DNA of 64,000 nucleotides from a virus: IMG/VR virus record IMGVR_UViG_3300028392_000053, positions 20,532 to 84,531 of that record; one strand, given 5' to 3'. Position 1 is the stretch's first letter; each line of letters begins with the position of its first letter. A program made the position numbers and the translations under genes. A model generated the notes under the pieces. The model made no database searches. It saw only the letters and a list, made by a program, of their open reading frames with translations, and was not told where the DNA came from. This document shows, piece by piece, positions 1 through 64,000 of the stretch.

Positions 1-381
1 TATTCACTGAGAAAAATTGTTTCACAGGAAGGAACATACATATGTAACGATGATTGTGAATCTCTTGGTAAATGGAACTCGGTTATCAATGATAAATTTA
101 TTGATGTGAATTGCTTTATGATTCCAAAGATGGCGGCAATTAATTTTTCCCCTTATTGGTATCGCCGTGCAAGGCATCCACAAGAACAACCAGAAGTTGA
201 TAGAATTTTATCTCCATTTATGATGCAAAACTTTCAAAAATTTGACACGAATGGTGAGTACACTGTAAACTACAGAGTAGCCAGCCGAGCAGATTCAGTA
301 CAAGATGTTTTCTTTATTAAAGGAAATGAAGTGATGAAACAGAAAATGAATGGAGAATACCCATGGCGCAAAAAGACCTAA
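1..381 (+). CDS. glycosyltransferase-like protein, C-terminal part (5' truncated by window)
   Basis: Frame open from base 1 (YSLRKIVSQEGTYICNDDCESLGKW...YTVNYRV); sits at the head of a sugar-enzyme cluster. Confidence 0.55.
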   Translation, partial: YSLRKIVSQEGTYICNDDCESLGKWNSVINDKFIDVNCFMIPKMAAINFSPYWYRRARHPQEQPEVDRILSPFMMQNFQKFDTNGEYTVNYRVASRADSVQDVFFIKGNEVMKQKMNGEYPWRKKT

Positions 382-1253
382 TCATAGGCGCATTCAACAA
401 CTATACAGATTATGATGTACTCAAACCTTGGGTGCAGTCAATCAAAGATACCGGTTTCAAAGGTGATACTGTATTATTTGCAATTGGAACTACACCAGAA
501 TTGGTGAAGAAACTAGGTGAAGAAAGTGTGATTGTCATATCACTTCCTAAAAATGATAGCATGATGATTCATATGCAACGTTTCATACACATCTATAACT
601 TTCTGAAACAAAAAGATTATCGTTATGTTGTTTCAACTGATGTGCGTGATGTTATCTTTCAATCGAACCCATTCGACTATATTGAAGATAAAATGAATTC
701 AATGTACGTAAAAGGACTTATCGCATCATCAGAAGTAATTAAAATTCAAGACGAAGAATGGAACAGAGACAACATTCTCAAAAATTTTGGAGAATACTTT
801 TATAATGAAGTGAAAGAAAATGAAGTTTGTAATGTAGGTATTCTTGCAGGTCGTTCTGAAACAATTAAAGAATTGTGTTTTTATCTTTATCAGTTTTCAT
901 TGAACCGCCCTGATTGGGTTTGCGACCAAGCCGCTTATAATGTGTTGCTTGGTACAAGACTTTGGTCATCACACACACATGTGACAAAATTAAAAGATGC
1001 ATGGGCTGTGAATGCACATGTGACAAACAAACCAGACCTTGTTGAAAAGCTGAAACCATATTTATTGGAAAAGGCACCTACAATGTCCAAAGAAGGTCTT
1101 ATTGTAAATTCAAATGGTAAACCTTTTGTTATTGTTCATCAGTATGATAGAGTTCCAGAATGGATGGAATATTTCTCTAAAAAATATGGAACAAATATAA
1201 CAAAAGACACCAATACTGGCAGTTCGCCTAAATACTTTCTGTACAACACATAA
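363..1253 (+). CDS. putative glycosyltransferase (GT-A-like)
   Basis: TDVRDVIFQSNPF (DxxD), CNVG, DQAAYN and VHQYDR motifs typical of GT-A-like phage/giant-virus enzymes. Confidence 0.65.
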   Translation: MAQKDLIIGAFNNYTDYDVLKPWVQSIKDTGFKGDTVLFAIGTTPELVKKLGEESVIVISLPKNDSMMIHMQRFIHIYNFLKQKDYRYVVSTDVRDVIFQSNPFDYIEDKMNSMYVKGLIASSEVIKIQDEEWNRDNILKNFGEYFYNEVKENEVCNVGILAGRSETIKELCFYLYQFSLNRPDWVCDQAAYNVLLGTRLWSSHTHVTKLKDAWAVNAHVTNKPDLVEKLKPYLLEKAPTMSKEGLIVNSNGKPFVIVHQYDRVPEWMEYFSKKYGTNITKDTNTGSSPKYFLYNT

Positions 1254-1285
1254 AATTCGTAATTTAATAAATATGGGACTTTGAA

Positions 1286-2116
1286 ATGAGCAAAATTAGT
1301 ATTGTAACCGCATTCTATGATATCGGCCGTGGTGACTGGTCAACAAGCACCGAGAAAAATGGTGGACCCCTTCCACATTATCTACAACGTTCAGTTGACA
1401 AATATATCGATCACTTCACACGCATGTGTGAGATTGATACTGAAATCATTGTATACACTTCACCTGACATTGCGCCACGTTTGGCCGCAATTTCTCCTAA
1501 TGTTAAAGTAGTTGAGTATGACTACTTCAATATTCACCAAGAACTCCGTGATAAGATTGAAGAAATTCAAAAATCACCAGAGTTCGTCAAAAAAATTAAT
1601 CCTTATCAAGTCCGTAATCCAGAATATTGGTCGAAAGACTATGTTGGTGTTACATCACTCAAAGCATTCTATGTTGCAGATGCATTTGAACGTGGTCTAA
1701 TCACGAATGAATTTGCCGCATGGGTTGACTTTGGTTATTGCCGTGATGATGAACATATTCCAACAAGCAAAACTTGGGAATATGATTTCACTCCAGGACT
1801 GATGCACTATTTTAATTATCGTGATCCAGAATTCAAACAGGCTAAACAACAAGTTTCGATGGCTGTACAGAATAATGTTGTATTCGTTATTGGTGGTGTA
1901 TTTGTTGCACAGAAAGAACCGTGGCAAGTTTTGGCTGTTGACATGAAAGAAGCCCTCGAATATTTGATGAGCATTGGTCTTGTTGACGATGACCAAGGTT
2001 TGTTGCTGATGGCATATTTTAAAAATCCCGACATGTATGAACTTCATAAGATGCCTCTTGATGCGCCTATTGAAGATGTACGTTCTATTTTAAGAAAGTT
2101 TAATAAACATGAGTAA
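1286..2116 (+). CDS. HtrL/YibB (WlaTC) family glycosyltransferase-like protein
   Basis: IVTAFYDIGRGDW N-terminus, WVDFG and DDDQ motifs. Confidence 0.75.
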   Translation: MSKISIVTAFYDIGRGDWSTSTEKNGGPLPHYLQRSVDKYIDHFTRMCEIDTEIIVYTSPDIAPRLAAISPNVKVVEYDYFNIHQELRDKIEEIQKSPEFVKKINPYQVRNPEYWSKDYVGVTSLKAFYVADAFERGLITNEFAAWVDFGYCRDDEHIPTSKTWEYDFTPGLMHYFNYRDPEFKQAKQQVSMAVQNNVVFVIGGVFVAQKEPWQVLAVDMKEALEYLMSIGLVDDDQGLLLMAYFKNPDMYELHKMPLDAPIEDVRSILRKFNKHE

Positions 2117-3491
2117 GTTAGTTATTTTCGACCTTGATGGAGTTTTGATTGATTCGCGTGAACTACATTATGATGCACTCAATGATGCACTCCGTAAAGT
2201 TGGTGAAGAATTTGTAATTACACGTGAAGAACATCTCAGTAAGTATGATGGTCTGAATACGACTAGAAAATTAAAAATGTTGACCGAACAAAAAGGTCTT
2301 CCAATTTCAACGTATGACCAAGTTTGGCAAGACAAACAAGAAGCAACATTCAAGTTAGTGCGTGGTTTTTGTAAAGAGTATTTGTTACAAACTATCTTCC
2401 GCCAAATCAAGGCGCGTGGTTATAAAATTGCTGTAGCATCAAATGCAATTCGTGAAACTGTAAAATTATCTCTACTAAGTATTGGTGTGATGGACGAAGT
2501 TGATTATTTCGTCAGTAATGAGGATGTGGCGAGGGCTAAACCTTATCCAGAAATGTACTGGAAATGTATGACAGCACTCAATGCACTTCCTAAAAATACA
2601 ATTATTGTAGAAGATAGTCACATTGGACGCCAAGGCGCATTGGACTCTGGAGCGCACCTGCTTGCAGTTGAAAATGCAAAAGAAGTTAACTCTGAACATA
2701 TGATGCAAAGGATTTATGACCTGATGAATACGATTGAAGGTACAAGCAAAAAGTCTCTACCATGGAGAGATAAAAAATTGAATATTTTGATTCCAATGGC
2801 TGGCGCTGGCTCACGTTTTGCACAAGCTGGATACACTTTCCCTAAACCTCTTATTGAAGTTCGTGGTAAACCAATGATTCAAGTTGTGGTAGAGAACCTG
2901 AATATCGAAGCAAATTATATTTTCTTAGTTCAAAAAGAACACTATGACAAATACAATCTGAAGTATCTTTTAAATTTGATTGCACCAAATTGCAAGATTG
3001 TTCAAGTTGATGGCATCACAGAGGGTGCGGCTTGCACAACTCTCCTTGCTAAAGAATACATCGATAATGATGCACCGTTGGTTATGGCTAACTCCGACCA
3101 GTTTGTTGAATGGAACTCCAATGAATGTATGTACGCATTCTCAGCAGATTCTATCGATGGTGGTATTCTCACATTCAAAGCAACACATCCAAAATGGTCC
3201 TATGCTAAACTAGACGAAGATGGTTTTGTTTCAGAAGTTGCAGAGAAGAAAGTCATTTCAGATGAAGCAACAGTTGGTATTTACTACTGGCGTCACGGCT
3301 CGGACTATGTTAAATATGCTGAACAGATGATTAAGAAAGACATTCGGACTAATGGTGAGTTCTACACTTGCCCCGTGTTCAACGAAGCCGTTGGTGATGG
3401 TAAAAAAGTTCGCGTAAAAAATATTGAAAAAATGTGGGGCATCGGCACACCTGAAGACCTGAATTATTTCTTAGACAATCATAAGGAATAA
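2109..3491 (+). CDS. HAD phosphatase fused to sugar-phosphate nucleotidyltransferase
   Basis: FDLDGVL, KPYPE and VEDS HAD motifs; then IPMAGAGSRF...PKPLIEV NTP-transferase motif and GTPEDL end. Confidence 0.85.
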   Translation: MSKLVIFDLDGVLIDSRELHYDALNDALRKVGEEFVITREEHLSKYDGLNTTRKLKMLTEQKGLPISTYDQVWQDKQEATFKLVRGFCKEYLLQTIFRQIKARGYKIAVASNAIRETVKLSLLSIGVMDEVDYFVSNEDVARAKPYPEMYWKCMTALNALPKNTIIVEDSHIGRQGALDSGAHLLAVENAKEVNSEHMMQRIYDLMNTIEGTSKKSLPWRDKKLNILIPMAGAGSRFAQAGYTFPKPLIEVRGKPMIQVVVENLNIEANYIFLVQKEHYDKYNLKYLLNLIAPNCKIVQVDGITEGAACTTLLAKEYIDNDAPLVMANSDQFVEWNSNECMYAFSADSIDGGILTFKATHPKWSYAKLDEDGFVSEVAEKKVISDEATVGIYYWRHGSDYVKYAEQMIKKDIRTNGEFYTCPVFNEAVGDGKKVRVKNIEKMWGIGTPEDLNYFLDNHKE

Positions 3492-3493
3492 AA

Positions 3494-4105
3494 ATGATTT
3501 TATTTGATGTAGGCACGCATCACGGGCAAAATTCTTTGAACATAACACATCGTAATCCTGATGTTATTTGTTATGCGTTCGAACCCACACCTGAACTTGC
3601 AAGGCTTCTCCGTATTGCCGCTGAAGCAAGGAATATGAAAGAACGTTATCATGTTTACGAACATGCTATTTCAGATTTTGACGGAGAAGCGGATTTTCAT
3701 ATGGTACAAGGTGATACTGGTTCAGCTTCACTCAATGAATTCTCAGATAACTTATCCGAAATTTGGCCAGGTCGAACAGACTTTGTTGTTCGTGGCTCCA
3801 AAAAAGTTAATGTGTATAGACTGGACACTTGGTTAACAATTTTTGCACCAGAAATTACTTGTATTGGCCATCTACACATTGATGCACAAGGTTCAGACCT
3901 CGCCGTACTCAAAGGACTTGGAGAAAAAATATCGATGGTACAATCTGGTGTTATTGAAGTGCCACAAGAAGATAACCTAAGACTTTATAAAGGTCAACAC
4001 ACCAAACAAGATGCACTTGACTTTTTGGAACAAAACGGATTTGTGATTGATAAGATTATATCACAAGTAAATGAAGAAAACTTATATTTTGTGAGGAAAA
4101 AATGA
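3494..4105 (+). CDS. FkbM family methyltransferase
   Basis: DVGTHHG, AFEP and HIDAQGSDLAVLKG motifs. Confidence 0.8.
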   Translation: MILFDVGTHHGQNSLNITHRNPDVICYAFEPTPELARLLRIAAEARNMKERYHVYEHAISDFDGEADFHMVQGDTGSASLNEFSDNLSEIWPGRTDFVVRGSKKVNVYRLDTWLTIFAPEITCIGHLHIDAQGSDLAVLKGLGEKISMVQSGVIEVPQEDNLRLYKGQHTKQDALDFLEQNGFVIDKIISQVNEENLYFVRKK

Positions 4106-4818
4106 AAGTAGCATTGTTATTAACCGGTCATTTGCGTTGTTGGGAACAGGTTGCTCCCAATACAAGACAACATATTATCGACAAATACAATGCTGATGTT
4201 TTTCTCGAAACGTGGGACTCGGAAGCATATTGGGACCCACATTCACAAAAAGGTATAACTGATACAGGACCTAAAATTGATTTCGGTAAAGTGAATGAAG
4301 CATACAAACCTGTGCGACAAATGCGTTTCGATAGATATGAAATTTTTGAAGAAAACTTTTCAAAACGTGCGGAACAATTTACCAATTTTTATCATGTGCC
4401 GAAGAATCAAGTTTCTATGTGGTTTAAAGTCGGCCGTGGAATGACGATGGTCGAAGACTATATGATGTTAACTGGAGAACCATATGACCTAGTAATACGT
4501 ATGCGTCCAGATTTATATTTGAATGAACCTTTGCCGGATTTTGATCCGAATAAATTCTATACACTAGGTTATAGAAATCATATGGGTCAGGGTACTTCTG
4601 ACATGATTCAGATTGGTAATTTCTTTTCAATGAGTTTGTTTTGTAAAGTTCTAAATCATCTACCTCAACTTTATAAAGAAACTGGTTTGTTATGCCCTCA
4701 TGTTATCTCAGAGCATTTCATTAAACGCCTAGGTTTACCTTGGGAAGAATTTATGATTAACAAAACACTCATGCATACACCACTCGGTGAATATAAACAT
4801 AAGAGTCTCTATCAATGA
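4102..4818 (+). CDS. putative glycosyltransferase (ALLLTGxxR ... IRMRPD family)
   Basis: MKVALLLTGHLR, DVFLETW and YDLVIRMRPD; paralogous to 5242-5970. Confidence 0.6.
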   Translation: MKVALLLTGHLRCWEQVAPNTRQHIIDKYNADVFLETWDSEAYWDPHSQKGITDTGPKIDFGKVNEAYKPVRQMRFDRYEIFEENFSKRAEQFTNFYHVPKNQVSMWFKVGRGMTMVEDYMMLTGEPYDLVIRMRPDLYLNEPLPDFDPNKFYTLGYRNHMGQGTSDMIQIGNFFSMSLFCKVLNHLPQLYKETGLLCPHVISEHFIKRLGLPWEEFMINKTLMHTPLGEYKHKSLYQ

Positions 4819-5306
4819 TTTACATTGCACACCGTGGACTCTTTGAAGGTCCAGATAAAGAAAAAGAAAATCATCCGGACCAAATACGCACAGCATTAAA
4901 AAAAGGATACGATTGCGAAGTAGACCTTTGGAGAATTGAAAGAGAATGGTGGTTGGGTCATGATGAACCAACATATCGTGTTGATGAACCTTTCATTGGC
5001 CAACAAGGGTTGTGGTTACATTGTAAAAATTTAGATGCGCTCTATGAATTGATAAAAAGACCATTTAAATACATTTACTTTTGGCACCAAGAAGATGATT
5101 TTACTTTAACATCCAACGATGTTATTTGGACATATCCTGGAAAACACCTGACTAATAGATCAGTTGCCGTTGTTCCAGAAAGGTGTGAAGGATATTGGAA
5201 GCATGTTAAAACTTTAGACTTAGTTGGAGTGTGTACAGATTATGTTGAAAAATTCATTTCCGAAACTAGCACTTTGCCTGTCGGGTCAAGCCAGAAGCAG
5301 ATTTGA
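4815..5306 (+). CDS. PLC/GDPD-like phosphodiesterase
   Basis: IAHRG...EN, EVDLW, LGHD, HCKN, WTYPGK and GVCTDY motifs. Confidence 0.7.
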   Translation: MIYIAHRGLFEGPDKEKENHPDQIRTALKKGYDCEVDLWRIEREWWLGHDEPTYRVDEPFIGQQGLWLHCKNLDALYELIKRPFKYIYFWHQEDDFTLTSNDVIWTYPGKHLTNRSVAVVPERCEGYWKHVKTLDLVGVCTDYVEKFISETSTLPVGSSQKQI

Positions 5307-5970
5307 AGCATACCGATACATCAAAAAGAACTTGCTTGATGTATATGATGTTGATGTTTTTTGCCATACATGGAAACCACAAAGTTCCGCAATTAAGTTA
5401 TTTGAAGAATTAAATACGCTTTACAAACCTGTACTTTTTTCTTATGATACACCACTATCAGAATCAATAAATTCCGATCTATTTGTTCCGAATGCATCAC
5501 ATCCGGCAAACTTTTGCACATCGATGTTTTATTCAATATACCGAACAAATGACCTCAGGATTCGCCACCAGACACTAAATGATGTAAAATATGATTTTGT
5601 TATTAGAAGTAGATTTGACTTGGCACTTAATAAAGTCATTGACTTTTCTTCCTTGGAGAAAGGTAAAGTCTACGTATCAAAAGATACGGCCGGACCGAAT
5701 CCTTTACTGAATGACCAGTTTGCTATCTCTGACCCCGACACGATGAACGTGTACGCTTCAACTTTTCTACACCTAAGAAAGTTGCATGATTCTGGTGTTC
5801 AGTTATGTGGCCATGAAATGCTCCATGAGCAACTCACAAGTAATTCTATACCAGTTGAACGTATTGATATAGATCATCCATTTGTTGATGGTAAATTTAA
5901 CATAGGAAAGCATTCTTTAATTAGAGATGACATGAATAAATGGGTGGATATTAAGATTTGGGGTTACTAA
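5242..5970 (+). CDS. putative glycosyltransferase (ALCLSGQxR ... IRSRFD family)
   Basis: ALCLSGQAR, DVFCHTW, SMFYS, YDFVIRSRFD and NDQFA motifs. Confidence 0.6.
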   Translation: MLKNSFPKLALCLSGQARSRFEAYRYIKKNLLDVYDVDVFCHTWKPQSSAIKLFEELNTLYKPVLFSYDTPLSESINSDLFVPNASHPANFCTSMFYSIYRTNDLRIRHQTLNDVKYDFVIRSRFDLALNKVIDFSSLEKGKVYVSKDTAGPNPLLNDQFAISDPDTMNVYASTFLHLRKLHDSGVQLCGHEMLHEQLTSNSIPVERIDIDHPFVDGKFNIGKHSLIRDDMNKWVDIKIWGY

Positions 5971-5973
5971 ATA
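5966..5973 (+). promoter_or_regulatory. T4-type late promoter variant (ACTAAATA)
   Basis: Resembles TATAAATA; lies about 35 bp before the putative head-protein operon. Confidence 0.5.
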
Positions 5974-6007
5974 ACATATAGTCACAGTGTACTAACCAGA
6001 GAATTTA

Positions 6008-7204
6008 ATGATACCTTTTTCCCGATTTTTGACCGAACAGGAAGACCCTGAAGACGGTGCCAGCCGACAGATTAAACACCTGACGCACGTTGAAGACCGA
6101 CCACTCCAGACTGGAGAAAAGGGTGCAAAACATGCTATCAAATCTTTAACTGCTGCCGCAAATCACATACAACAAGGTAAAAAAAGTTCAGAGTTAACCA
6201 CAAAATATGATGGTTCTCCTGCTATCGTTTATGGTCATCAACCTGAAAACGGTAAGTTCTTTGTAGCATCAAAATCAGCTTTCAACAAGACTCCAAAGAT
6301 TAACTACACACCCGCTGATATTGAAAGGAACCACGGCCACGCGCCAGGTTTGGTTAGCAAATTAAAAGACGCACTGAAACATCTACCGAAGGTTGCACCA
6401 GAGAAAGGCGTATACCAAGGCGACATGATGTTTTCACAAGATGACAAAAAACCAGTCAAAGGCGGTGGAACATCTTTTCATCCAAACCCATCAGGATTAA
6501 CATATACTGCACACGGCACACATGAAAGTGCCGTTAAGAAGGCTAAAATTGGTGTTGTTACACATCTTTCCTATACAGGTAAAGATGCTGGCAGTTTAAA
6601 TGCATCACATGAAGTTGACCACGAAAACTTCAAGCCACACCCCGATGTATTCTCAGTTGATCCTAGAATGGATACATCAAAAGTTCATTTTGGTCCTAAA
6701 GATCGTGCAGAATTTAATAAACATATTGCTGCCGCACAGGCTGTACATGACACACACGGTGATGACATGTATGCTGGTACATCAACACATCGTGGAGTTG
6801 GTGGAGCATTAGAAACATATATGAACCATACGGTTCGCTCGGGTGAAACGCCGCACCACCAGAATTTTAAAAATTGGTTAGAAACAACCGAAAATAAAAA
6901 GATAGATAAGCTAAAGGTTGAAAAGAACAGAACAGTAAAACAAAAAGAACTAAAAGACCAACTTGGTAAAATTGAAAGAAACAAAAAACACTACAATAAT
7001 TTATTCAAAATGCATCAGCATTTGCAGAAAGCAAAAAACGTGCTAATTAATGTAATGAATCAACATCAAGAGTTTCAACATACACATGGTGGTGAAGCGG
7101 CAAATCCAGAAGGATATGTTTTTCATCACGGAAAAGAATCTGATAAGTTTGTTAACCGTGCAGAATTTTCACGTAGGAACTTTGCGGGAATTAGAAACAT
7201 ATGA
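6008..7204 (+). CDS. DUF6267-like protein with ATP-dependent ligase (covalent nucleotidyltransferase) motifs
   Basis: TTKYDGSPA (KxDG), YQGD, PEGYV and KFVNR motifs; N-terminus MIPFSRFLTE. Confidence 0.7.
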   Translation: MIPFSRFLTEQEDPEDGASRQIKHLTHVEDRPLQTGEKGAKHAIKSLTAAANHIQQGKKSSELTTKYDGSPAIVYGHQPENGKFFVASKSAFNKTPKINYTPADIERNHGHAPGLVSKLKDALKHLPKVAPEKGVYQGDMMFSQDDKKPVKGGGTSFHPNPSGLTYTAHGTHESAVKKAKIGVVTHLSYTGKDAGSLNASHEVDHENFKPHPDVFSVDPRMDTSKVHFGPKDRAEFNKHIAAAQAVHDTHGDDMYAGTSTHRGVGGALETYMNHTVRSGETPHHQNFKNWLETTENKKIDKLKVEKNRTVKQKELKDQLGKIERNKKHYNNLFKMHQHLQKAKNVLINVMNQHQEFQHTHGGEAANPEGYVFHHGKESDKFVNRAEFSRRNFAGIRNI

Positions 7205-9099
7205 AAAAGTTTTTACAAAAAGTAGAAGAAGACATGCAAACACATAAGCCTGTTGTTATGGCTTTTGGGCGTATGAATCCGCCGACTATTGGACATGAAA
7301 AGTTAGTTAATCGTGTTCAACAAATTGCACACGATTATCATGCGCCACACCACATTATCCTTTCACATTCCGTTGATGCTAAAAAGAATCCTTTGGATGT
7401 TAAACGCAAACTAATCCACGCCAGAAGATTCTTTCCTGGTGCAAACATCGAAGCATCAAGCAAAGAACAACCAACATTCTTACAACATGCGGCAAGACTG
7501 AATGCTATGGGACATGACCATTTGGTTATGGTTGCCGGTTCTGACCGTATTCCAGAATATGAAAAGAAACTCCATCAATACAACGGCGAAGGTCCTGGTA
7601 AACTATACGACTTCAAAAAGATTGAAGTGAAGTCTGCTGGCCAACGTGATCCTGATGCAGAAGGTGCAGAAGGTATGTCAGCATCAAAAATGCGCGAACA
7701 CGCACAAAATAACCACTTCTATGATTATGTTGATGCTCAAGGTAAAAAACAACCTGGATTCAAAAGTGGCATTCCATCACATGTATCAGAAAAACATGCA
7801 AAAGAATTATTCCGTGATGTTCGTAAAGGTATGGGTTTACACGAAAGTATCAATCATGGTTTATTCAAAGCTATTTTCATTTCTGGTGGTCCTGGTTCCG
7901 GTAAAGATATTATCATTCGTGAAGCTATTGCTGAACAGAACGCAGTTGAAATAACATCAACCACAGCAATATCAATATTGAATGATAAACATAAACTATA
8001 TGAGTTCTCACGTGATTCTCGCCGTGAAGCAATACGTCAGCGACAGCCTTTAGTTATCACAGGTACCACAAACGAACAATATAATATTATTGCCATACGT
8101 GAGGAACTTGAGGAACTTGGTTACGAAACTATGATGGTTTTTGTTAACACATCAAATGAATCATCTAGAAAGCGTAACGAAGGTCACGAAAGAATGATGG
8201 TAGAATCTGTTCGTCAGGAAAGATGGGAAGTCACACAACTTGTGGCAGAAAAATTCAATCAGGCCTTTAAAAAATATTTAGAGTTTGATAATTCAATGGA
8301 CCTGAATGAAGCAACTGAATTTGAAACGTCAGAGAAAGAAGAAGATATTTCAATCATATATGAAATGTCAAATTGGTTCTTTGACACTCCCGTTGAGAAT
8401 GAAATCGCCGAATCTTGGATGACAAGGCACAAAAAACATAATATCAATAAGATGTTTGAAAACTTTATAACAAAACCTACATTAGAAAAGGGATATAAAA
8501 AATATGTTTCAGAAACTAAAACAAATGGCAAGACTTCTAATGCCAAAGCAGGAACCTGTAGTTGCGGAAGCACCAAAGGACTCTTTACCGACAACATCTG
8601 TCCAAGTTGCGAACTTGTCAGAAGACAAGGTAAACCAGACGACATTAAAGACGGAGGAATTACCTCAAACTCAGGTTACACGTTCAGAACCTACGAAAGC
8701 AGTAGTCCAACCATCACCGTCAAAGGTGCAGAAAAAGAACCCCGTTTCCAACAAGACGCAGACAAACAAAAATCCAAGAGGCAAAAAGCCGCAGGCGCCG
8801 AAAGCGGCAAAGTCTTAAGACCAGCAGGTGTTTCTCCTGAGTATGATACCCGTGGTTCAGGCACAGTTTATCCAATGGCTGGTTTAAGTAATGTTAACTT
8901 TAAAGAACAAAGTGAGTATAAATATACCAGTACCGCAGAGGTGACACGCAAATCTTTCAATAAGTTTAGAAAAGAATCGATTGATTCTCCTAGCACAGAA
9001 ATGGGAGTCACCGGTGGTGAATATGGACCATCAAATAAAGAACCAATGGATACTCTGAATAAAATACCAGTGAATCCACCAAAGAAAAAAAAGAAATGA
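7201..9099 (+). CDS. cytidyltransferase-like (HIGH superfamily) domain fused to P-loop kinase
   Basis: FGRMNPPTIGH, AGSDR and MSASKMR motifs; then ISGGPGSGKD Walker A. Confidence 0.8.
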   Translation: MKKFLQKVEEDMQTHKPVVMAFGRMNPPTIGHEKLVNRVQQIAHDYHAPHHIILSHSVDAKKNPLDVKRKLIHARRFFPGANIEASSKEQPTFLQHAARLNAMGHDHLVMVAGSDRIPEYEKKLHQYNGEGPGKLYDFKKIEVKSAGQRDPDAEGAEGMSASKMREHAQNNHFYDYVDAQGKKQPGFKSGIPSHVSEKHAKELFRDVRKGMGLHESINHGLFKAIFISGGPGSGKDIIIREAIAEQNAVEITSTTAISILNDKHKLYEFSRDSRREAIRQRQPLVITGTTNEQYNIIAIREELEELGYETMMVFVNTSNESSRKRNEGHERMMVESVRQERWEVTQLVAEKFNQAFKKYLEFDNSMDLNEATEFETSEKEEDISIIYEMSNWFFDTPVENEIAESWMTRHKKHNINKMFENFITKPTLEKGYKKYVSETKTNGKTSNAKAGTCSCGSTKGLFTDNICPSCELVRRQGKPDDIKDGGITSNSGYTFRTYESSSPTITVKGAEKEPRFQQDADKQKSKRQKAAGAESGKVLRPAGVSPEYDTRGSGTVYPMAGLSNVNFKEQSEYKYTSTAEVTRKSFNKFRKESIDSPSTEMGVTGGEYGPSNKEPMDTLNKIPVNPPKKKKK

Positions 9100-9389
9100 T
9101 AAGTTTCAAACAATTTTTAGAAGAATCTGCCGCATGGAAGCGCAAAGAAGGTAAAAACCCCGAAGGTGGTTTAAACCGTAAAGGTATTGCTTCTTATCGC
9201 AGAGAAAATCCAGGTTCTAAACTTTCGATGGCTGTAACGACACCTCCTTCCAAGTTAAAAGCTGGAAGCAAAGCGGCTAATAGAAGAAAATCATTCTGTG
9301 CTAGAATGGGTGGAATGCCAGGTCCTATGAAGGATGAAAAAGGTAGACCAACTAGAAAAGCATTATCACTACGCAAATGGAACTGCTAA
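9096..9389 (+). CDS. conserved T4-like phage basic protein (DUF6321-like)
   Basis: AAWKRKEGKNPEGGLN...RRKSFCARM...ALSLRKWNC; N-terminus MISFKQFLEE. Confidence 0.65.
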   Translation: MISFKQFLEESAAWKRKEGKNPEGGLNRKGIASYRRENPGSKLSMAVTTPPSKLKAGSKAANRRKSFCARMGGMPGPMKDEKGRPTRKALSLRKWNC

Positions 9390-9406
9390 TTTTAACGGAG
9401 ACATAA

Positions 9407-10537
9407 ATGTTCAACAAAAACGTATTCACCCAAACTGATGCTGTCGCAGACCTCATCAAAGGTATCAATGAAGCCGATTATAAGGCTAAGATGGAAGCAC
9501 TCAAGGGCAATCAACCCGAAATTGATAAAAATAAGAACAACAAAATTGATGCTCACGACTTCAAAATTCTTCGTGGTGAAAAAAAAGTCAATGAAGAACA
9601 AGTTGAAGAAGCAGACACAAGTGTTAAGATTCCTACTTCAACCGGTACAAGAGTTTTGGGTCACCGTTATGGTAACGCCGCAAAAACACACCGTGATTCA
9701 CTGGCTGATCCGTTTGCTGTGGTTAGAGGTCCTGGTCAAAAAGACATGGAAGCCCTCGGAAAGAAAATGGCTAAAAAAGAAGAAATTGATCCGAATGTTA
9801 CAACAACCGACACTCTAACGGGTAGAGTTGCTGGTAAGTCTGCTAATCCATTTCTAAAAGCTAAAGTTAAACTCAATGTTAACGAAGAAGATTTGGATGA
9901 AGCTACGGAGAAAAAATATGAACCCATGGTGACAAAAATCGCAGATTTCATGACCCGCCAAAATAGATTGGCTGCGGCCGGTGCTCAAACTGCAAAAGAT
10001 CCAGCACGTTTAAAAAGAATGATGAATATTCCTGGATACTCAGCGGCAATGGATTTAGCTAAAAAAACAACTACAAAAGAAGAAGTTGATAATCTACATC
10101 CAGCTGGTGCCGCTTTATTGAAGCATATCAAACCAGAACACCACAATTTGTATAAGCCACATTTGGCACAGGGTACATTTAATGGTTCATTTGCAGACCG
10201 TCATGCAGTTTTAAGTGCCGCTAAACAAGCTGGTCACTTAAAAGAAGAAGCAAAAAAAGAAGACCCACCATTTGATGGCCCCTACAAAAAACCAGATACA
10301 AAACCTGGCCACGGTGATGCTTCTAGAGTTAAACATTTAGCTAAAATGGCCATTCCAAAAACAACTAAAGAAGAAGTTGAAATGAATGAACGTTCATTGT
10401 CTCCTGCTGAAAAAGATGCAGTTGAAGTTAATGTTAAATCTATGAAAAAGAACTTAGCTGGCTTTAAAGCACGTTATGGCAAAGATGCAAAATCTGTAAT
10501 GTATGCAACAGCAACAAAACAGGCCAAAAAGGACTGA
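9407..10537 (+). CDS. putative internal head protein / mosaic polyprotein
   Basis: IDKNKNNKIDAHDFKILR and YGKDAKSVMYATATK modules separated by [LIV]xE sites. Confidence 0.55.
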   Translation: MFNKNVFTQTDAVADLIKGINEADYKAKMEALKGNQPEIDKNKNNKIDAHDFKILRGEKKVNEEQVEEADTSVKIPTSTGTRVLGHRYGNAAKTHRDSLADPFAVVRGPGQKDMEALGKKMAKKEEIDPNVTTTDTLTGRVAGKSANPFLKAKVKLNVNEEDLDEATEKKYEPMVTKIADFMTRQNRLAAAGAQTAKDPARLKRMMNIPGYSAAMDLAKKTTTKEEVDNLHPAGAALLKHIKPEHHNLYKPHLAQGTFNGSFADRHAVLSAAKQAGHLKEEAKKEDPPFDGPYKKPDTKPGHGDASRVKHLAKMAIPKTTKEEVEMNERSLSPAEKDAVEVNVKSMKKNLAGFKARYGKDAKSVMYATATKQAKKD

Positions 10538-10540
10538 AAA

Positions 10541-12772
10541 ATGAGCAATGCTGGTAAATTAGTCAAGAGTTTGTTGAAGGCCGAGAAAGAGTCTGTTATG
10601 GGCAAACTTGGCGATTCACCATATGAAGATCCAATGGAACCTTGGTCTGCAAAATATGCACAACCTGTTAAAGAAGAAATTCTGAATGAAGATGGACTTT
10701 TAATGAAGTACATCCGTTCACTTGGCTTTAATCCAGAGTTCATGTCTTTCGCACAGCGTTCTTCATATGCACGTTCAAATGCATTTAAGACTTATAAAAC
10801 GGGTCACACTTTTGATGCTAAAAAACAGAATTTGAAAACTGAAGAAACCGAACAACTCGATGAAGCTGGTACTGGTCTTCTAATGTCGTTCATTAAGTCT
10901 AAAGGTTTGAATCCTTTGTCTATGGACGGAAACCAAAAGAAAGCATATGCACGTTCTTCTGAATTCAGAATTTTCAAAATGCGCCACGTGAAAGAAGCAT
11001 CTGGTATGGGTGAGCGTGGTGATGATTGGAATGAAGCATCGTCACCTGCACAACAAGCGGCTATTGCAATTAATATGAAAAAACGTGGTATCAAGCCCAA
11101 GAATGTTCAAGAAGAAGCTGATGCCAAAGACACAGTTTGTTTTGATATTCCTTTACTCATTCGTGTTCTTGAGTTTACCCGTGAAGATATGAAGACTGAT
11201 ATCGAACTTCACAATATGGTTGAACGTTTGATTGATATGCGGAATGAAGTTCCATTGACCATGGACAACTATGATGCTATCACCGGTAAATTAAAAGAAT
11301 CTGTTTCATATGAACCGAATACTGGTCGCCAAACAAAAACTGGCGCAGGTCATACAATCGTAGGACACTCATTTCATTCAAATGGGACCAAACATGCCAA
11401 CATCATGAAACATGGTGAAACAGGCAAATATTTTGCGTCTGGTGGAAGTTCTTCACATCCCGTTAAAAGCACAACATTCCATGATTCACCTGAACAGGCT
11501 GCACAAAGCAAGAAGTCTTATGTGAAAGAAAGTAAAGACGCCGGTGAATACGATTATGAAGGCGCAATGGCCAAGACTCAGCTACAAACAATTTGTAGAA
11601 ACGCCGATGACTTGAAAAACATGCTGAAAGATGATGAAAATCTTCCAGAGTGGGTTCAAGCCAAAATAACAAAAGCTGAAGATTATATCACAACTTCTTT
11701 GGACTACTTAAAGTCTACGCAAGAACTTGATGAAGAAGTTGTAAACGAATTATCAAACACCACTCTGAAATCATACGTTGCCACTGTTGCAACCACACCT
11801 GGTCGTGGTATGACACCAAAAGGTACACTGAAAAGTATCAAGGCTATTGGTGGTGTTACAAAAGCAATCCGTAAACAATACGAAAAACCAATTTCAGAAC
11901 TAAAAGATCAAGATGATAATCAAGAACTTGATAGCCGTATTACACGTGAAGATTTACGTAAATGGTTTAGCAAAACTGATCCTCAAGGTGATTGGAAAAG
12001 GATCAATTCAAAAGGTGATGCTATAGGTCCTTGTGCTAGAGAACCCGGTGAGCCAAAACCAAAATGTATGTCCAAAGAAAAACGCAGTGAACTCAGTAAG
12101 AGTGAACGTGCGGCCGCAGTAGCCACCAAACGTAGAAATGATCCAGTTGCCGATAGAGCCGGCAAGGGTGGTAAACCCGTCAATGTTTCAAATTACGGCA
12201 AAGGTAAATTAAGCGAAGATGAAGTTGATGAAGCATGTTGGGATACACACAAACAAGTCGGCATGAAAATGAAGGGTGGCAAAATGGTTCCAGATTGCAG
12301 ACTTAAAAGTGAAGAAGCGGAACACATTGAAGAAAAAAACAGCCCAACGAATCCAGCACTATGGTCGAGAGCAAAGTCTATGGCACGCTCCAAGTTTGAT
12401 GTTTACCCTTCTGCATATGCAAATGGTTGGGCATCAAAGTGGTATAAGTCAAAAGGTGGTGGATGGAAATCCGTTTCCGAAGATGTTGTTCAAGAAGGTA
12501 TCGGTGGTATCGAAGATTCACCAATGTCAGCAACAAATTCTGTAAAGGCTATGGAGTCTGAACAACGCAAAAAGAATATGAAATCTGCACGTATCATCAA
12601 ATCCATCTATAAAAAGAAGGGTAAAAATGAAAGCATGTATGATTGGGAAAAAGATGATAAGCCCAACGCAAAAATTACATTACAAGGTGGTAGCACTATG
12701 ACAGGAAAGCCACGCGACACAGTTGAAATTGAGCCTGTTCTTAAGACCAGACCTAATTCACAGAAACAATAA
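10541..12772 (+). CDS. putative internal head polyprotein (includes DUF5872-like modules)
   Basis: Modules EYDYEGAMAKTQL, EDLRKWF..GDW, EACWDTHKQVGMK and FDVYPSAYANGW separated by many [LIV]xE(E/A/D/S) sites. Confidence 0.6.
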   Translation: MSNAGKLVKSLLKAEKESVMGKLGDSPYEDPMEPWSAKYAQPVKEEILNEDGLLMKYIRSLGFNPEFMSFAQRSSYARSNAFKTYKTGHTFDAKKQNLKTEETEQLDEAGTGLLMSFIKSKGLNPLSMDGNQKKAYARSSEFRIFKMRHVKEASGMGERGDDWNEASSPAQQAAIAINMKKRGIKPKNVQEEADAKDTVCFDIPLLIRVLEFTREDMKTDIELHNMVERLIDMRNEVPLTMDNYDAITGKLKESVSYEPNTGRQTKTGAGHTIVGHSFHSNGTKHANIMKHGETGKYFASGGSSSHPVKSTTFHDSPEQAAQSKKSYVKESKDAGEYDYEGAMAKTQLQTICRNADDLKNMLKDDENLPEWVQAKITKAEDYITTSLDYLKSTQELDEEVVNELSNTTLKSYVATVATTPGRGMTPKGTLKSIKAIGGVTKAIRKQYEKPISELKDQDDNQELDSRITREDLRKWFSKTDPQGDWKRINSKGDAIGPCAREPGEPKPKCMSKEKRSELSKSERAAAVATKRRNDPVADRAGKGGKPVNVSNYGKGKLSEDEVDEACWDTHKQVGMKMKGGKMVPDCRLKSEEAEHIEEKNSPTNPALWSRAKSMARSKFDVYPSAYANGWASKWYKSKGGGWKSVSEDVVQEGIGGIEDSPMSATNSVKAMESEQRKKNMKSARIIKSIYKKKGKNESMYDWEKDDKPNAKITLQGGSTMTGKPRDTVEIEPVLKTRPNSQKQ

Positions 12773-12775
12773 ATA
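12768..12775 (+). promoter_or_regulatory. T4-type late promoter variant (AATAAATA)
   Basis: One mismatch to TATAAATA, upstream of an AGGAG RBS and the structural-like ORF at 12808. Confidence 0.5.
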
Positions 12776-12807
12776 GTAAATAGAATTCTTTCAAGGAGAA
12801 AAATAAA

Positions 12808-13356
12808 ATGTCAACAGCTTTCTGGACAATGACAGATGCAAACACTGGTGTTCCACTTTTTGCACCGGCAGCTTTAAAAATATCACCAACACGTGCAAAC
12901 GCAAACGTTATATATGCGAATGCCAACGTAGCACAAGCATTTTCTTCTGCTATAGGTGTTTGGGGTGTAGATACACAAGAAGCATCGAACACACAAGTAA
13001 CACCTGCCGCAGGTAAAATGGCACACGCTGGTTGGGTGCAAAAGACCTCCGGTTTGGGACCAGTTGTAACAATTAGAGCAAATGCCAGTTCTTATGGAAC
13101 AAATAGTTTCGTAACATTCTCTGGTGGTGGCACAGGTAGCACAGTCGCTAATGCTACTGTTTCTGTTGCAACGAATGGTTTGATTCAATCGGTTACAATA
13201 AATTCTGGTGGCTTGTATATCACAACACCAACAGCCGTACCCGTGAGTGGTAACGCCGCATTCACCGTAACAATGGGTGGTCGTGCAAATCGTTCCCAAT
13301 ATGAAACTCTAGTTGCAACCGGAAGTATCACCGGTAACGGTGCAGTTATCGTATAA
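12808..13356 (+). CDS. virion structural protein (putative)
   Basis: Gly/Ala/Thr/Asn-rich beta-type composition; HAGWV and GGRANRSQYETLVA motifs; strong RBS. Confidence 0.6.
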   Translation: MSTAFWTMTDANTGVPLFAPAALKISPTRANANVIYANANVAQAFSSAIGVWGVDTQEASNTQVTPAAGKMAHAGWVQKTSGLGPVVTIRANASSYGTNSFVTFSGGGTGSTVANATVSVATNGLIQSVTINSGGLYITTPTAVPVSGNAAFTVTMGGRANRSQYETLVATGSITGNGAVIV

Positions 13357-13360
13357 TATT

Positions 13361-13384
13361 TGGGTGGCGTAAGTCACCCATTTT
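13361..13384 (+). terminator. rho-independent terminator
   Basis: TGGGTGGC-GTAA-GTCACCCA hairpin followed by TTTT. Confidence 0.6.
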
Positions 13385-13390
13385 ATCATT

Positions 13391-13777
13391 ATGTTTGATG
13401 ATTTGAATGAAGATAATTTTTTAATGTATGCTATGAAGGCTTATACTTCACCGCATTATGTTATGAGTGAATTCGAGAGCGATTTAAAACGCACTAAATA
13501 TTTGAAAAGATTGTTCAGACGTTACAAGATCACAAAATCTCTCAAAGAAAGATTAGTTTTAAATCATTTGATTTTGCTTTATAATGTATTTGGTGCAGAA
13601 CCAGCAACACGAATATTGTTCTTTAGGATTGATGAATCTGATTATGATGTACTAAAGACCTTTTTAATATACCTAAATTACATGCCGGATATTGTCAAAG
13701 GTATAAACGGAAAAAATATAATTTCTTCCGATATACTTATGGACATGAACGTGGCGGAAATACTAAGAAAAATATGA
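13391..13777 (+). CDS. conserved T4-like phage hypothetical protein
   Basis: NFLMYAMKAY...DLKRTKYLKRL...LNHLILLYNVFG motif common in T4-like cyanophage relatives. Confidence 0.65.
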   Translation: MFDDLNEDNFLMYAMKAYTSPHYVMSEFESDLKRTKYLKRLFRRYKITKSLKERLVLNHLILLYNVFGAEPATRILFFRIDESDYDVLKTFLIYLNYMPDIVKGINGKNIISSDILMDMNVAEILRKI

Positions 13778-13962
13778 AAACGTTTAAGCAATTCATGTTA
13801 GAAGATGGTGGTGCCGTTGGTTCTGCTGGACCGGCTAATGCCGTGGGCACAGGTGCTATAGCAGGTACAGGTGGTAAAGGTGGTGAACCTGGTGTCAACC
13901 TAAAGAAAAAGAAAAATGTTGTGATGGCTCCAACATTTACACGCAAACCACCAAAGATGTAA
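13774..13962 (+). CDS. small putative head-packaged protein
   Basis: MKTFKQFMLE N-terminus resembles the T4 internal-protein capsid targeting sequence. Confidence 0.55.
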   Translation: MKTFKQFMLEDGGAVGSAGPANAVGTGAIAGTGGKGGEPGVNLKKKKNVVMAPTFTRKPPKM

Positions 13963-13963
13963 A

Positions 13964-14416
13964 ATGTGGATACTTAACTGGTTACCTTTCTGGTTTTTCT
14001 ATGCTGTGCTTGGTGTAGGCTTAATTGGTCTTGCTGTAACCTATTTGCTTAGGCTTGTTCCACTTCCTGCAATCTACATCTATAAAACTTCAATACAGTT
14101 AATCTCTGTGGCACTGATAGCCATAGGCACATACATGTCCGGCGCAATCTCAAATGAAGAAGCATGGATAGCTAGAGTAAAAGAACTTGAAGCAAAAGTT
14201 GAAGCGGCTCAAGTTGAATCAGTAAAAGAAAACGTAAAGATAGAAACCAAAGTTGTAACAAAAACACAAGTTATCAAACAACGGGGCGAAGATATCATAC
14301 AATATATCGACAAAGAAATTGTCAAGTATGATACAAAGTTTTTGCCTGGTGGTATATGTGAAATTCCAAAAGAATTTATAGAGGCACACAATAAAGCAGC
14401 CGAGGCTCCAAAATGA
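13964..14416 (+). CDS. i-spanin-like (Rz-like) protein
   Basis: N-terminal TM helices, coiled coil and a C-terminal Cys; overlaps a lipoprotein gene and precedes the endolysin. Confidence 0.65.
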   Translation: MWILNWLPFWFFYAVLGVGLIGLAVTYLLRLVPLPAIYIYKTSIQLISVALIAIGTYMSGAISNEEAWIARVKELEAKVEAAQVESVKENVKIETKVVTKTQVIKQRGEDIIQYIDKEIVKYDTKFLPGGICEIPKEFIEAHNKAAEAPK

Positions 14417-14676
14417 AATATTTGATTGTCTTATTTTTTGTTCTATTAACTGGTTGTTCAACTACAGTTCCTGTTGTTGCTAAGTTTCCAGAAGTGCCAC
14501 AACAACTTTTGGTAAAATGTCCCCAATTGCAAAAAGTAACTGATGATGCAAAAATGTCAGATATTACAAAAACAATTACTATTAACTACACAGAGTATTA
14601 TACATGTGCTGTGAAAAATGATGCTTGGATTGAATGGTACCAAATACAAAAAATTATATTTGAGGGATTAAAATAA
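14413..14676 (+). CDS. o-spanin-like (Rz1-like) lipoprotein
   Basis: Lipobox LTGC, Pro-rich segment and two further Cys. Confidence 0.7.
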   Translation: MKYLIVLFFVLLTGCSTTVPVVAKFPEVPQQLLVKCPQLQKVTDDAKMSDITKTITINYTEYYTCAVKNDAWIEWYQIQKIIFEGLK

Positions 14677-15299
14677 TGGAACTATCATTACAACAACTAA
14701 AACAATTACTTCCTAAAAATCCTTATGTTGACCACTGGCACCATGCGCTGGCTCAACTTTTACCGGACTATGAAATTAATACACCGCAACGTATGGCAGC
14801 TTTCATTGCACAGTGTTCACATGAGTCTGGTGGGTTTACTGCACTTCAAGAAAACTTAAACTACAAACCACCAACACTCCGTAAGATTTTCCCCAAGTAT
14901 TTCCCTGATGATACAATTGCTAATGAATATTGTTCACGTAAAAATAAACAGGAAGCTATTGCAAATCGTGTTTATGCAAGCCGTATGGGTAATGGTGATG
15001 AAGCATCAGGTGACGGATACAAATATCGTGGTCGTGGACTCATTCAATTGACCGGTAAAGACAACTATAGTTTTTTTGCTGGTTCATTACAAATATCCGT
15101 AGAAGAAGCCGCAGAATATATGGCAACGTTTGAAGGTGCCGCGCAATCCGCTTGCTGGTTCTGGGAAACAAACAACCTAAACCAATGGGCAGATAAGGGT
15201 GATATTTTAACATTGACTAAACGAATCAATGGTGGAACAATTGGTTTGGAAGACAGAATTAAACATTATGAACATGCACTACATGTTTTAGGAGTTTAA
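14676..15299 (+). CDS. endolysin, glycoside hydrolase family 19
   Basis: FIAQCSHESGGF...ENLNY, YRGRGLIQLTGKDNY and TKRINGGTIGLEDR motifs. Confidence 0.92.
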   Translation: MELSLQQLKQLLPKNPYVDHWHHALAQLLPDYEINTPQRMAAFIAQCSHESGGFTALQENLNYKPPTLRKIFPKYFPDDTIANEYCSRKNKQEAIANRVYASRMGNGDEASGDGYKYRGRGLIQLTGKDNYSFFAGSLQISVEEAAEYMATFEGAAQSACWFWETNNLNQWADKGDILTLTKRINGGTIGLEDRIKHYEHALHVLGV

Positions 15300-15300
15300 T

Positions 15301-15600
15301 ATGAAAGATAAACAATTGCTTTTGGGTGGAATTGCTTTAATTTTACTCCCTCTTTCATTAGCATTTTTTGGTGGGGATAGATTTCGTTATCCATGTCAAG
15401 ACTCGTTGAATTGGGACAAACCAATTTGTCAAAAACCAGCTTGTGACATAACTAGAACTTGTGTAGAACATGTGTTCAAGGGACAAAGAGATCCTAGATT
15501 AGGTCCTCCTGAGGAACCACAGAATACATTAGCAAAACAACAATTAAATGCGGCATCTGCTTGCACACCAGTACACCAAGGAGCAAATTGTGGAAAATAA
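15301..15600 (+). CDS. membrane-anchored Cys-rich protein
   Basis: N-terminal TM followed by DRFRYPCQD...CQKPACDITRTC. Confidence 0.55.
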   Translation: MKDKQLLLGGIALILLPLSLAFFGGDRFRYPCQDSLNWDKPICQKPACDITRTCVEHVFKGQRDPRLGPPEEPQNTLAKQQLNAASACTPVHQGANCGK

Positions 15601-16069
15601 TGACGTAATGTATACAGAAGAACAATTGATGGCCAGATTGAAATTCTTTATTGGAGTTTGCTTGGCACTAACACTAACAGGAATCGTTTTCGTTGTCCTA
15701 TATTCAATCATCTTTGTTACTCAACCACTCAATGCAATTTCTCCAATTGACCAAAAATTCTTTGAGTTGATTATTCCAATTGCCACATTTTTGACTGGTA
15801 CACTATCAGGTATCATGCTTGCTGGCAATGATAAAGATTTAAGGGCTCAAGCACTTACTGCGGCTAATAAACCACCAGTAGTTTCGGGACCACCGCCAAG
15901 TTCTCTTACACCTGCTCCAGCATTTTCATCGGCACCTAGCTTTTCCACACCAATCACAAATTCTTTTGGTGTACAATCGATGAATTTTGGAAGTGTAGCA
16001 GAACCACAAGTTGTAACAGGCTTTGGAGGAAAACCTGCTCCGGCACCTGCACCTCAACCTGAACTATGA
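15590..16069 (+). CDS. two-TM membrane protein with Pro-rich tail (holin-like)
   Basis: GTG start after AGGAG; two hydrophobic helices; located in the lysis cassette. Confidence 0.55.
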   Translation: MENNDVMYTEEQLMARLKFFIGVCLALTLTGIVFVVLYSIIFVTQPLNAISPIDQKFFELIIPIATFLTGTLSGIMLAGNDKDLRAQALTAANKPPVVSGPPPSSLTPAPAFSSAPSFSTPITNSFGVQSMNFGSVAEPQVVTGFGGKPAPAPAPQPEL

Positions 16070-16296
16070 TGAATTTTTTAACCAGTATGTTGACTGATCG
16101 AACTAATGATTCGATCAGCAGTAAAAGGGTAATAACATTTTTAGCATTTTTAATGTGTGGTGTAGCTTTTATTGCTGAGTTGTTTTGGGGTTATAAAGTT
16201 TCAGTACAAACATTTGATGCCATGATGTACATTGTCGTGGCTGGATTAGGATTTACCGCATCAGAAAAATTTGGCAAAAAGGAATTACTAAAATGA
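16066..16296 (+). CDS. holin-like membrane protein
   Basis: SSKRV followed by two TM helices and a basic C-terminus. Confidence 0.55.
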   Translation: MMNFLTSMLTDRTNDSISSKRVITFLAFLMCGVAFIAELFWGYKVSVQTFDAMMYIVVAGLGFTASEKFGKKELLK

Positions 16297-16499
16297 AAAT
16301 ACTAATATTATCACTCGCATTATTGTTTGGTATAACCACATCAGGTTATGCTAGTGCTGAAAAAACTAAAGTGTGTGTCGATGTTAAAGACAAAGCGGGC
16401 AATACTGTTAAAGATGCCAAAGGCAACATAAAACAGAACTGCAAGGAAATGAAAGTGCATAAAAAACTAGAAGGAACAGAAGTTCCTGTGAAAAAATAA
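16293..16499 (+). CDS. small secreted protein
   Basis: Signal peptide followed by a Lys-rich domain with two Cys. Confidence 0.5.
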   Translation: MKILILSLALLFGITTSGYASAEKTKVCVDVKDKAGNTVKDAKGNIKQNCKEMKVHKKLEGTEVPVKK

Positions 16500-16500
16500 A

Positions 16501-16806
16501 ATGGCAACAACGACAGAGCGACTTGGTATTGTAGAGACCAAGGTGGAAAACCTCAATGAAAAAATGGACGATCTTAAAGTGGATGTCAAAGACATCCACG
16601 ACTGTCTAGATAAGACACGCGATGACTTAAAAGGTGAACTCCAAAAAATGTATGGTGCTTCTTGTGAGCAACATGCCGCCTTGGCCAAGGATATTTCCGA
16701 TTTGAAAAAAATGAAAGATAAATGGACTTGGATGATTGCCGGTGGCTTAGCTGTCGGTGGTTTTGTTGCAGGACATTCAGATAAAATCCTTTCTCTGTTA
16801 AGTTAA
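16501..16806 (+). CDS. coiled-coil protein with C-terminal TM
   Basis: Heptad pattern then WMIAGGLAVGGFV. Confidence 0.55.
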   Translation: MATTTERLGIVETKVENLNEKMDDLKVDVKDIHDCLDKTRDDLKGELQKMYGASCEQHAALAKDISDLKKMKDKWTWMIAGGLAVGGFVAGHSDKILSLLS

Positions 16807-16821
16807 TTACCAAAATTGGTC

Positions 16822-16850
16822 TTGCACTCCAAACAAAAATGTGCTATAAT
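16822..16850 (+). promoter_or_regulatory. sigma70-like promoter for primase operon
   Basis: TTGCAC-N17-TATAAT. Confidence 0.7.
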
Positions 16851-16879
16851 GATAGAATCTTTCATCATGATGCATCGTT

Positions 16880-17905
16880 ATGTCCGTTTTTATTGACCGA
16901 AAATATCTCAAGCTACTCTCACCGAAGTTAAACAGGTTTTCTCAAAAAAAGGAAGACCTGTTTAACTTCCGGTGCCCGTTCTGTGGCGACTCGCAGAAAC
17001 ACCTCCATAAAGCACGTGGCTATGTTTACCGCAAAAAGAATGACTACTTCTATAAGTGTCAGAATTGCAGTGTTGGCCATACAATGTATAACTTTATCAA
17101 TTTACTTGATGCAAACATGGTTAAAGAATATGCCATGGAACGTTATACCAACGGAGAAACTGGAAATCAAAACTATCAGAAACCTGAAAAACAGGAACTA
17201 AAGTTTGAAGCACCAGTATTCAAGAAAAAACGGGTAGAAATCAATCTACCAAAAATTATTGACCTTCCGATGGATCACTATGCGTCAAAGTATTGCATAG
17301 GACGAAAAATTCCAGAGGCTACATATAATACACTATATTATGCACATGACTTCAAAATCTTTATCGATGAGTTACTTCCAGACCACGGTAAAGATTTGAA
17401 GGAAGATGATCCTAGACTTATTATACCCTTTTACGACAATGATGGTACATTGTTGGCGGTTCAAGGTCGTTCACTCCGTGATTCAAAGATTCGTTATATT
17501 ACAATTAAAATAGCAGAAGAAAGTATTAAGATTTTTGGACTCGACAGGGTGAATTTAGAAGAAAAAATTTATGTAACTGAAGGTCCGATTGATTCACTTT
17601 TTCTTCCTAATGCTGTTGCTACTGCCGATGCTAATTTAACAAATGCAGTCAATTATATACCGAGAGAGAAGTTGGTTCTAGTGTTTGATAATGAACCAAG
17701 AAACAAAGACATATGTAAGATAATGGACAAGGCAATTGAAAATCATTTTGCAATTTGCATTTGGCCGGAGATGATGCAAGAGAAAGATGTTAACGATATG
17801 ATTTTATCTGGGTTTACCAGTGATGAGATTGTTGATATCATAGACAAAAACACCTTTGTGAATTTGAGGGCAAAGATGGAATTTATTCAATGGAAGAAAG
17901 TATGA
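16880..17905 (+). CDS. 61: DNA primase (T4 gp61-like)
   Basis: FRCPFCGDS...YKCQNC Zn finger; TEGPIDSLF and FDNEPRN TOPRIM motifs. Confidence 0.93.
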   Translation: MSVFIDRKYLKLLSPKLNRFSQKKEDLFNFRCPFCGDSQKHLHKARGYVYRKKNDYFYKCQNCSVGHTMYNFINLLDANMVKEYAMERYTNGETGNQNYQKPEKQELKFEAPVFKKKRVEINLPKIIDLPMDHYASKYCIGRKIPEATYNTLYYAHDFKIFIDELLPDHGKDLKEDDPRLIIPFYDNDGTLLAVQGRSLRDSKIRYITIKIAEESIKIFGLDRVNLEEKIYVTEGPIDSLFLPNAVATADANLTNAVNYIPREKLVLVFDNEPRNKDICKIMDKAIENHFAICIWPEMMQEKDVNDMILSGFTSDEIVDIIDKNTFVNLRAKMEFIQWKKV

Positions 17906-18570
17906 ACGTTAAATTAATTAATTATTCACAAAGTCTTGATGGTATGAATTTATTAGAACAGGTGGCATTTGCCGCACGTGTTTCTAATCCATCAAACCAA
18001 AACAACTCGGAGACTGCTGAGAAGTTGGTTCGTTATCTGATTAAGAACCAGCATTGGTCGCCACTGGAGATGGTCTCCGTGTGCTTGGAGATTGAAACTA
18101 CACGTGACATTGCACGACAAATTCTCCGTCACCGTTCCTTTTCATTCCAAGAATTCTCACAACGGTACGCACGTGCCGATGACCTAGGTTTTGAACTCCG
18201 TCAAGCGAGATTGCAAGACACAAAGAATCGTCAAAATTCAATTGAAATGGATATTGCCGATGATGCCCACCGCCAGATTGCATATCAATGGGAAAATTTA
18301 CAAAATGATTTACTTAAACGCACAAAGGATGTTTACACGTGGGCTTTAAATAAAGGTATAGCGAAAGAGCAAGCACGTGCCATATTACCAGAAGGTAACA
18401 CAAAATCACGCATGTACATGAACGGAACCCTCCGTTCTTGGGTACACTATATACAGCTCCGATCCGGTAACGGAACACAAAAAGAACACCGTGATGTTGC
18501 ACTAGCATGTGCAGATGCGATTCAACCAATTTTTCCAATGATTGAGGAGTATATTGATGGACAGTCATAA
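17902..18570 (+). CDS. thyX: FAD-dependent thymidylate synthase
   Basis: HWSPLE, QILRHRSFSFQEFSQRY, EQAR and TQKEHR motifs. Confidence 0.95.
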   Translation: MNVKLINYSQSLDGMNLLEQVAFAARVSNPSNQNNSETAEKLVRYLIKNQHWSPLEMVSVCLEIETTRDIARQILRHRSFSFQEFSQRYARADDLGFELRQARLQDTKNRQNSIEMDIADDAHRQIAYQWENLQNDLLKRTKDVYTWALNKGIAKEQARAILPEGNTKSRMYMNGTLRSWVHYIQLRSGNGTQKEHRDVALACADAIQPIFPMIEEYIDGQS

Positions 18571-18919
18571 TGATGTTAAGACCTTTATGGATGCTTGTGA
18601 CCAAAAGGAAACGGGATTCAATAAACAAGCAGACCTATATTTTAGGTTAATACGTGAAGAATTTGATGAATTGGTCAAAGCGTATTTTGAAAAAGATATG
18701 GTTGAAATTGCCGATGGCTGTGCAGATTTAAAATGGGTGATTGAGGGATTAGAACATACGTTGCAACTTCCACAACAAGAAATTTGGAATGAAATTGCAA
18801 GAAGTAATTTAGCCAAGATTGACCAAGAAACCGGAAAAGTCTTAAAAAGAAATGATGGAAAAGTATTGAAGCCGGAAGGCTGGACACCACCCAACATTAA
18901 AGCAATTATAAAAAGGTAA
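18557..18919 (+). CDS. MazG-like / PRA-PH family NTP pyrophosphatase
   Basis: LIREEFDEL, EIADGCAD, SNLAK and DGKVLKPEGW motifs. Confidence 0.8.
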   Translation: MDSHNDVKTFMDACDQKETGFNKQADLYFRLIREEFDELVKAYFEKDMVEIADGCADLKWVIEGLEHTLQLPQQEIWNEIARSNLAKIDQETGKVLKRNDGKVLKPEGWTPPNIKAIIKR

Positions 18920-18923
18920 GAAT

Positions 18924-20734
18924 ATGGAATATATGGGTATCAAAATAGATTTGGAAAAAGATAAGCTATTTGATGAATTGGGTATAAAGCGATTGAAAGA
19001 ATCATACATGCGTGATGATGAAACTTCACCACAGCAGAGGTTTGCATATGTATCATCATCTTTCGGTTCCAATACAGAGCATTCTCAACGTTTGTATGAT
19101 TATGCCTCTAAACATTGGTTGAGTTATAGCACTCCAATCCTTTCTTACGGCCGGTCTAAGCGTGGGTTACCCATCTCATGCTTTCTTAACTACATTGAAG
19201 ATACTGCGGAGGGTCTAGTTGATAATCTTTCTGAAACTAATTGGCTGTCTATGTTTGGCGGTGGTGTTGGTATCGGTTTTGGCATACGTTCGGCGGATGA
19301 TAAATCTACTGGCGTTATGCCTCACCTCAAAATTTACGATGCCTCTAGTCTTGCGTATCGTCAAGGACGCACTCGCCGTGGCTCTTATGCTGCCTACCTT
19401 GATATTAGTCATCCTGATCTTATTCCGTTCTTAGAAATGCGTAAGCCAACGGGTGATCCAAATGTACGCTGTTTGAATCTACATCACGGTATCAACATCA
19501 CCGATGACTTCATGCAAATCATTGAAAAGTGTATGGTTGATCCTACCGCAAATGATGATTGGAAACTTGTTGACCCACATTCGGGTGAAGTTCGTGAAGT
19601 TGTATCAGCTAAACACCTCTGGCAACAAATTCTTGAACTACGTATGCACACAGGTGAGCCATACATTCACTATATCGACACATCGAATCGTGCATTGCCA
19701 CAGTGGTTAAAAAATAAAGGTCTGAAAGTACATCAATCAAACCTTTGCTCAGAAATCATTCTTCCCACAAATGAAGAACGCACTGCCGTTTGTTGTTTAT
19801 CTTCCGTAAATTTGGAGTATTATGATGATTGGAAAAATGAGTCACTTTTTCTTCGGGACATTGCGGAGATGCTTGATAACGTCCTACAGTATTTCATTGA
19901 TAATGCTCCTGATAGCATATCACGCGCAAGATATTCTGCTTCTCTGGAACGCTCTATTGGTGTTGGTGCCCTCGGCTTTCATGCATTACTTCAAAAGAAC
20001 AATGTTGCATTCGAAGGAGTGATGGCAAAAGTTTTAAATAACCAAATTTTTAAGCATATCAGGAGTAAATTGAATGAAGCGAATCTTCAACTCGGCACTG
20101 AACGTGGTGAAGCACCCGATGCCGTGGGCACTGGCAAGCGTTTTAGTCATCTTATGGCTATTGCTCCAAATGCTTCTTCGTCTATCATCATGGGAAATAC
20201 TAGCCCTTCTATCGAGCCTTATCGTGCTAATGCATACCGTCAGGACACTCTATCTGGCTCATTTCTGAATAAGAACCGTTGGCTTGATAAAGTTATTACA
20301 AAACATTTAGAACTTGATGGTGGCACCTGGACACCAAAAGGTGAAGAACTGTATCAACAAGTTTGGTCTTCCATTATTGCCAATGATGGTTCTGTACAAC
20401 ATCTTGATTGGATGGACGAAAATACAAAAGAAGTATTAAGACTTCTATGGAAATCGATCAACGTTGGGTAATTGAACATGCCGCAGACCGTCAAGTTTAT
20501 ATTGACCAAGCACAATCACTGAATGTTTTCTTCCGACCAGATTCTCACATCAAATATATACATGCTATTCACTTCTTAGCATGGAAAAAAGGAGTCAAAA
20601 CTATGTACTACCTACGTTCCGAAAAATTAGCAAAAGCCGATAAGGTGTCTAGACGTATTGAACGTGATGTAATTAAAGAACTTGATATGACTGCACTTGC
20701 AGAAGGTAATGATTGTATTGCTTGTGAAGGATGA
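18924..20734 (+). CDS. nrdA: ribonucleotide reductase class I alpha subunit, frameshifted near 20436
   Basis: PISCFL, SNLCSEI and IAPNASSS in the first frame; KTSMEIDQ...DQAQSLN...YYLRS...CIACEG in the second frame. Confidence 0.93.
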
Positions 20735-20740
20735 AATGTG

Positions 20741-20890
20741 ATGAGTTATATTGTTATTGGATTTTTATCGGCATTTGGTTGGTGGGGTGCTAATAAATTT
20801 GTCATTGAGCCCCACTTGGATCCTTATTTTAATAAAACAGAAATGAAAGAAAATGATGGAAAAGAAAACCTCATGGCTAGACAATTATGA
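20741..20890 (+). CDS. small membrane protein (49 aa)
   Basis: Manual translation MSYIVIGFLSAFGWWGANKFVIEP...; below the ORF-track cutoff. Confidence 0.45.
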   Translation: MSYIVIGFLSAFGWWGANKFVIEPHLDPYFNKTEMKENDGKENLMARQL

Positions 20891-20971
20891 AAGAATAATT
20901 GATAATATTACAAGAATTTTGTGGATCATTCTTCTTGTAATGTGGATTAACTCTGGATATTCTGTTTTTAA

Positions 20972-21634
20972 ATGAAAACTATAGCATTATTCCAAGACGA
21001 TAGATGTAAAGAATCATTATCTTGTGGTGATGGTGTGATTGAAGCATTATCTTCACATTATAATATTAAAATATTTAAGAAAGAAGAATGTACATCAAAA
21101 ACCTTTGGGAATGTTGATATGCTGGCATTTCCTGGAGGAATTGGTAGCGCAGATGATTATTTTCATATGTTTCCAAGAAGAAATGCAAATGCAGTAGCAA
21201 AGTTTGTTGAAAGTGGTGGTGCATATCTTGGCATATGTGTGGGTGCTTATTGGGCTGGTCCAAATTATTTTGATATACTAAAGGGTGCTGAACCTGTACA
21301 ATATATCAAAAGGCCAACCGCCGACATTATGAGAAGTTTTAACATTGCGGCTCATTGTATGTGGGAAGGAGAAGAAGAACAAATATTCTTCCGTGATGGT
21401 TGTACTTTTGTAGGAGACCTTAGTCATTCAGAAATAGTAAGCACATATTTTAATAAAGAACCAATGTGTATTGTTCAAGGTAAGATTGGTGTAATGGGTG
21501 CATGTTTAGATTCATTAGAGTGGTGGTATGATAACAAAACTCTAAAACAATACTGGCATGAGGGTAGGCACCACAAATTGTTATTGGAATTTGTTAATAA
21601 ATTGATGAAAAATACAAATACATTTAACATTTAA
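20972..21634 (+). CDS. BPL-N / class I glutamine amidotransferase-like protein
   Basis: FPGG and GGAYLGICVGAY nucleophile-elbow motif. Confidence 0.75.
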   Translation: MKTIALFQDDRCKESLSCGDGVIEALSSHYNIKIFKKEECTSKTFGNVDMLAFPGGIGSADDYFHMFPRRNANAVAKFVESGGAYLGICVGAYWAGPNYFDILKGAEPVQYIKRPTADIMRSFNIAAHCMWEGEEEQIFFRDGCTFVGDLSHSEIVSTYFNKEPMCIVQGKIGVMGACLDSLEWWYDNKTLKQYWHEGRHHKLLLEFVNKLMKNTNTFNI

Positions 21635-21641
21635 GGAAAAA

Positions 21642-22439
21642 ATGAAATATAAAAGCATATTCATTAGTGATGTGCATTTGGGTACAAAGGATTGTAAAGC
21701 AGAGTTATTAAACAATTTTTTGAAACACAATAAATGTGAAACGCTATATCTTGTGGGAGATATATTGGACGCATGGAAAATTCAACAAAATAACTGGCGC
21801 TGGAAACAAAGTCATACGAATGTTGTTAGGAGAATATTGGGACATGCCAAACGTGGAACAAGAGTGATTTATGTGGCAGGAAATCATGATGAATTCCTTA
21901 GAACATTAATACCTTATAATATAAGTTTTGGTAATGTGGAAATTGTAAATCAAAGCGAACATATTGGTGTAGATGGTAAGCATTATTTGGTCACGCATGG
22001 TGATTTGTTTGATGGTATTACTAGACTGGCACCTTGGTTAGCATTTTTAGGAGACAAAGCATATGATATCATTTTATCGATCAATAGTAAATATAATTGG
22101 ATACGCCATCGTTTTGGTTTTGGGTACTTTAGTCTTAGTCAGTATCTTAAAGCAAGAGTAAAGAAAGCTGTAGATTTTATTTTTCAATTTGAAAAAAACC
22201 TGGCAGGATATTGTAAAAAACGTGGATATGATGGAGTAATTTGTGGCCATATACATCACGCCGAAATTAAATATATAGATGATATTGTGTATATGAATGA
22301 CGGTGACTGGGTTGAATCGTGTACAGCACTTGTAGAACATAATGATGGTCGTTGGGAAATAGTAACTTGGACACAGGAGAAAACTAATGAAAGTACAGAA
22401 AATACTAATGAAGATGTATCAAGCGTGTTTCAACCATAA
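21642..22439 (+). CDS. metallophosphoesterase, LpxH/PlcP (phospholipase C) type
   Basis: SDVHLG, VGDILDAW, GNHDEFLR, HGDLFD, CGHIHH and NDGDWVESCTALVEH motifs. Confidence 0.85.
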   Translation: MKYKSIFISDVHLGTKDCKAELLNNFLKHNKCETLYLVGDILDAWKIQQNNWRWKQSHTNVVRRILGHAKRGTRVIYVAGNHDEFLRTLIPYNISFGNVEIVNQSEHIGVDGKHYLVTHGDLFDGITRLAPWLAFLGDKAYDIILSINSKYNWIRHRFGFGYFSLSQYLKARVKKAVDFIFQFEKNLAGYCKKRGYDGVICGHIHHAEIKYIDDIVYMNDGDWVESCTALVEHNDGRWEIVTWTQEKTNESTENTNEDVSSVFQP

Positions 22440-22504
22440 TAAAGTTGAAGAAAAAAGATTGTGGTTGAAAGCATTAAAAAAATCATTGAAGCACAAAAAT
22501 ACAT

Positions 22505-23215
22505 ATGCCATTAGGTAATAAAATTACAATTGTTATTCCATGTAAGAATGAGGAAAATTACATCTCATACCTGCTGGAAAATTTAAAAGAACAAAACATC
22601 GACAATACAAAAATAATTATTGCTGATTGTTCTACTGATAACACCAGGAAAATCATCGAAGAAAACAAAGGTGAATTGAATGTTGAAATTATTGAAGGCG
22701 GTACAGTTTCTATTGCTAAAAATAACGGTTCTAAATTAGTAACAACACCTTATATACTATTCATTGATAGTGATGTTAGATTTTTTTCAGATGCAGTTAT
22801 AAATGATTGTGTACAAGAAATGGAAAATAAACAGTTGGATTTAATTGGTTTAAAAATAAAATGTTACGATAAAAACAAACGGACTCAAATTGGTTTCATA
22901 TTATTTAATATGATTAATAATATTATGAAATATAAAGTTCCCTTTGCAGTCGGCGCTTTCATGTTGACTAGAACAGATAAATTTAATGAGTTTGGTGGCT
23001 TTTCTGAAAAATATCAAACAAGTGAGGACTTCTTTTTATCTAAGAAATACGATATTAAAAAGTTTAAATTAATGCATCATTATTTTGGACAAGATAGCAG
23101 GAGATTTGAGATAATGGGATATACAGGAATGGCTTGGTATCTGATTAAGAATTTTTGGAACAGAAATAATAAAGAATATTGGAATAACTTAGACTACTCC
23201 AAATATTGGAAATAA
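22505..23215 (+). CDS. glycosyltransferase family 2
   Basis: IVIPCKNEE, DCSTD, FIDSD, GAFML, GGF and EDFFLS motifs. Confidence 0.85.
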   Translation: MPLGNKITIVIPCKNEENYISYLLENLKEQNIDNTKIIIADCSTDNTRKIIEENKGELNVEIIEGGTVSIAKNNGSKLVTTPYILFIDSDVRFFSDAVINDCVQEMENKQLDLIGLKIKCYDKNKRTQIGFILFNMINNIMKYKVPFAVGAFMLTRTDKFNEFGGFSEKYQTSEDFFLSKKYDIKKFKLMHHYFGQDSRRFEIMGYTGMAWYLIKNFWNRNNKEYWNNLDYSKYWK

Positions 23216-23230
23216 CTTAAGGAAAAAAGA

Positions 23231-23668
23231 ATGAAAATAATAATAGCAATAATCCTAGCACTTTGTATTTCACCAGCATTTGCTCAAAAGGAAAAAAGTG
23301 GTGTAACTTATGATGTGGTATTGACAAGAGTTATAGATGGTGATACAATAGCATTCCAAGCCAATTGGTTACCTGATCCGTTGAAGAAGGAACTAAGTCT
23401 CCGTGTCTTTGGTGTTGATACACCAGAAAAAGGATTCCGTGCAAAGTGTCCAAGTGAAGATGCCCGTGGCCAAGCGGCCTCAGCTTTCACTAAAGCACAA
23501 ATTAGTGCATCACAAAAACGACAGATTATTTTGATGGATTGGGATAAGTATGGCGGCCGAGTATTAGGTGACTTGATACTTGATGGTAAGAGTTTAAGGC
23601 AAATGTTAATAGCAAATGGTTACGCACGTGAATATTACGGCGAAGCCAAAACCCCATGGTGCGAATGA
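23231..23668 (+). CDS. secreted thermonuclease (SNase-like)
   Basis: Signal peptide; RVIDGDT, GVDTPEK and DKYGGRVLG motifs. Confidence 0.85.
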   Translation: MKIIIAIILALCISPAFAQKEKSGVTYDVVLTRVIDGDTIAFQANWLPDPLKKELSLRVFGVDTPEKGFRAKCPSEDARGQAASAFTKAQISASQKRQIILMDWDKYGGRVLGDLILDGKSLRQMLIANGYAREYYGEAKTPWCE

Positions 23669-23669
23669 T

Positions 23670-23915
23670 ATGAAAAGAATTTTAAGATTTACGGCATCTT
23701 GGTGCCAACCTTGCAAATCAATGGCAATGATACTGGAAGAATGTAATACAAATCTTCCTATTGAAGTTATTGATATTGACATCCATACAGAATTGGCAGT
23801 GGAATATGGAATTCGCTCGGTTCCGACATTGGTCATCCTCGATGGAAATGTTGAAGTTAAACGAATGACTGGTTTGGTAACAAAAGAAAATTTGAAGAAT
23901 TGGATTGAAGCATGA
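23670..23915 (+). CDS. thioredoxin
   Basis: WCQPC active site and RSVPT cis-Pro motif. Confidence 0.9.
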   Translation: MKRILRFTASWCQPCKSMAMILEECNTNLPIEVIDIDIHTELAVEYGIRSVPTLVILDGNVEVKRMTGLVTKENLKNWIEA

Positions 23916-24895
23916 TTAAGAAAATTGCTTCCAGACTAACTGATGAAAGAAACAGTTTTAAACCTTTTAATTATCCTTGGGCATATGATGCGTGGCTTAA
24001 GCATGAACAGTCTCATTGGCTTCATACAGAAGTTCCAATGTCGGAAGATGTAAAAGATTGGAAGAAAAAATTATCCGATGAAGAAAAACAATTCCTTACA
24101 AATATCTTCCGCTTTTTTACTCAAGGTGATATTGACGTTGCTGGTGGTTATGTCAAAAACTATCTTCCTTATTTTCCACAACCTGAAGTGCGTATGATGT
24201 TATTGGGTTTTGCGGCACGTGAAGCACTTCATATTGCCGCATACTCACACTTGATTGAAACATTGGGTTTACCCGAAACAACATACAATCAATTCTTGGA
24301 TTATCAAGAAATGAAAGATAAGCATGATTATGTAATGGACATTTCCGATAAAAATGGAACAAAAGAAAATACTGCACGCCATATTGCCGTGTTCAGTGCA
24401 TTTACTGAAGGTATGCAGTTATTTTCATCTTTTGTAATGTTGTTGAATTTCCCACGTACCGGTAAAATGAAAGGTATGGGTCAAATTGTTACTTGGTCTA
24501 TTGTTGATGAGACAATGCATGCCGAGAATATGATGAAATTATTTAAAACATACATAAGCGAGAATCAAGAAATATGGAACGATGAACTAAAATCATCCAT
24601 CTATACCATTGCTGAACGCATGGTTGAACTAGAAGATAAATTTATCGATTTGTCATTTGGTATCAATGAGATGGAAGGTCTAACAAAAGATGAATTGAAA
24701 AAATACATCCGTTATATCGCCGACCGTAGATTGATTGGTTTAGGTATGAAGGGTATCTTTAAAGTTAAACGCAATCCACTACCATGGGTTGAGGAAATGA
24801 TTAATGCACCCACTCATACCAACTTTTTTGAAAATCGTGCAACAGACTATGCCAAAGGTGCCACATCAGGAAACTGGGGTGACGTTTGGGCATGA
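23912..24895 (+). CDS. nrdB: ribonucleotide reductase class I beta subunit
   Basis: FFTQGD, EALHIAAY, EGMQLFSSF, DETMH and NFFENRATDY motifs. Confidence 0.95.
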   Translation: MIKKIASRLTDERNSFKPFNYPWAYDAWLKHEQSHWLHTEVPMSEDVKDWKKKLSDEEKQFLTNIFRFFTQGDIDVAGGYVKNYLPYFPQPEVRMMLLGFAAREALHIAAYSHLIETLGLPETTYNQFLDYQEMKDKHDYVMDISDKNGTKENTARHIAVFSAFTEGMQLFSSFVMLLNFPRTGKMKGMGQIVTWSIVDETMHAENMMKLFKTYISENQEIWNDELKSSIYTIAERMVELEDKFIDLSFGINEMEGLTKDELKKYIRYIADRRLIGLGMKGIFKVKRNPLPWVEEMINAPTHTNFFENRATDYAKGATSGNWGDVWA

Positions 24896-24912
24896 AATAA
24901 TAAGGATTAAAA

Positions 24913-25101
24913 ATGTCTGAAAAAATTACAACAGCCGAATGTGATAACTGTGAATCAATGTGTGAAATTGCGTTTGATGAAGATTATGTGTCTGATGAAT
25001 CTCCCACCTTTTGCCCATTCTGTGGTGAAAGAATTGAAGTCCTAAAAGAAGAATATATAGAGGATGATGACTTCAATGAGAACGAGGAATGGGACAAATA
25101 A
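24913..25101 (+). CDS. small zinc-ribbon acidic protein
   Basis: CDNC...CPFCG with an acidic tail. Confidence 0.6.
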   Translation: MSEKITTAECDNCESMCEIAFDEDYVSDESPTFCPFCGERIEVLKEEYIEDDDFNENEEWDK

Positions 25102-25529
25102 ATTGGCAATATGACAATAAAGATTTTACAGAAAATGATATAGGTGATAATTATGGATTCGTCTATGTTATCACCCATTTAAATACAGATAGAATGTATA
25201 TTGGTAAAAAGTTTTTTTACTCTATGAAAACGAAAGTTCTCAAAGGTAAAAAGAAAAGGTATAAAATATCATCAGACTGGCAAACTTATTACGGATCTAG
25301 TGCCGAGTTGCAAAATGATGTTATAATACATGGAAAAGAAAACTTCAAAAGAGAAATCTTACACCTATGTAAATCAAAAGGTGAATGTGGTTATCTAGAA
25401 GCTAAAGAGCAGTTTGATCGTAGTGTATTGGAGTCTAATAATTACTACAATGCATGGATTATGGTTAAAGTGAGAAAGTCACACATTAAGGCATTCAATG
25501 AGAGAATTCTTACAACAATTAAAGAATAA
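25089..25529 (+). CDS. GIY-YIG endonuclease
   Basis: GFVYVIT...MYIGKK, YYGSS, FKREIL and YYN motifs. Confidence 0.8.
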   Translation: MGQINWQYDNKDFTENDIGDNYGFVYVITHLNTDRMYIGKKFFYSMKTKVLKGKKKRYKISSDWQTYYGSSAELQNDVIIHGKENFKREILHLCKSKGECGYLEAKEQFDRSVLESNNYYNAWIMVKVRKSHIKAFNERILTTIKE

Positions 25530-25875
25530 TGATTTTGATGGAATTAATTTCTATCGAAATGATGATGGAGATTTGGAATTCTCGCAATTTCAGTTTAAAG
25601 ATCCGGGTGAAAAAATTGGTGGAACTGAATTGGGTGATTACTTTGATATTATCATTGTACAAGAAGATCCACCAAAAATGCCAGAACGCTTTCAAGCAAT
25701 ATTGATTTCACCAATAGATTATGTTGATAGAATGTCCGAAGATGGTTTTTATGGTGTCGTTACAAAATTCACCACAACATCAAAAGAAATTATGGATGAT
25801 ATTATGGTTAATATGGAAGATGAGAGTTTTGAATATATTAAAGATTATGAAAAGGAAATGAAAAATGTTCGATAA
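25498..25875 (+). CDS. hypothetical acidic protein
   Basis: ORF overlapping both neighbours in the operon. Confidence 0.55.
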   Translation: MREFLQQLKNNDFDGINFYRNDDGDLEFSQFQFKDPGEKIGGTELGDYFDIIIVQEDPPKMPERFQAILISPIDYVDRMSEDGFYGVVTKFTTTSKEIMDDIMVNMEDESFEYIKDYEKEMKNVR

Positions 25876-26146
25876 GTATGAATTGAAAGAGATTTTAACA
25901 AATAGTGTATCCACAGTTGTGTTTACTAAAATTGACGGTACCGAACGTGAATTGAAGTGTACACTTTTACCGGAATATTTACCCGCAAAACCTGTTGTAG
26001 AGGGGCAACAACTTTTGACGGAGAACTTGCCAAGAGCAGAGAATCCTAGTACACTAGCAGTATGGGATATGGAAAGTAACGGCTGGCGTTCTTTCCGAAC
26101 CGATTCTGTTAAGGCTGTAATTACACATGAGACACGCATCAGTTAA
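25865..26146 (+). CDS. WYL-like / Sm-like SH3 beta-barrel protein (DUF2693-like)
   Basis: VFTKIDGTERELKCTL...VWDMESNGWRSFR motif. Confidence 0.75.
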   Translation: MFDKYELKEILTNSVSTVVFTKIDGTERELKCTLLPEYLPAKPVVEGQQLLTENLPRAENPSTLAVWDMESNGWRSFRTDSVKAVITHETRIS

Positions 26147-27218
26147 AGATTTTGAAAAAGCACTGTCTGGTGGAGAACCAACTTGGAAAAATGGCCAAGA
26201 ATCACTATCAGCCGCTTTAAATTGGTATAACACACATTCTGATTATAAAGAAAGTAAAAAATTTACACTTTCTTATCTTAAAGAAATTGGTGCATCTAAA
26301 AAAGAAATCGAAGAAATCGAAAAGGTTTATGAAAACCATTTTCAAAATTTAGGTTTCATTTGCCGAATGAAACTGCGTGGCGCACCAATCACGGAAAAAC
26401 AAGAAATGTGGATTTCCACTTTCATTGAAAAATTAAAAGGTAAAGTACCTGCACCAAAAAAGATTGAAAATACTGAAGTTAAAGTAGTTTCAATCCAAGA
26501 ACGTGTAGCAGAAAAAACACGTGATTACATAGGTGAGATAGAAGGTGCAATCGATGATTGTTTCTATTTGAGAGAATTCAAAAATGTTTTTGATCCTTAT
26601 GAATTGATGCGTTCTTTAGAAATCAAAGGCGCACACACAAAATATATTGTGCCAGTTTATGAGAAAAAACTAAAAGAAATTGAAATTGTCATTAAAGGTA
26701 AAGATGAGCAACTTGTTGAAGGTTATTCCTTTCTTTCCAAAAAACAATTAAAAGACTATGCTTCACTTTTAAAATGCATCATTGATGATTGTGGAAGAAT
26801 TGCACATACTGCAAAACTTACACGTGCGCCTAGGAAGAAAAAAGTCAAACCTGTTGATAAGGTGATTGAAAAGTTGCAATTCAAAAAGGAAGACAATGAG
26901 TATAAGACTGCTTCTATTAATCCTGTTGATATTATTGGCGCTTCACAGTTGTGGATTTTCAATACAAAAACCCGAAAACTTGGATGCTACAATGCAACGG
27001 ATTCTGGTGGATTGAATATCAAAGGTACAACACTTACCAATTTCAATGAAGAAACTTCAGTACACAAAACAATCCGTAAACCAGAAGTTGTTTTACCTGC
27101 AACACTGAAAGCTGGTAAAGTTGCACTACGGAAAGTGCTTCCCGACATTAATGCAGTCGAACAGGCCTTGACAGGTCGTATTAATTCTGATACAATATTA
27201 CTCAGAGTAATTAAATAA
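26127..27218 (+). CDS. conserved T4-like hypothetical protein
   Basis: SIQERV...GEIEG, INPVDIIGA.QLWIFNTKTRKL and GRINSDTILLR; sits upstream of rnh. Confidence 0.65.
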   Translation: MRHASVKDFEKALSGGEPTWKNGQESLSAALNWYNTHSDYKESKKFTLSYLKEIGASKKEIEEIEKVYENHFQNLGFICRMKLRGAPITEKQEMWISTFIEKLKGKVPAPKKIENTEVKVVSIQERVAEKTRDYIGEIEGAIDDCFYLREFKNVFDPYELMRSLEIKGAHTKYIVPVYEKKLKEIEIVIKGKDEQLVEGYSFLSKKQLKDYASLLKCIIDDCGRIAHTAKLTRAPRKKKVKPVDKVIEKLQFKKEDNEYKTASINPVDIIGASQLWIFNTKTRKLGCYNATDSGGLNIKGTTLTNFNEETSVHKTIRKPEVVLPATLKAGKVALRKVLPDINAVEQALTGRINSDTILLRVIK

Positions 27219-27226
27219 GGTATATT

Positions 27227-28078
27227 ATGATTCTTGTTGACTTAAACCAGGTTTTACTGGCAGGTCTTATGGTCCAAATTTCTGGCCAGAAAAATGTAAA
27301 ACTCGAAGAAGATTTAATTCGACACCTTGCATTGAATATCCTACGTGGTCATATTAAACAATTTCGCCATGAATATGGTGAAGTTGTACTATGCTGTGAC
27401 AATAAAAAATATTGGCGCAAAGAATTCTTTCCATTCTACAAAGCTGGACGTAAAAAGACACGTGAAAAGTCCGATTTAGACTGGCACCTGATTTTTGACA
27501 TTCTTGGTAAAATCAAACAAGAACTTAAAGACAATTTCCCATATCGTGTTATTGATGTTGATGGTGCAGAAGCCGATGATATTATTGGAACACTTACACC
27601 AATTTATTCAAAAACTGAGAAAGTGTTGATTCTCTCAAGTGATGGTGACTTCTTACAACTTCAAATGTGGGGTAAGAATGTTAAGCAATATAATCCAACA
27701 CAAAAGAAATTTCTTACTTCTAAAAATCCATTAGAAGAACTAAAGGCGAAGATTATTGGCGGTGACCGTGGTGATGGTATTCCAAATATTCTTTCACCGG
27801 GAGACACCTTTGTCCGAGAAATCCGTCAAAAGGTTATGACTGAAGCTAGGTTGACAACTTTCATGTCTGCAAACTATGGTGAATATGAAGATGAAACTGC
27901 ACGTATTGGTTATTCGAGAAACCAGACTTTAATTGACCTCCGTCTAATTCCGGGTGAAATTAAAAATTCAATTATTGATACATATAATAATACAACGCCG
28001 GCCACTCGCTCTAAGTTAATACCTTATTTCATGGCCAAGAGACTTAAAAATTTGATGGATGTAATAGAGGAATTCTAA
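27227..28078 (+). CDS. rnh: T4-type RNase H (5'-3' exonuclease)
   Basis: LVDLNQ, WRKEFFPFYKAGR, EADDIIG, SSDGDFLQL and GDRGDGIPN motifs. Confidence 0.92.
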   Translation: MILVDLNQVLLAGLMVQISGQKNVKLEEDLIRHLALNILRGHIKQFRHEYGEVVLCCDNKKYWRKEFFPFYKAGRKKTREKSDLDWHLIFDILGKIKQELKDNFPYRVIDVDGAEADDIIGTLTPIYSKTEKVLILSSDGDFLQLQMWGKNVKQYNPTQKKFLTSKNPLEELKAKIIGGDRGDGIPNILSPGDTFVREIRQKVMTEARLTTFMSANYGEYEDETARIGYSRNQTLIDLRLIPGEIKNSIIDTYNNTTPATRSKLIPYFMAKRLKNLMDVIEEF

Positions 28079-28500
28079 TGAGAAAAAATGTTTATGAAGT
28101 GTTTGATGAATTTGAAAAAGCAGATTCGAAACAAGATAAGATTAATGTACTTGCCAACAATTGGACACCAACAGTAAAATTGGTACTTCAATTGGCATAT
28201 CGACCTGAAATGGAATGGAAGTTTAAGGATTATCCAAAAAGATATAAGAAACCGGATACAAAACCCGGAATCTCTTATGCCACACTTGATACTGAACTTA
28301 AACGACTTTATATGTTTCGTGTTGGTAATGAAACCGCCGAGAAGTTGACAGAAAAACGTGCAGAAGAAATTCTCATGGTTTTATTGGAATCTCTTGAACC
28401 CCTTGAAGCGGATGTTGTTATTGGAATTTTTAAGAAAGATTTGGGTGTTAAAGGATTGACATATAAGTTTATCCGTGATAACATTCCTGATGTATTATAA
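28078..28500 (+). CDS. conserved T4-like hypothetical protein (DUF6433-like)
   Basis: LLESLEPLEA motif; position directly after rnh. Confidence 0.6.
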   Translation: MRKNVYEVFDEFEKADSKQDKINVLANNWTPTVKLVLQLAYRPEMEWKFKDYPKRYKKPDTKPGISYATLDTELKRLYMFRVGNETAEKLTEKRAEEILMVLLESLEPLEADVVIGIFKKDLGVKGLTYKFIRDNIPDVL

Positions 28501-28517
28501 ACAAACGGAGAAAAAAA

Positions 28518-28703
28518 GTGGGAAAATTTGTTCCTAAGTTTCGTCCATTTGATGATGAATATTCGAGTGAATATAATTCATCAAAGGAATTTAATAAAAA
28601 TAAGAAGCGTAAAAAAGAAGTTACAGAGTTACGAAGGATGCGCCAGCGTCAACATGATGATAACGATTATGGTTTTTTAGAAAAACGTTACACTAAGTTG
28701 TAA
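28518..28703 (+). CDS. hypothetical basic protein
   Basis: GTG start after a GGAG RBS. Confidence 0.5.
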   Translation: MGKFVPKFRPFDDEYSSEYNSSKEFNKNKKRKKEVTELRRMRQRQHDDNDYGFLEKRYTKL

Positions 28704-28748
28704 AAAAACAACAAACCTCTTGACTTTTATCTTTAAATCGATTATAAT
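28696..28748 (+). promoter_or_regulatory. early promoter with upstream GTTG-N8-CAAC operator
   Basis: AGTTG-TAAAAAAA-CAACA, 6 bp gap, then TTGACT-N17-TATAAT. Confidence 0.75.
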
Positions 28749-28775
28749 AGGGATATTCGATCTTGGAGATATATT

Positions 28776-29111
28776 ATGATGATATACATTAGAACTGGAA
28801 AATCCAAACCCAAACTCAAGCCTAAAAAAGAGCGTGAGGAATATGAGGCTTGGTTAGCTAAACACCAGATTCCAATTACTAAAAAGGTGATGCCGAGTGT
28901 CCAACCGTGGCCATATACATTATCGGGTTCTATTCGTGAAACCAGAAAAATTCCATCGTTAAATTCTTCAGTGATGGATGGCGGAACTGTTAAACCTAAA
29001 CATTTTTACACAGGTGATAAAATGCTAGGTATTGGAACTCTACATAAGTCTAATGCTGTTCCTGTTTTTTCTGTTGAAGAAGCACAAGATATGGCAAAAA
29101 TGCGGAGATAA
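28776..29111 (+). CDS. conserved phage hypothetical protein
   Basis: YTGDKMLGIGTLHKSNAVPVFS...MRR motif. Confidence 0.65.
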   Translation: MMIYIRTGKSKPKLKPKKEREEYEAWLAKHQIPITKKVMPSVQPWPYTLSGSIRETRKIPSLNSSVMDGGTVKPKHFYTGDKMLGIGTLHKSNAVPVFSVEEAQDMAKMRR

Positions 29112-29113
29112 AA

Positions 29114-29239
29114 ATGAAGATAACAATCAAGATACCAAAACCAGTTTGTCGTACTCCTATCAAACCTGCACAAAAACACAGGATTGAGACAAAGTACAAT
29201 CGTCAACCTAAGCACCGTCAAAAGGAAAATTATGCTTAA
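29114..29239 (+). CDS. 41-aa basic peptide, ArfA-like (tentative)
   Basis: Manual translation MKITIKIPKPVCRTPIKPAQKHRIETKYNRQPKHRQKENYA; GGAG RBS. Confidence 0.45.
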   Translation: MKITIKIPKPVCRTPIKPAQKHRIETKYNRQPKHRQKENYA

Positions 29240-29370
29240 TGAAAGAGAAGTCCAAAAAATCGCCGATAAGTTGGAAAAAATGAATTATGAAGAAGTTATG
29301 GAGACATTGATGCAGGTAAACCTTCTAGTTGCAGAAAAACAGAATAAAATCGTTTTTTTGGAGTGTGATT

Positions 29371-29694
29371 ATGTACACTGATACACAAAGACTCGCAAAA
29401 GCGATAATTCAAAGTGATCCTGAGTTGGCCAACGACATTTATTTTGCTTTAGATGAGGAATTAGTTGGAAAACGACAACCATGGGAACATCTAAGTGAAA
29501 TTGTGCATCAGTGGGTAAATCCTAAGCCAAAAACTTATGGTCCGATTCAAATTGAAGATGCGGATGACGATTCAGGAGACGGAATTCTGACTTTTCCTCC
29601 GGAATTAATCGAAGAAACCGGTTGGAAAGAAGGAGACACACTAAATCTTGAAGTTTCCGAAGCCGGAACGCTAATTATCACAAAAAAAGAGTAA
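29371..29694 (+). CDS. protein with C-terminal AbrB/MazE/SpoVT DNA-binding domain
   Basis: GDGILTFPPELIEETGWKEGDTLNLEV motif. Confidence 0.7.
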   Translation: MYTDTQRLAKAIIQSDPELANDIYFALDEELVGKRQPWEHLSEIVHQWVNPKPKTYGPIQIEDADDDSGDGILTFPPELIEETGWKEGDTLNLEVSEAGTLIITKKE

Positions 29695-29707
29695 TTTGTG
29701 ACAAATT

Positions 29708-29759
29708 TGTGACAAAAAAACAACAAAGCACTTGACATTTTCTGTGGCTGTGTTATAAT
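29708..29759 (+). promoter_or_regulatory. early promoter with degenerate TGTTG-N8-CAACA operator
   Basis: TGTGA-N8-CAACA, 6 bp gap, then TTGACA-N16-TATAAT. Confidence 0.75.
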
Positions 29760-29786
29760 ACATACTACAGACTCACAAGGAAACAC

Positions 29787-32000
29787 ATGTTAGTTGAATC
29801 AAAATCCAATCTTGCACGCCTCATGGCTACCGAAAACCTGATTGTCGAACAACGTCAGGTTCCGACAGCATTTTTCGATATTAAAAATCGTGTTTTGACA
29901 GTTCCTGTTCTAAACGGCAATCTTTCTAACGAAGTAATTGATCTTCTCCTTGGTCACGAAGTTGGACACGCACTGGAAACTCCAGAACAAGGTTGGCACG
30001 ATTCTATTGTTGACCTCAAAGTCAATCGTTCAATTCTTAACGTGTGTGAAGATGCACGTATCGAAAAGAAAATCAAACGTAAATTTCCTGGTATCCGTAT
30101 TTCCTTTGTCAAAGGTTATCGTGAACTGATGGAGATGGACTTCTTTGGCACCGAAGGTAAAAACCTCAATACAATGAATTTCATTGACCGAATCAACCTT
30201 TACACTAAAGGTGGTGCGGCTCAAGGTATCGATTTCAATTCCGAAGAATATTCTCTGGTGCGTGAAGTTGAAGATGCTGAAACATTTGAAGAAACTGTGG
30301 CAATTGCCATGAAAATTCAAAAGTTTATGAAAGAACAACCAGAAAAGCCAAAAACTCAACCGAAAAAAGATGAGAACTCACAAGGAAACGAAGAACCTGG
30401 TGAAGAACCTGGTGGAGAAGTTGGTGGTCGTATGAATTTCGATTTCAATGAACCTCAAGAACAAGCGGAAGGCGAATCGAAACCAAAAGAAGGTGATCCT
30501 AAAGAAGGTGACCTTACCGCAGGTTCTTCCAGTGAAGAAGAATTGGCCAAAGAAGAAAAAGAAGGTGAATCTCCACTTGAAACTGGTGGAACAGGTTCTG
30601 CCGGTTCAGACGATACTAAGATTGAATCAGAGACCGACAATGCTTTCCGTGAAAAAGAAAAACAACTGTATTCTGATGAAAAGCGGAAAGATGTTATGTA
30701 TTCTAACATTCCCGAAATCATTCCAGAAAATATCATTGTCGGTCACAAAACTTTGATTTCTGAAATTGAACGGTACAATTCAGAAACATTTCGTAACGAA
30801 TGGTTTTATCCAGAAAAAATGCGTCAGAATTTTAGCAAGTTTCGGAATGAATCAAACAAGGTTGTTTCTTACCTTGTCAAAGAATTTGAAATGCGTAAGA
30901 ATGCTGAACAGCAAACACGCGCACAAATCTCTAAGACTGGTGAACTCAACATGTCCAAAATCCATGAATACAAATTCACGGATGACATTTTCGCACGGAT
31001 GACAAAAGTACCAAATGGTAAATCCCACGGCTTGGTGATGTTCATTGATTGGTCTGGTTCCATGTGTGACCATATGAGTCCAACAGTGAAACAACTATTG
31101 AACCTTGTGATGTTCTGCAAGAAGGTTAATATTCCTTATGAAGTGTATGCATTTACAACAGGAACAATGTTAGATCGAGAATACAGGCAAACTCAAAAGT
31201 TGAAAGTTGGTGATTTGCTTGTCCATGACTTCTCGCTACTCAACATTCTTTCGCACAAGATGAGTGCAAATGAATTCACAAAGATGGCATCATTCCTGCT
31301 TGATTATGGTACTGGTCGCCGTGGTACTTGTACAAACATGGAACCTCCAAGTATTATGGAACTCGGTGGTACTCCACTCAACGAAGCAGTGATTGCCGCA
31401 TTCAAACTGATTCCCCAATTTAAAACAGATAACAAACTTCAAATTGTAAATACTGTGTTCCTGACTGATGGTGAAGGTTCTTCATTATCAGGTAGAATTG
31501 AAACCCTTGATGGTAAACGTTATGAAATCACGAATGCTGATGCTAACTGGAAAATGCGTTCTTTCTTCCGTGACACTGTGACTAAAGCATCGGTTGAAGT
31601 TACTGAATCTGGTTATGGTTATGGTGGGCGCGGTGTTTCTCAAACCACTGCACTCCTGAAACTATTGAAGCAACGCACGAATGCAAATGTTGTTGGTTTC
31701 TATGTTGCAAAGGTTCGTGATATTCGTAATGCACTGACACTCTATACACCAAAAGATGAACAAGTAAAAACTGAAAGGCTTGTGGCAGAGTTCCGCAAAA
31801 ATAACTTTACGTATCTAAATAACGTTGGATACGATGAATATTACTTCCTCCGTTCCGATAAACTGGACACCGATGAAGATGATGAATTCGAAGTTTCTTC
31901 AACAACGACACGTGGGCTTGTCTCCGCTTTTTCTAAGTACACAAGCAACCGTGTTTCTAATCGTATCGTGTTGAATCGCTTCATTAACTTAATTGCATGA
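29787..32000 (+). CDS. CobT-like metallopeptidase-vWA protein
   Basis: HEVGH, NVCEDARIE, acidic linker, DWSGSM, GGTPLN and LTDGE motifs. Confidence 0.85.
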   Translation: MLVESKSNLARLMATENLIVEQRQVPTAFFDIKNRVLTVPVLNGNLSNEVIDLLLGHEVGHALETPEQGWHDSIVDLKVNRSILNVCEDARIEKKIKRKFPGIRISFVKGYRELMEMDFFGTEGKNLNTMNFIDRINLYTKGGAAQGIDFNSEEYSLVREVEDAETFEETVAIAMKIQKFMKEQPEKPKTQPKKDENSQGNEEPGEEPGGEVGGRMNFDFNEPQEQAEGESKPKEGDPKEGDLTAGSSSEEELAKEEKEGESPLETGGTGSAGSDDTKIESETDNAFREKEKQLYSDEKRKDVMYSNIPEIIPENIIVGHKTLISEIERYNSETFRNEWFYPEKMRQNFSKFRNESNKVVSYLVKEFEMRKNAEQQTRAQISKTGELNMSKIHEYKFTDDIFARMTKVPNGKSHGLVMFIDWSGSMCDHMSPTVKQLLNLVMFCKKVNIPYEVYAFTTGTMLDREYRQTQKLKVGDLLVHDFSLLNILSHKMSANEFTKMASFLLDYGTGRRGTCTNMEPPSIMELGGTPLNEAVIAAFKLIPQFKTDNKLQIVNTVFLTDGEGSSLSGRIETLDGKRYEITNADANWKMRSFFRDTVTKASVEVTESGYGYGGRGVSQTTALLKLLKQRTNANVVGFYVAKVRDIRNALTLYTPKDEQVKTERLVAEFRKNNFTYLNNVGYDEYYFLRSDKLDTDEDDEFEVSSTTTRGLVSAFSKYTSNRVSNRIVLNRFINLIA

Positions 32001-32001
32001 T

Positions 32002-32547
32002 ATGATTAAAATTATAGATGACGTACTCTCTCAAGGTTATATTGACGAACTCCTAGCATGGAACGATGGAACAAAGGCATCTGATGTTTGGGCTTCAAAC
32101 CAGACAAAATGGATTGATGTTCTTAAATATGCTACGACTGGTACAATACTTTCGAGGGCGCTTCCGGACGAATGGAAGAATCCAATTTATTATGATTTAG
32201 CGAATCGTGGAAAGTTGGATTATCTTCCATACTCATCTTCGGCCATTCTCTATATGGGTTTCTCCACTTCTTGTGTAAATTGGCATCCAGACTATCCTGA
32301 TTATGATGCAATGTCAATTTACCTCAACAAAGAATGGGATTCAAATTGGGGTGGTTGGTTTGCATGGACAGAAGAAGATAAGGGTGTAGATTCGCCGAAT
32401 ATCAATCCAAAACGAGGACAGTTCTACTCTCCACAATACAATACAGCCGTGTACTCAACAGAGAGGGAATGGCATTGTACGACTCCAATTGCTACTACAG
32501 CACCACCTAGAATTTCTATTCAACTATTCTTCTCAAAGAAGCCATGA
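32002..32547 (+). CDS. 2OG-Fe(II) oxygenase
   Basis: WHPD, IYLNKEWDSNWGG, WHCTTP and RISIQLF motifs. Confidence 0.8.
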   Translation: MIKIIDDVLSQGYIDELLAWNDGTKASDVWASNQTKWIDVLKYATTGTILSRALPDEWKNPIYYDLANRGKLDYLPYSSSAILYMGFSTSCVNWHPDYPDYDAMSIYLNKEWDSNWGGWFAWTEEDKGVDSPNINPKRGQFYSPQYNTAVYSTEREWHCTTPIATTAPPRISIQLFFSKKP

Positions 32548-32939
32548 CTTTACGAAAAAAAAAATTTAAGGCGGCTCTGATAAAGTATAAACATGTGGGT
32601 GTCGAGGGTGAAGTTTGGTTCTGGATTAATCCAAGTTCTGGAACAAAACTATCACCACAGTTTACGACACATTCCGAAGCTGAGTATTGGTTTGATTCTG
32701 TGATAGCCATACACAATGAGACTTATGATTTTTTAGACCGAATCAAAAACGGAAAGTTTTACACACTAAAAGGTAGAATTGATGTTGGTGATGTAATCTC
32801 TTCCAAAAAAGCGAACGAATGCCCCTTTACAATGCACCTGAATGATGATATACTTGAGTTAGAGGTCCTCTCTACCTCCTTTGAAAATGCAAAGGAACGA
32901 GCAGAGGAGTATTTTGAAATTTTAGAATGGATAGAATGA
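32544..32939 (+). CDS. hypothetical protein
   Basis: ORF overlapping the upstream stop codon (ATGA). Confidence 0.55.
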   Translation: MTLRKKKFKAALIKYKHVGVEGEVWFWINPSSGTKLSPQFTTHSEAEYWFDSVIAIHNETYDFLDRIKNGKFYTLKGRIDVGDVISSKKANECPFTMHLNDDILELEVLSTSFENAKERAEEYFEILEWIE

Positions 32940-33136
32940 TGAAAACATATACGATACTTATCTACCTTGCATTTGTTATAGCCGCAATTACCCTCGGACC
33001 TCTTGCAACAATTTGGTCAATCAACACACTTTTCACACTCACGATTCCGTACACACTTGAAACATGGGGAGCAGTAGTATGGCTCACAATGGTAACATTC
33101 GGTAACGTGGTATCAACAATCAGGTCCAAAAAATGA
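32936..33136 (+). CDS. small membrane protein
   Basis: GPLATIWSINTLF..IPYT..TW hydrophobic motif. Confidence 0.55.
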   Translation: MMKTYTILIYLAFVIAAITLGPLATIWSINTLFTLTIPYTLETWGAVVWLTMVTFGNVVSTIRSKK

Positions 33137-33390
33137 TTTCAGAAAAAACTATAGGAATAGCGAATAGAGCAAGAGACTATCTGAAAGAAAACGTAATCTA
33201 TACCTCAGAGGAAGTAGAGTATGGTTACACACAAAAGGTAATTGAAATCGCTCTTGAGGAAGCTATCGAAGCCGTAAATAGGGCTAACCTAAAGGATCGA
33301 ACATTTACAACATATGATGAGAGTATGATGAATTTCTGTAGAGAGAGAGTAAAGAAAGAAATCGAAGGAATTATCGGAGAACAGAAATGA
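33133..33390 (+). CDS. hypothetical protein
   Basis: Translationally coupled ORF. Confidence 0.55.
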   Translation: MISEKTIGIANRARDYLKENVIYTSEEVEYGYTQKVIEIALEEAIEAVNRANLKDRTFTTYDESMMNFCRERVKKEIEGIIGEQK

Positions 33391-33626
33391 ACCTAGCTGA
33401 TTACTTTAGAGATAACCGATACAAACCGACATTCGAAATGGGTGAAAGAGTATTCGGAAAGAAAGAAGGTATACCCTTCATTGGAACGGTAGGGAACGAC
33501 ACCGAAATCTCTAAGGAAGAAGGACCAAGAGTATCGATACACCTCGACCTTCCATTCCCAAAGAACAAGAGTTCTATATTGGTAGTGAAGCCAGAGGTAC
33601 TCAAGAGACTGAAAAGCTATGACTAA
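33387..33626 (+). CDS. hypothetical SH3-like protein
   Basis: GERVFG...IPFIGTVGND motif; coupled ORF. Confidence 0.55.
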   Translation: MNLADYFRDNRYKPTFEMGERVFGKKEGIPFIGTVGNDTEISKEEGPRVSIHLDLPFPKNKSSILVVKPEVLKRLKSYD

Positions 33627-33828
33627 ACGCTGGAGTATCTCCTTCCCTGGAGAGTTTGACCAAGATGTGGTGGAGACATGGACAGAGGAACAAATCCTGA
33701 AGTCCTACTACACGTATTGGTCAACTAAGATGATTCAGGTGGGAAAGGGTGACGATATTTCAAAAGAACGTTGTATCGAAGACTGGTGCATAGTCCACTG
33801 GGCATGGGAAAATTTCGAAAAAGTGTAG
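33619..33828 (+). CDS. hypothetical protein
   Basis: YYTYW...CIEDWCIVHWAW motif. Confidence 0.55.
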   Translation: MTKRWSISFPGEFDQDVVETWTEEQILKSYYTYWSTKMIQVGKGDDISKERCIEDWCIVHWAWENFEKV

Positions 33829-33988
33829 TGGGGTCCGGAGAAAATTCCAGCTGGGAAGAAAACTCGAAAATGTGCTTCCGGCCCCAGAAAATAAAAATGG
33901 GAAGAAAAGAGTTTGGGCCATAGCACAACATTACTTACACTATGATACCTTTAAGGGCACTGCCCCTGGACCTTTAAGGCGTGAGCAC

Positions 33989-34015
33989 AAAAAAAGAGGT
34001 GCCAAAGCACCCCCT
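33989..34015 (-). terminator. rho-independent terminator for the leftward early operon
   Basis: On the - strand GGGGTGC-TTTG-GCACCTC followed by a T-tract. Confidence 0.75.
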
Positions 34016-34035
34016 AAACCACTGCCACCTAACCT

Positions 34036-34140
34036 TTAGCCTACCACGCGCCACACCCACAGGTCCAGCGCCACCACCACCAAGCCTAACACCAGCACCA
34101 CCTGGAATGCCAGGTTCTCCCACTTATTTTCTGAAAACAT
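34036..34140 (-). CDS. 34-aa membrane peptide
   Basis: Manual translation MFSENKWENLAFQVVLVLGLVVVALDLWVWRVVG; AAGGA RBS. Confidence 0.55.
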   Translation of the reverse strand: MFSENKWENLAFQVVLVLGLVVVALDLWVWRVVG

Positions 34141-34154
34141 AATAATTCCTTTAT

Positions 34155-34385
34155 TTAAACCGAATGGCCACGGGCATCCATCATTTCCGAGAGGATGAAT
34201 TTAGCCACGTTCAATTGCTTCCGCATCGCCTCATTGTGGCCCATAGCCTGTAGTTCCTGACAATCGGACAGGATGCCCATGACCACCATCTCCAAACCAG
34301 AGAATTTAGCGGTGATGGAGCCCATGTACTGGTCACGGATGTCGGCTTGGCTCATGCCATAGCACTTGGTTTCGAATTCTGTCAT
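34155..34385 (-). CDS. hypothetical early protein
   Basis: MTEFETKCYGMS start after AAGGA RBS and its own promoter. Confidence 0.65.
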   Translation of the reverse strand: MTEFETKCYGMSQADIRDQYMGSITAKFSGLEMVVMGILSDCQELQAMGHNEAMRKQLNVAKFILSEMMDARGHSV

Positions 34386-34415
34386 TTTGGTTCCTTTTCT
34401 TAACAACATGGTTGG

Positions 34416-34444
34416 ATTATGGCGGAAGGGCATGGTTTTGGCAA
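34416..34444 (-). promoter_or_regulatory. early promoter
   Basis: TTGCCA-N17-CATAAT on the - strand. Confidence 0.7.
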
Positions 34445-34476
34445 CCATGCATGGAATACACCACCGGACTGTAAGG

Positions 34477-34698
34477 TCAATCCAGGAGCACCATGTAAGC
34501 CTTGGCATAGTGGCGCCTGAACCAATCCAGCCCCTTTTGCATTCTCTTATAATCACCGACCATTTGGCAACCCATAATGGTATCGTATACCGCCACTGCC
34601 TCTGGAGATAATGTAATGGATTCTCCTGAGAATGGATTGGTTACCACCTCATTCTCGGTTCCAACCATGCATTCGAATGGTAATTTGATTTTGGACAT
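34477..34698 (-). CDS. hypothetical early protein
   Basis: NPFSGESITLSPEAVAVYDTIMG...GLDWFR...AYMVLLD; AAGGA RBS. Confidence 0.7.
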   Translation of the reverse strand: MSKIKLPFECMVGTENEVVTNPFSGESITLSPEAVAVYDTIMGCQMVGDYKRMQKGLDWFRRHYAKAYMVLLD

Positions 34699-34714
34699 AA
34701 TGTTTCCTTTCAGT

Positions 34715-35464
34715 TTAAACGGATGCCATCATAATGGCGGGATACTTTACAAAGCCAGTATTATCTTTTTTGGCTTTACCTTTGGCATATAAACCAACAA
34801 CCACATTCGAAGGATCAAGGAAGCGGAGGTCCGATTCGTCACCATTGAATACTGGCATATTGAGATAATCGGCAGGCATTGGGAGGGTTTTCTTAATACC
34901 AAACACCACTGCCACGTTATAACCCTGGAGAATGGCATTCGAAACGTCCGAATCATTACCATCGGCTGCCGAAAATGTCAGGTGATAATTAGGATAATCC
35001 TTGATTTTACGTCCGAGAATCTTGGTATAATCATAGAATTGTAATTCAGGGAATGCCATGAAAATGTTTTTATATTCCACACCATTACGGATAGCGGCAT
35101 ACTTTTCAAAGGAAAGGTCGGAAGTACCATTCAGGCGAATAACTGGAATCATGGAGATTTTCTCCGATTGTTTAATCGCCAATTCAATATCCTTTACCAA
35201 CAAAGCCATAAAGGTTTCGCGGTTATTGAAAAACAATTGGGTTTTGCGGATACGCGCCTTTTGAATGACGTTGGTATTCTCGCCTTTTTTGAACATACCA
35301 CCACGTCCTGCGGTATTGAGGCAAGCGGCCGTGCAACCAGCGGTTGCCTTAGGGCAGGTATTGAAACCGGAGAGGGAGGCTGGTGCAAGGTGCAGGATGT
35401 AAGTATTGAAACCGCGAACCATGCCTTTGAGGACCTTAGGATTGCCAGTGGAGAGTAAATTCAT
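34715..35464 (-). CDS. phage Gp88-like protein (radical-SAM-like Cys motif)
   Basis: CPKATAGCTAACL, IRLNGTSD, FYDYTK, NYHLTFS and GDESDLRFLD motifs. Confidence 0.8.
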   Translation of the reverse strand: MNLLSTGNPKVLKGMVRGFNTYILHLAPASLSGFNTCPKATAGCTAACLNTAGRGGMFKKGENTNVIQKARIRKTQLFFNNRETFMALLVKDIELAIKQSEKISMIPVIRLNGTSDLSFEKYAAIRNGVEYKNIFMAFPELQFYDYTKILGRKIKDYPNYHLTFSAADGNDSDVSNAILQGYNVAVVFGIKKTLPMPADYLNMPVFNGDESDLRFLDPSNVVVGLYAKGKAKKDNTGFVKYPAIMMASV

Positions 35465-35494
35465 TTTTTGACCTTTGTTTGATTGTATGAGTGT

Positions 35495-35597
35495 ATTATA
35501 CCACAATTGGAGAGAATGGCAACCATCCTCGGAATAGTTGACCGGCTGGCTGGGTATTGGAGTGGGGGCTTGCCTTCCCTGCTGGTTGTGGTATAAT
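35495..35597. promoter_or_regulatory. divergent early promoter pair around a shared palindromic operator
   Basis: - strand TTGCCA-N16-TATAAT (35495-35522); + strand TTGCCT-N16-TATAAT (35570-35597); AATAGTTGACC...GGGTATT between them. Confidence 0.75.
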
Positions 35598-35689
35598 TGA
35601 TCCTATGATTCGAAGCAAAGGCGGGGTGGACGTGGAGGCTGGGCACCATAATAATACACCATCCCTCCGGTCGACTATTATTTCAATGG

Positions 35690-35717
35690 TTGCCAAACCT
35701 GCTGGAACCTGTAGAAT
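35690..35717 (+). promoter_or_regulatory. early promoter
   Basis: TTGCCA-N16-TAGAAT preceded by CCGGTCGACTATT. Confidence 0.7.
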
Positions 35718-35724
35718 CCAACCC

Positions 35725-35937
35725 ATGATAAACACAAAAACCTACACCGCCGAATACCACGATAAAACCATGGACTTCCGTGTGGTCCGCTGGACACCAA
35801 TGGTTGACGGTATCCGCATGGGTACCAATGTTGACCGATTCGACACCGAACAGGAAGCCATGGAAGTGTCTCGAATCCTGAACCAAGCCGAGGACCTGAG
35901 CCTGTACCTGGACCAGTCCTGCGAATTTGATACCTGA
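35725..35937 (+). CDS. hypothetical early protein (probably leaderless)
   Basis: ATG follows the -10 box after a 7-bp gap; no RBS. Confidence 0.6.
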   Translation: MINTKTYTAEYHDKTMDFRVVRWTPMVDGIRMGTNVDRFDTEQEAMEVSRILNQAEDLSLYLDQSCEFDT

Positions 35938-35965
35938 CCGGATTGGTCAAGTATTATTCGAATGG

Positions 35966-35993
35966 TTGCCAAACCTGCTGGTTATGCTATAAT
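35966..35993 (+). promoter_or_regulatory. early promoter
   Basis: TTGCCA-N16-TATAAT preceded by ATACCTGACC-GGATT-GGTCAAGTAT. Confidence 0.75.
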
Positions 35994-36019
35994 TCACCCA
36001 TATTTTGAAAGGACACCCA

Positions 36020-36205
36020 ATGAAATTTATGACCTTCCCCCAAGCCATGGAAATTGTCTCCCAATTCGGCTATGCTAATAAGTGCGAATCCTTATTGGTC
36101 GCCATTTCCGATATGGAAGACAATTGGGACAATTTATCGTTGGATGAAATTGCCGCCTATAACGTGATTATATCGGAATATGATATGATTGCGGAATTGG
36201 CTTAA
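36020..36205 (+). CDS. hypothetical acidic early protein
   Basis: AAGGA RBS and its own promoter. Confidence 0.6.
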   Translation: MKFMTFPQAMEIVSQFGYANKCESLLVAISDMEDNWDNLSLDEIAAYNVIISEYDMIAELA

Positions 36206-36229
36206 CCCAGTAAATCGGTCAAGTATTGG

Positions 36230-36257
36230 TTGCCAAACCTACCGAAACCTGTATAAT
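36230..36257 (+). promoter_or_regulatory. early promoter
   Basis: TTGCCA-N16-TATAAT preceded by GGTCAAGTATT. Confidence 0.75.
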
Positions 36258-36289
36258 TAGACCCATATTGTAAAAGAAAAGGAAAGAAA

Positions 36290-36559
36290 ATGTCCCGATT
36301 GATAACCGAAACCGAAGCCTTGGAAATGTTTAATGAAATGCTGGACGATTGTGAGGGTCCGGTTGAACTCTGCGGAATGACCTATTCGGCATCCAACGTC
36401 CTGCGCGAAATTGATCCGGTAGCATACCGTTGCGGTTTTAATGATTATGTTGATTCCTTAACCGATGATGACATTTTCGTGGAAGGACTCACCGAGTCCG
36501 AGGATGATGGTCAACCGGATGAAGCCCAAGAATGGGAGTCCTTTGATCCTGATTGTTGA
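36290..36559 (+). CDS. hypothetical highly acidic early protein
   Basis: LREIDPVAYRCGFNDY and DGQPDEAQEWESFDPDC motifs; RBS. Confidence 0.7.
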   Translation: MSRLITETEALEMFNEMLDDCEGPVELCGMTYSASNVLREIDPVAYRCGFNDYVDSLTDDDIFVEGLTESEDDGQPDEAQEWESFDPDC

Positions 36560-36938
36560 CCAGTCCGGTCGAGTATTGGTTGCCAGACCATTCAAAATCT
36601 GGTATAATGGTTTTTTAAATTGAAAAGGTATATTATGACAGTTAAGACAGACACCCAGGTGGCCTTGGTCGCCGCCCGTACGGCTTTGGCTCTAGCTAAG
36701 GTCTCCGTTAAGGAATTGGTCGAAGCCGTGAAGGTCGAAAAGGAAAAGGCTCTACAGGCTAAGGTGACCGCTAAGGAAGCAAAGCGCCAGACCGCTATCC
36801 GCAAGGCTCAAGCCACACTGGCTCGGCTCCTTGATAAAAACAATCCAGTAGGTGTGAAGGCTCGCAAAGCCGCACGGAAACCTGGTCCTGTGATTGTGAC
36901 AAAAGGTTGACCAGTCCGGTCGAGTATTGGTTGCCAGA
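36555..36938 (+). repeat. 33-bp exact direct repeat (operator plus -35 box) flanking one gene
   Basis: GTTGACCAGTCCGGTCGAGTATTGGTTGCCAGA at 36555-36587 and 36906-36938; each followed by TATAAT (36603, 36954). Confidence 0.9.
36635..36910 (+). CDS. Ala/Lys-rich basic early protein
   Basis: Histone-like composition; own promoter and RBS. Confidence 0.6.
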   Translation: MTVKTDTQVALVAARTALALAKVSVKELVEAVKVEKEKALQAKVTAKEAKRQTAIRKAQATLARLLDKNNPVGVKARKAARKPGPVIVTKG

Positions 36939-37030
36939 ACCCGCAGGTTCTGGTATAATCGATACCATATTCAAGAGCACCTCTCCCGGTGGTGTTTTTC
37001 AACATGGTATTGCAAATTGAAAGGAAAATT

Positions 37031-37915
37031 ATGATTGAAGTGAAATTCATTAATGGTAAATACGTTGCCAACATCAACGGCAAGGTGGTGAAGCGTGCCA
37101 ATAAATCCCACATGGACTATGTGATCCGTAAAGCCACCGGTGGTGCATCCTCGCTGGCACCGTTGGCTCTCAAGGAGTCCCGTTTCACCATCAACCAGCG
37201 GTTCGGTTTTGTCTCGGACATGGTTTCCATGTTGGTGAAAGGTGACCAGTCCTCGGTGGTAGTGTCTGGTCCTGGTGGCCTCGGCAAGTCCCACACCGTC
37301 ACCAAGGCACTGAATGATGCCGGCATGCGTGATGTTACTCTCCTCGATGAATTCGAGGTAGGTGGTAAAATCAACACCTCAAAATCCTACCGCGTTATCA
37401 AGGGTTATTCTACACCTAAGGGCCTGTACCGTACACTGTATGAAAACAAGGACGGCGTGGTTGTGTTCGATGATTGCGACTCGGTGCTAAAAGATCCGGT
37501 CTCCCTGAACCTGCTTAAAGGTGCTCTCGATTCCTACTCTCGCCGTGTTATCTCATGGCGTGCGGATATGCGTGATGAGGAACTACCACAATCCTTTGAA
37601 TTCAAGGGTCGCGTGGTGTTTATCTCCAATATCTCCTCTGATTCGATGGACCAAGCCATCATCACCCGTTCGATGGCGGTTGACCTGACAATGACAACCG
37701 AGCAAAAGGTCGAGCGTATGCGCCACCTGGTGTCCCTCCCAGAGTTTATGCCTGATTATTCAAAGACAGAAAAGTCCGAGGCTCTGGACCTGATTGACAA
37801 CCTCCAAGATGAGGTGAAAGAACTTTCTCTCCGTACACTGATCCAGACTACCAAGATTCGTAAGTCTGCCGGTGCAAAGTGGAAAGACCTTGCAGAATAT
37901 ACCATCTGCGGTTAA
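37031..37915 (+). CDS. AAA+ ATPase
   Basis: GPGGLGKS Walker A, VFDDCD Walker B, LLKGALDS and FISN motifs. Confidence 0.8.
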   Translation: MIEVKFINGKYVANINGKVVKRANKSHMDYVIRKATGGASSLAPLALKESRFTINQRFGFVSDMVSMLVKGDQSSVVVSGPGGLGKSHTVTKALNDAGMRDVTLLDEFEVGGKINTSKSYRVIKGYSTPKGLYRTLYENKDGVVVFDDCDSVLKDPVSLNLLKGALDSYSRRVISWRADMRDEELPQSFEFKGRVVFISNISSDSMDQAIITRSMAVDLTMTTEQKVERMRHLVSLPEFMPDYSKTEKSEALDLIDNLQDEVKELSLRTLIQTTKIRKSAGAKWKDLAEYTICG

Positions 37916-38034
37916 TAGGAGAAAATTATGGACATTCGTTGGACTTATATGATTAATTGGTTAAAGGACCGCACCCACGTTCTGCCGGTCATTCCAGTTA
38001 AACGCACTCACATATACAAAATAAAGGTGAAATA

Positions 38035-38217
38035 ATGAGAACAAAATCCAATGAGATGGCATCGACCATTTCCCACTCTGAGGATTGCATCCTCGAGGTG
38101 CAACACCGGCTGGAAAAACAAAACAATCCACACAATGAAAACCTGCTGGCAGCCATCCAACAGGCGCTGGACATCCTTGCTGACGTTTATTATGACCTAA
38201 GGGAAGACAATGAGTAA
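38035..38217 (+). CDS. hypothetical protein
   Basis: AAGGTG RBS; overlaps the next ORF. Confidence 0.5.
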   Translation: MRTKSNEMASTISHSEDCILEVQHRLEKQNNPHNENLLAAIQQALDILADVYYDLREDNE

Positions 38218-38431
38218 ATTTAAAAACCTGATAATCGATGTTGAATCCTGCATTACCAATGGCGATGCATTCGAGGACATTATTGCATTCGTGAGACACA
38301 CCACTGGTTGTGATGAAAAGACAGCCACCGACCTGGTGTTCCAGGTGGAGGGTCAACTATGCACTGAGGAAGAACAGGACTATTGGATAACAGGAGAACC
38401 TATTCCGAATGAAAATGAATTGATGTTGTAA
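38210..38431 (+). CDS. hypothetical protein
   Basis: MSKFKNLIIDVE start with RBS. Confidence 0.55.
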   Translation: MSKFKNLIIDVESCITNGDAFEDIIAFVRHTTGCDEKTATDLVFQVEGQLCTEEEQDYWITGEPIPNENELML

Positions 38432-38486
38432 AGAAACAACAGTGAGTCACCAGGTGGTTGCCAGGTGGCTTTTTTTGAGTTATAAT
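38424..38486 (+). promoter_or_regulatory. early promoter with TGTTG-N8-CAACA operator, firing into a non-coding region
   Basis: TGTTG-TAAAGAAA-CAACA, 16 bp gap, then TTGCCA-N17-TATAAT. Confidence 0.75.
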
Positions 38487-38839
38487 AGATGCATGGTTCG
38501 AACAGCACACTGGGGATGGACGTGGCGGCTGCCTGATGGATTAATCCAGTCTAATCCAGTGCATATTCCAGTATACCACTGCGGTGCTCTGAATGGTACT
38601 CTACCAGACCATCACCGGACACGCTGGAACGTGCTGTGGTCGTGCTGTGGTACCACTGTGGTACTCTGAGGCTCGCTGAGAATATTTCAGGGCTTGGCAG
38701 CCAGACACTAAGTCCCACTGGTACTTACACACCAACGACACACCGCGACACAGCCAGCGACATATGCAGTATAATGCATGTCGCATCCGTTACATATGCG
38801 CTATAATGCATACTGGTTTCCCAAACACATTCCAAAAAG

Positions 38840-38871
38840 ATATCCACAACTTATCCACAGCTTTATCCACA
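38840..38871 (+). promoter_or_regulatory. three tandem DnaA boxes (candidate origin element)
   Basis: ATATCCACA (38840), TTATCCACA (38851) and TTATCCACA (38863). Confidence 0.7.
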
Positions 38872-38879
38872 GATTTTTT

Positions 38880-38940
38880 TGTTGTTTTTTCACAACAAAC
38901 GCAAATATTCCATTGCCATTCCTACCAGTACCGCTATAAT
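38880..38940 (+). promoter_or_regulatory. early promoter with TGTTG-N8-CAACA operator
   Basis: TGTTG-TTTTTTCA-CAACA, 15 bp gap, then TTGCCA-N16-TATAAT. Confidence 0.75.
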
Positions 38941-38947
38941 ACTCTAC

Positions 38948-39154
38948 ATGATGAAACAAAACTTCTTCCCTACTCTCAATTCTGCTCTCGAATCTGAGGG
39001 ACTGCTGGAATCTTGGGCACTTAATTTCCCTCCACTTTCTTATGATTCCACGTACTCTTACACTTTTGATGATGGTTCAAAGCATGGTCATTATGTCTCT
39101 CTTTATCGTGATTCTGGAGGTCGTTATGAACGTCCGGTTCACTATAAGCGGTAA
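38948..39154 (+). CDS. hypothetical early protein (probably leaderless)
   Basis: ATG follows TATAAT after a 7-bp gap; YVSLYRDSGGRYERPVHY motif. Confidence 0.6.
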   Translation: MMKQNFFPTLNSALESEGLLESWALNFPPLSYDSTYSYTFDDGSKHGHYVSLYRDSGGRYERPVHYKR

Positions 39155-39195
39155 GGTGAATACTTGACCGGAGAAATGGATTACTTTTCTCTTAC

Positions 39196-39224
39196 TTGCC
39201 ATTCTTCTTTGGAACCTGTATAAT
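39196..39224 (+). promoter_or_regulatory. early promoter
   Basis: TTGCCA-N17-TATAAT, with AATACTTGACCGG half-site upstream. Confidence 0.75.
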
Positions 39225-39253
39225 AGACTCTATTGATTGATAAGGAACTCTCT

Positions 39254-39439
39254 ATGAAAATTACTACTGCTATCTCCATTCTCGAAAAAGAACGGAACTT
39301 TCTTGGTCTCGGTTTTCTTGAAGTCCTACAGGACATCCAGAAACATGGGAAAATGGTTTATTCTGAAAAGACTATGGTTGCATTCCATGTTTTTATGAAC
39401 GAAGGTGCTAAACTCTTTGCTACGGTGGAGGAAGAATAA
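39254..39439 (+). CDS. hypothetical protein
   Basis: MKITTAI start after TAAGGA RBS. Confidence 0.6.
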   Translation: MKITTAISILEKERNFLGLGFLEVLQDIQKHGKMVYSEKTMVAFHVFMNEGAKLFATVEEE

Positions 39440-39660
39440 TGTTTTTCAATATCTTTCGTTTTTATTCTCGGTCGAATACTTCCGCAGTATTCACTAACAT
39501 ACCTATTCATTTATTAAATGAGTTTCGCTCCGTATATCCAGGGAAATACAAGGTTCGGTATCGTGGACCTAGGGCACATCGGAAAAATGAATTTCCAAAT
39601 AATCGTGCATCATATTGTCTGATGAAGGACGCAAAAACTTTCTCCGCTTATACCTATTGA
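39439..39660 (+). CDS. hypothetical protein
   Basis: KVRYRGPR motif; TAATG coupling with the upstream ORF. Confidence 0.55.
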   Translation: MFFNIFRFYSRSNTSAVFTNIPIHLLNEFRSVYPGKYKVRYRGPRAHRKNEFPNNRASYCLMKDAKTFSAYTY

Positions 39661-39822
39661 TGGAAGTATATAAAATGAACGAACTCGAAACACTTCAGGC
39701 ACGTGCAAAGTCTATTTTAGAATCCCAAGCACATTGGAAAAGCTGCCAAGATGGCTCTTATGAAATGGCTCTCCATAATTTGGGCTATTCTGAAATATTA
39801 GAAAAAATTAAGGAATTATCAA

Positions 39823-39984
39823 ATGAAAGATTATAAAGAATATTTTGATTATCTCGTTGCACTACGGGATTCCGGTGAAACCAATATGTGGGGTGCGGCT
39901 CCGTACATCCAACGGGAATTCGGTGTTACATACCAAGAAGCTAAGGAAATCCTGCTGGCATGGATCAAATCATTCGAGAAATGA
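39823..39984 (+). CDS. hypothetical protein (LRDSGETNM motif)
   Basis: Manual translation MKDYKEYFDYLVALRDSGETNMWGAAPYIQREF...; AAGGA RBS. Confidence 0.6.
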   Translation: MKDYKEYFDYLVALRDSGETNMWGAAPYIQREFGVTYQEAKEILLAWIKSFEK

Positions 39985-39999
39985 ATACTTCCAGTCCAC

Positions 40000-40028
40000 T
40001 TGCCAAGCACCAAGAAATCTGGTATAAT
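40000..40028 (+). promoter_or_regulatory. early promoter
   Basis: TTGCCA-N17-TATAAT. Confidence 0.75.
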
Positions 40029-40059
40029 ACACACACAAACAAACTTTAAAGGAAATATT

Positions 40060-40470
40060 ATGGGCACTCGTTCACTCACTTTTGTTTACACCGACCACTA
40101 TGGCTCTGAGACTGGTCCTGAACCAATCGTCAATATGTACCGTCAGTTTGATGGCTACCCCTCTGGTCATGGGCTTGAACTCTCCGAATTCTTAAATTCG
40201 TTTGAAGCCATTACCAATGGCATTCCCTTTGGTGATACACGGAAACTGGCAAACGGAATGGGATGCTTGGCTGCCCAACTCATTGCACATTTTAAACAGT
40301 CTGTCGGTGGCTTTTACATCTACCCTGTGACCTCCAAAGATTGTGGTCAAGATTATGAATACCATGTTTACTCTGACCGTATCACCGTTTATGGCTACGA
40401 TAAAGAACACCTGTTCACTGGTCCATGGTCCGCTTTTACTGAATTTTGTACTGAAAAGGAGAATGCATAA
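40060..40470 (+). CDS. conserved phage early protein (MGTRS...DGYP family)
   Basis: MGTRSL, YRQFDGYPSGHG and ANGMGCLAAQLIAHFK motifs. Confidence 0.7.
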   Translation: MGTRSLTFVYTDHYGSETGPEPIVNMYRQFDGYPSGHGLELSEFLNSFEAITNGIPFGDTRKLANGMGCLAAQLIAHFKQSVGGFYIYPVTSKDCGQDYEYHVYSDRITVYGYDKEHLFTGPWSAFTEFCTEKENA

Positions 40471-40700
40471 TGCCGTACGTAAACACCTATATTGAAGTTG
40501 ATGATGTTCTTGATGAACTCTCTGATGATGAACTTATCGATGAATTGAAACGCCGTGGAAAAGATTACAATACACAGTTTGTCGATGGTGATGAAATGCG
40601 TATGGTTCTCCAAACTCTCTATGAAAAACGTAGGATTGGTAAGGATTATCAATCCGAACTGGACCAATTGATTTACGGAATTCTGGGTAAAATTGTATGA
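40470..40700 (+). CDS. hypothetical protein
   Basis: GGAG RBS; DDELIDELKRRG. Confidence 0.6.
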   Translation: MPYVNTYIEVDDVLDELSDDELIDELKRRGKDYNTQFVDGDEMRMVLQTLYEKRRIGKDYQSELDQLIYGILGKIV

Positions 40701-40927
40701 ACGAACGACTTAAAAAATTGATGGGTCTAACCCTAGATGAGAAATTCTCTGGCACATGGTCAAGAATGGATATGCAAGACTTGGAAAAGTTTGCTGACGG
40801 ATTTGCTGACTTGATTATTCGGGAATGTATGGATATTGCATGGCGGCATACGCCTGACACAGAAGAATGTGAATATTCTTGGTTAATTCACGATAAGATT
40901 AAACAATATTTCGGAGTTAAAGAATGA
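40697..40927 (+). CDS. MNER-family small protein
   Basis: MNERLKKL...FADLIIREC...YFGVKE. Confidence 0.65.
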   Translation: MNERLKKLMGLTLDEKFSGTWSRMDMQDLEKFADGFADLIIRECMDIAWRHTPDTEECEYSWLIHDKIKQYFGVKE

Positions 40928-41346
40928 TTGAAGATGATGAATTTGAAGATGGCACTTTTACAATTAAGTATGCCAATGTAATAAAGCAGAAAGATTTTCT
41001 ACCGCTTACCCGCACACTTGCTATGGACCTGTCGGAGACTGGTTATATGCGACCAGGTGATTTTCTAAAGTCACTCACTGATGGTGATGTATCGGCTCTC
41101 CTTACGATTGCTGACAATGACGAAAACCCACGCCTTGAAGAAATTCTACTGATTGCTGAAATGTTGGCTACCGGTGAAGGCCTTGAACAATCAAAAAATG
41201 CCGATGAAATTACACTCCGAATGAATACATTCTGTGGTTTCCTTGCTATTGAAGGACTCAAGCGGAAAGGTATAGTGAAGGTTTACTATGATAATATGTC
41301 ATTTGGTGAAGATTTTGGAAATAAAATTATTGTTGAAAAACTATGA
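40924..41346 (+). CDS. hypothetical protein
   Basis: Coupled ORF; IEGLKRKG..VYYDNMSFGED. Confidence 0.6.
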   Translation: MIEDDEFEDGTFTIKYANVIKQKDFLPLTRTLAMDLSETGYMRPGDFLKSLTDGDVSALLTIADNDENPRLEEILLIAEMLATGEGLEQSKNADEITLRMNTFCGFLAIEGLKRKGIVKVYYDNMSFGEDFGNKIIVEKL

Positions 41347-41573
41347 CACTCCCTATAGAACGAACAAATGCGGTGACTAGGACTCAAAAGTTCCTATATG
41401 ACCTACTTGATCCAAAGAAAACTCCACGTGTACCACTCTCTGTTCGGAAAGATGCAAGGTCATTACTCCGTCACTACCCATCCGAATTTGAAATGAATAT
41501 GATTGCAGACCGTGAAGATACTGAAGGTAATAATGGTATCTCATATAAAGTTTTTGGAAAAGGATACGAATAA
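41343..41573 (+). CDS. conserved phage protein (MTLPxER...LLRHYP)
   Basis: MTLPIERTNAV...TPRVP..VR..ARSLLRHYP motif. Confidence 0.65.
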   Translation: MTLPIERTNAVTRTQKFLYDLLDPKKTPRVPLSVRKDARSLLRHYPSEFEMNMIADREDTEGNNGISYKVFGKGYE

Positions 41574-41736
41574 TGTATTGGGCTATTCTAGTAATTTCCA
41601 CAATGACAACATCAGTTATTGCATATGTTGGACATTTTGAAAAAGAATCTGATTGTAACAAGGCTGTGATTGAATTGAAAACACAAAATTTGCCTTATTC
41701 AACTAAAATTGCATGTGTGCAGATGGAAGCTAAAAA

Positions 41737-42454
41737 GTGAACGAACGAATTAAACAACTTGCTCTACAGGCTGGATGGGATTTGTGGGAAGGTAGAGCAC
41801 AAGCGGATATGACTGGCTGTGAGACCGAATTACAAAAGTTCGCCGAGTTGATTGTGGCAGAATGTTTGAAAATTGCTAAAAACAGAGAAGACGAGTTTGA
41901 AAGTGCCGGCTTCCTCGAAGAATCAAATGCAGTAGGCAATGTGGCATATCAAATTTCACGACAATTTGGAGTTGAACGATGAACGAACGAATTAAAGAAC
42001 TTGCTGAACATGCAAACTACTTGGCGACAGAGAAAGAATTTCCATATGATGAGGATTGGTTTTATCTCTATAACAAAAAGTTCGCCGAGTTGATTGTTAG
42101 GGAATGTGCTAACATTGGTGAACGATATGCCGACGGCAACTACGAAGTTTATAATCAGATTTTAGCACATTTTGGAATTGAGGAATGAACGAACGAATTA
42201 AAGAATTGATGAACAAGGCTACAACTATTGAAGAACATGGTTGGGGTGCCAGTTATGAAAATTTTGATAGACTTAAGTTCGCCGAGTTGATTGTTAGGGA
42301 ATGTGCTAAAATTTGTATTGAACAGAATGTATCTAATCTTGATTTGGATGTTATTCGTGAGTCTGGCAAATTTACTTTACAGGATCTTGCCACTAAATCG
42401 TGTGGTGAGAATTTGTCTAAACAGATTAAGAAACATTTCGGAGTTGAAGAATGA
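41737..42454 (+). repeat. three tandem paralogous MNER-family genes (41737-41982, 41979-42188, 42185-42454)
   Basis: Shared MNERIK.L / KFAELIV.EC / FG(V,I)E blocks; exact 35-bp DNA repeat at 42078-42112 and 42275-42309. Confidence 0.85.
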
Positions 42455-42669
42455 ACATGCCCGTCATACCTGACCATGTATTCAAGATGTGGAATGATCC
42501 TAGATTTGAAATTCTAGCAGAGGTCGATAAACTATTGAATGGCAGCCGTATATGGGCCGGCCAGGATTGGACTTATAATCCAATTCATCCTGTCAAGTAT
42601 ATGCCCGTGGCTAATAAGATTCGCAAGGCATTGGATGAACTCCATAAAGAATATGGAATTGAAGAATGA
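42451..42669 (+). CDS. hypothetical protein
   Basis: Coupled ORF ending YGIEE like the MNER family. Confidence 0.55.
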   Translation: MNMPVIPDHVFKMWNDPRFEILAEVDKLLNGSRIWAGQDWTYNPIHPVKYMPVANKIRKALDELHKEYGIEE

Positions 42670-43100
42670 GATTTTTTCTTGATACTGAATTCAATGGATT
42701 TGGTGGTAAACTTATATCGATGGCTTTGGTGCCAGAGAATGATACGTTTCCCGAATTCTATAAAGAACTGGAGATGAATGACCAGTTAGAACCATGGGTG
42801 CGTGATAATGTGGTGCCTCACCTTTTTCAGCCTCCATGCACACACCATGAATTCCAGCAAAGCCTTGCTAACTATTTGTGGAATAATAAAGAAGAAACAA
42901 TCATTATTGCAGACTGGCCTGATGACATTCGATATTTTTGTGATTCACTCATTACAGGTCCAGGTATGATGTTGAGTCTAATGTTCAATATTAAATTTGA
43001 ACTCGACTTTGGTATTGAATACGAATCATTGGTGCCACATAATGCACTTTTTGATGCTAGAGCGATTCGTGATTTCTATATGAAAAGAGAAAATAAATGA
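42666..43100 (+). CDS. 3'-5' exoribonuclease (DEDDh, Rv2179c-like)
   Basis: FLDTEF, LISMALV and HNALFDARAI motifs. Confidence 0.8.
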   Translation: MRFFLDTEFNGFGGKLISMALVPENDTFPEFYKELEMNDQLEPWVRDNVVPHLFQPPCTHHEFQQSLANYLWNNKEETIIIADWPDDIRYFCDSLITGPGMMLSLMFNIKFELDFGIEYESLVPHNALFDARAIRDFYMKRENK

Positions 43101-43438
43101 GCCTCGATGTTGATTTGATGATAGTGCAACCCACTTCCGTTTACTCCGACAATATTACACATAATCTAGGTAAAATGGCCGGAGAAGTTAAACTCTCAAA
43201 TGGCCTGACCCTGTATGATGTGCTGTGGAGACCGGATGAGCACTCCTTGAAGTTTGCGAAAGATATATCCGAACTTCTGGATGAAGGATGGAATATTCTG
43301 CTATCAGACCCAAAACACTTTATGACATTCAATCCAGATAATGGATGGGGTTCATATGAGGGACTGGAGAAATTCGTATACAAGTATCGTAATGCATGTT
43401 GGGATAATCCTGATGCTGAACTGAGTATATCAAGATGA
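43097..43438 (+). CDS. conserved phage hypothetical protein
   Basis: MSLDV, NITHNLGKMA and NPDNGWGSYEG motifs. Confidence 0.65.
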   Translation: MSLDVDLMIVQPTSVYSDNITHNLGKMAGEVKLSNGLTLYDVLWRPDEHSLKFAKDISELLDEGWNILLSDPKHFMTFNPDNGWGSYEGLEKFVYKYRNACWDNPDAELSISR

Positions 43439-43911
43439 ACAAAAAACCTAATCTGTACATGATGATTGGTGTACCAGGTTCTGGTAAGTCCACATGGATA
43501 AAAAACCAAGAGTTTTGGATGTCCGATTGTGTATACATTTCTACCGACAAATATGTTGAGGAATATGCGGAGAGTGTTGGTAAAACTTATACCGAAGTGT
43601 TTGAAGAATATATGCCAATTGCCGTTGCAAAAATGGCAGATGCAGTAAATGTCGCACGTGATGAAGGAAAGAACATTATCTGGGACCAAACATCTACTAC
43701 AATCTCCACAAGGGCGAAGAAATTCCGAATGCTCCCGGAATATTATGCAATTGCAGTGGTTTTTCGGATCCCGGGGCCTGAAGAACTTCAAAAAAGACTT
43801 GCCAACAGACCAGGAAAAGTGATACCATCGGATGTACTTCAATCGATGATTGATGGTTGGCAAGAACCAACCGAAGATGAAGGCTTTAAAGAAATTTGGA
43901 AGGTACCATAA
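43435..43911 (+). CDS. AAA_33 / polynucleotide-kinase-like P-loop kinase
   Basis: GVPGSGKSTW, ISTD, WDQT and PTEDEGF motifs. Confidence 0.8.
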   Translation: MNKKPNLYMMIGVPGSGKSTWIKNQEFWMSDCVYISTDKYVEEYAESVGKTYTEVFEEYMPIAVAKMADAVNVARDEGKNIIWDQTSTTISTRAKKFRMLPEYYAIAVVFRIPGPEELQKRLANRPGKVIPSDVLQSMIDGWQEPTEDEGFKEIWKVP

Positions 43912-44307
43912 TGTCAAAAAAACTTGAAATTGATTATGAAACGGCTGAGCGTATCACTTTGCTTAGACTCAAAGACCACCAAGCATACCTCAAAAAAGAA
44001 TTGAAAGACTTTAAAAAAGGTGCATATTTGCACCCCGAAGATGTGTGTGACAACACGTTACTGATTGAGGCACTTAATAGAGTTATTAAATATTACGGAG
44101 GTTAATGATGGCTAAGTCTAAGAACATTATTTTAAATCACGAACAGATTGAAAAACTGTATGAGATTGCACAACACTTCAAAGACATTAAACAATTTGAA
44201 GTTGAAACTGACCATTCATCCGGTATTGGTACATCTGTTCGTGTGAAGTTTGACCTATTCGACAACAAAGACACAACTATTGATATCACTGATGTGAAGG
44301 ACTGGTA

Positions 44308-44733
44308 ATGAGACAAGAACTAGATAAAAAACTGTGTAAAGATTATCCAAAGATTTTTGCTAATCGTTTTGGTGACATGAAAGAAACTGCCATGTGTTGG
44401 GGTTTCGATTGTGGTGATGGTTGGTACCCACTTATCAATAGACTTTGCAGTGAGATTCAACATCACCTCAATAGAAATGCAAAGGAAGGAACTCCACAAT
44501 TCGTTGCATCCCAAGTAAAAGAAAAGTATGGTTCTCTACGATTCTATGGTGATGGTGGTGATAACCGAATCAACGATTTTATTTGGTTTGCCGAATCTAT
44601 GTCAACTATCATGTGTGAAACATGTGGTGCTCCAGGTAAACGCCGTGGTCATGGATGGATTTACACTGCATGTGATACACACGCCAAAGAACAAGATTTG
44701 ATTGATAATACTGAGGTTAACGAAGATGAATGA
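44308..44733 (+). CDS. conserved phage hypothetical protein
   Basis: CGDGW, QVKEKYGSLRFY and CETCGAPG motifs. Confidence 0.7.
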   Translation: MRQELDKKLCKDYPKIFANRFGDMKETAMCWGFDCGDGWYPLINRLCSEIQHHLNRNAKEGTPQFVASQVKEKYGSLRFYGDGGDNRINDFIWFAESMSTIMCETCGAPGKRRGHGWIYTACDTHAKEQDLIDNTEVNEDE

Positions 44734-44968
44734 AAATTTTAAAAGATTAGCCGAAGAAGCCGGCTTTTGTTTTTGGGAAGATGAGTCTTGGCGACCAGAA
44801 GGTCAAGTGATTGATTGGTCTTCCAATTATGAAGAAGAATTCAAAAAGTTTGGTGAATTGGTTGTACGGGAATGTGCCAATGAACTAATTAAATGGAAAG
44901 ATGAACCTTTTCCATATGATCCAGGTTTTGGTGCAATTCTAATTAAATCACTTTTCGGAGTTAAATGA
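44726..44968 (+). CDS. MNER-family small protein
   Basis: MNENFKRLAEEAG...KFGELVVREC...FGVK. Confidence 0.6.
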   Translation: MNENFKRLAEEAGFCFWEDESWRPEGQVIDWSSNYEEEFKKFGELVVRECANELIKWKDEPFPYDPGFGAILIKSLFGVK

Positions 44969-45198
44969 TGGCGGCTCAAGGCTGGCGTAAGCGTCAAATT
45001 GAAAATGTAATTATAAAATCTGACATCAATCAACTGTTGCAACCTATGTTAGGTCGTATTGAATTGGTTGATGCATGGTGGAATTCCGAGAACAAAGCAT
45101 TTGATGGAAAAACACCTGATGAGGTGTATCAAACTGGTGAGGACGGACGGAAACATGTTTACCAATACGTTCTTGGTTCTTCCGATGGGTACTGGTGA
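44965..45198 (+). CDS. Xre/MbcA antitoxin C-terminal-like protein (tentative)
   Basis: WWNSENKAFDGKTP motif resembles the toxin-binding domain. Confidence 0.45.
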   Translation: MMAAQGWRKRQIENVIIKSDINQLLQPMLGRIELVDAWWNSENKAFDGKTPDEVYQTGEDGRKHVYQYVLGSSDGYW

Positions 45199-45200
45199 GT

Positions 45201-45263
45201 TGTTGTAAAAAAACAACAAAGGGCAATCTTTATGGTTGCCTTTTTTTTGGTTTCTGGTATAAT
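45201..45263 (+). promoter_or_regulatory. early promoter with TGTTG-N8-CAACA operator
   Basis: TGTTG-TAAAAAAA-CAACA, 17 bp gap, then TTGCCT-N16-TATAAT. Confidence 0.75.
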
Positions 45264-45293
45264 AGAACCATACACAGCAACAAAGGAACTAAA

Positions 45294-45545
45294 ATGCGTA
45301 CAAAACAACTGATTTGGGGTCTGAACAATACTCAGAAATTCCGTGCTATTGTGAACGGTGTTGGCTTCATTATGAAAGTGAAAGACCTTGAAGATAAGTT
45401 TGTGTTTACTACACAAAGGGTTGCTGTATGGAATGCATTGGCAACCTGTGCAAGGGAAGATGTTAGTGGTTTTGGTACCACATACACTTACTATGATGAT
45501 AAGATGGTGGCTACTAAGGTGGATATCCAGGTTAACCTTCTCTGA
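45294..45545 (+). CDS. hypothetical early protein
   Basis: AAGGA RBS after the promoter. Confidence 0.6.
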   Translation: MRTKQLIWGLNNTQKFRAIVNGVGFIMKVKDLEDKFVFTTQRVAVWNALATCAREDVSGFGTTYTYYDDKMVATKVDIQVNLL

Positions 45546-45618
45546 AGGATGGACATACCTACTTATGCAACAAACAAGAATGGAAAGAGGTGAATATGGA
45601 TATAAACTGGTACATGAT

Positions 45619-45682
45619 TGTTGTTTCTATGCAACATATCTACCAAAAAATGGTTGCCATGTGGCAAAAAATGTGATACAAT
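45619..45682 (+). promoter_or_regulatory. early promoter with TGTTG-N8-CAACA operator
   Basis: TGTTG-TTTCTATG-CAACA, 17 bp gap, then TTGCCA-N17-TACAAT. Confidence 0.75.
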
Positions 45683-45696
45683 AGAAACATCTTATT

Positions 45697-46868
45697 ATGG
45701 AGAACTTTATGAATCGTAATGCAAAAGCATTCGTCCAAGCCGCTACTGAGATTTTTGGCGAGAATGCAATTTTGAGCCGTGACCAAATTCAACACGTTGT
45801 TGATGAACGTTCTGTTCCTTATCCCTTCTGGTTTGTTACCCGTCAAGAATTCCGTTCGAATCGTGGCCAATATCGTTTGCCTGATGCACCTGATACCGTG
45901 CGTCCTGTTGCAACCACAACTGTTGTTGAAGAAGCCTCAACTGTTGATATGGCACAAACTGCAACCGTTCATGTTCTCCGTCAAAAGAAACTTGAAGACC
46001 ATGCAGACACTTCTATTCCCGAAAAATACCAAGGCTATGTTCCTTTTGGTTTCTACAAAGACCTGACTTCAATCGTGCTATCACAGGAATTCTTCCCTGT
46101 GTTTATTACTGGTATGTCAGGAAACGGTAAGACACTGATGGTTGAACAAGTGTGTGCTACACTCAAACGTGAATGCATCCGTGTGAATATCTCCGTTGAG
46201 ACTGATGAATCTGACCTGATTGGTGGTCCAACACTGGTCGATGGTAACGTGGTGTACCGTGATGGTCCTGTTATGACTGCCATGAAACGTGGTGCAATCC
46301 TATTGATTGACGAAGTTGACCGTGGCTCCAACAAACTGATGTGTCTCCAAGGTATTCTGGAGGGCAAACCTTACTTCAACAAAAAGTCTGGCGAGTACAT
46401 TTATCCAAAACGTGGCTTCAACGTTGTTGCCACCGCAAACACCAAGGGCCGTGGCTCCGAAGAAGGTCGCTACCTCTCACAAATTCTTGATGATGCGTTC
46501 CTTGAACGTTTCAATATTACCGTAGAACAGGAATATCCTGAAGCCAAAGTCGAACTCAAGATTCTGAAACATTATTGAATGATGATGAGTTTGCGGAGAA
46601 TCTTGTAAAGTGGGCTGATGTTATCCGTAAAACATTTGCCGAAGGTGGTGTTGATGAAATTATCTCTACTCGCCGTTTGGTACACATTTCAAAGACCTAT
46701 GCAATCTTTAAAGATCGTCAAAAGGCAATTCAACTCTGTGTGAATCGTTTTGACCAAGAAACCAAGGATTCTTTCCTTGACCTGTATTCAAAGGTTGATG
46801 TTAAAGTTGCAGAGGCAAATGCCGGACCTGTACCAACATATTCACCTAATGATGAAGTACCATTCTAA
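45697..46868 (+). CDS. CobS/MoxR-like AAA+ ATPase, frameshifted near 46570
   Basis: GMSGNGKT, LIDEVD, TANTKGRG and LDDAFLERF; C-terminal ISTRRLVHI domain continues in a shifted frame. Confidence 0.85.
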
Positions 46869-46870
46869 AC

Positions 46871-46923
46871 TGTGGTATTTTAACAACAGAGTGGTTGCCA
46901 CCAGACTGCCACTCTGTTACACT
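46871..46923 (+). promoter_or_regulatory. early promoter with operator, embedded in an inverted repeat
   Basis: TGTGG-N8-CAACA, 6 bp gap, then TTGCCA-N17-TACACT. Confidence 0.6.
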
Positions 46924-46959
46924 TGAATCTGGTAAAACTCTTTTTAAAGGAAATATATT

Positions 46960-47319
46960 ATGCGTACTACTACTAAAATTAATCGTCACGAAAAAATTGC
47001 TTGCGTTATGCTCTCTGGCAAGCCTGTCTCCCCCGCAGAGATTGAGTCCTGTTTCAAAGGCAGTGACCAAGAAGGTGTTCTCTATCGTTTGTCGACCAAC
47101 ATTTACAACATCCGCAAAGATGGTGGAATTGTCCGTGTTTACAAAGATGGTCGTAAAGTGACTGGATATCAATTGGTTAACTTTCAAGAGTTTTCTCCCG
47201 AAGGTCGCTATATTGGTCGTGTACAACCCGTGCAACCTGTTGCACCTGTTGTACCAGTTAAACGTCAGAAGCAAAAAGCTACTGAAACCAACGATATTGC
47301 ATCAACTGAAACAGTTTAA
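46960..47319 (+). CDS. putative winged-helix DNA-binding protein
   Basis: YRLSTNIYNIRKDGG...KDGRKVTGYQL; AAGGA RBS. Confidence 0.5.
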   Translation: MRTTTKINRHEKIACVMLSGKPVSPAEIESCFKGSDQEGVLYRLSTNIYNIRKDGGIVRVYKDGRKVTGYQLVNFQEFSPEGRYIGRVQPVQPVAPVVPVKRQKQKATETNDIASTETV

Positions 47320-47672
47320 TGGCATTGGTGAAACCACCATCACATTTTAGGCAGGCTCCACATGATGGAGCCTCGCCTTTTGACGATTTCAACTTCACAT
47401 ATAAAGATGTTGTAATCGGTGGTAAAATGGTGCAAGGTACGATCCGTGTGGCTGAACATAAGGTGCTCTCATATGGAACGGAAGAAGAATTTCGACAATT
47501 TTTGAAAACATCGATGGCACATCAAATGGCTGAATACATGATTTCAAATGGTCTTGTTGAATTTACACAACTGCGAGATAATATAACTCGTGATATCCTT
47601 GTGAGGTCCCGTTGTTACCTTGCACCAAGCGATCAAGTTAAAATATTGAGGATGCATTATGCTGGTACTTAA
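47319..47672 (+). CDS. hypothetical protein
   Basis: Coupled ORF. Confidence 0.55.
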   Translation: MALVKPPSHFRQAPHDGASPFDDFNFTYKDVVIGGKMVQGTIRVAEHKVLSYGTEEEFRQFLKTSMAHQMAEYMISNGLVEFTQLRDNITRDILVRSRCYLAPSDQVKILRMHYAGT

Positions 47673-48225
47673 AGAAATTGATAAAGAACATGTACTGCAA
47701 GTAAAGAAGGTTTTGTTTGAAAACATTAACTTTTTGCTGAATGGACTTCCAGAAACTCTTAGAGATTTCTTGAAGAATAATGCCATTCTTAGTGGTGGTG
47801 CCATTCCTTCACTCATGCATGATGAAACACCTAAAGACTATGATTTGTATTTACGGCATTCACACGACATAGCTTTTTTCAGACGATATGTAAATTCGGA
47901 TTTGGATAAAAATTTGATTCAAGATGCTGATGAAAAATATGTTGATGTGCAGATTGAAGGCAAATTGGTGACTGCAAATGCCACCACATTTAAAAATTCA
48001 ATACAAGTGATTACACTTGCTAATGCTGATTCACGTAGCACATTTGATTTTGTACATTGTATGCCTTGGTATGGAATATCAGACAACAAATTACATATAT
48101 CTCAAAAACAATACAATGCAATTCTTAACAAACATTTGATTAAGAATGAGCATCCAAATGCGTATGCACTATCAAAAAAACGTGTTGAAAAATACACAGC
48201 CAGAGGATGGAGTTTTCCCAAATGA
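47659..48225 (+). CDS. Pol-beta-type nucleotidyltransferase-like protein
   Basis: LSGGAI...PKDYDLY and TFDF motifs; ends RVEKYTARGW. Confidence 0.65.
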   Translation: MLVLKEIDKEHVLQVKKVLFENINFLLNGLPETLRDFLKNNAILSGGAIPSLMHDETPKDYDLYLRHSHDIAFFRRYVNSDLDKNLIQDADEKYVDVQIEGKLVTANATTFKNSIQVITLANADSRSTFDFVHCMPWYGISDNKLHISQKQYNAILNKHLIKNEHPNAYALSKKRVEKYTARGWSFPK

Positions 48226-48523
48226 AACTTAAATGTGGACCAAAGGACTATTCAGGTAAAATGCAATGGCACAATTGGTTCGCATGGTTTCCTGTCACTG
48301 TGGCAAACAATGATTGTCGATGGCTGGAAACTGTTGACAGACGCGGTAACATAGAGTATACTCCAGATGGTCGACAATACTGGAATTTTGAATACAAAGC
48401 GAGGACAATTTAACATGGAACTCTTTCACTTTTATCTTGATGCATGGAAATTTTGCAAAGACAATCATATTGATTCGAGCAATATTAAACGTCAAGATTG
48501 GGCAACATGGGCAGTAGAATTCA

Positions 48524-49723
48524 ATGAGTCGGAAGTTTAGAACTCTTAAAAGAAAGTCTTCTGTTTCGAAAAGAATCGATAGCTGGCTTGCCTCGCTTTC
48601 AAGAAGTGTCGGTAAATCTGGTGGAAAATCAAGAAAACAAAACCAAAAAAATGAAATTATATGGGCAGGTCAAATGACTAAGAAAAAACGTCTACAATGG
48701 TGGAGAAACGAAGGCATACAAATGAATGAAGAAAAAGCGAATGATATTTTCCTAGGTGCAAACGATATTGCAGACCTGTTTTTGACAAAGATTTTGCAGG
48801 AACGTTTTGAACGTGGTCTTGAAACCTTTCAAAAGCGTTTGAGCATGTATGCGTCAAAGAAAGAATGGATGGATTATATTGACACCATTCAAGACATCCG
48901 CCGTTTTCAATTTGAAAATGGCAATGGCTATTTCTTTGATGATGAATCACTGTCATACCTGTATTTCAACATTCACTCAACACACGTATCTGTTGAATTG
49001 GTTGGTGATGATGAATTCGTCAGAGACTATGAAACACGATTCGAAAAAGATTTTGAGTTCGTAACAAACCAAATTGAATGGATTTATTCCGCTGATGGTT
49101 CTTCTATTGAAATTCCACTCCGTCATGACCGTATGCCCGTTGAAGAAATGTATCCGTTTCTTGAAGGTCAAACACTCGCCGAATTTTATAACGGCTTCAT
49201 GCACTCATCTGCATCTATTCTGTTGTTGATTGGTCCACCTGGAACAGGAAAGACCACATTCATTCGTGGGCTACTACAACACTCTGAAGCATCCGCGATT
49301 GTATCTTATGATTCAAATGTTCTGGAGAAAGATTATGTTTTTGCCAACTTCATTGAAGGTGAAAAGAATGTTCTGGTTCTAGAAGATGCTGATATGTTCC
49401 TAAAAGCACGTTCTGAAGGTAACACAATGATGCACAAATTTCTAAACGTTGGTGATGGTCTTGTGACTACACGTAACAAGAAGCTAATCTTCTCCACAAA
49501 CCTCCCATCCATTCGTGATATTGATTCTGCACTTATCCGTCCTGGTCGTTGCTATGACATTCTACACTTTGATGAATTAAACCAAGAACAGGCTCAAAAG
49601 TTGGCATCAAAAGTTGGAACAAAATTGAACCTTGAACGTACTTCATGGTCAATCGCCGATGTGTTCTTTGAACAGAATACAAATATGAAAAAACCAATTC
49701 AAAACAAAATGGGGTTTGTATGA
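48524..49723 (+). CDS. AAA+ ATPase
   Basis: GPPGTGKT, VLEDAD, STN and DSALIRPGRC motifs; start may be at 48721. Confidence 0.85.
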   Translation: MSRKFRTLKRKSSVSKRIDSWLASLSRSVGKSGGKSRKQNQKNEIIWAGQMTKKKRLQWWRNEGIQMNEEKANDIFLGANDIADLFLTKILQERFERGLETFQKRLSMYASKKEWMDYIDTIQDIRRFQFENGNGYFFDDESLSYLYFNIHSTHVSVELVGDDEFVRDYETRFEKDFEFVTNQIEWIYSADGSSIEIPLRHDRMPVEEMYPFLEGQTLAEFYNGFMHSSASILLLIGPPGTGKTTFIRGLLQHSEASAIVSYDSNVLEKDYVFANFIEGEKNVLVLEDADMFLKARSEGNTMMHKFLNVGDGLVTTRNKKLIFSTNLPSIRDIDSALIRPGRCYDILHFDELNQEQAQKLASKVGTKLNLERTSWSIADVFFEQNTNMKKPIQNKMGFV

Positions 49724-49947
49724 TATATGAAATTTCTGACCACTATCAACAATATCAATACTTTTTAGAAGTGAATGATATACGTGAACTCAAACATGTG
49801 AAAATCATGACCAAATACCAAGGCGCTAAGTTTCCTGATGCCATACAGTCTAGGGTTGAGTTTTTCCTCAATCAAGATGAATGGAAGCGACTGGTCGAAG
49901 CCGTAACCAGCACCAAGTGACCTAGGCGCTCCTAGAGCGTTCCAGAC

Positions 49948-50009
49948 TGTTGTTTTTTTGCAACAAACGTGAAATAATGCTTGCCATTTTACTGTGGTTG
50001 TGTTATAAT
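49948..50009 (+). promoter_or_regulatory. early promoter with TGTTG-N8-CAACA operator
   Basis: TGTTG-TTTTTTTG-CAACA, 15 bp gap, then TTGCCA-N17-TATAAT. Confidence 0.75.
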
Positions 50010-50014
50010 ATATT

Positions 50015-50272
50015 ATGAATGCAAACTATTTTCGTATGTTAATCTCGGATGAGATTCGTGAAACACTTATGTGGTCCGGTCTCGCTGAGAATTTCCGTGA
50101 TATTCGAACCAAAGAAGTTGATTCTAAGGGTAAAACCTTCTATCGACTGAAAATGATTGATGGTGAGATTTTGGTGTATTCACCAAAAGTTATTTACATC
50201 AATGGCCACAAAACTCATTCAGTGAATGAGGCTAAACGTCATCTACAGTACAATTACATTGAAAAACTTTAG
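50015..50272 (+). CDS. hypothetical protein (probably leaderless)
   Basis: ATG follows TATAAT after a 5-bp gap. Confidence 0.6.
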   Translation: MNANYFRMLISDEIRETLMWSGLAENFRDIRTKEVDSKGKTFYRLKMIDGEILVYSPKVIYINGHKTHSVNEAKRHLQYNYIEKL

Positions 50273-50294
50273 ACTTGGTATTCTATGGAATCCA

Positions 50295-50309
50295 TGTTGC
50301 ACCGCAACA
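50295..50309. promoter_or_regulatory. PhaR-type operator candidate
   Basis: Perfect palindrome TGTTGC-ACC-GCAACA (TGC-N3-GCA core) upstream of a phasin-like ORF. Confidence 0.55.
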
Positions 50310-50388
50310 AAATATCCTATATAATCTAAGTAGTAATGCTAATATGATTACTGCTTTTATTAACCCTCGCTAAATTTAGGAGAAAAAA

Positions 50389-50607
50389 ATGTTCGCAACA
50401 GACAAATTCATCGATACCGTTCAAGGTTCCAAAAAGTATTTCGTGTCCACATTTATTACGGATGAAAACATTCGCAAACCACTTAACGCATTTGTTGATG
50501 CACAAACTGCATTCACGAAACAGATCGTAAAATCCTTCACTGATATTTCGACTCGCGTTACAGAGGAAGCAACAAACGCTGTGCAAAAAGCGGCCAAGGT
50601 AGTTTAA
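50389..50607 (+). CDS. phasin-like amphipathic helical protein
   Basis: 72 aa, Ala/Thr/Lys-rich amphipathic helices (FIDTVQ..K, AFVDAQTAFTKQ); strong AGGAG RBS. Confidence 0.55.
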   Translation: MFATDKFIDTVQGSKKYFVSTFITDENIRKPLNAFVDAQTAFTKQIVKSFTDISTRVTEEATNAVQKAAKVV

Positions 50608-50608
50608 T

Positions 50609-50752
50609 ATGATGAAGGTGTTCAAAAAACTATTTGTGAGTACATATAGTTCCGAATTAGAACAATTTATTTTATCTAGACATCCAAAAAACATTGGTGA
50701 CATTGAACGATTGACTATCGAATACAGTAGAAAATCCAAACAGTGTAACTAA
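50609..50752 (+). CDS. 47-aa protein (DUF3563-like, tentative)
   Basis: Manual translation MMKVFKKLFVSTYSSELEQFILSRHPKNIGDIERLTIEYSRK... Confidence 0.45.
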   Translation: MMKVFKKLFVSTYSSELEQFILSRHPKNIGDIERLTIEYSRKSKQCN

Positions 50753-50939
50753 TTGCTAAATAATATATCTTAGACAATTTTGGTTTTTTATTATGGACAA
50801 TTTTGAGTTATTCCTAGATCAGGTAAAGATATATCAAGAAATCGAAAAACACCGAAAGAGAAGGATTTATGCCTTGACTTTTGGTGTTTTTTGTTTTATG
50901 ATGTTGGTTGGGTTTTATTTTTTTTATTAAGAGGTTATT

Positions 50940-51236
50940 ATGACTACATTCGTTGAAGTTAATTCCGTTGCACCTAAAAACTGCAAACTCATTGTCAATC
51001 TAGACAATGTAATTGAGATTGCACCATTGGTTTCGGGTGGCTGTGTTCTCTATTTTGCCGCACAAGAAGCCGGCGGTCCACGCACCATGACAGTATCAGA
51101 TAGCTATACTGCATTCATGCAATTCGCAATGCAAACAGTTTCGGCTGATGATATTGCAAAACGCTTTCCAAAAGTCAAGAAAGATATGCCAACAATCAAG
51201 GCACAAGAAGACGGTAAAGGTGTTGAATTTAATTAA
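50940..51236 (+). CDS. hypothetical protein
   Basis: GAGG RBS. Confidence 0.6.
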   Translation: MTTFVEVNSVAPKNCKLIVNLDNVIEIAPLVSGGCVLYFAAQEAGGPRTMTVSDSYTAFMQFAMQTVSADDIAKRFPKVKKDMPTIKAQEDGKGVEFN

Positions 51237-51239
51237 TTC

Positions 51240-51527
51240 ATGTATCATACACTAGAAAACATTTTTGGTTGGATTAAAAATGATTATCGTTCTAATCGTT
51301 TTCGTTTTTTTGTTGAGTTGCTTGCTTGGGGGATTAGTATTGGTTGTGCAATCACCATGGCTGTTACAGTCCCCAATCCACCTCTATTGGCGTTGTATCC
51401 TATCTGGATTATTGGTTGCTCCTTGTATGCTTGGGCTAGTTATACTCGGAAATCTTTTGGGATGCTGGCTAACTACCTGCTCTTGGTGACAATTGATTCG
51501 GTTGGTTTGATTAGAATGGTATTATGA
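51240..51527 (+). CDS. three-TM membrane protein
   Basis: Hydrophobic helices; RKSFGMLANY motif. Confidence 0.6.
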   Translation: MYHTLENIFGWIKNDYRSNRFRFFVELLAWGISIGCAITMAVTVPNPPLLALYPIWIIGCSLYAWASYTRKSFGMLANYLLLVTIDSVGLIRMVL

Positions 51528-52324
51528 GAATTAAAATCTTCATTGTAACGTGGCAGGATCCAGTAGCACTGGAAGTAAACCTTCATACGTTATTTGAAGG
51601 TTTTAATCCTATACCAGAAGGTGTTGACATTCACGTTAACGTCATCAACAATCATACAAATTTCACAATCGATCCACGGTTTGCACCACATGTAAATGTG
51701 ATACACAATCGTGGAACTCCAGACTTTGCAACCGCAATGCTTGCACGTATGTGGAACATGGCAATCATTCACGGTTTCAAAAATCTAAATGAGCCTGATG
51801 CAGATATTGTTGTCACTGTCCAAGATGATACAGTATGGAATTATGATTGGATTCCACAACTACTCAAAGTGATGAAAGACTTTGACTTCTATGCTGATGA
51901 TGCTGGTGATATGGTGTGTGCATATACACCAAACGCAGTAAAGAAGATTGGCATGTGGGATGAACGCTTTCACTATGGATTTGGTGAAGGTGATTATTTC
52001 CTTCGAGCAATCAAATATTTACCAGAAAAATCTTCAATCAATGATTTTGCACATGGTCGTGTATGGAAACCAACACAACATCTCGCTAAACGTCCAGAAC
52101 CACATTCTGAACGGTATGAGGAACAATCCCGTTCACACAAATACAGAGAACTTTCGTGGGCTAATTTCCTATACAAATGGAAATTTACCGAAATGGAGGG
52201 CAGATGGCCTGAAAATATTCAAGAAATGGTATTGACAACACCTATTGTTTCTGCTACAATACTATATCCCTATTTTGAAATGGACATTGAAAACCTTAAA
52301 GAAAAAGGTTATGTCGTACCGTGA
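51524..52324 (+). CDS. glycosyltransferase family 2-like
   Basis: LARMWN, VQDD and IGMWDERF..GFGEGDYF motifs. Confidence 0.65.
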   Translation: MRIKIFIVTWQDPVALEVNLHTLFEGFNPIPEGVDIHVNVINNHTNFTIDPRFAPHVNVIHNRGTPDFATAMLARMWNMAIIHGFKNLNEPDADIVVTVQDDTVWNYDWIPQLLKVMKDFDFYADDAGDMVCAYTPNAVKKIGMWDERFHYGFGEGDYFLRAIKYLPEKSSINDFAHGRVWKPTQHLAKRPEPHSERYEEQSRSHKYRELSWANFLYKWKFTEMEGRWPENIQEMVLTTPIVSATILYPYFEMDIENLKEKGYVVP

Positions 52325-52336
52325 AAGAACTTGAAA

Positions 52337-52906
52337 ATGAATATATTTTATCTCGACAAAGATCCAAAAATTTGTGCTGAAATGCATATTTCTAAACACG
52401 TTGTCAAAATGATTATTGAGTATGCACAACTCATGTCAACTGCACACCGTGTTATTGATGGCTATGAAGAAATTGAAAAGCGTTATGTACACGGTTCCTT
52501 GCCTGCACGTTATCGTAACACAAAAGTGTGGCGTCTAACTGATGCACGTGATGCTACGCTATACAAAGCAACACACATGAACCATCCGTCTGCTATTTGG
52601 TGCCGTGCATCTGAAGCAAACTATGTATGGCTGTACAAAATGTGGGTTCACCTGCTTGAAGAATACACATATCGTTATGGTAAAATTCATGCATGTTCTA
52701 AATTGTTGGAACCTCTAAAAGTTGCACCAAAAAATATCACACAAAAACCTTTTACTGCACCAACACCAGCGATGCCTGATGATGTGAAAGTTCCCGGTAA
52801 TGAACTTGCATCTTACCACAATTACTACAACAAAAACAAACGTAGCTTTGCATCATGGCAAGGCAAAATCAACTCACGTTCAACTCCTTCTTGGTATACA
52901 ATATGA
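52337..52906 (+). CDS. pyrimidine-dimer DNA glycosylase (DenV-like)
   Basis: MNIFYLD, KHVVKMIIEYAQL, YKATHMNHPS and AMPD motifs. Confidence 0.75.
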   Translation: MNIFYLDKDPKICAEMHISKHVVKMIIEYAQLMSTAHRVIDGYEEIEKRYVHGSLPARYRNTKVWRLTDARDATLYKATHMNHPSAIWCRASEANYVWLYKMWVHLLEEYTYRYGKIHACSKLLEPLKVAPKNITQKPFTAPTPAMPDDVKVPGNELASYHNYYNKNKRSFASWQGKINSRSTPSWYTI

Positions 52907-53091
52907 ATGATGAACCTGAATATGATGTGGTGATTGATGTGTTACAGAAACACCATGATAAACTATGGCAAATGACAAAACGAAATATGAATTCTGAATT
53001 TCTTGGCATGGGTATCATGGATGATATCCGTCTAAGCCAAATGGATGAATTGAAAGAAGCAATTAAACTTTGGATAGCAAATAAAAAATGA
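52903..53091 (+). CDS. hypothetical protein
   Basis: Coupled ORF. Confidence 0.5.
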   Translation: MNDEPEYDVVIDVLQKHHDKLWQMTKRNMNSEFLGMGIMDDIRLSQMDELKEAIKLWIANKK

Positions 53092-53552
53092 GCAATTTAC
53101 ATAAACACGCTTTGATGGAATTTAAAGCCGCCAAATGGCTTGATGACAATGGTAATTATATTGATGATATGCAGGAAGCTATTTGCACTCATGTATTAAA
53201 GTTGCTTGAGGTCTTTTCAGCCGAAGAACACTCAGGCTCATCCGCACCATACGCCGTCGACCTGTTCAAGAAACTAGCCATGTTTGAACCTGTTGCACCG
53301 TTAACTGGTGAAGATTGGGAATGGGTGGAAGTAGGTGATGGTATATTTCAAAACAAACGTTGCTCACATGTATTCAAACAAGCCGATAGATTTGATGGCC
53401 AAGCATATGACATTGATGGTATCATCTTCTATGATTGGTACACTGATGAAGATGGTAATAAAAGTAAATCGTACTTTACAGGTAGAGATAGTTGTGTTCC
53501 AATAACTTTTCCATACATACCAACCAAAGAATATAAAGAGAGAGTTGAATGA
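53088..53552 (+). CDS. conserved phage hypothetical protein
   Basis: HSGSSA, PLTGEDWEW and QNKRCSHVFK motifs. Confidence 0.7.
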   Translation: MSNLHKHALMEFKAAKWLDDNGNYIDDMQEAICTHVLKLLEVFSAEEHSGSSAPYAVDLFKKLAMFEPVAPLTGEDWEWVEVGDGIFQNKRCSHVFKQADRFDGQAYDIDGIIFYDWYTDEDGNKSKSYFTGRDSCVPITFPYIPTKEYKERVE

Positions 53553-53821
53553 AGCGTAATACGCAAACAGTAATGGCCGTACTCCAAGAAGAATGTGCGG
53601 AAGTGATTCAAGCGGTATCCAAAATAAATCGTTTTGGAATGCATGGTGAATGGCAAGGCGTCACAAATAAACAGGCACTTGTTACAGAGATTGGTGATGT
53701 GTTAGCAATTATCAAGGTTTTAATGAAAGAAACTGATATAAATATTACTGAGAATGATTTAGAAAAGGCTGTTGAAGCCAAATTGAAAAAATTAGAAATA
53801 TTTTTACCATATGAAAGTTAA
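53549..53821 (+). CDS. MazG-like NTP pyrophosphohydrolase
   Basis: QEECAEVIQAVSK..RFG and EIGDV motifs. Confidence 0.75.
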   Translation: MKRNTQTVMAVLQEECAEVIQAVSKINRFGMHGEWQGVTNKQALVTEIGDVLAIIKVLMKETDINITENDLEKAVEAKLKKLEIFLPYES

Positions 53822-53824
53822 ACT

Positions 53825-54409
53825 ATGAGATTGGACTCATTATTTCCTTCTGTTGTTGGTGTCGAACAACATAAAAATTGGTCCGATGCACTATTACCTG
53901 TTGTTAAAGATTATTTTGAGAATGCTACGAACACAAACGATTCATTTTATCACAATGGTCGAACTACACATGGAACGGGAATCGATATAAGAAATGATCC
54001 AAAATATTTGGGTTTTGGTGATTTCATTATCAATAAAGGACATGAGTTTCTTGAAAAACAGGGTTTCGAACCACACTCTGTTAAGTTTAATCCTTATTTC
54101 TTTTTAAATTCTTTTAAAGAGGGAAGTAGCCATCCAAGGCATGTACATTCACAGTGTACCATCTCAGGTATTTTCTACCTACAAACACCACCAGGTTCAT
54201 CAAAGATTAAGTTCACACCAAACCAACCATTTAGAGATTTTTATGATTATTTCTTTCATGTAAAAGATCCAACAAATTGGTATGCAATGTCACAATATGA
54301 ATATGAACCTTGTCCGGGTCTTCTATTGATGTGGCCAGCATGGCTCTATCACGAAGTTATGCCTAATCAATCAACCGATCCACGAATCTCTATTGTATTT
54401 AATTTATAA
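53825..54409 (+). CDS. putative 2OG-Fe(II) oxygenase (TIGR02466-like)
   Basis: HPRHVH, ISGIFYL, WPAWLYHEV and RISIVFN motifs. Confidence 0.8.
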   Translation: MRLDSLFPSVVGVEQHKNWSDALLPVVKDYFENATNTNDSFYHNGRTTHGTGIDIRNDPKYLGFGDFIINKGHEFLEKQGFEPHSVKFNPYFFLNSFKEGSSHPRHVHSQCTISGIFYLQTPPGSSKIKFTPNQPFRDFYDYFFHVKDPTNWYAMSQYEYEPCPGLLLMWPAWLYHEVMPNQSTDPRISIVFNL

Positions 54410-54410
54410 A

Positions 54411-54692
54411 ATGCCAACATACGTATTCATAAACAAAGAAACACAAGAACTTGAAGAACATGTACTCAGACTGTCTGTGTATGATGAATTCAAGGAACAG
54501 AATCCTCACCTAGAGAGATATCATTCTCCTGAAAATCTGCCAATCATGTCCGATGGTGTTCGACTGAGTACCCCTGGAACAGGTAAAGCAGACTCTACAT
54601 TCGAGAAATATGTCATCAATAGGATTAAGGAAAGTGTCCCCGGAAATACTTTGGGAAAATCACATAAAACAAAGATGCCGAGGGAATGGTAA
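54411..54692 (+). CDS. FmdB-like conserved T4-like protein
   Basis: MPTYVF..KET..E N-terminus; sits just upstream of phoH. Confidence 0.6.
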   Translation: MPTYVFINKETQELEEHVLRLSVYDEFKEQNPHLERYHSPENLPIMSDGVRLSTPGTGKADSTFEKYVINRIKESVPGNTLGKSHKTKMPREW

Positions 54693-54715
54693 CCACGTAA
54701 AACAAAGGGGTATTA

Positions 54716-55480
54716 ATGGCTAGTAGAAAATCTCCAGTTCAAAGAAGAAATGAAGTTATCGGTGCAGATGAATATACACATCAGCCCGCAACGACAAACG
54801 CACTAAAAATCAAACTAGACCATCTAAAAACGTTTGAGCCATTAACAGATAATCAAAGATTATTCTTTGATGCATACAAAAGAGGAGACTATTTCTTAAC
54901 ACTCCACGGTGTAGCAGGTACAGGTAAAACTTTTTGTGCATTGTATAAAGCACTCGAAGAAGTTCTAGATAAAAACAATCCATTTAAGAAAATTATTATT
55001 GTTCGCTCTGCGGTACAATCCAGGGAAATTGGACATTTACCCGGTGATGTTACGGAGAAAATGGAGATTTATCAACAACCATACGTTCAAATTGCAGACA
55101 CACTTTTTGGAAGAAAAGATGCATATCAAAGGTTGGCTGAGCAAGGTTTTGTAGAATTTATTTCCACATCATTTATTCGTGGTATGTCATTTGATGATGC
55201 AATCATTATTGTGGATGAAATGCAAAATATGACATTCGAGGAAATTGATACTGTAATGACACGTGTTGGTTATCGTTCAAAGATTATCTGGTGTGGTGAT
55301 TACCGTCAAACAGACCTCAACAAGAAAAAGAATGATGTGTCGGGTATTCTTAAATTCTTTGATGTTGCATATCACATGAATGCATTTACGAAGATTGAAT
55401 TTACTGTTGATGACATTGTGCGTAGTTCGCTTGTTAAAGACTATATCATAGCCAAACTAAAATATGAGGACGCGGAATGA
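54716..55480 (+). CDS. phoH: PhoH-like ATPase
   Basis: GVAGTGKT, IGHLPG, FIRGMSF, DEMQN, GDYRQTDL and DIVRS motifs. Confidence 0.93.
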   Translation: MASRKSPVQRRNEVIGADEYTHQPATTNALKIKLDHLKTFEPLTDNQRLFFDAYKRGDYFLTLHGVAGTGKTFCALYKALEEVLDKNNPFKKIIIVRSAVQSREIGHLPGDVTEKMEIYQQPYVQIADTLFGRKDAYQRLAEQGFVEFISTSFIRGMSFDDAIIIVDEMQNMTFEEIDTVMTRVGYRSKIIWCGDYRQTDLNKKKNDVSGILKFFDVAYHMNAFTKIEFTVDDIVRSSLVKDYIIAKLKYEDAE

Positions 55481-55725
55481 GTACAGAATATGACAAGCTA
55501 AAACACAGCAGACGTATTCATGCCGATGAAACTGCTATCAAGAAACAAATGAAGATTGCAAAATCTCACGGCATTGAAATAAAAGAACCACACAAGTTGG
55601 CCAAACATCACGTACTGGATTGCGGTCGACCTGGTTGTATCATGTGTGGTAATCCACGAAAAATATGGAAAGAAGAAACAATTCAAGAGAAACGTTTCAA
55701 ACAAATTGAGATTGAATTAGAATAA
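55477..55725 (+). CDS. hypothetical Zn-binding basic protein
   Basis: CGRPGCIMCGNPRK...TIQEKR motif. Confidence 0.6.
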   Translation: MSTEYDKLKHSRRIHADETAIKKQMKIAKSHGIEIKEPHKLAKHHVLDCGRPGCIMCGNPRKIWKEETIQEKRFKQIEIELE

Positions 55726-55726
55726 T

Positions 55727-56386
55727 ATGTTTACACATTGCCCACCAATGGTTCTTCCGGACCTAAAATCGGAAACACATACTGACGGTAAACGTTACTA
55801 CACATCACCAAGCGGTAAACGTTTGCCTTCTGTGACAACTGTTGTTGGTGCAATGAAGAAACAAGCAATTATGGAATGGAGAAATCGTGTTGGCGAAGTT
55901 GAAGCCAACCGAATCTCCAAACTTGCAACGGGCCGTGGTAATCGTGTGCATGACCTTGCAGAACGATATCTGAAGAATGAGGAGATTGTATGGGTGCGGG
56001 AAATGCCCGATTCGGTAGAAATGTTCCGTACATTGATTCCACACCTCCATAGAATAAATAATATACATTATATTGAACAGGCACTTTGGTCTGAACGAAT
56101 CGGTTTAGCTGGTCGTGTTGACCTCATTGCTGAGTGGGATGGTGTTTTATCTGTAATCGACTTTAAAACATCGAAGAAGATTAAGAAAAAGGAAGACATT
56201 CAAGACTATTTTGCACAATGCACAGCATATGCTGGTATGTACGAAGAACATGTTTCTGTACCGGTTGACCAAATTGTGATTGTTATGGCAGTTGAGAATG
56301 AAGAACCTCTGATTTTCATAGAGAAAACTGGAGATCATATAAATACCTTGTTGGAACACATAGAGTTCTATTTAAATAAAAAATGA
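55727..56386 (+). CDS. PD-(D/E)XK exonuclease (Cas4-like)
   Basis: PSVTTV, RGNRVH, AGRVDL, IDFKTS and QCTAY motifs. Confidence 0.85.
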   Translation: MFTHCPPMVLPDLKSETHTDGKRYYTSPSGKRLPSVTTVVGAMKKQAIMEWRNRVGEVEANRISKLATGRGNRVHDLAERYLKNEEIVWVREMPDSVEMFRTLIPHLHRINNIHYIEQALWSERIGLAGRVDLIAEWDGVLSVIDFKTSKKIKKKEDIQDYFAQCTAYAGMYEEHVSVPVDQIVIVMAVENEEPLIFIEKTGDHINTLLEHIEFYLNKK

Positions 56387-56397
56387 GGATAAATTAA

Positions 56398-56769
56398 ATG
56401 GCTACGACATTTACCTGGTCAATTGACCGTATAAGCACATTTCAAGAACCACAACCAAATTATGTGGCCGAAGTCTGCTGGACATTAATGGGTGTTGATG
56501 ACACTACTCCAGTTCTCGCTGATGCCATCGGTATTGGTGAAAATTATATGGCAACTGTGGGTGATAGAACCACACTTGTATTCACCGAATCAACATTTAT
56601 TCCTTATGCTGAATTGACAGAAGAAACACTTATTGGTTGGTTACAAAACACATTAGGTGTCTCGGGTGTCAATAGTGCAAAAGCAAAAGTACAAGCATAT
56701 ATTGATAGGATGATTAATCCACCAACAGTAGTTCCAAAAGATACTCCACTTCCTTGGGTACAAGGATAA
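56398..56769 (+). CDS. tail-fibre-associated phage protein
   Basis: FTWSI, FIPYAELTEE..IGW and PLPW motifs typical of fibre-associated genes. Confidence 0.6.
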   Translation: MATTFTWSIDRISTFQEPQPNYVAEVCWTLMGVDDTTPVLADAIGIGENYMATVGDRTTLVFTESTFIPYAELTEETLIGWLQNTLGVSGVNSAKAKVQAYIDRMINPPTVVPKDTPLPWVQG

Positions 56770-56772
56770 AAA

Positions 56773-57390
56773 ATGACATTAGCCGCTTCTGGAGAAATGA
56801 GTATCGGTGGATCAACATCCACACGTTCAATTAACCTTGAATTGGGTCGAGCCGCTGGTGCAACAAGTAGTTTAAATGAAACTGCACTAAGAACTCTTGC
56901 TGGTGTTGCTTCTGGTGCTATTAGTATTTCCAACTTTTTTGGCAAGGCTAACTTTACTGTGGCTTATTCTGCTGGTTTTACAAATTCTTATATTTTGGAT
57001 TACCTGTACTATTTTGGCGAGCCTGCCTCTGTGGGTATACGTTGGAACGCCGATGCAACAATAAGTTTTTTCTTTTATTCATCTGGTTACAACGCCTCGG
57101 GTGAAACTTGGGGAAGTCCAACTACGTCTGGTATAGGTTCAAACTATTGGATTCGGTTTACCAGAACAGCCACAAACAGCTTTTACACACCTACCGCGGC
57201 AGCCAGTTCCACCGCATCTACTGGATGGATGCTGTTGAGTACCGCTAGGGAAATATATATCTCCAGAACCCCCGGACAAAACGTTTTCAGCGCAACTTAT
57301 ACAATAGAGATATCATCCGATTCCGGAGGAGCAACTATATTGTCTACTCGCACAGGAGTAATGATAGAGATGGTCGACAGCAATTTCTAA
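56773..57390 (+). CDS. tail-fibre/adhesin-like protein
   Basis: MTLAASG..SI..INLELG...SGAISISNFFGK N-terminus (gp38-like) followed by a Ser/Thr/Gly-rich domain. Confidence 0.6.
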   Translation: MTLAASGEMSIGGSTSTRSINLELGRAAGATSSLNETALRTLAGVASGAISISNFFGKANFTVAYSAGFTNSYILDYLYYFGEPASVGIRWNADATISFFFYSSGYNASGETWGSPTTSGIGSNYWIRFTRTATNSFYTPTAAASSTASTGWMLLSTAREIYISRTPGQNVFSATYTIEISSDSGGATILSTRTGVMIEMVDSNF

Positions 57391-57407
57391 TATTACCAAA
57401 ATATCAC

Positions 57408-57436
57408 TTGACAACTGAATAAAAACCTGCTATAAT
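57408..57436 (+). promoter_or_regulatory. consensus sigma70 promoter of tmRNA gene
   Basis: TTGACA-N17-TATAAT. Confidence 0.85.
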
Positions 57437-57442
57437 AGTAGT

Positions 57443-57740
57443 TATGGTTGTATGAAGCAACTAGAAAAGTGTTCTGGACGGGGGTGCAAATCCCCCCACC
57501 TCCACCAAAGTAATATTTTCTGTAGTAGACCCAGAAAGCAGATGCCGATACTATGGTTAGTGTTACTTTGATGGGGGTGTACTCAGTATTCGACAGAGCA
57601 ACAAGTACAGAAGTGGACAACTCATCAGAGAAGATGTAAAAACTAAAACCAAGTAAACGCAAACGACTCACAGTTCGCATTGGCAGCCTAAACGCTGACT
57701 AGGGTTTCGGTAGGTTTCCTCGTAACAGAATAACCTACCA
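57443..57740 (+). ncRNA. ssrA: circularly permuted two-piece tmRNA, tag ANDSQFALAA
   Basis: Acceptor piece ends GGGGG-TGCAAAT-CCCCC-CACCTCCACCA (57507); coding piece starts GGGGGTG (57573) giving a G3:U70 Ala stem; tag frame 57659-57691. Confidence 0.92.
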
Positions 57741-58048
57741 TTTTAGTAAACACACACTCACACACAAGGAGAAATCTTATGAGTAAAACACCTTTTGAAA
57801 TCCGTTTAAGTCTTTTAGACATGGCAAAGGACTTGGTAACACAAGACTTTCACATTAAAAAAGAAATGCTAATGGAACAATGGCATCGTAGTTCTGAAGT
57901 TGATAAATCGCTTCCCGTACCAGTATTGGTAGCGTATCCTACTGAAAAAGAAATTATTGCCAAAGCAAAATTACTTAATGCTTTCGTTTCTAACGAATAA
58001 TCATTAAAAGGGTTTCGGTAGGTTTCCTCGTAACAGAATAACCTACCA
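57701..58048 (+). repeat. 40-bp exact direct repeat hairpin
   Basis: AGGGTTTCGGTAGGTTTCCTCGTAACAGAATAACCTACCA at 57701-57740 and 58009-58048. Confidence 0.92.
57779..58000 (+). CDS. conserved T4-like hypothetical protein
   Basis: PFEIRLSLLDMAK...YPT..EII.KA..LN.FVS; CA-rich leader and AAGGAG RBS. Confidence 0.7.
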   Translation: MSKTPFEIRLSLLDMAKDLVTQDFHIKKEMLMEQWHRSSEVDKSLPVPVLVAYPTEKEIIAKAKLLNAFVSNE

Positions 58049-58073
58049 CTATGTTCAACAAATAGGAGTTTAA

Positions 58074-58496
58074 ATGAAGAAAGCAATTATTGCATCCCTA
58101 CTAACCATCGGCACCGCCGCTTTTGCCGGTGACGTAACCGTTTCTGCTGTACGTGATTATAACGTAGAACACAATGGTTTTCGGGTTGGTACAACCTTAA
58201 AGGGAATCACGTTAAGTGCAACTCACATTGACGAAGGTTATAATCGTTATGCAGTCGGTAAAGATTTTGCTTTAACTAAAGTAGGACCTGTTGCATTGTC
58301 TGCTGGTGGATCAGTTTCATTCCAAGACACATTTAATGGTGCTGGTGGTTATGGCTTAACCGTTGGTGCAACGGCTACTATGCCTGTCACCAAAACTATT
58401 GACGTTGTAGCAAGCGTAGAACGCAGTGCTGGTCAAGAACGTATTTCCAAATTCAACGGAAATACTGGTGCTATCGGACTTAAAGTAAAGTTCTGA
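58074..58496 (+). CDS. outer-membrane beta-barrel protein
   Basis: Signal peptide (AAFA), alternating amphipathic strands and C-terminal GLKVKF beta-signal. Confidence 0.7.
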   Translation: MKKAIIASLLTIGTAAFAGDVTVSAVRDYNVEHNGFRVGTTLKGITLSATHIDEGYNRYAVGKDFALTKVGPVALSAGGSVSFQDTFNGAGGYGLTVGATATMPVTKTIDVVASVERSAGQERISKFNGNTGAIGLKVKF

Positions 58497-58553
58497 TAAA
58501 CTAAAAGTTTTTTGGTGGTTCTTCAAAAACCACCACAATCACAGGAAATAAAA

Positions 58554-59108
58554 ATGCAAAGTAAACCAATACTTTTAAGCATACTATTTTCCGCAATTAT
58601 TTTAGCACTGTCGATGGTAAATATAAACTTATATAATTTACCATTCAAGGCTAGTTACGATTCTCTAGATAAAGAGACACAAAGACAAGTAACATGCCTA
58701 GCAGATAATATTTATTTTGAAGCCGCGCATGAGCCACTTGATGGCAAGAAAGCTATTGCTTTCGTTACAATTAATCGACTTCAAACTGGAAATTATGCAA
58801 AAGATATTTGCGGAGTAGTGTATCAAAAAACTGGTAACACATGTCAATTCTCATGGTTTTGTGACAAAAAGATTACCGATAAACAGTTGACAATACGTGA
58901 CACTTCGTTGTATAATGAAATTCGACAGTTAGCAATCAATATGGTTATCAACTTTGAACAACAAAAAGATGTTACAGGTGGAGCAACCTATTACCATGCA
59001 GACTATGTTAATCCTCAATGGAATTTAAAAAAGGTAGACCAAATTGGAAGACACATCTTTTACAGAAGCAACAAAGACGAAATCAATCGAAACAAAGGAA
59101 TCATCTAA
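58554..59108 (+). CDS. SleB-like cell wall hydrolase
   Basis: CLADNIYFEA, CQFSWFC, GATYYHADYVNPQW and IGRHIFY motifs. Confidence 0.88.
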   Translation: MQSKPILLSILFSAIILALSMVNINLYNLPFKASYDSLDKETQRQVTCLADNIYFEAAHEPLDGKKAIAFVTINRLQTGNYAKDICGVVYQKTGNTCQFSWFCDKKITDKQLTIRDTSLYNEIRQLAINMVINFEQQKDVTGGATYYHADYVNPQWNLKKVDQIGRHIFYRSNKDEINRNKGII

Positions 59109-59109
59109 A

Positions 59110-59325
59110 ATGAATAAAGAAGCTATTACGGTTATCATTTGTATCACACTTACAATGTGTGCAACTATCGCCGCTTTTACAATTTATAATATTAATGACC
59201 GTAACAACATGTCTAAGAATATTGAATCGGCTATTCAAAAAGGTATCGATCCAATCTCGGTCAAGTGTGCATATGAAACTAACGCTAATGCTGTTTGTAT
59301 TGCATATTCGATGGGTAAAAAGTAA
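59110..59325 (+). CDS. small membrane protein
   Basis: N-terminal TM; GIDPISVKCAY motif. Confidence 0.55.
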   Translation: MNKEAITVIICITLTMCATIAAFTIYNINDRNNMSKNIESAIQKGIDPISVKCAYETNANAVCIAYSMGKK

Positions 59326-59546
59326 TGGCTACGAAAGATGAACAAAGAAAGTTCTCTGCTATTATTGAAGAAATTGTAAAGACCAAAAGAATTGGTTATA
59401 TGGATGCCGTACTTCTTCATTGTGAAGATACTGGTTTTGAAGTTGAACTTGCGGCAACTCTCCTTACAACACCAATCAAGTCTAAGATTAATGATGAAGC
59501 ACAGGCTGGTAATATGATTAAGAAAGTGAATAAGTTACCAATATGA
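59325..59546 (+). CDS. 33: late promoter transcription coactivator (gp33)
   Basis: FSAIIEEIV...YMDAVL..CE...IKSKI..EA; gene order 33-59-32 as in T4-like phages. Confidence 0.85.
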   Translation: MATKDEQRKFSAIIEEIVKTKRIGYMDAVLLHCEDTGFEVELAATLLTTPIKSKINDEAQAGNMIKKVNKLPI

Positions 59547-60148
59547 CCGAAGCCGGTGGTTATGATGCCTTTGCGTTGTTTCATGGATTAAAACTCCATT
59601 TTACAACAAATTATGATTATGTGAAATACAATGGTAAAATCTCCATTGGTAAAGACTCATTCATGCTACGGAAAGATAAGTTTCATTTCTATAAACTTTC
59701 TCGTAAATACAAGAAAGATGAATTGTTCGGTTTCTATATTGCCAATCTACTACACAATCCAAAATGTTGGGCTGGTGATTTACTGTTGGAAGATGCCGAA
59801 TCGGAGTACAAAGTTTGGCTCAAAACTCAACAATCCCTCTCATACATTTTTGAGCAGGACTTATCTACCGCATTAGATTCGGTAGACAATCCAGAAGAAT
59901 TGCTAAAGGTGGTTGACAGGCAGTATCCGATGTTATATAATCTATACTTACATGATAAAGTGAAAAAGGAAACAATACTCATTCTCAATGACTTTATGAA
60001 TTTTATGCCTATGTGGAAAAAGAAAGTTGAAGATGATATATTGTTTCCTGACTTCACCAAAAGTTGTGAAAAGTACAAGCCATTCTTTTTATATGATGAA
60101 CAAAAAATGAAAAAGATTCTGAAGGATAAAATATGCCAATTAGCATGA
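59543..60148 (+). CDS. 59: helicase loader (gp59)
   Basis: LKLHFT..YDYVKYNGK, RKDKFHFYKLSRKY and KYKPF motifs. Confidence 0.88.
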   Translation: MTEAGGYDAFALFHGLKLHFTTNYDYVKYNGKISIGKDSFMLRKDKFHFYKLSRKYKKDELFGFYIANLLHNPKCWAGDLLLEDAESEYKVWLKTQQSLSYIFEQDLSTALDSVDNPEELLKVVDRQYPMLYNLYLHDKVKKETILILNDFMNFMPMWKKKVEDDILFPDFTKSCEKYKPFFLYDEQKMKKILKDKICQLA

Positions 60149-60615
60149 TTTATGTTGATATGGACGGGGTGATTGCCGATTTCTCAAAACGTTACAAAGA
60201 AAAGTTCCGTGTGACACCCGAAGAAACACGGAACAATAAAGAATTTAATGGTTACTTTGCAAAGTTTATTGATGGTGGAGAATTCAGTACACTTGACCTC
60301 ATGCACGATGCAAAAGAACTGTTGCACTTTTTACAAGAGTTGGATGTACCTAAAGAAATTCTATCGTCAACTGCACGACCAGAAAATCATGGAATGATTG
60401 CACCACAAAAACAAATGTGGCTAATCAAACACAACATTCTCTATAAAGCAAACTTTGTTCCAGGTAAATCCCTGAAATACAAGTATGCTACACCAAATTC
60501 CATAATCATTGATGACACCAAATCTGTTATCGATGATTGGAACAAAGCCGGTGGTATTGGTATTCTTCATACAGATGCCGAATCAACTATCGCAACTCTG
60601 AAAATGTTTATTTGA
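60133..60615 (+). CDS. 5'(3')-deoxyribonucleotidase-like HAD protein
   Basis: YVDMDGVIADF, ILSS, IIDD and WNKAGGIGILH motifs. Confidence 0.8.
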   Translation: MPISMIYVDMDGVIADFSKRYKEKFRVTPEETRNNKEFNGYFAKFIDGGEFSTLDLMHDAKELLHFLQELDVPKEILSSTARPENHGMIAPQKQMWLIKHNILYKANFVPGKSLKYKYATPNSIIIDDTKSVIDDWNKAGGIGILHTDAESTIATLKMFI

Positions 60616-60697
60616 ATCACCTATATACTTCATACATTATGAATTATGTGGATAATTCGCAACACATTTAATACAACGTTTATACAAGGAAAATACC

Positions 60698-61573
60698 ATG
60701 TCAGCATTCGAAAATCTAAGACGCTCTAGCAACCTAGACAAACTCTCAAAGGCTATTGAAAAACTCAATACAGCCGAATCTCCCACCAAAGAAGATAATT
60801 TCTGGAAACCCGAAGTCGATAAGGCTGGTAACGGTTATGCAGTTATTCGTTTTCTTCCACAACCCTCGGTTGATGGTGATGATGCACTACCTTGGGCAAA
60901 AGTTTTTAATCATGGCTTCCAGGGACCTGGTGGCTGGTACATTGAAAACTCACTCACTACTCTTGGCCAAAAAGATCCAGTTTCTGAATACAACTCTCAG
61001 TTGTGGAACTCTGGCATCGAAGCAAACAAAGAAGTAGCACGTAAACAAAAGCGTCGTCTTTCTTATATCGCCAACATTTATGTTGTTGAAGATCCTAAGA
61101 ATAGCCAAAACGAAGGTAAAGTCTTCCTTTACAAGTTCGGTAAGAAAATCTTTGATAAAATCACCGAAGCAATGAATCCCGCTTTCGAAGATGAAAAAGC
61201 AGTTAATCCATTTGACCTGTGGGTAGGTGCTAACTTCAAGTTGAAGATTCGTAAAGTTGAAGGTTATCAGAATTATGACAAATCTGAATTTGAATCTCCA
61301 TCACCTCTATTGAGTGATGATGAGGAACTAGAAGCAATCTGGAAGAAAGAATACTCTCTTAAAGAGTTCCTTGCGCCAGAAAACTTCAAGTCTTATGATG
61401 AATTGAAGGCCCGCCTTGATAAGGTTCTTGGGCTTGATGGTTCACCAGTGGTTGCAAAGACCACGGTTGAACAAGCTAAAGCAATGCCACGTAAACCTGC
61501 TCCAGTAGCAGAAGATGCTGGTATGGCTGATGATGATGACCTTGCATACTTCAGCAAACTAGCCGAAGACTGA
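60698..61573 (+). CDS. 32: single-stranded DNA-binding protein (gp32)
   Basis: DKAGNGYAVIRFLP, WYIENSLTT, KFGKKIFDKI, NYDKSEF and acidic tail. Confidence 0.96.
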   Translation: MSAFENLRRSSNLDKLSKAIEKLNTAESPTKEDNFWKPEVDKAGNGYAVIRFLPQPSVDGDDALPWAKVFNHGFQGPGGWYIENSLTTLGQKDPVSEYNSQLWNSGIEANKEVARKQKRRLSYIANIYVVEDPKNSQNEGKVFLYKFGKKIFDKITEAMNPAFEDEKAVNPFDLWVGANFKLKIRKVEGYQNYDKSEFESPSPLLSDDEELEAIWKKEYSLKEFLAPENFKSYDELKARLDKVLGLDGSPVVAKTTVEQAKAMPRKPAPVAEDAGMADDDDLAYFSKLAED

Positions 61574-61574
61574 T

Positions 61575-61600
61575 AAAAAGGACCGAAAGGTCCTTTTTTT
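61575..61600. terminator. bidirectional rho-independent terminator
   Basis: AAAAAGGACC-GAAA-GGTCCTTTTTTT between convergent genes. Confidence 0.85.
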
Positions 61601-62984
61601 ATATCCGCGCCTTTGATCTATTTAAAACAAAATCGAGAATTGCTGTATCATCACGTGTTGTTGCGGTAGATGTAACAGTTTGGTCTGGTGCAGAAGTTGA
61701 TGAATTATTCACTGATAAAGAAGATGATGAAGAAGTATCAGAAGTAACAGTATCCTGTAAGTTTAAATCATTATTCTCTTGTATCTTACCAACGACAGTA
61801 GATGAGGGTGGTGTGGAAAGTACAGGCGTGGTTGTTGAAGGAACAGGAGTGGCGGCAGGAACAGGTGATGAGTCATTATTCGATACAGGTGTAGCCGCAG
61901 GCACAGGCGGTGTGGCCACATTTGGTACTTGTGTTGACTTTTTTGTTCCATCAATATTATAATCTTTGCCATACAAAGTGTCCCATTGAATTTGTTGATA
62001 TCCTCTTTTCTGTGGTCTCGGAACAACTTTTTCTAACATCACTTTCTTTTCAGGTACAGCAAGACCGGCTTCTTTAACAGTCTGTTCAAGTCTATCTTTT
62101 CCACCAAGTTTATTAAGTTCTATTTCAGTTATTTTACCTGTTCCGTAATCTTCTAATGCTTGTTTTGCTATTCCTGGTCTATTCTTGATAATGTCAGCAA
62201 GTTTATCATATCCACCTTCTTTTTCAATATCACCTTGAGTTCCATTAAGCAACACATTTTGTGCTTCTTGTGGTGTGGGAATATTAAGATTGGGCATTGC
62301 TTCGGCTAATTTTTTCAAGCCATAAGTTGCAACTAGAATTGCACCTATAGTAAGAGTGAGTGGATTAGTTAAAAATGGTAGTATTCTTGCTAAAAATGCA
62401 CCCTTCGAAAACAAATCTGCAACTTCATCAAATAAACTTTTATCTTTTTCAGATTCTTTTTTTACCATTGTTGTTGTTGCACCAACAGAAGTAAAATCTT
62501 TTAATACTTTCAAAAACTTTTCATGTCTGCGTTGTTCTTCTGACTGGCGTTCTTCTTCAAATGACATGCTGATTTGTTTTCTTTTAAGATCGTCTTCACG
62601 ATTCTTTTGCATGAATGAGAGCATCTTATTGAGAACTTCAATTGCGGAACCACCAAAACCTTCTGATGATGGTACTTGACCAACAGATGGCATTTTTGTA
62701 TAAGATGAAGCCTTGTTTTTATTACCAGCAAAATAATTAATATCTGATTGTGAACGACCAGTAATTTTGCCAAGAATAGCAGGCGCAAGTTTACCACCAC
62801 CTGTCATTGCACGTGCAATATTCATTGGATCAAACTTCTCTTTGATACCGGTGCCTTTTGCTTTGAGTTTATCTGAGATTGCACCCCTAATGGATGAACC
62901 AACAGAACCACCTGATGTAATTTTATCTGTTATCAATGACGAAAGAGATTTACCTCTGATATTACTTGCTACTCTGTAGTCCAT
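61599..62984 (-). CDS. baseplate hub / tail-associated structural protein (putative)
   Basis: KEKFDPMNIA motif and low-complexity Pro/Thr/Ser tail; convergent with gp32 as in T4-like baseplate regions. Confidence 0.55.
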   Translation of the reverse strand: MDYRVASNIRGKSLSSLITDKITSGGSVGSSIRGAISDKLKAKGTGIKEKFDPMNIARAMTGGGKLAPAILGKITGRSQSDINYFAGNKNKASSYTKMPSVGQVPSSEGFGGSAIEVLNKMLSFMQKNREDDLKRKQISMSFEEERQSEEQRRHEKFLKVLKDFTSVGATTTMVKKESEKDKSLFDEVADLFSKGAFLARILPFLTNPLTLTIGAILVATYGLKKLAEAMPNLNIPTPQEAQNVLLNGTQGDIEKEGGYDKLADIIKNRPGIAKQALEDYGTGKITEIELNKLGGKDRLEQTVKEAGLAVPEKKVMLEKVVPRPQKRGYQQIQWDTLYGKDYNIDGTKKSTQVPNVATPPVPAATPVSNNDSSPVPAATPVPSTTTPVLSTPPSSTVVGKIQENNDLNLQDTVTSDTSSSSSLSVNNSSTSAPDQTVTSTATTRDDTAILDFVLNRSKARI

Positions 62985-62985
62985 T

Positions 62986-63999
62986 TTAATGTCTCATTGT
63001 TGGGTTAAGTTGTTCTTGTGGTGCGGCTCTATGTATATTTGTTTTTGATTTTGTTGTATTGTTGTTTTGAATAATCACTGGAGAACCACCGGCTGAACTC
63101 TCTGACATATCTTTTTTCATGTCGGCATTTTGTGTAGAATCAGAATTAAGTTTTTCACCTAAATTTGAATTGCTTTCTATGGCCTTTAGTGATGATTTTT
63201 CACGTTCACGTATTCTTTTCTCTAAGCCTTTTATTGCATCAGGATGATTTGAAAGATATGTTTTGAAGGCATCTTTTAAATTAGCTATATCATATTGTGA
63301 CATTAAACTCAAAAATTCTTCAACACTTTTTGCAGTAGAGGCCTGTTTTAATGCTTGTGCTTCCATTGTTTTACCATACTGTACCCTTCTATCAGACATG
63401 TATGTTAAAACTCTAGGATCGGTTGCGAATTCTTTAGGTACAAGTTTAACCAAATCGTTTTTTAATGGGTTTGTTATATTTTTTTCGTACCATTTCAATT
63501 GTGCATCCAACATTTCCTTTGGTCGTTCTTTTGAAATTTTAGACCATTTTTCATCGAATTCTTTTGACGCTGGTTTCGAATTTAATTCAAATTGAGGATT
63601 ATCTTTAACAAAAGATTGCACTGAGCCACCAGAATTTATACCAAAAATGCCATATGAAGAAACGCCAGGTTTCGGATCATTTGGTACAATTTGACCAACA
63701 TTTTTTATTGCATCTTTTGCTGGTTTTCCAGTTTCTCTCTCAATAGAAAGTGCGGCCGAAGCAGAAATTCCTGCGGCACCGGCTACACCAACTTTAGCCG
63801 CAGATTTAGCGGCTTCAACGATAGCTGGTTTTACAATCGGTGGTTGTGGTGTGACAGTAGGTGGTGCAGGTGCCGCTGTAGGTGCTGGTGGTGCAGTTTC
63901 AACGGGTTTTGCAGTTGGTGGTTTGGGTGCCTGCGGTGCTGGTGCTTCGGCTGGTTTTGCCGGTGCTGGTTTTGCCGGTGCTGGTGCTTCGGCTGGTTT
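62986..63999 (-). CDS. tail-associated protein with lysozyme-like domain (5' truncated by window)
   Basis: Frame open to the window end; PAPAKPA repeats, then ERETG...SSYGIFGIN...RRVQYG...KRIRERE and IIQNNNT tail. Confidence 0.6.
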   Translation of the reverse strand, partial: KPAEAPAPAKPAPAKPAEAPAPQAPKPPTAKPVETAPPAPTAAPAPPTVTPQPPIVKPAIVEAAKSAAKVGVAGAAGISASAALSIERETGKPAKDAIKNVGQIVPNDPKPGVSSYGIFGINSGGSVQSFVKDNPQFELNSKPASKEFDEKWSKISKERPKEMLDAQLKWYEKNITNPLKNDLVKLVPKEFATDPRVLTYMSDRRVQYGKTMEAQALKQASTAKSVEEFLSLMSQYDIANLKDAFKTYLSNHPDAIKGLEKRIREREKSSLKAIESNSNLGEKLNSDSTQNADMKKDMSESSAGGSPVIIQNNNTTKSKTNIHRAAPQEQLNPTMRH

Positions 64000-64000
64000 T

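Follow-up and report, generated by a model that had tools for sequence, protein, structure and literature searches.

A candidate PhaR-type operator conserved with a small helical protein gene across viral lineages

Does a bacteriophage keep one of its genes under the operator through which bacteria control their PHB genes, and does the product of that gene act at PHB granules? This question is raised by a short locus in a 64,000-nucleotide stretch of viral DNA (the window), taken from an IMG/VR virus record of 84.5 kb with an estimated completeness of 50% and a G+C content of 34-45%, for which a preliminary description had proposed a phasin-like gene under a PhaR-type operator. Direct reading finds the box, TATAAT, AGGAG and both ORFs where that description had placed them. 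The box, TGTTGCACCGCAACA (50295-50309), consists of TGTTGC and GCAACA around the spacer ACC, and its centre precedes the predicted start by about 30 bp. It had been called a perfect palindrome; this holds for the 6-bp arms, and the 3-nt spacer ACC makes the repeat as a whole not fully palindromic. Inside the box, on the plus strand, lies the -35-like hexamer TTGCAC (50297-50302), followed after exactly 17 bp by TATAAT (50320-50325). The latter belongs to the -10 element TATATAAT (50318-50325, within CTATATAAT at 50317-50325, both on the plus strand), of which TATATA.T is invariant in 31/31 aligned relatives. As TTGCAC agrees with TTGACA at only 3 of 6 positions, a scan with the consensus promoter missed this one. 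With its perfect TATAAT, the predicted promoter is of the host type and sigma-70-like.

Downstream on the same strand, a 63-nt leader (50326-50388) carries the Shine-Dalgarno sequence AGGAG (50378-50382) 6 nt before the ATG of a 72-aa ORF, hereafter o72 (50389-50607). AGGA is invariant in the aligned relatives, and this ribosome site is a strong one. Contigs from RNA libraries cover the region, one of 1669 nt corresponding to 50079-51559; such contigs cannot show start, strand or transcription. We also considered TATATAAT as the late-promoter class of the phage and rejected it: in the complete relative G001 only 3/19 copies lie at most 120 nt upstream of ORF starts, as against 22/35 copies of the late-type motif ATAAATA, which represents the late class. 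A 137-aa ORF on the minus strand (50326-50739) overlaps o72; nothing speaks for it, and it is likely to be spurious. The 47-aa ORF that follows o72 (50609-50752, plus strand) had been described as DUF3563-like, a label that could not be kept, as no Pfam family matches it at E<=1. Given the lack of a family match and its retention in only 2/80 related loci (tblastn, best 80 of 123), we place it outside the conserved unit. PHROGs contain no match for o72 or its small neighbours, this ORF included.

The first part of the question concerns the identity of the box. According to PMC12849132, the PhaR consensus of R. eutropha is YTKNTGCRNYGCANMAR, a degenerate palindrome built about one central base, with near-perfect conservation at positions 1-4 and 7 counted from the centre; PMC12542648 gives the S. 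meliloti motif as YGCRNYGCR with AT-rich arms. The window box fits the R. eutropha consensus YTKNTGCRNYGCANMAR at 16/17 positions. Its core, TGC-ACC-GCA (50298-50306), agrees with TGC-RNY-GCA with a free central base.

Boxes of the same kind are found at bacterial PHB genes. In three Oxalobacteraceae genomes, chosen through their tmRNA pattern, 6/12 Phasin_2 loci have boxes of the strict pattern TGTTGC/TTGTGC-RNY-GCACAA, typically one adjoining the -35 and another at the start site. The phaP promoters of the Burkholderiales genomes G010 and G209 read TATTGCATTGCAACA ... TTGACA-N17-TAAAAT ... TTGTGCACCGCATCA. The first of these boxes is identical in 15/15 letters to the box of one viral locus (L025), and the second differs from that of another (L005) by a single swap of two letters. 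The pattern TNKTGCRNYGCAMNA occurs 8 and 9 times in G010 and G209 (3.0 and 3.5 Mb), compared with 3 and 2 times for a reversed-pattern control, and lies upstream of phaP, phaC and the PHB depolymerase in both genomes. This 15-mer therefore marks the PHB regulon there; in one genome each it also precedes citrate synthase, a CoA-transferase/ETF-QO pair and an AMP-binding enzyme. The PHB-depolymerase box of G209, TGTTGCAACGCAACA, differs from the window box solely at the free central base. The consensus fit, the same sites at bacterial PHB genes and the retention of the box with the gene all agree with the proposal of a PhaR-type operator, and comparison strongly supports this reading of the box as a candidate PhaR site.

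Conservation across viruses was examined on 123 viral stretches encoding relatives of o72, the best 80 of the 123 being kept as loci. The window and 66 of the loci yielded 48 distinct upstream regions, among which TGC-RNY-GCA is present in 28, an N3 box without RNY in 2 and a box with N4 spacing in 8, while 10 have no box. In 13 more distant loci, the box is fused to the -10 in six and absent from seven. Over 30 viral boxes, T1, T4, G5, C6, G10, C11, A12 and A15 each carry about 2 bits of information, which corresponds to positions 2-4 and 7 in centre-based numbering; the value is 1.1-1.3 bits at the R/Y positions (position 1 from the centre), 0.2 at the centre and mostly below 1 bit in the flanks. 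PMC12849132 gives the same profile for R. eutropha PhaR sites. The centre of the box lies 18 bp before the -10 in 20 sequences, 10 bp in 10 sequences and 6 bp in the distant group. This distance varies yet always stays within the polymerase footprint, which fits a repressor site and does not fit a fixed -35 element. Against the operator count the lack of a box in 10/48 promoters and in 7/13 distant loci, the N4 spacing of 8/48 promoters, which misfits the PhaR consensus, and the single box of the phage, compared with two in bacterial phaP promoters.

The association of box and gene is specific to this gene. TNKTGCRNYGCAMNA matches once in the whole 84.5-kb record, within the window, and once in the viral genome G002, both times at an o72-type promoter. 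Box plus TATA is the mark of the o72-gene promoter in 4/4 viral genomes examined, including the 166-kb G001, and the few other pattern matches in these genomes all lack the TGC-RNY-GCA core. When nine neighbouring genes were tested, 63/80 loci (best 80 of 123) shared none with the window and 17/80 shared some. On a second backbone, examined at two loci (L035 2155-2910 and L021 2107-2898), the o72 gene lies directly downstream of phoH; a homing-endonuclease-like gene precedes phoH. As most loci lack the neighbours of the window, the box, TATATAAT, the hairpin described below, the ribosome site and the gene move together between backbones. Co-conservation of box and gene in relatives, proposed as a check, is thus found in 28/48 distinct viral promoters and on two unrelated phage backbones.

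Counts within the window say less. The core TGCRNYGCA occurs once where 3.4 copies are expected, so the nine-base core alone carries no meaning. The longer TNKTGCRNYGCAMNA occurs once where 0.07 are expected, with at least one copy in 6/100 shuffles, and a search of the window for further degenerate boxes (at most 3 mismatches) gave 12 matches versus 12.3 expected, that is, none. The within-window count alone makes a modest case, and the weight of the box rests on its position and conservation.

The leader contains a further conserved element. Directly after the -10, a hairpin with a stem of 10+1 bp is predicted at 50328-50356 on the plus strand (ViennaRNA -9.4 kcal/mol, z -3.5). Single-sequence folding places a hairpin at the same position in 34/36 distinct leaders, with z<-2 in 28 of them; RNAalifold on the mixed leader alignment gave no pairs, the arms being misaligned, and single-sequence folding was used in its place. 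The arms vary by lineage yet remain complementary, covarying across the window and L002-L081, and a GC(T/C)NAAT-like loop motif is kept. The L029/L036 group has no hairpin and a leader of 28 nt. Such a pattern speaks for an element acting at the RNA level, be it in stabilisation or in regulation. With the start predicted some 7 nt downstream of the -10, transcription would begin within the 5' arm of the hairpin, so the promoter geometry given here is provisional.

What is known of the phage constrains the host that might supply PhaR. The window contains T4-type replication genes (gp32, gp59, RNase H and SegE), together with ThyX, ribonucleotide reductase, CobS/CobT-like ATPases, PhoH and a homologue of the anti-Thoeris protein Tad3, and from this gene content we conclude that the phage is a T4-like myovirus. 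The Tad3 homologue is a 154-aa protein (53088-53552, plus strand) that matches, at E 2e-33, the Pfam family Tad3, which inhibits type I Thoeris. Metagenomes of lakes and fresh water from 12 studies contain close DNA, and the GenBank phages searched have no DNA match to the region and no protein match. A two-piece (permuted) tmRNA at 57394-57745 on the plus strand scores 122.8 bits with Rfam beta_tmRNA and 112.7 bits with tmRNA_permuted, and encodes the tag ANDSQFALAA (ARAGORN); the model at this position includes its own TTGA...TATAAT promoter region. On the strength of the beta_tmRNA score, the host points to Betaproteobacteria, and no finer. A BLAST search with the tmRNA against 401 Burkholderiales genomes gave short matches only, the nearest tag being ANDEQFALAA in G010 and G209. 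Cupriavidus, which the preliminary description had named, is unlikely as the literal host in view of the phage's G+C content of 37-39%, the lake metagenomes and a tmRNA that indicates Betaproteobacteria only. Permuted tmRNAs with unusual tags (ANDATYHVQLAA, AREMSS... and ANESQFLAYGT; ARAGORN) also occur in L090, L092 and L094, contigs of Noviherbaspirillum, Herbaspirillum and Duganella genomes; further tmRNA-like matches in G004 suggest that such odd-tag copies may be on mobile elements.

PHB_acc_N, the domain taken to mark PhaR, is present once each in G010 and G209 and in 30/41 sampled Burkholderiales genomes (29/40 without the unpublished G032). It was not found in the viral genome of the window record, in G001 (99% complete) or in G002. 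That the host of the phage, seen here only through its tmRNA, carries PhaR is an assumption on our part.

The second part of the question concerns the protein. The o72 family comprises 45 close clusters and 215 representatives at E<=1e-3, all unnamed, and is absent from GenBank phages. A search of 185,579 species genomes with a narrower family alignment and the family signature F[VI]DAQTx[YF][TA]K found no cellular relative, so that, as far as this search extends, the family is confined to viruses. One apparent relative, P0046 (4090 aa, 12 matched stretches), was rejected as a repeat artefact; by eye, it looks like a P-loop and leucine-rich-repeat protein. AlphaFold2 models o72 with a pLDDT of 90.6 as two helices (residues 2-22 and 26-71) joined by a turn, with a hydrophobic moment of 0.4-0.6 along the second helix, in agreement with the earlier view of an amphipathic protein. 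The predicted fold is a generic two-helix hairpin, and small size with an amphipathic, all-helical character is not specific to phasins.

Comparisons with phasins leave o72 outside the family. Against Phasin_2 (PF09361), whose cut-off is 24.9 bits, o72 of the window reaches 15.4 bits, and the highest score among 83 distant members is 22.3; weak matches are found for 15/43 close members at E<=1 and 5/83 distant members at E<=0.01. Among NCBIfam models, TIGR01841 weakly matches 9/81 members, TIGR01985 3/81 and TIGR02131 1/81, all below cut-off, and the window protein itself matches none of the NCBIfam models at E<=1. Phasin models are the sole families recurring among the weak matches, and the ESM Atlas leads include a viral cluster automatically named 'Phasin family protein' (0.94), Phasin_2 (0.87) and PHB_acc (0.86). 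Aligned by hhalign with 13 real phasins, the family reaches a probability of 0.5% (E 0.12), and its profile matches no phasin gene in five Burkholderiales genomes in the reciprocal search. Foldseek of the model against the PDB returned nothing at E<=0.001, and the best hit of a PDB profile search, at E 0.39, is irrelevant. The profile and structure comparison with phasins proposed at the outset was thus negative and, since the scores are below all curated thresholds and the hhalign and reciprocal searches fail, o72 is not filed as a phasin. No significant similarity to PhaR was detected by hhalign either (probability 0.53%), and a predicted complex of o72 with the PhaR of G010 scored 0.01, which is uninformative in either direction.

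The regulation, size and amphipathicity of o72 may nevertheless suggest that it works like a phasin, and from these traits the granule-coating and store-mobilising roles of the preliminary description could follow. That o72 acts at the surface of PHB granules, in the manner of a minimal phasin, is a possibility to which we give slightly less than even odds.

Taken together, the data are best explained by a mobile phage cassette comprising a host-type promoter under a host PhaR operator, a hairpin leader and o72, an explanation to which we assign a probability of roughly 0.6. What we observe is that the box is identical in sequence to bacterial PHB-gene boxes, that it is conserved together with the gene and that it lies over the promoter; PhaR binding, repression as the direction of control and the identity of the host are what we infer from them. 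The overlap of the box with promoter elements could allow PhaR to block RNA polymerase. In a betaproteobacterial host poor in PHB, free PhaR would occupy the box over the -35 and spacer and exclude the polymerase; with PHB granules present, PhaR would be drawn onto them, the promoter would open and o72 would be made in quantity. The phage would thereby probably gauge the carbon reserve of its host before making o72. The fuller proposal, in which freshwater T4-like phages read PHB through PhaR and make an 8-kDa granule protein that remodels or unlocks the store, is held more tentatively, as something we would sooner doubt than assume.

The closest known system is the bacterial PhaR (PhbF/AniA)-phaP circuit of R. 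eutropha/C. necator and S. meliloti. The phage locus resembles it in operator sequence, conservation profile, promoter overlap and the small helical protein downstream, and by bacterial logic would share the titration of PhaR by PHB, which PMC12542648, PMC3079617 and PMC12849132 set out. The phage version differs in being viral, in having its single box over the -35 and spacer where the bacterial promoters have two flanking boxes, and in encoding a 72-aa protein that is no demonstrable Phasin_2 member, with no phage PhaR gene found. Phasins (PF09361, TIGR01841, TIGR01985) share with o72 a small, all-helical, amphipathic build, weak recurrent profile matches and PhaR-type control, whereas o72 scores below the curated cut-offs, is negative in profile-profile and reciprocal searches, and does not reach half the length of the Burkholderiales phasins that we examined (167-210 aa).

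Phage genes under host nutrient regulators are known from cyanophages, with pho boxes before pstS and phoA and NtcA sites in promoters. By analogy, a lytic phage would here too borrow a host operator of nutrient state and thereby couple a non-essential gene to the physiology of the host; the signal, unlike in cyanophages, would be the carbon stored as PHB, sensed by way of PhaR. The cassette thus appears to be a phage auxiliary gene of a known kind, under a host nutrient-state regulator, in a PhaR/PHB variant that is new. A literature search of main articles listed none that deals with phasins in phages or with viral promoters under PhaR; two apparent matches proved to contain the word 'phasing'. 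For bacteria of fresh water and soil, PHB is one of the main stores of carbon and energy, and its sensing or exploitation by phages is essentially unexplored. If correct, the proposal would provide a PHB-granule protein encoded by a virus and a viral promoter connected to PhaR, each the first of its kind and both on a lineage-hopping cassette. Phages would then gauge stored carbon, beyond external nutrients, before committing resources, and PhaR would join the short list of host regulators borrowed by phages. The locus might also offer a compact promoter that responds to PHB and perhaps, in o72, a tag of very small size for binding to granules.

Among the alternatives, the one that survives best keeps PhaR control of the promoter as a carbon gauge and makes o72 a takeover or auxiliary factor unrelated to granules. 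This would agree with the failure of every phasin homology test and with the position of the gene beside phoH, a typical auxiliary gene, on the second backbone. PhaR control need not imply a granule function either: the S. meliloti PhaR regulon extends well past PHB genes according to PMC12542648, and the boxes of G010 and G209 also precede citrate synthase, CoA-transferase and other genes. We nevertheless consider it unlikely, if a serious contender, as phasin models alone recur among the weak matches and the protein resembles a granule coat in its small size, amphipathic character and apparent abundance.

It is considerably less probable that a phage protein, possibly o72 as an autoregulator, binds the box, whose likeness to PhaR sites would then reflect convergence or mimicry. 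The box is unique to the o72 promoter in each viral genome and, as expected of an autoregulated cassette, box and gene travel without another shared neighbour. However, no DNA-binding fold can be recognised in o72, which consists of just two helices (21 and 46 residues), and the conserved and free positions of the viral boxes match those of PhaR sites, down to 15-mers identical to bacterial ones.

We regard as very improbable the idea that PhaR acts here as an activator, or that the box in multiple copies serves as a decoy that derepresses host phaZ and phaP. PhaR is described as the activator of R. eutropha phaP3 in PMC12849132, but from sites about 70 and 200 bp upstream, whereas the viral box overlaps the -35 and spacer or the -10. 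For a decoy speak the PHB-depolymerase genes of G010 and G209, which carry the box, so that titration of PhaR would release them; this leaves unexplained why the box always lies in the promoter of one gene.

There remains the repeat that the phage uses at its own early promoters. The window contains 12 such promoters of the form TTGCC-N17-19-TAYAAT (35570-49981, plus strand), and in five of them, all intergenic, TGTTG-N8-CAACA lies 14-20 nt upstream of the -35 (TTGCC). The box shares the outer half-sites TGTTG and CAACA with this repeat, and the window has an excess of the family TGTTG-N(1-14)-CAACA (13 matches versus 3.2 expected). It is nonetheless barely credible that the box represents the N8 repeat with a shortened spacer, or that it forms a weak RNA hairpin at the end of the upstream gene, because the intergenic N8 copies mostly read TGTTGT/ACAACA and keep their distance from the -35, the N8 arrangement and the N3 box coexist in both unrelated phage groups, the N3 box conserves TGC/GCA rather than the outer bases, and the N4 variants could pair over only 3-4 bp with no T-run after the box. 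The window box itself, with 5 nt between TGTTG and CAACA, lies over the -35 and has no TTGCCA; it thus differs from the N8 repeat in spacing, inner bases and position, and the objection that it is merely a short form of that operator does not apply. Several other early promoters have TTGACC..GGTC-type inverted repeats in place of the N8 repeat. At one site in the window (50004-50017, plus strand), the ATG of an 85-aa ORF (50015) follows the TATAAT of its promoter by 5 nt with no Shine-Dalgarno sequence, so that the mRNA may be leaderless; this arrangement of promoter and ATG is kept in relatives.
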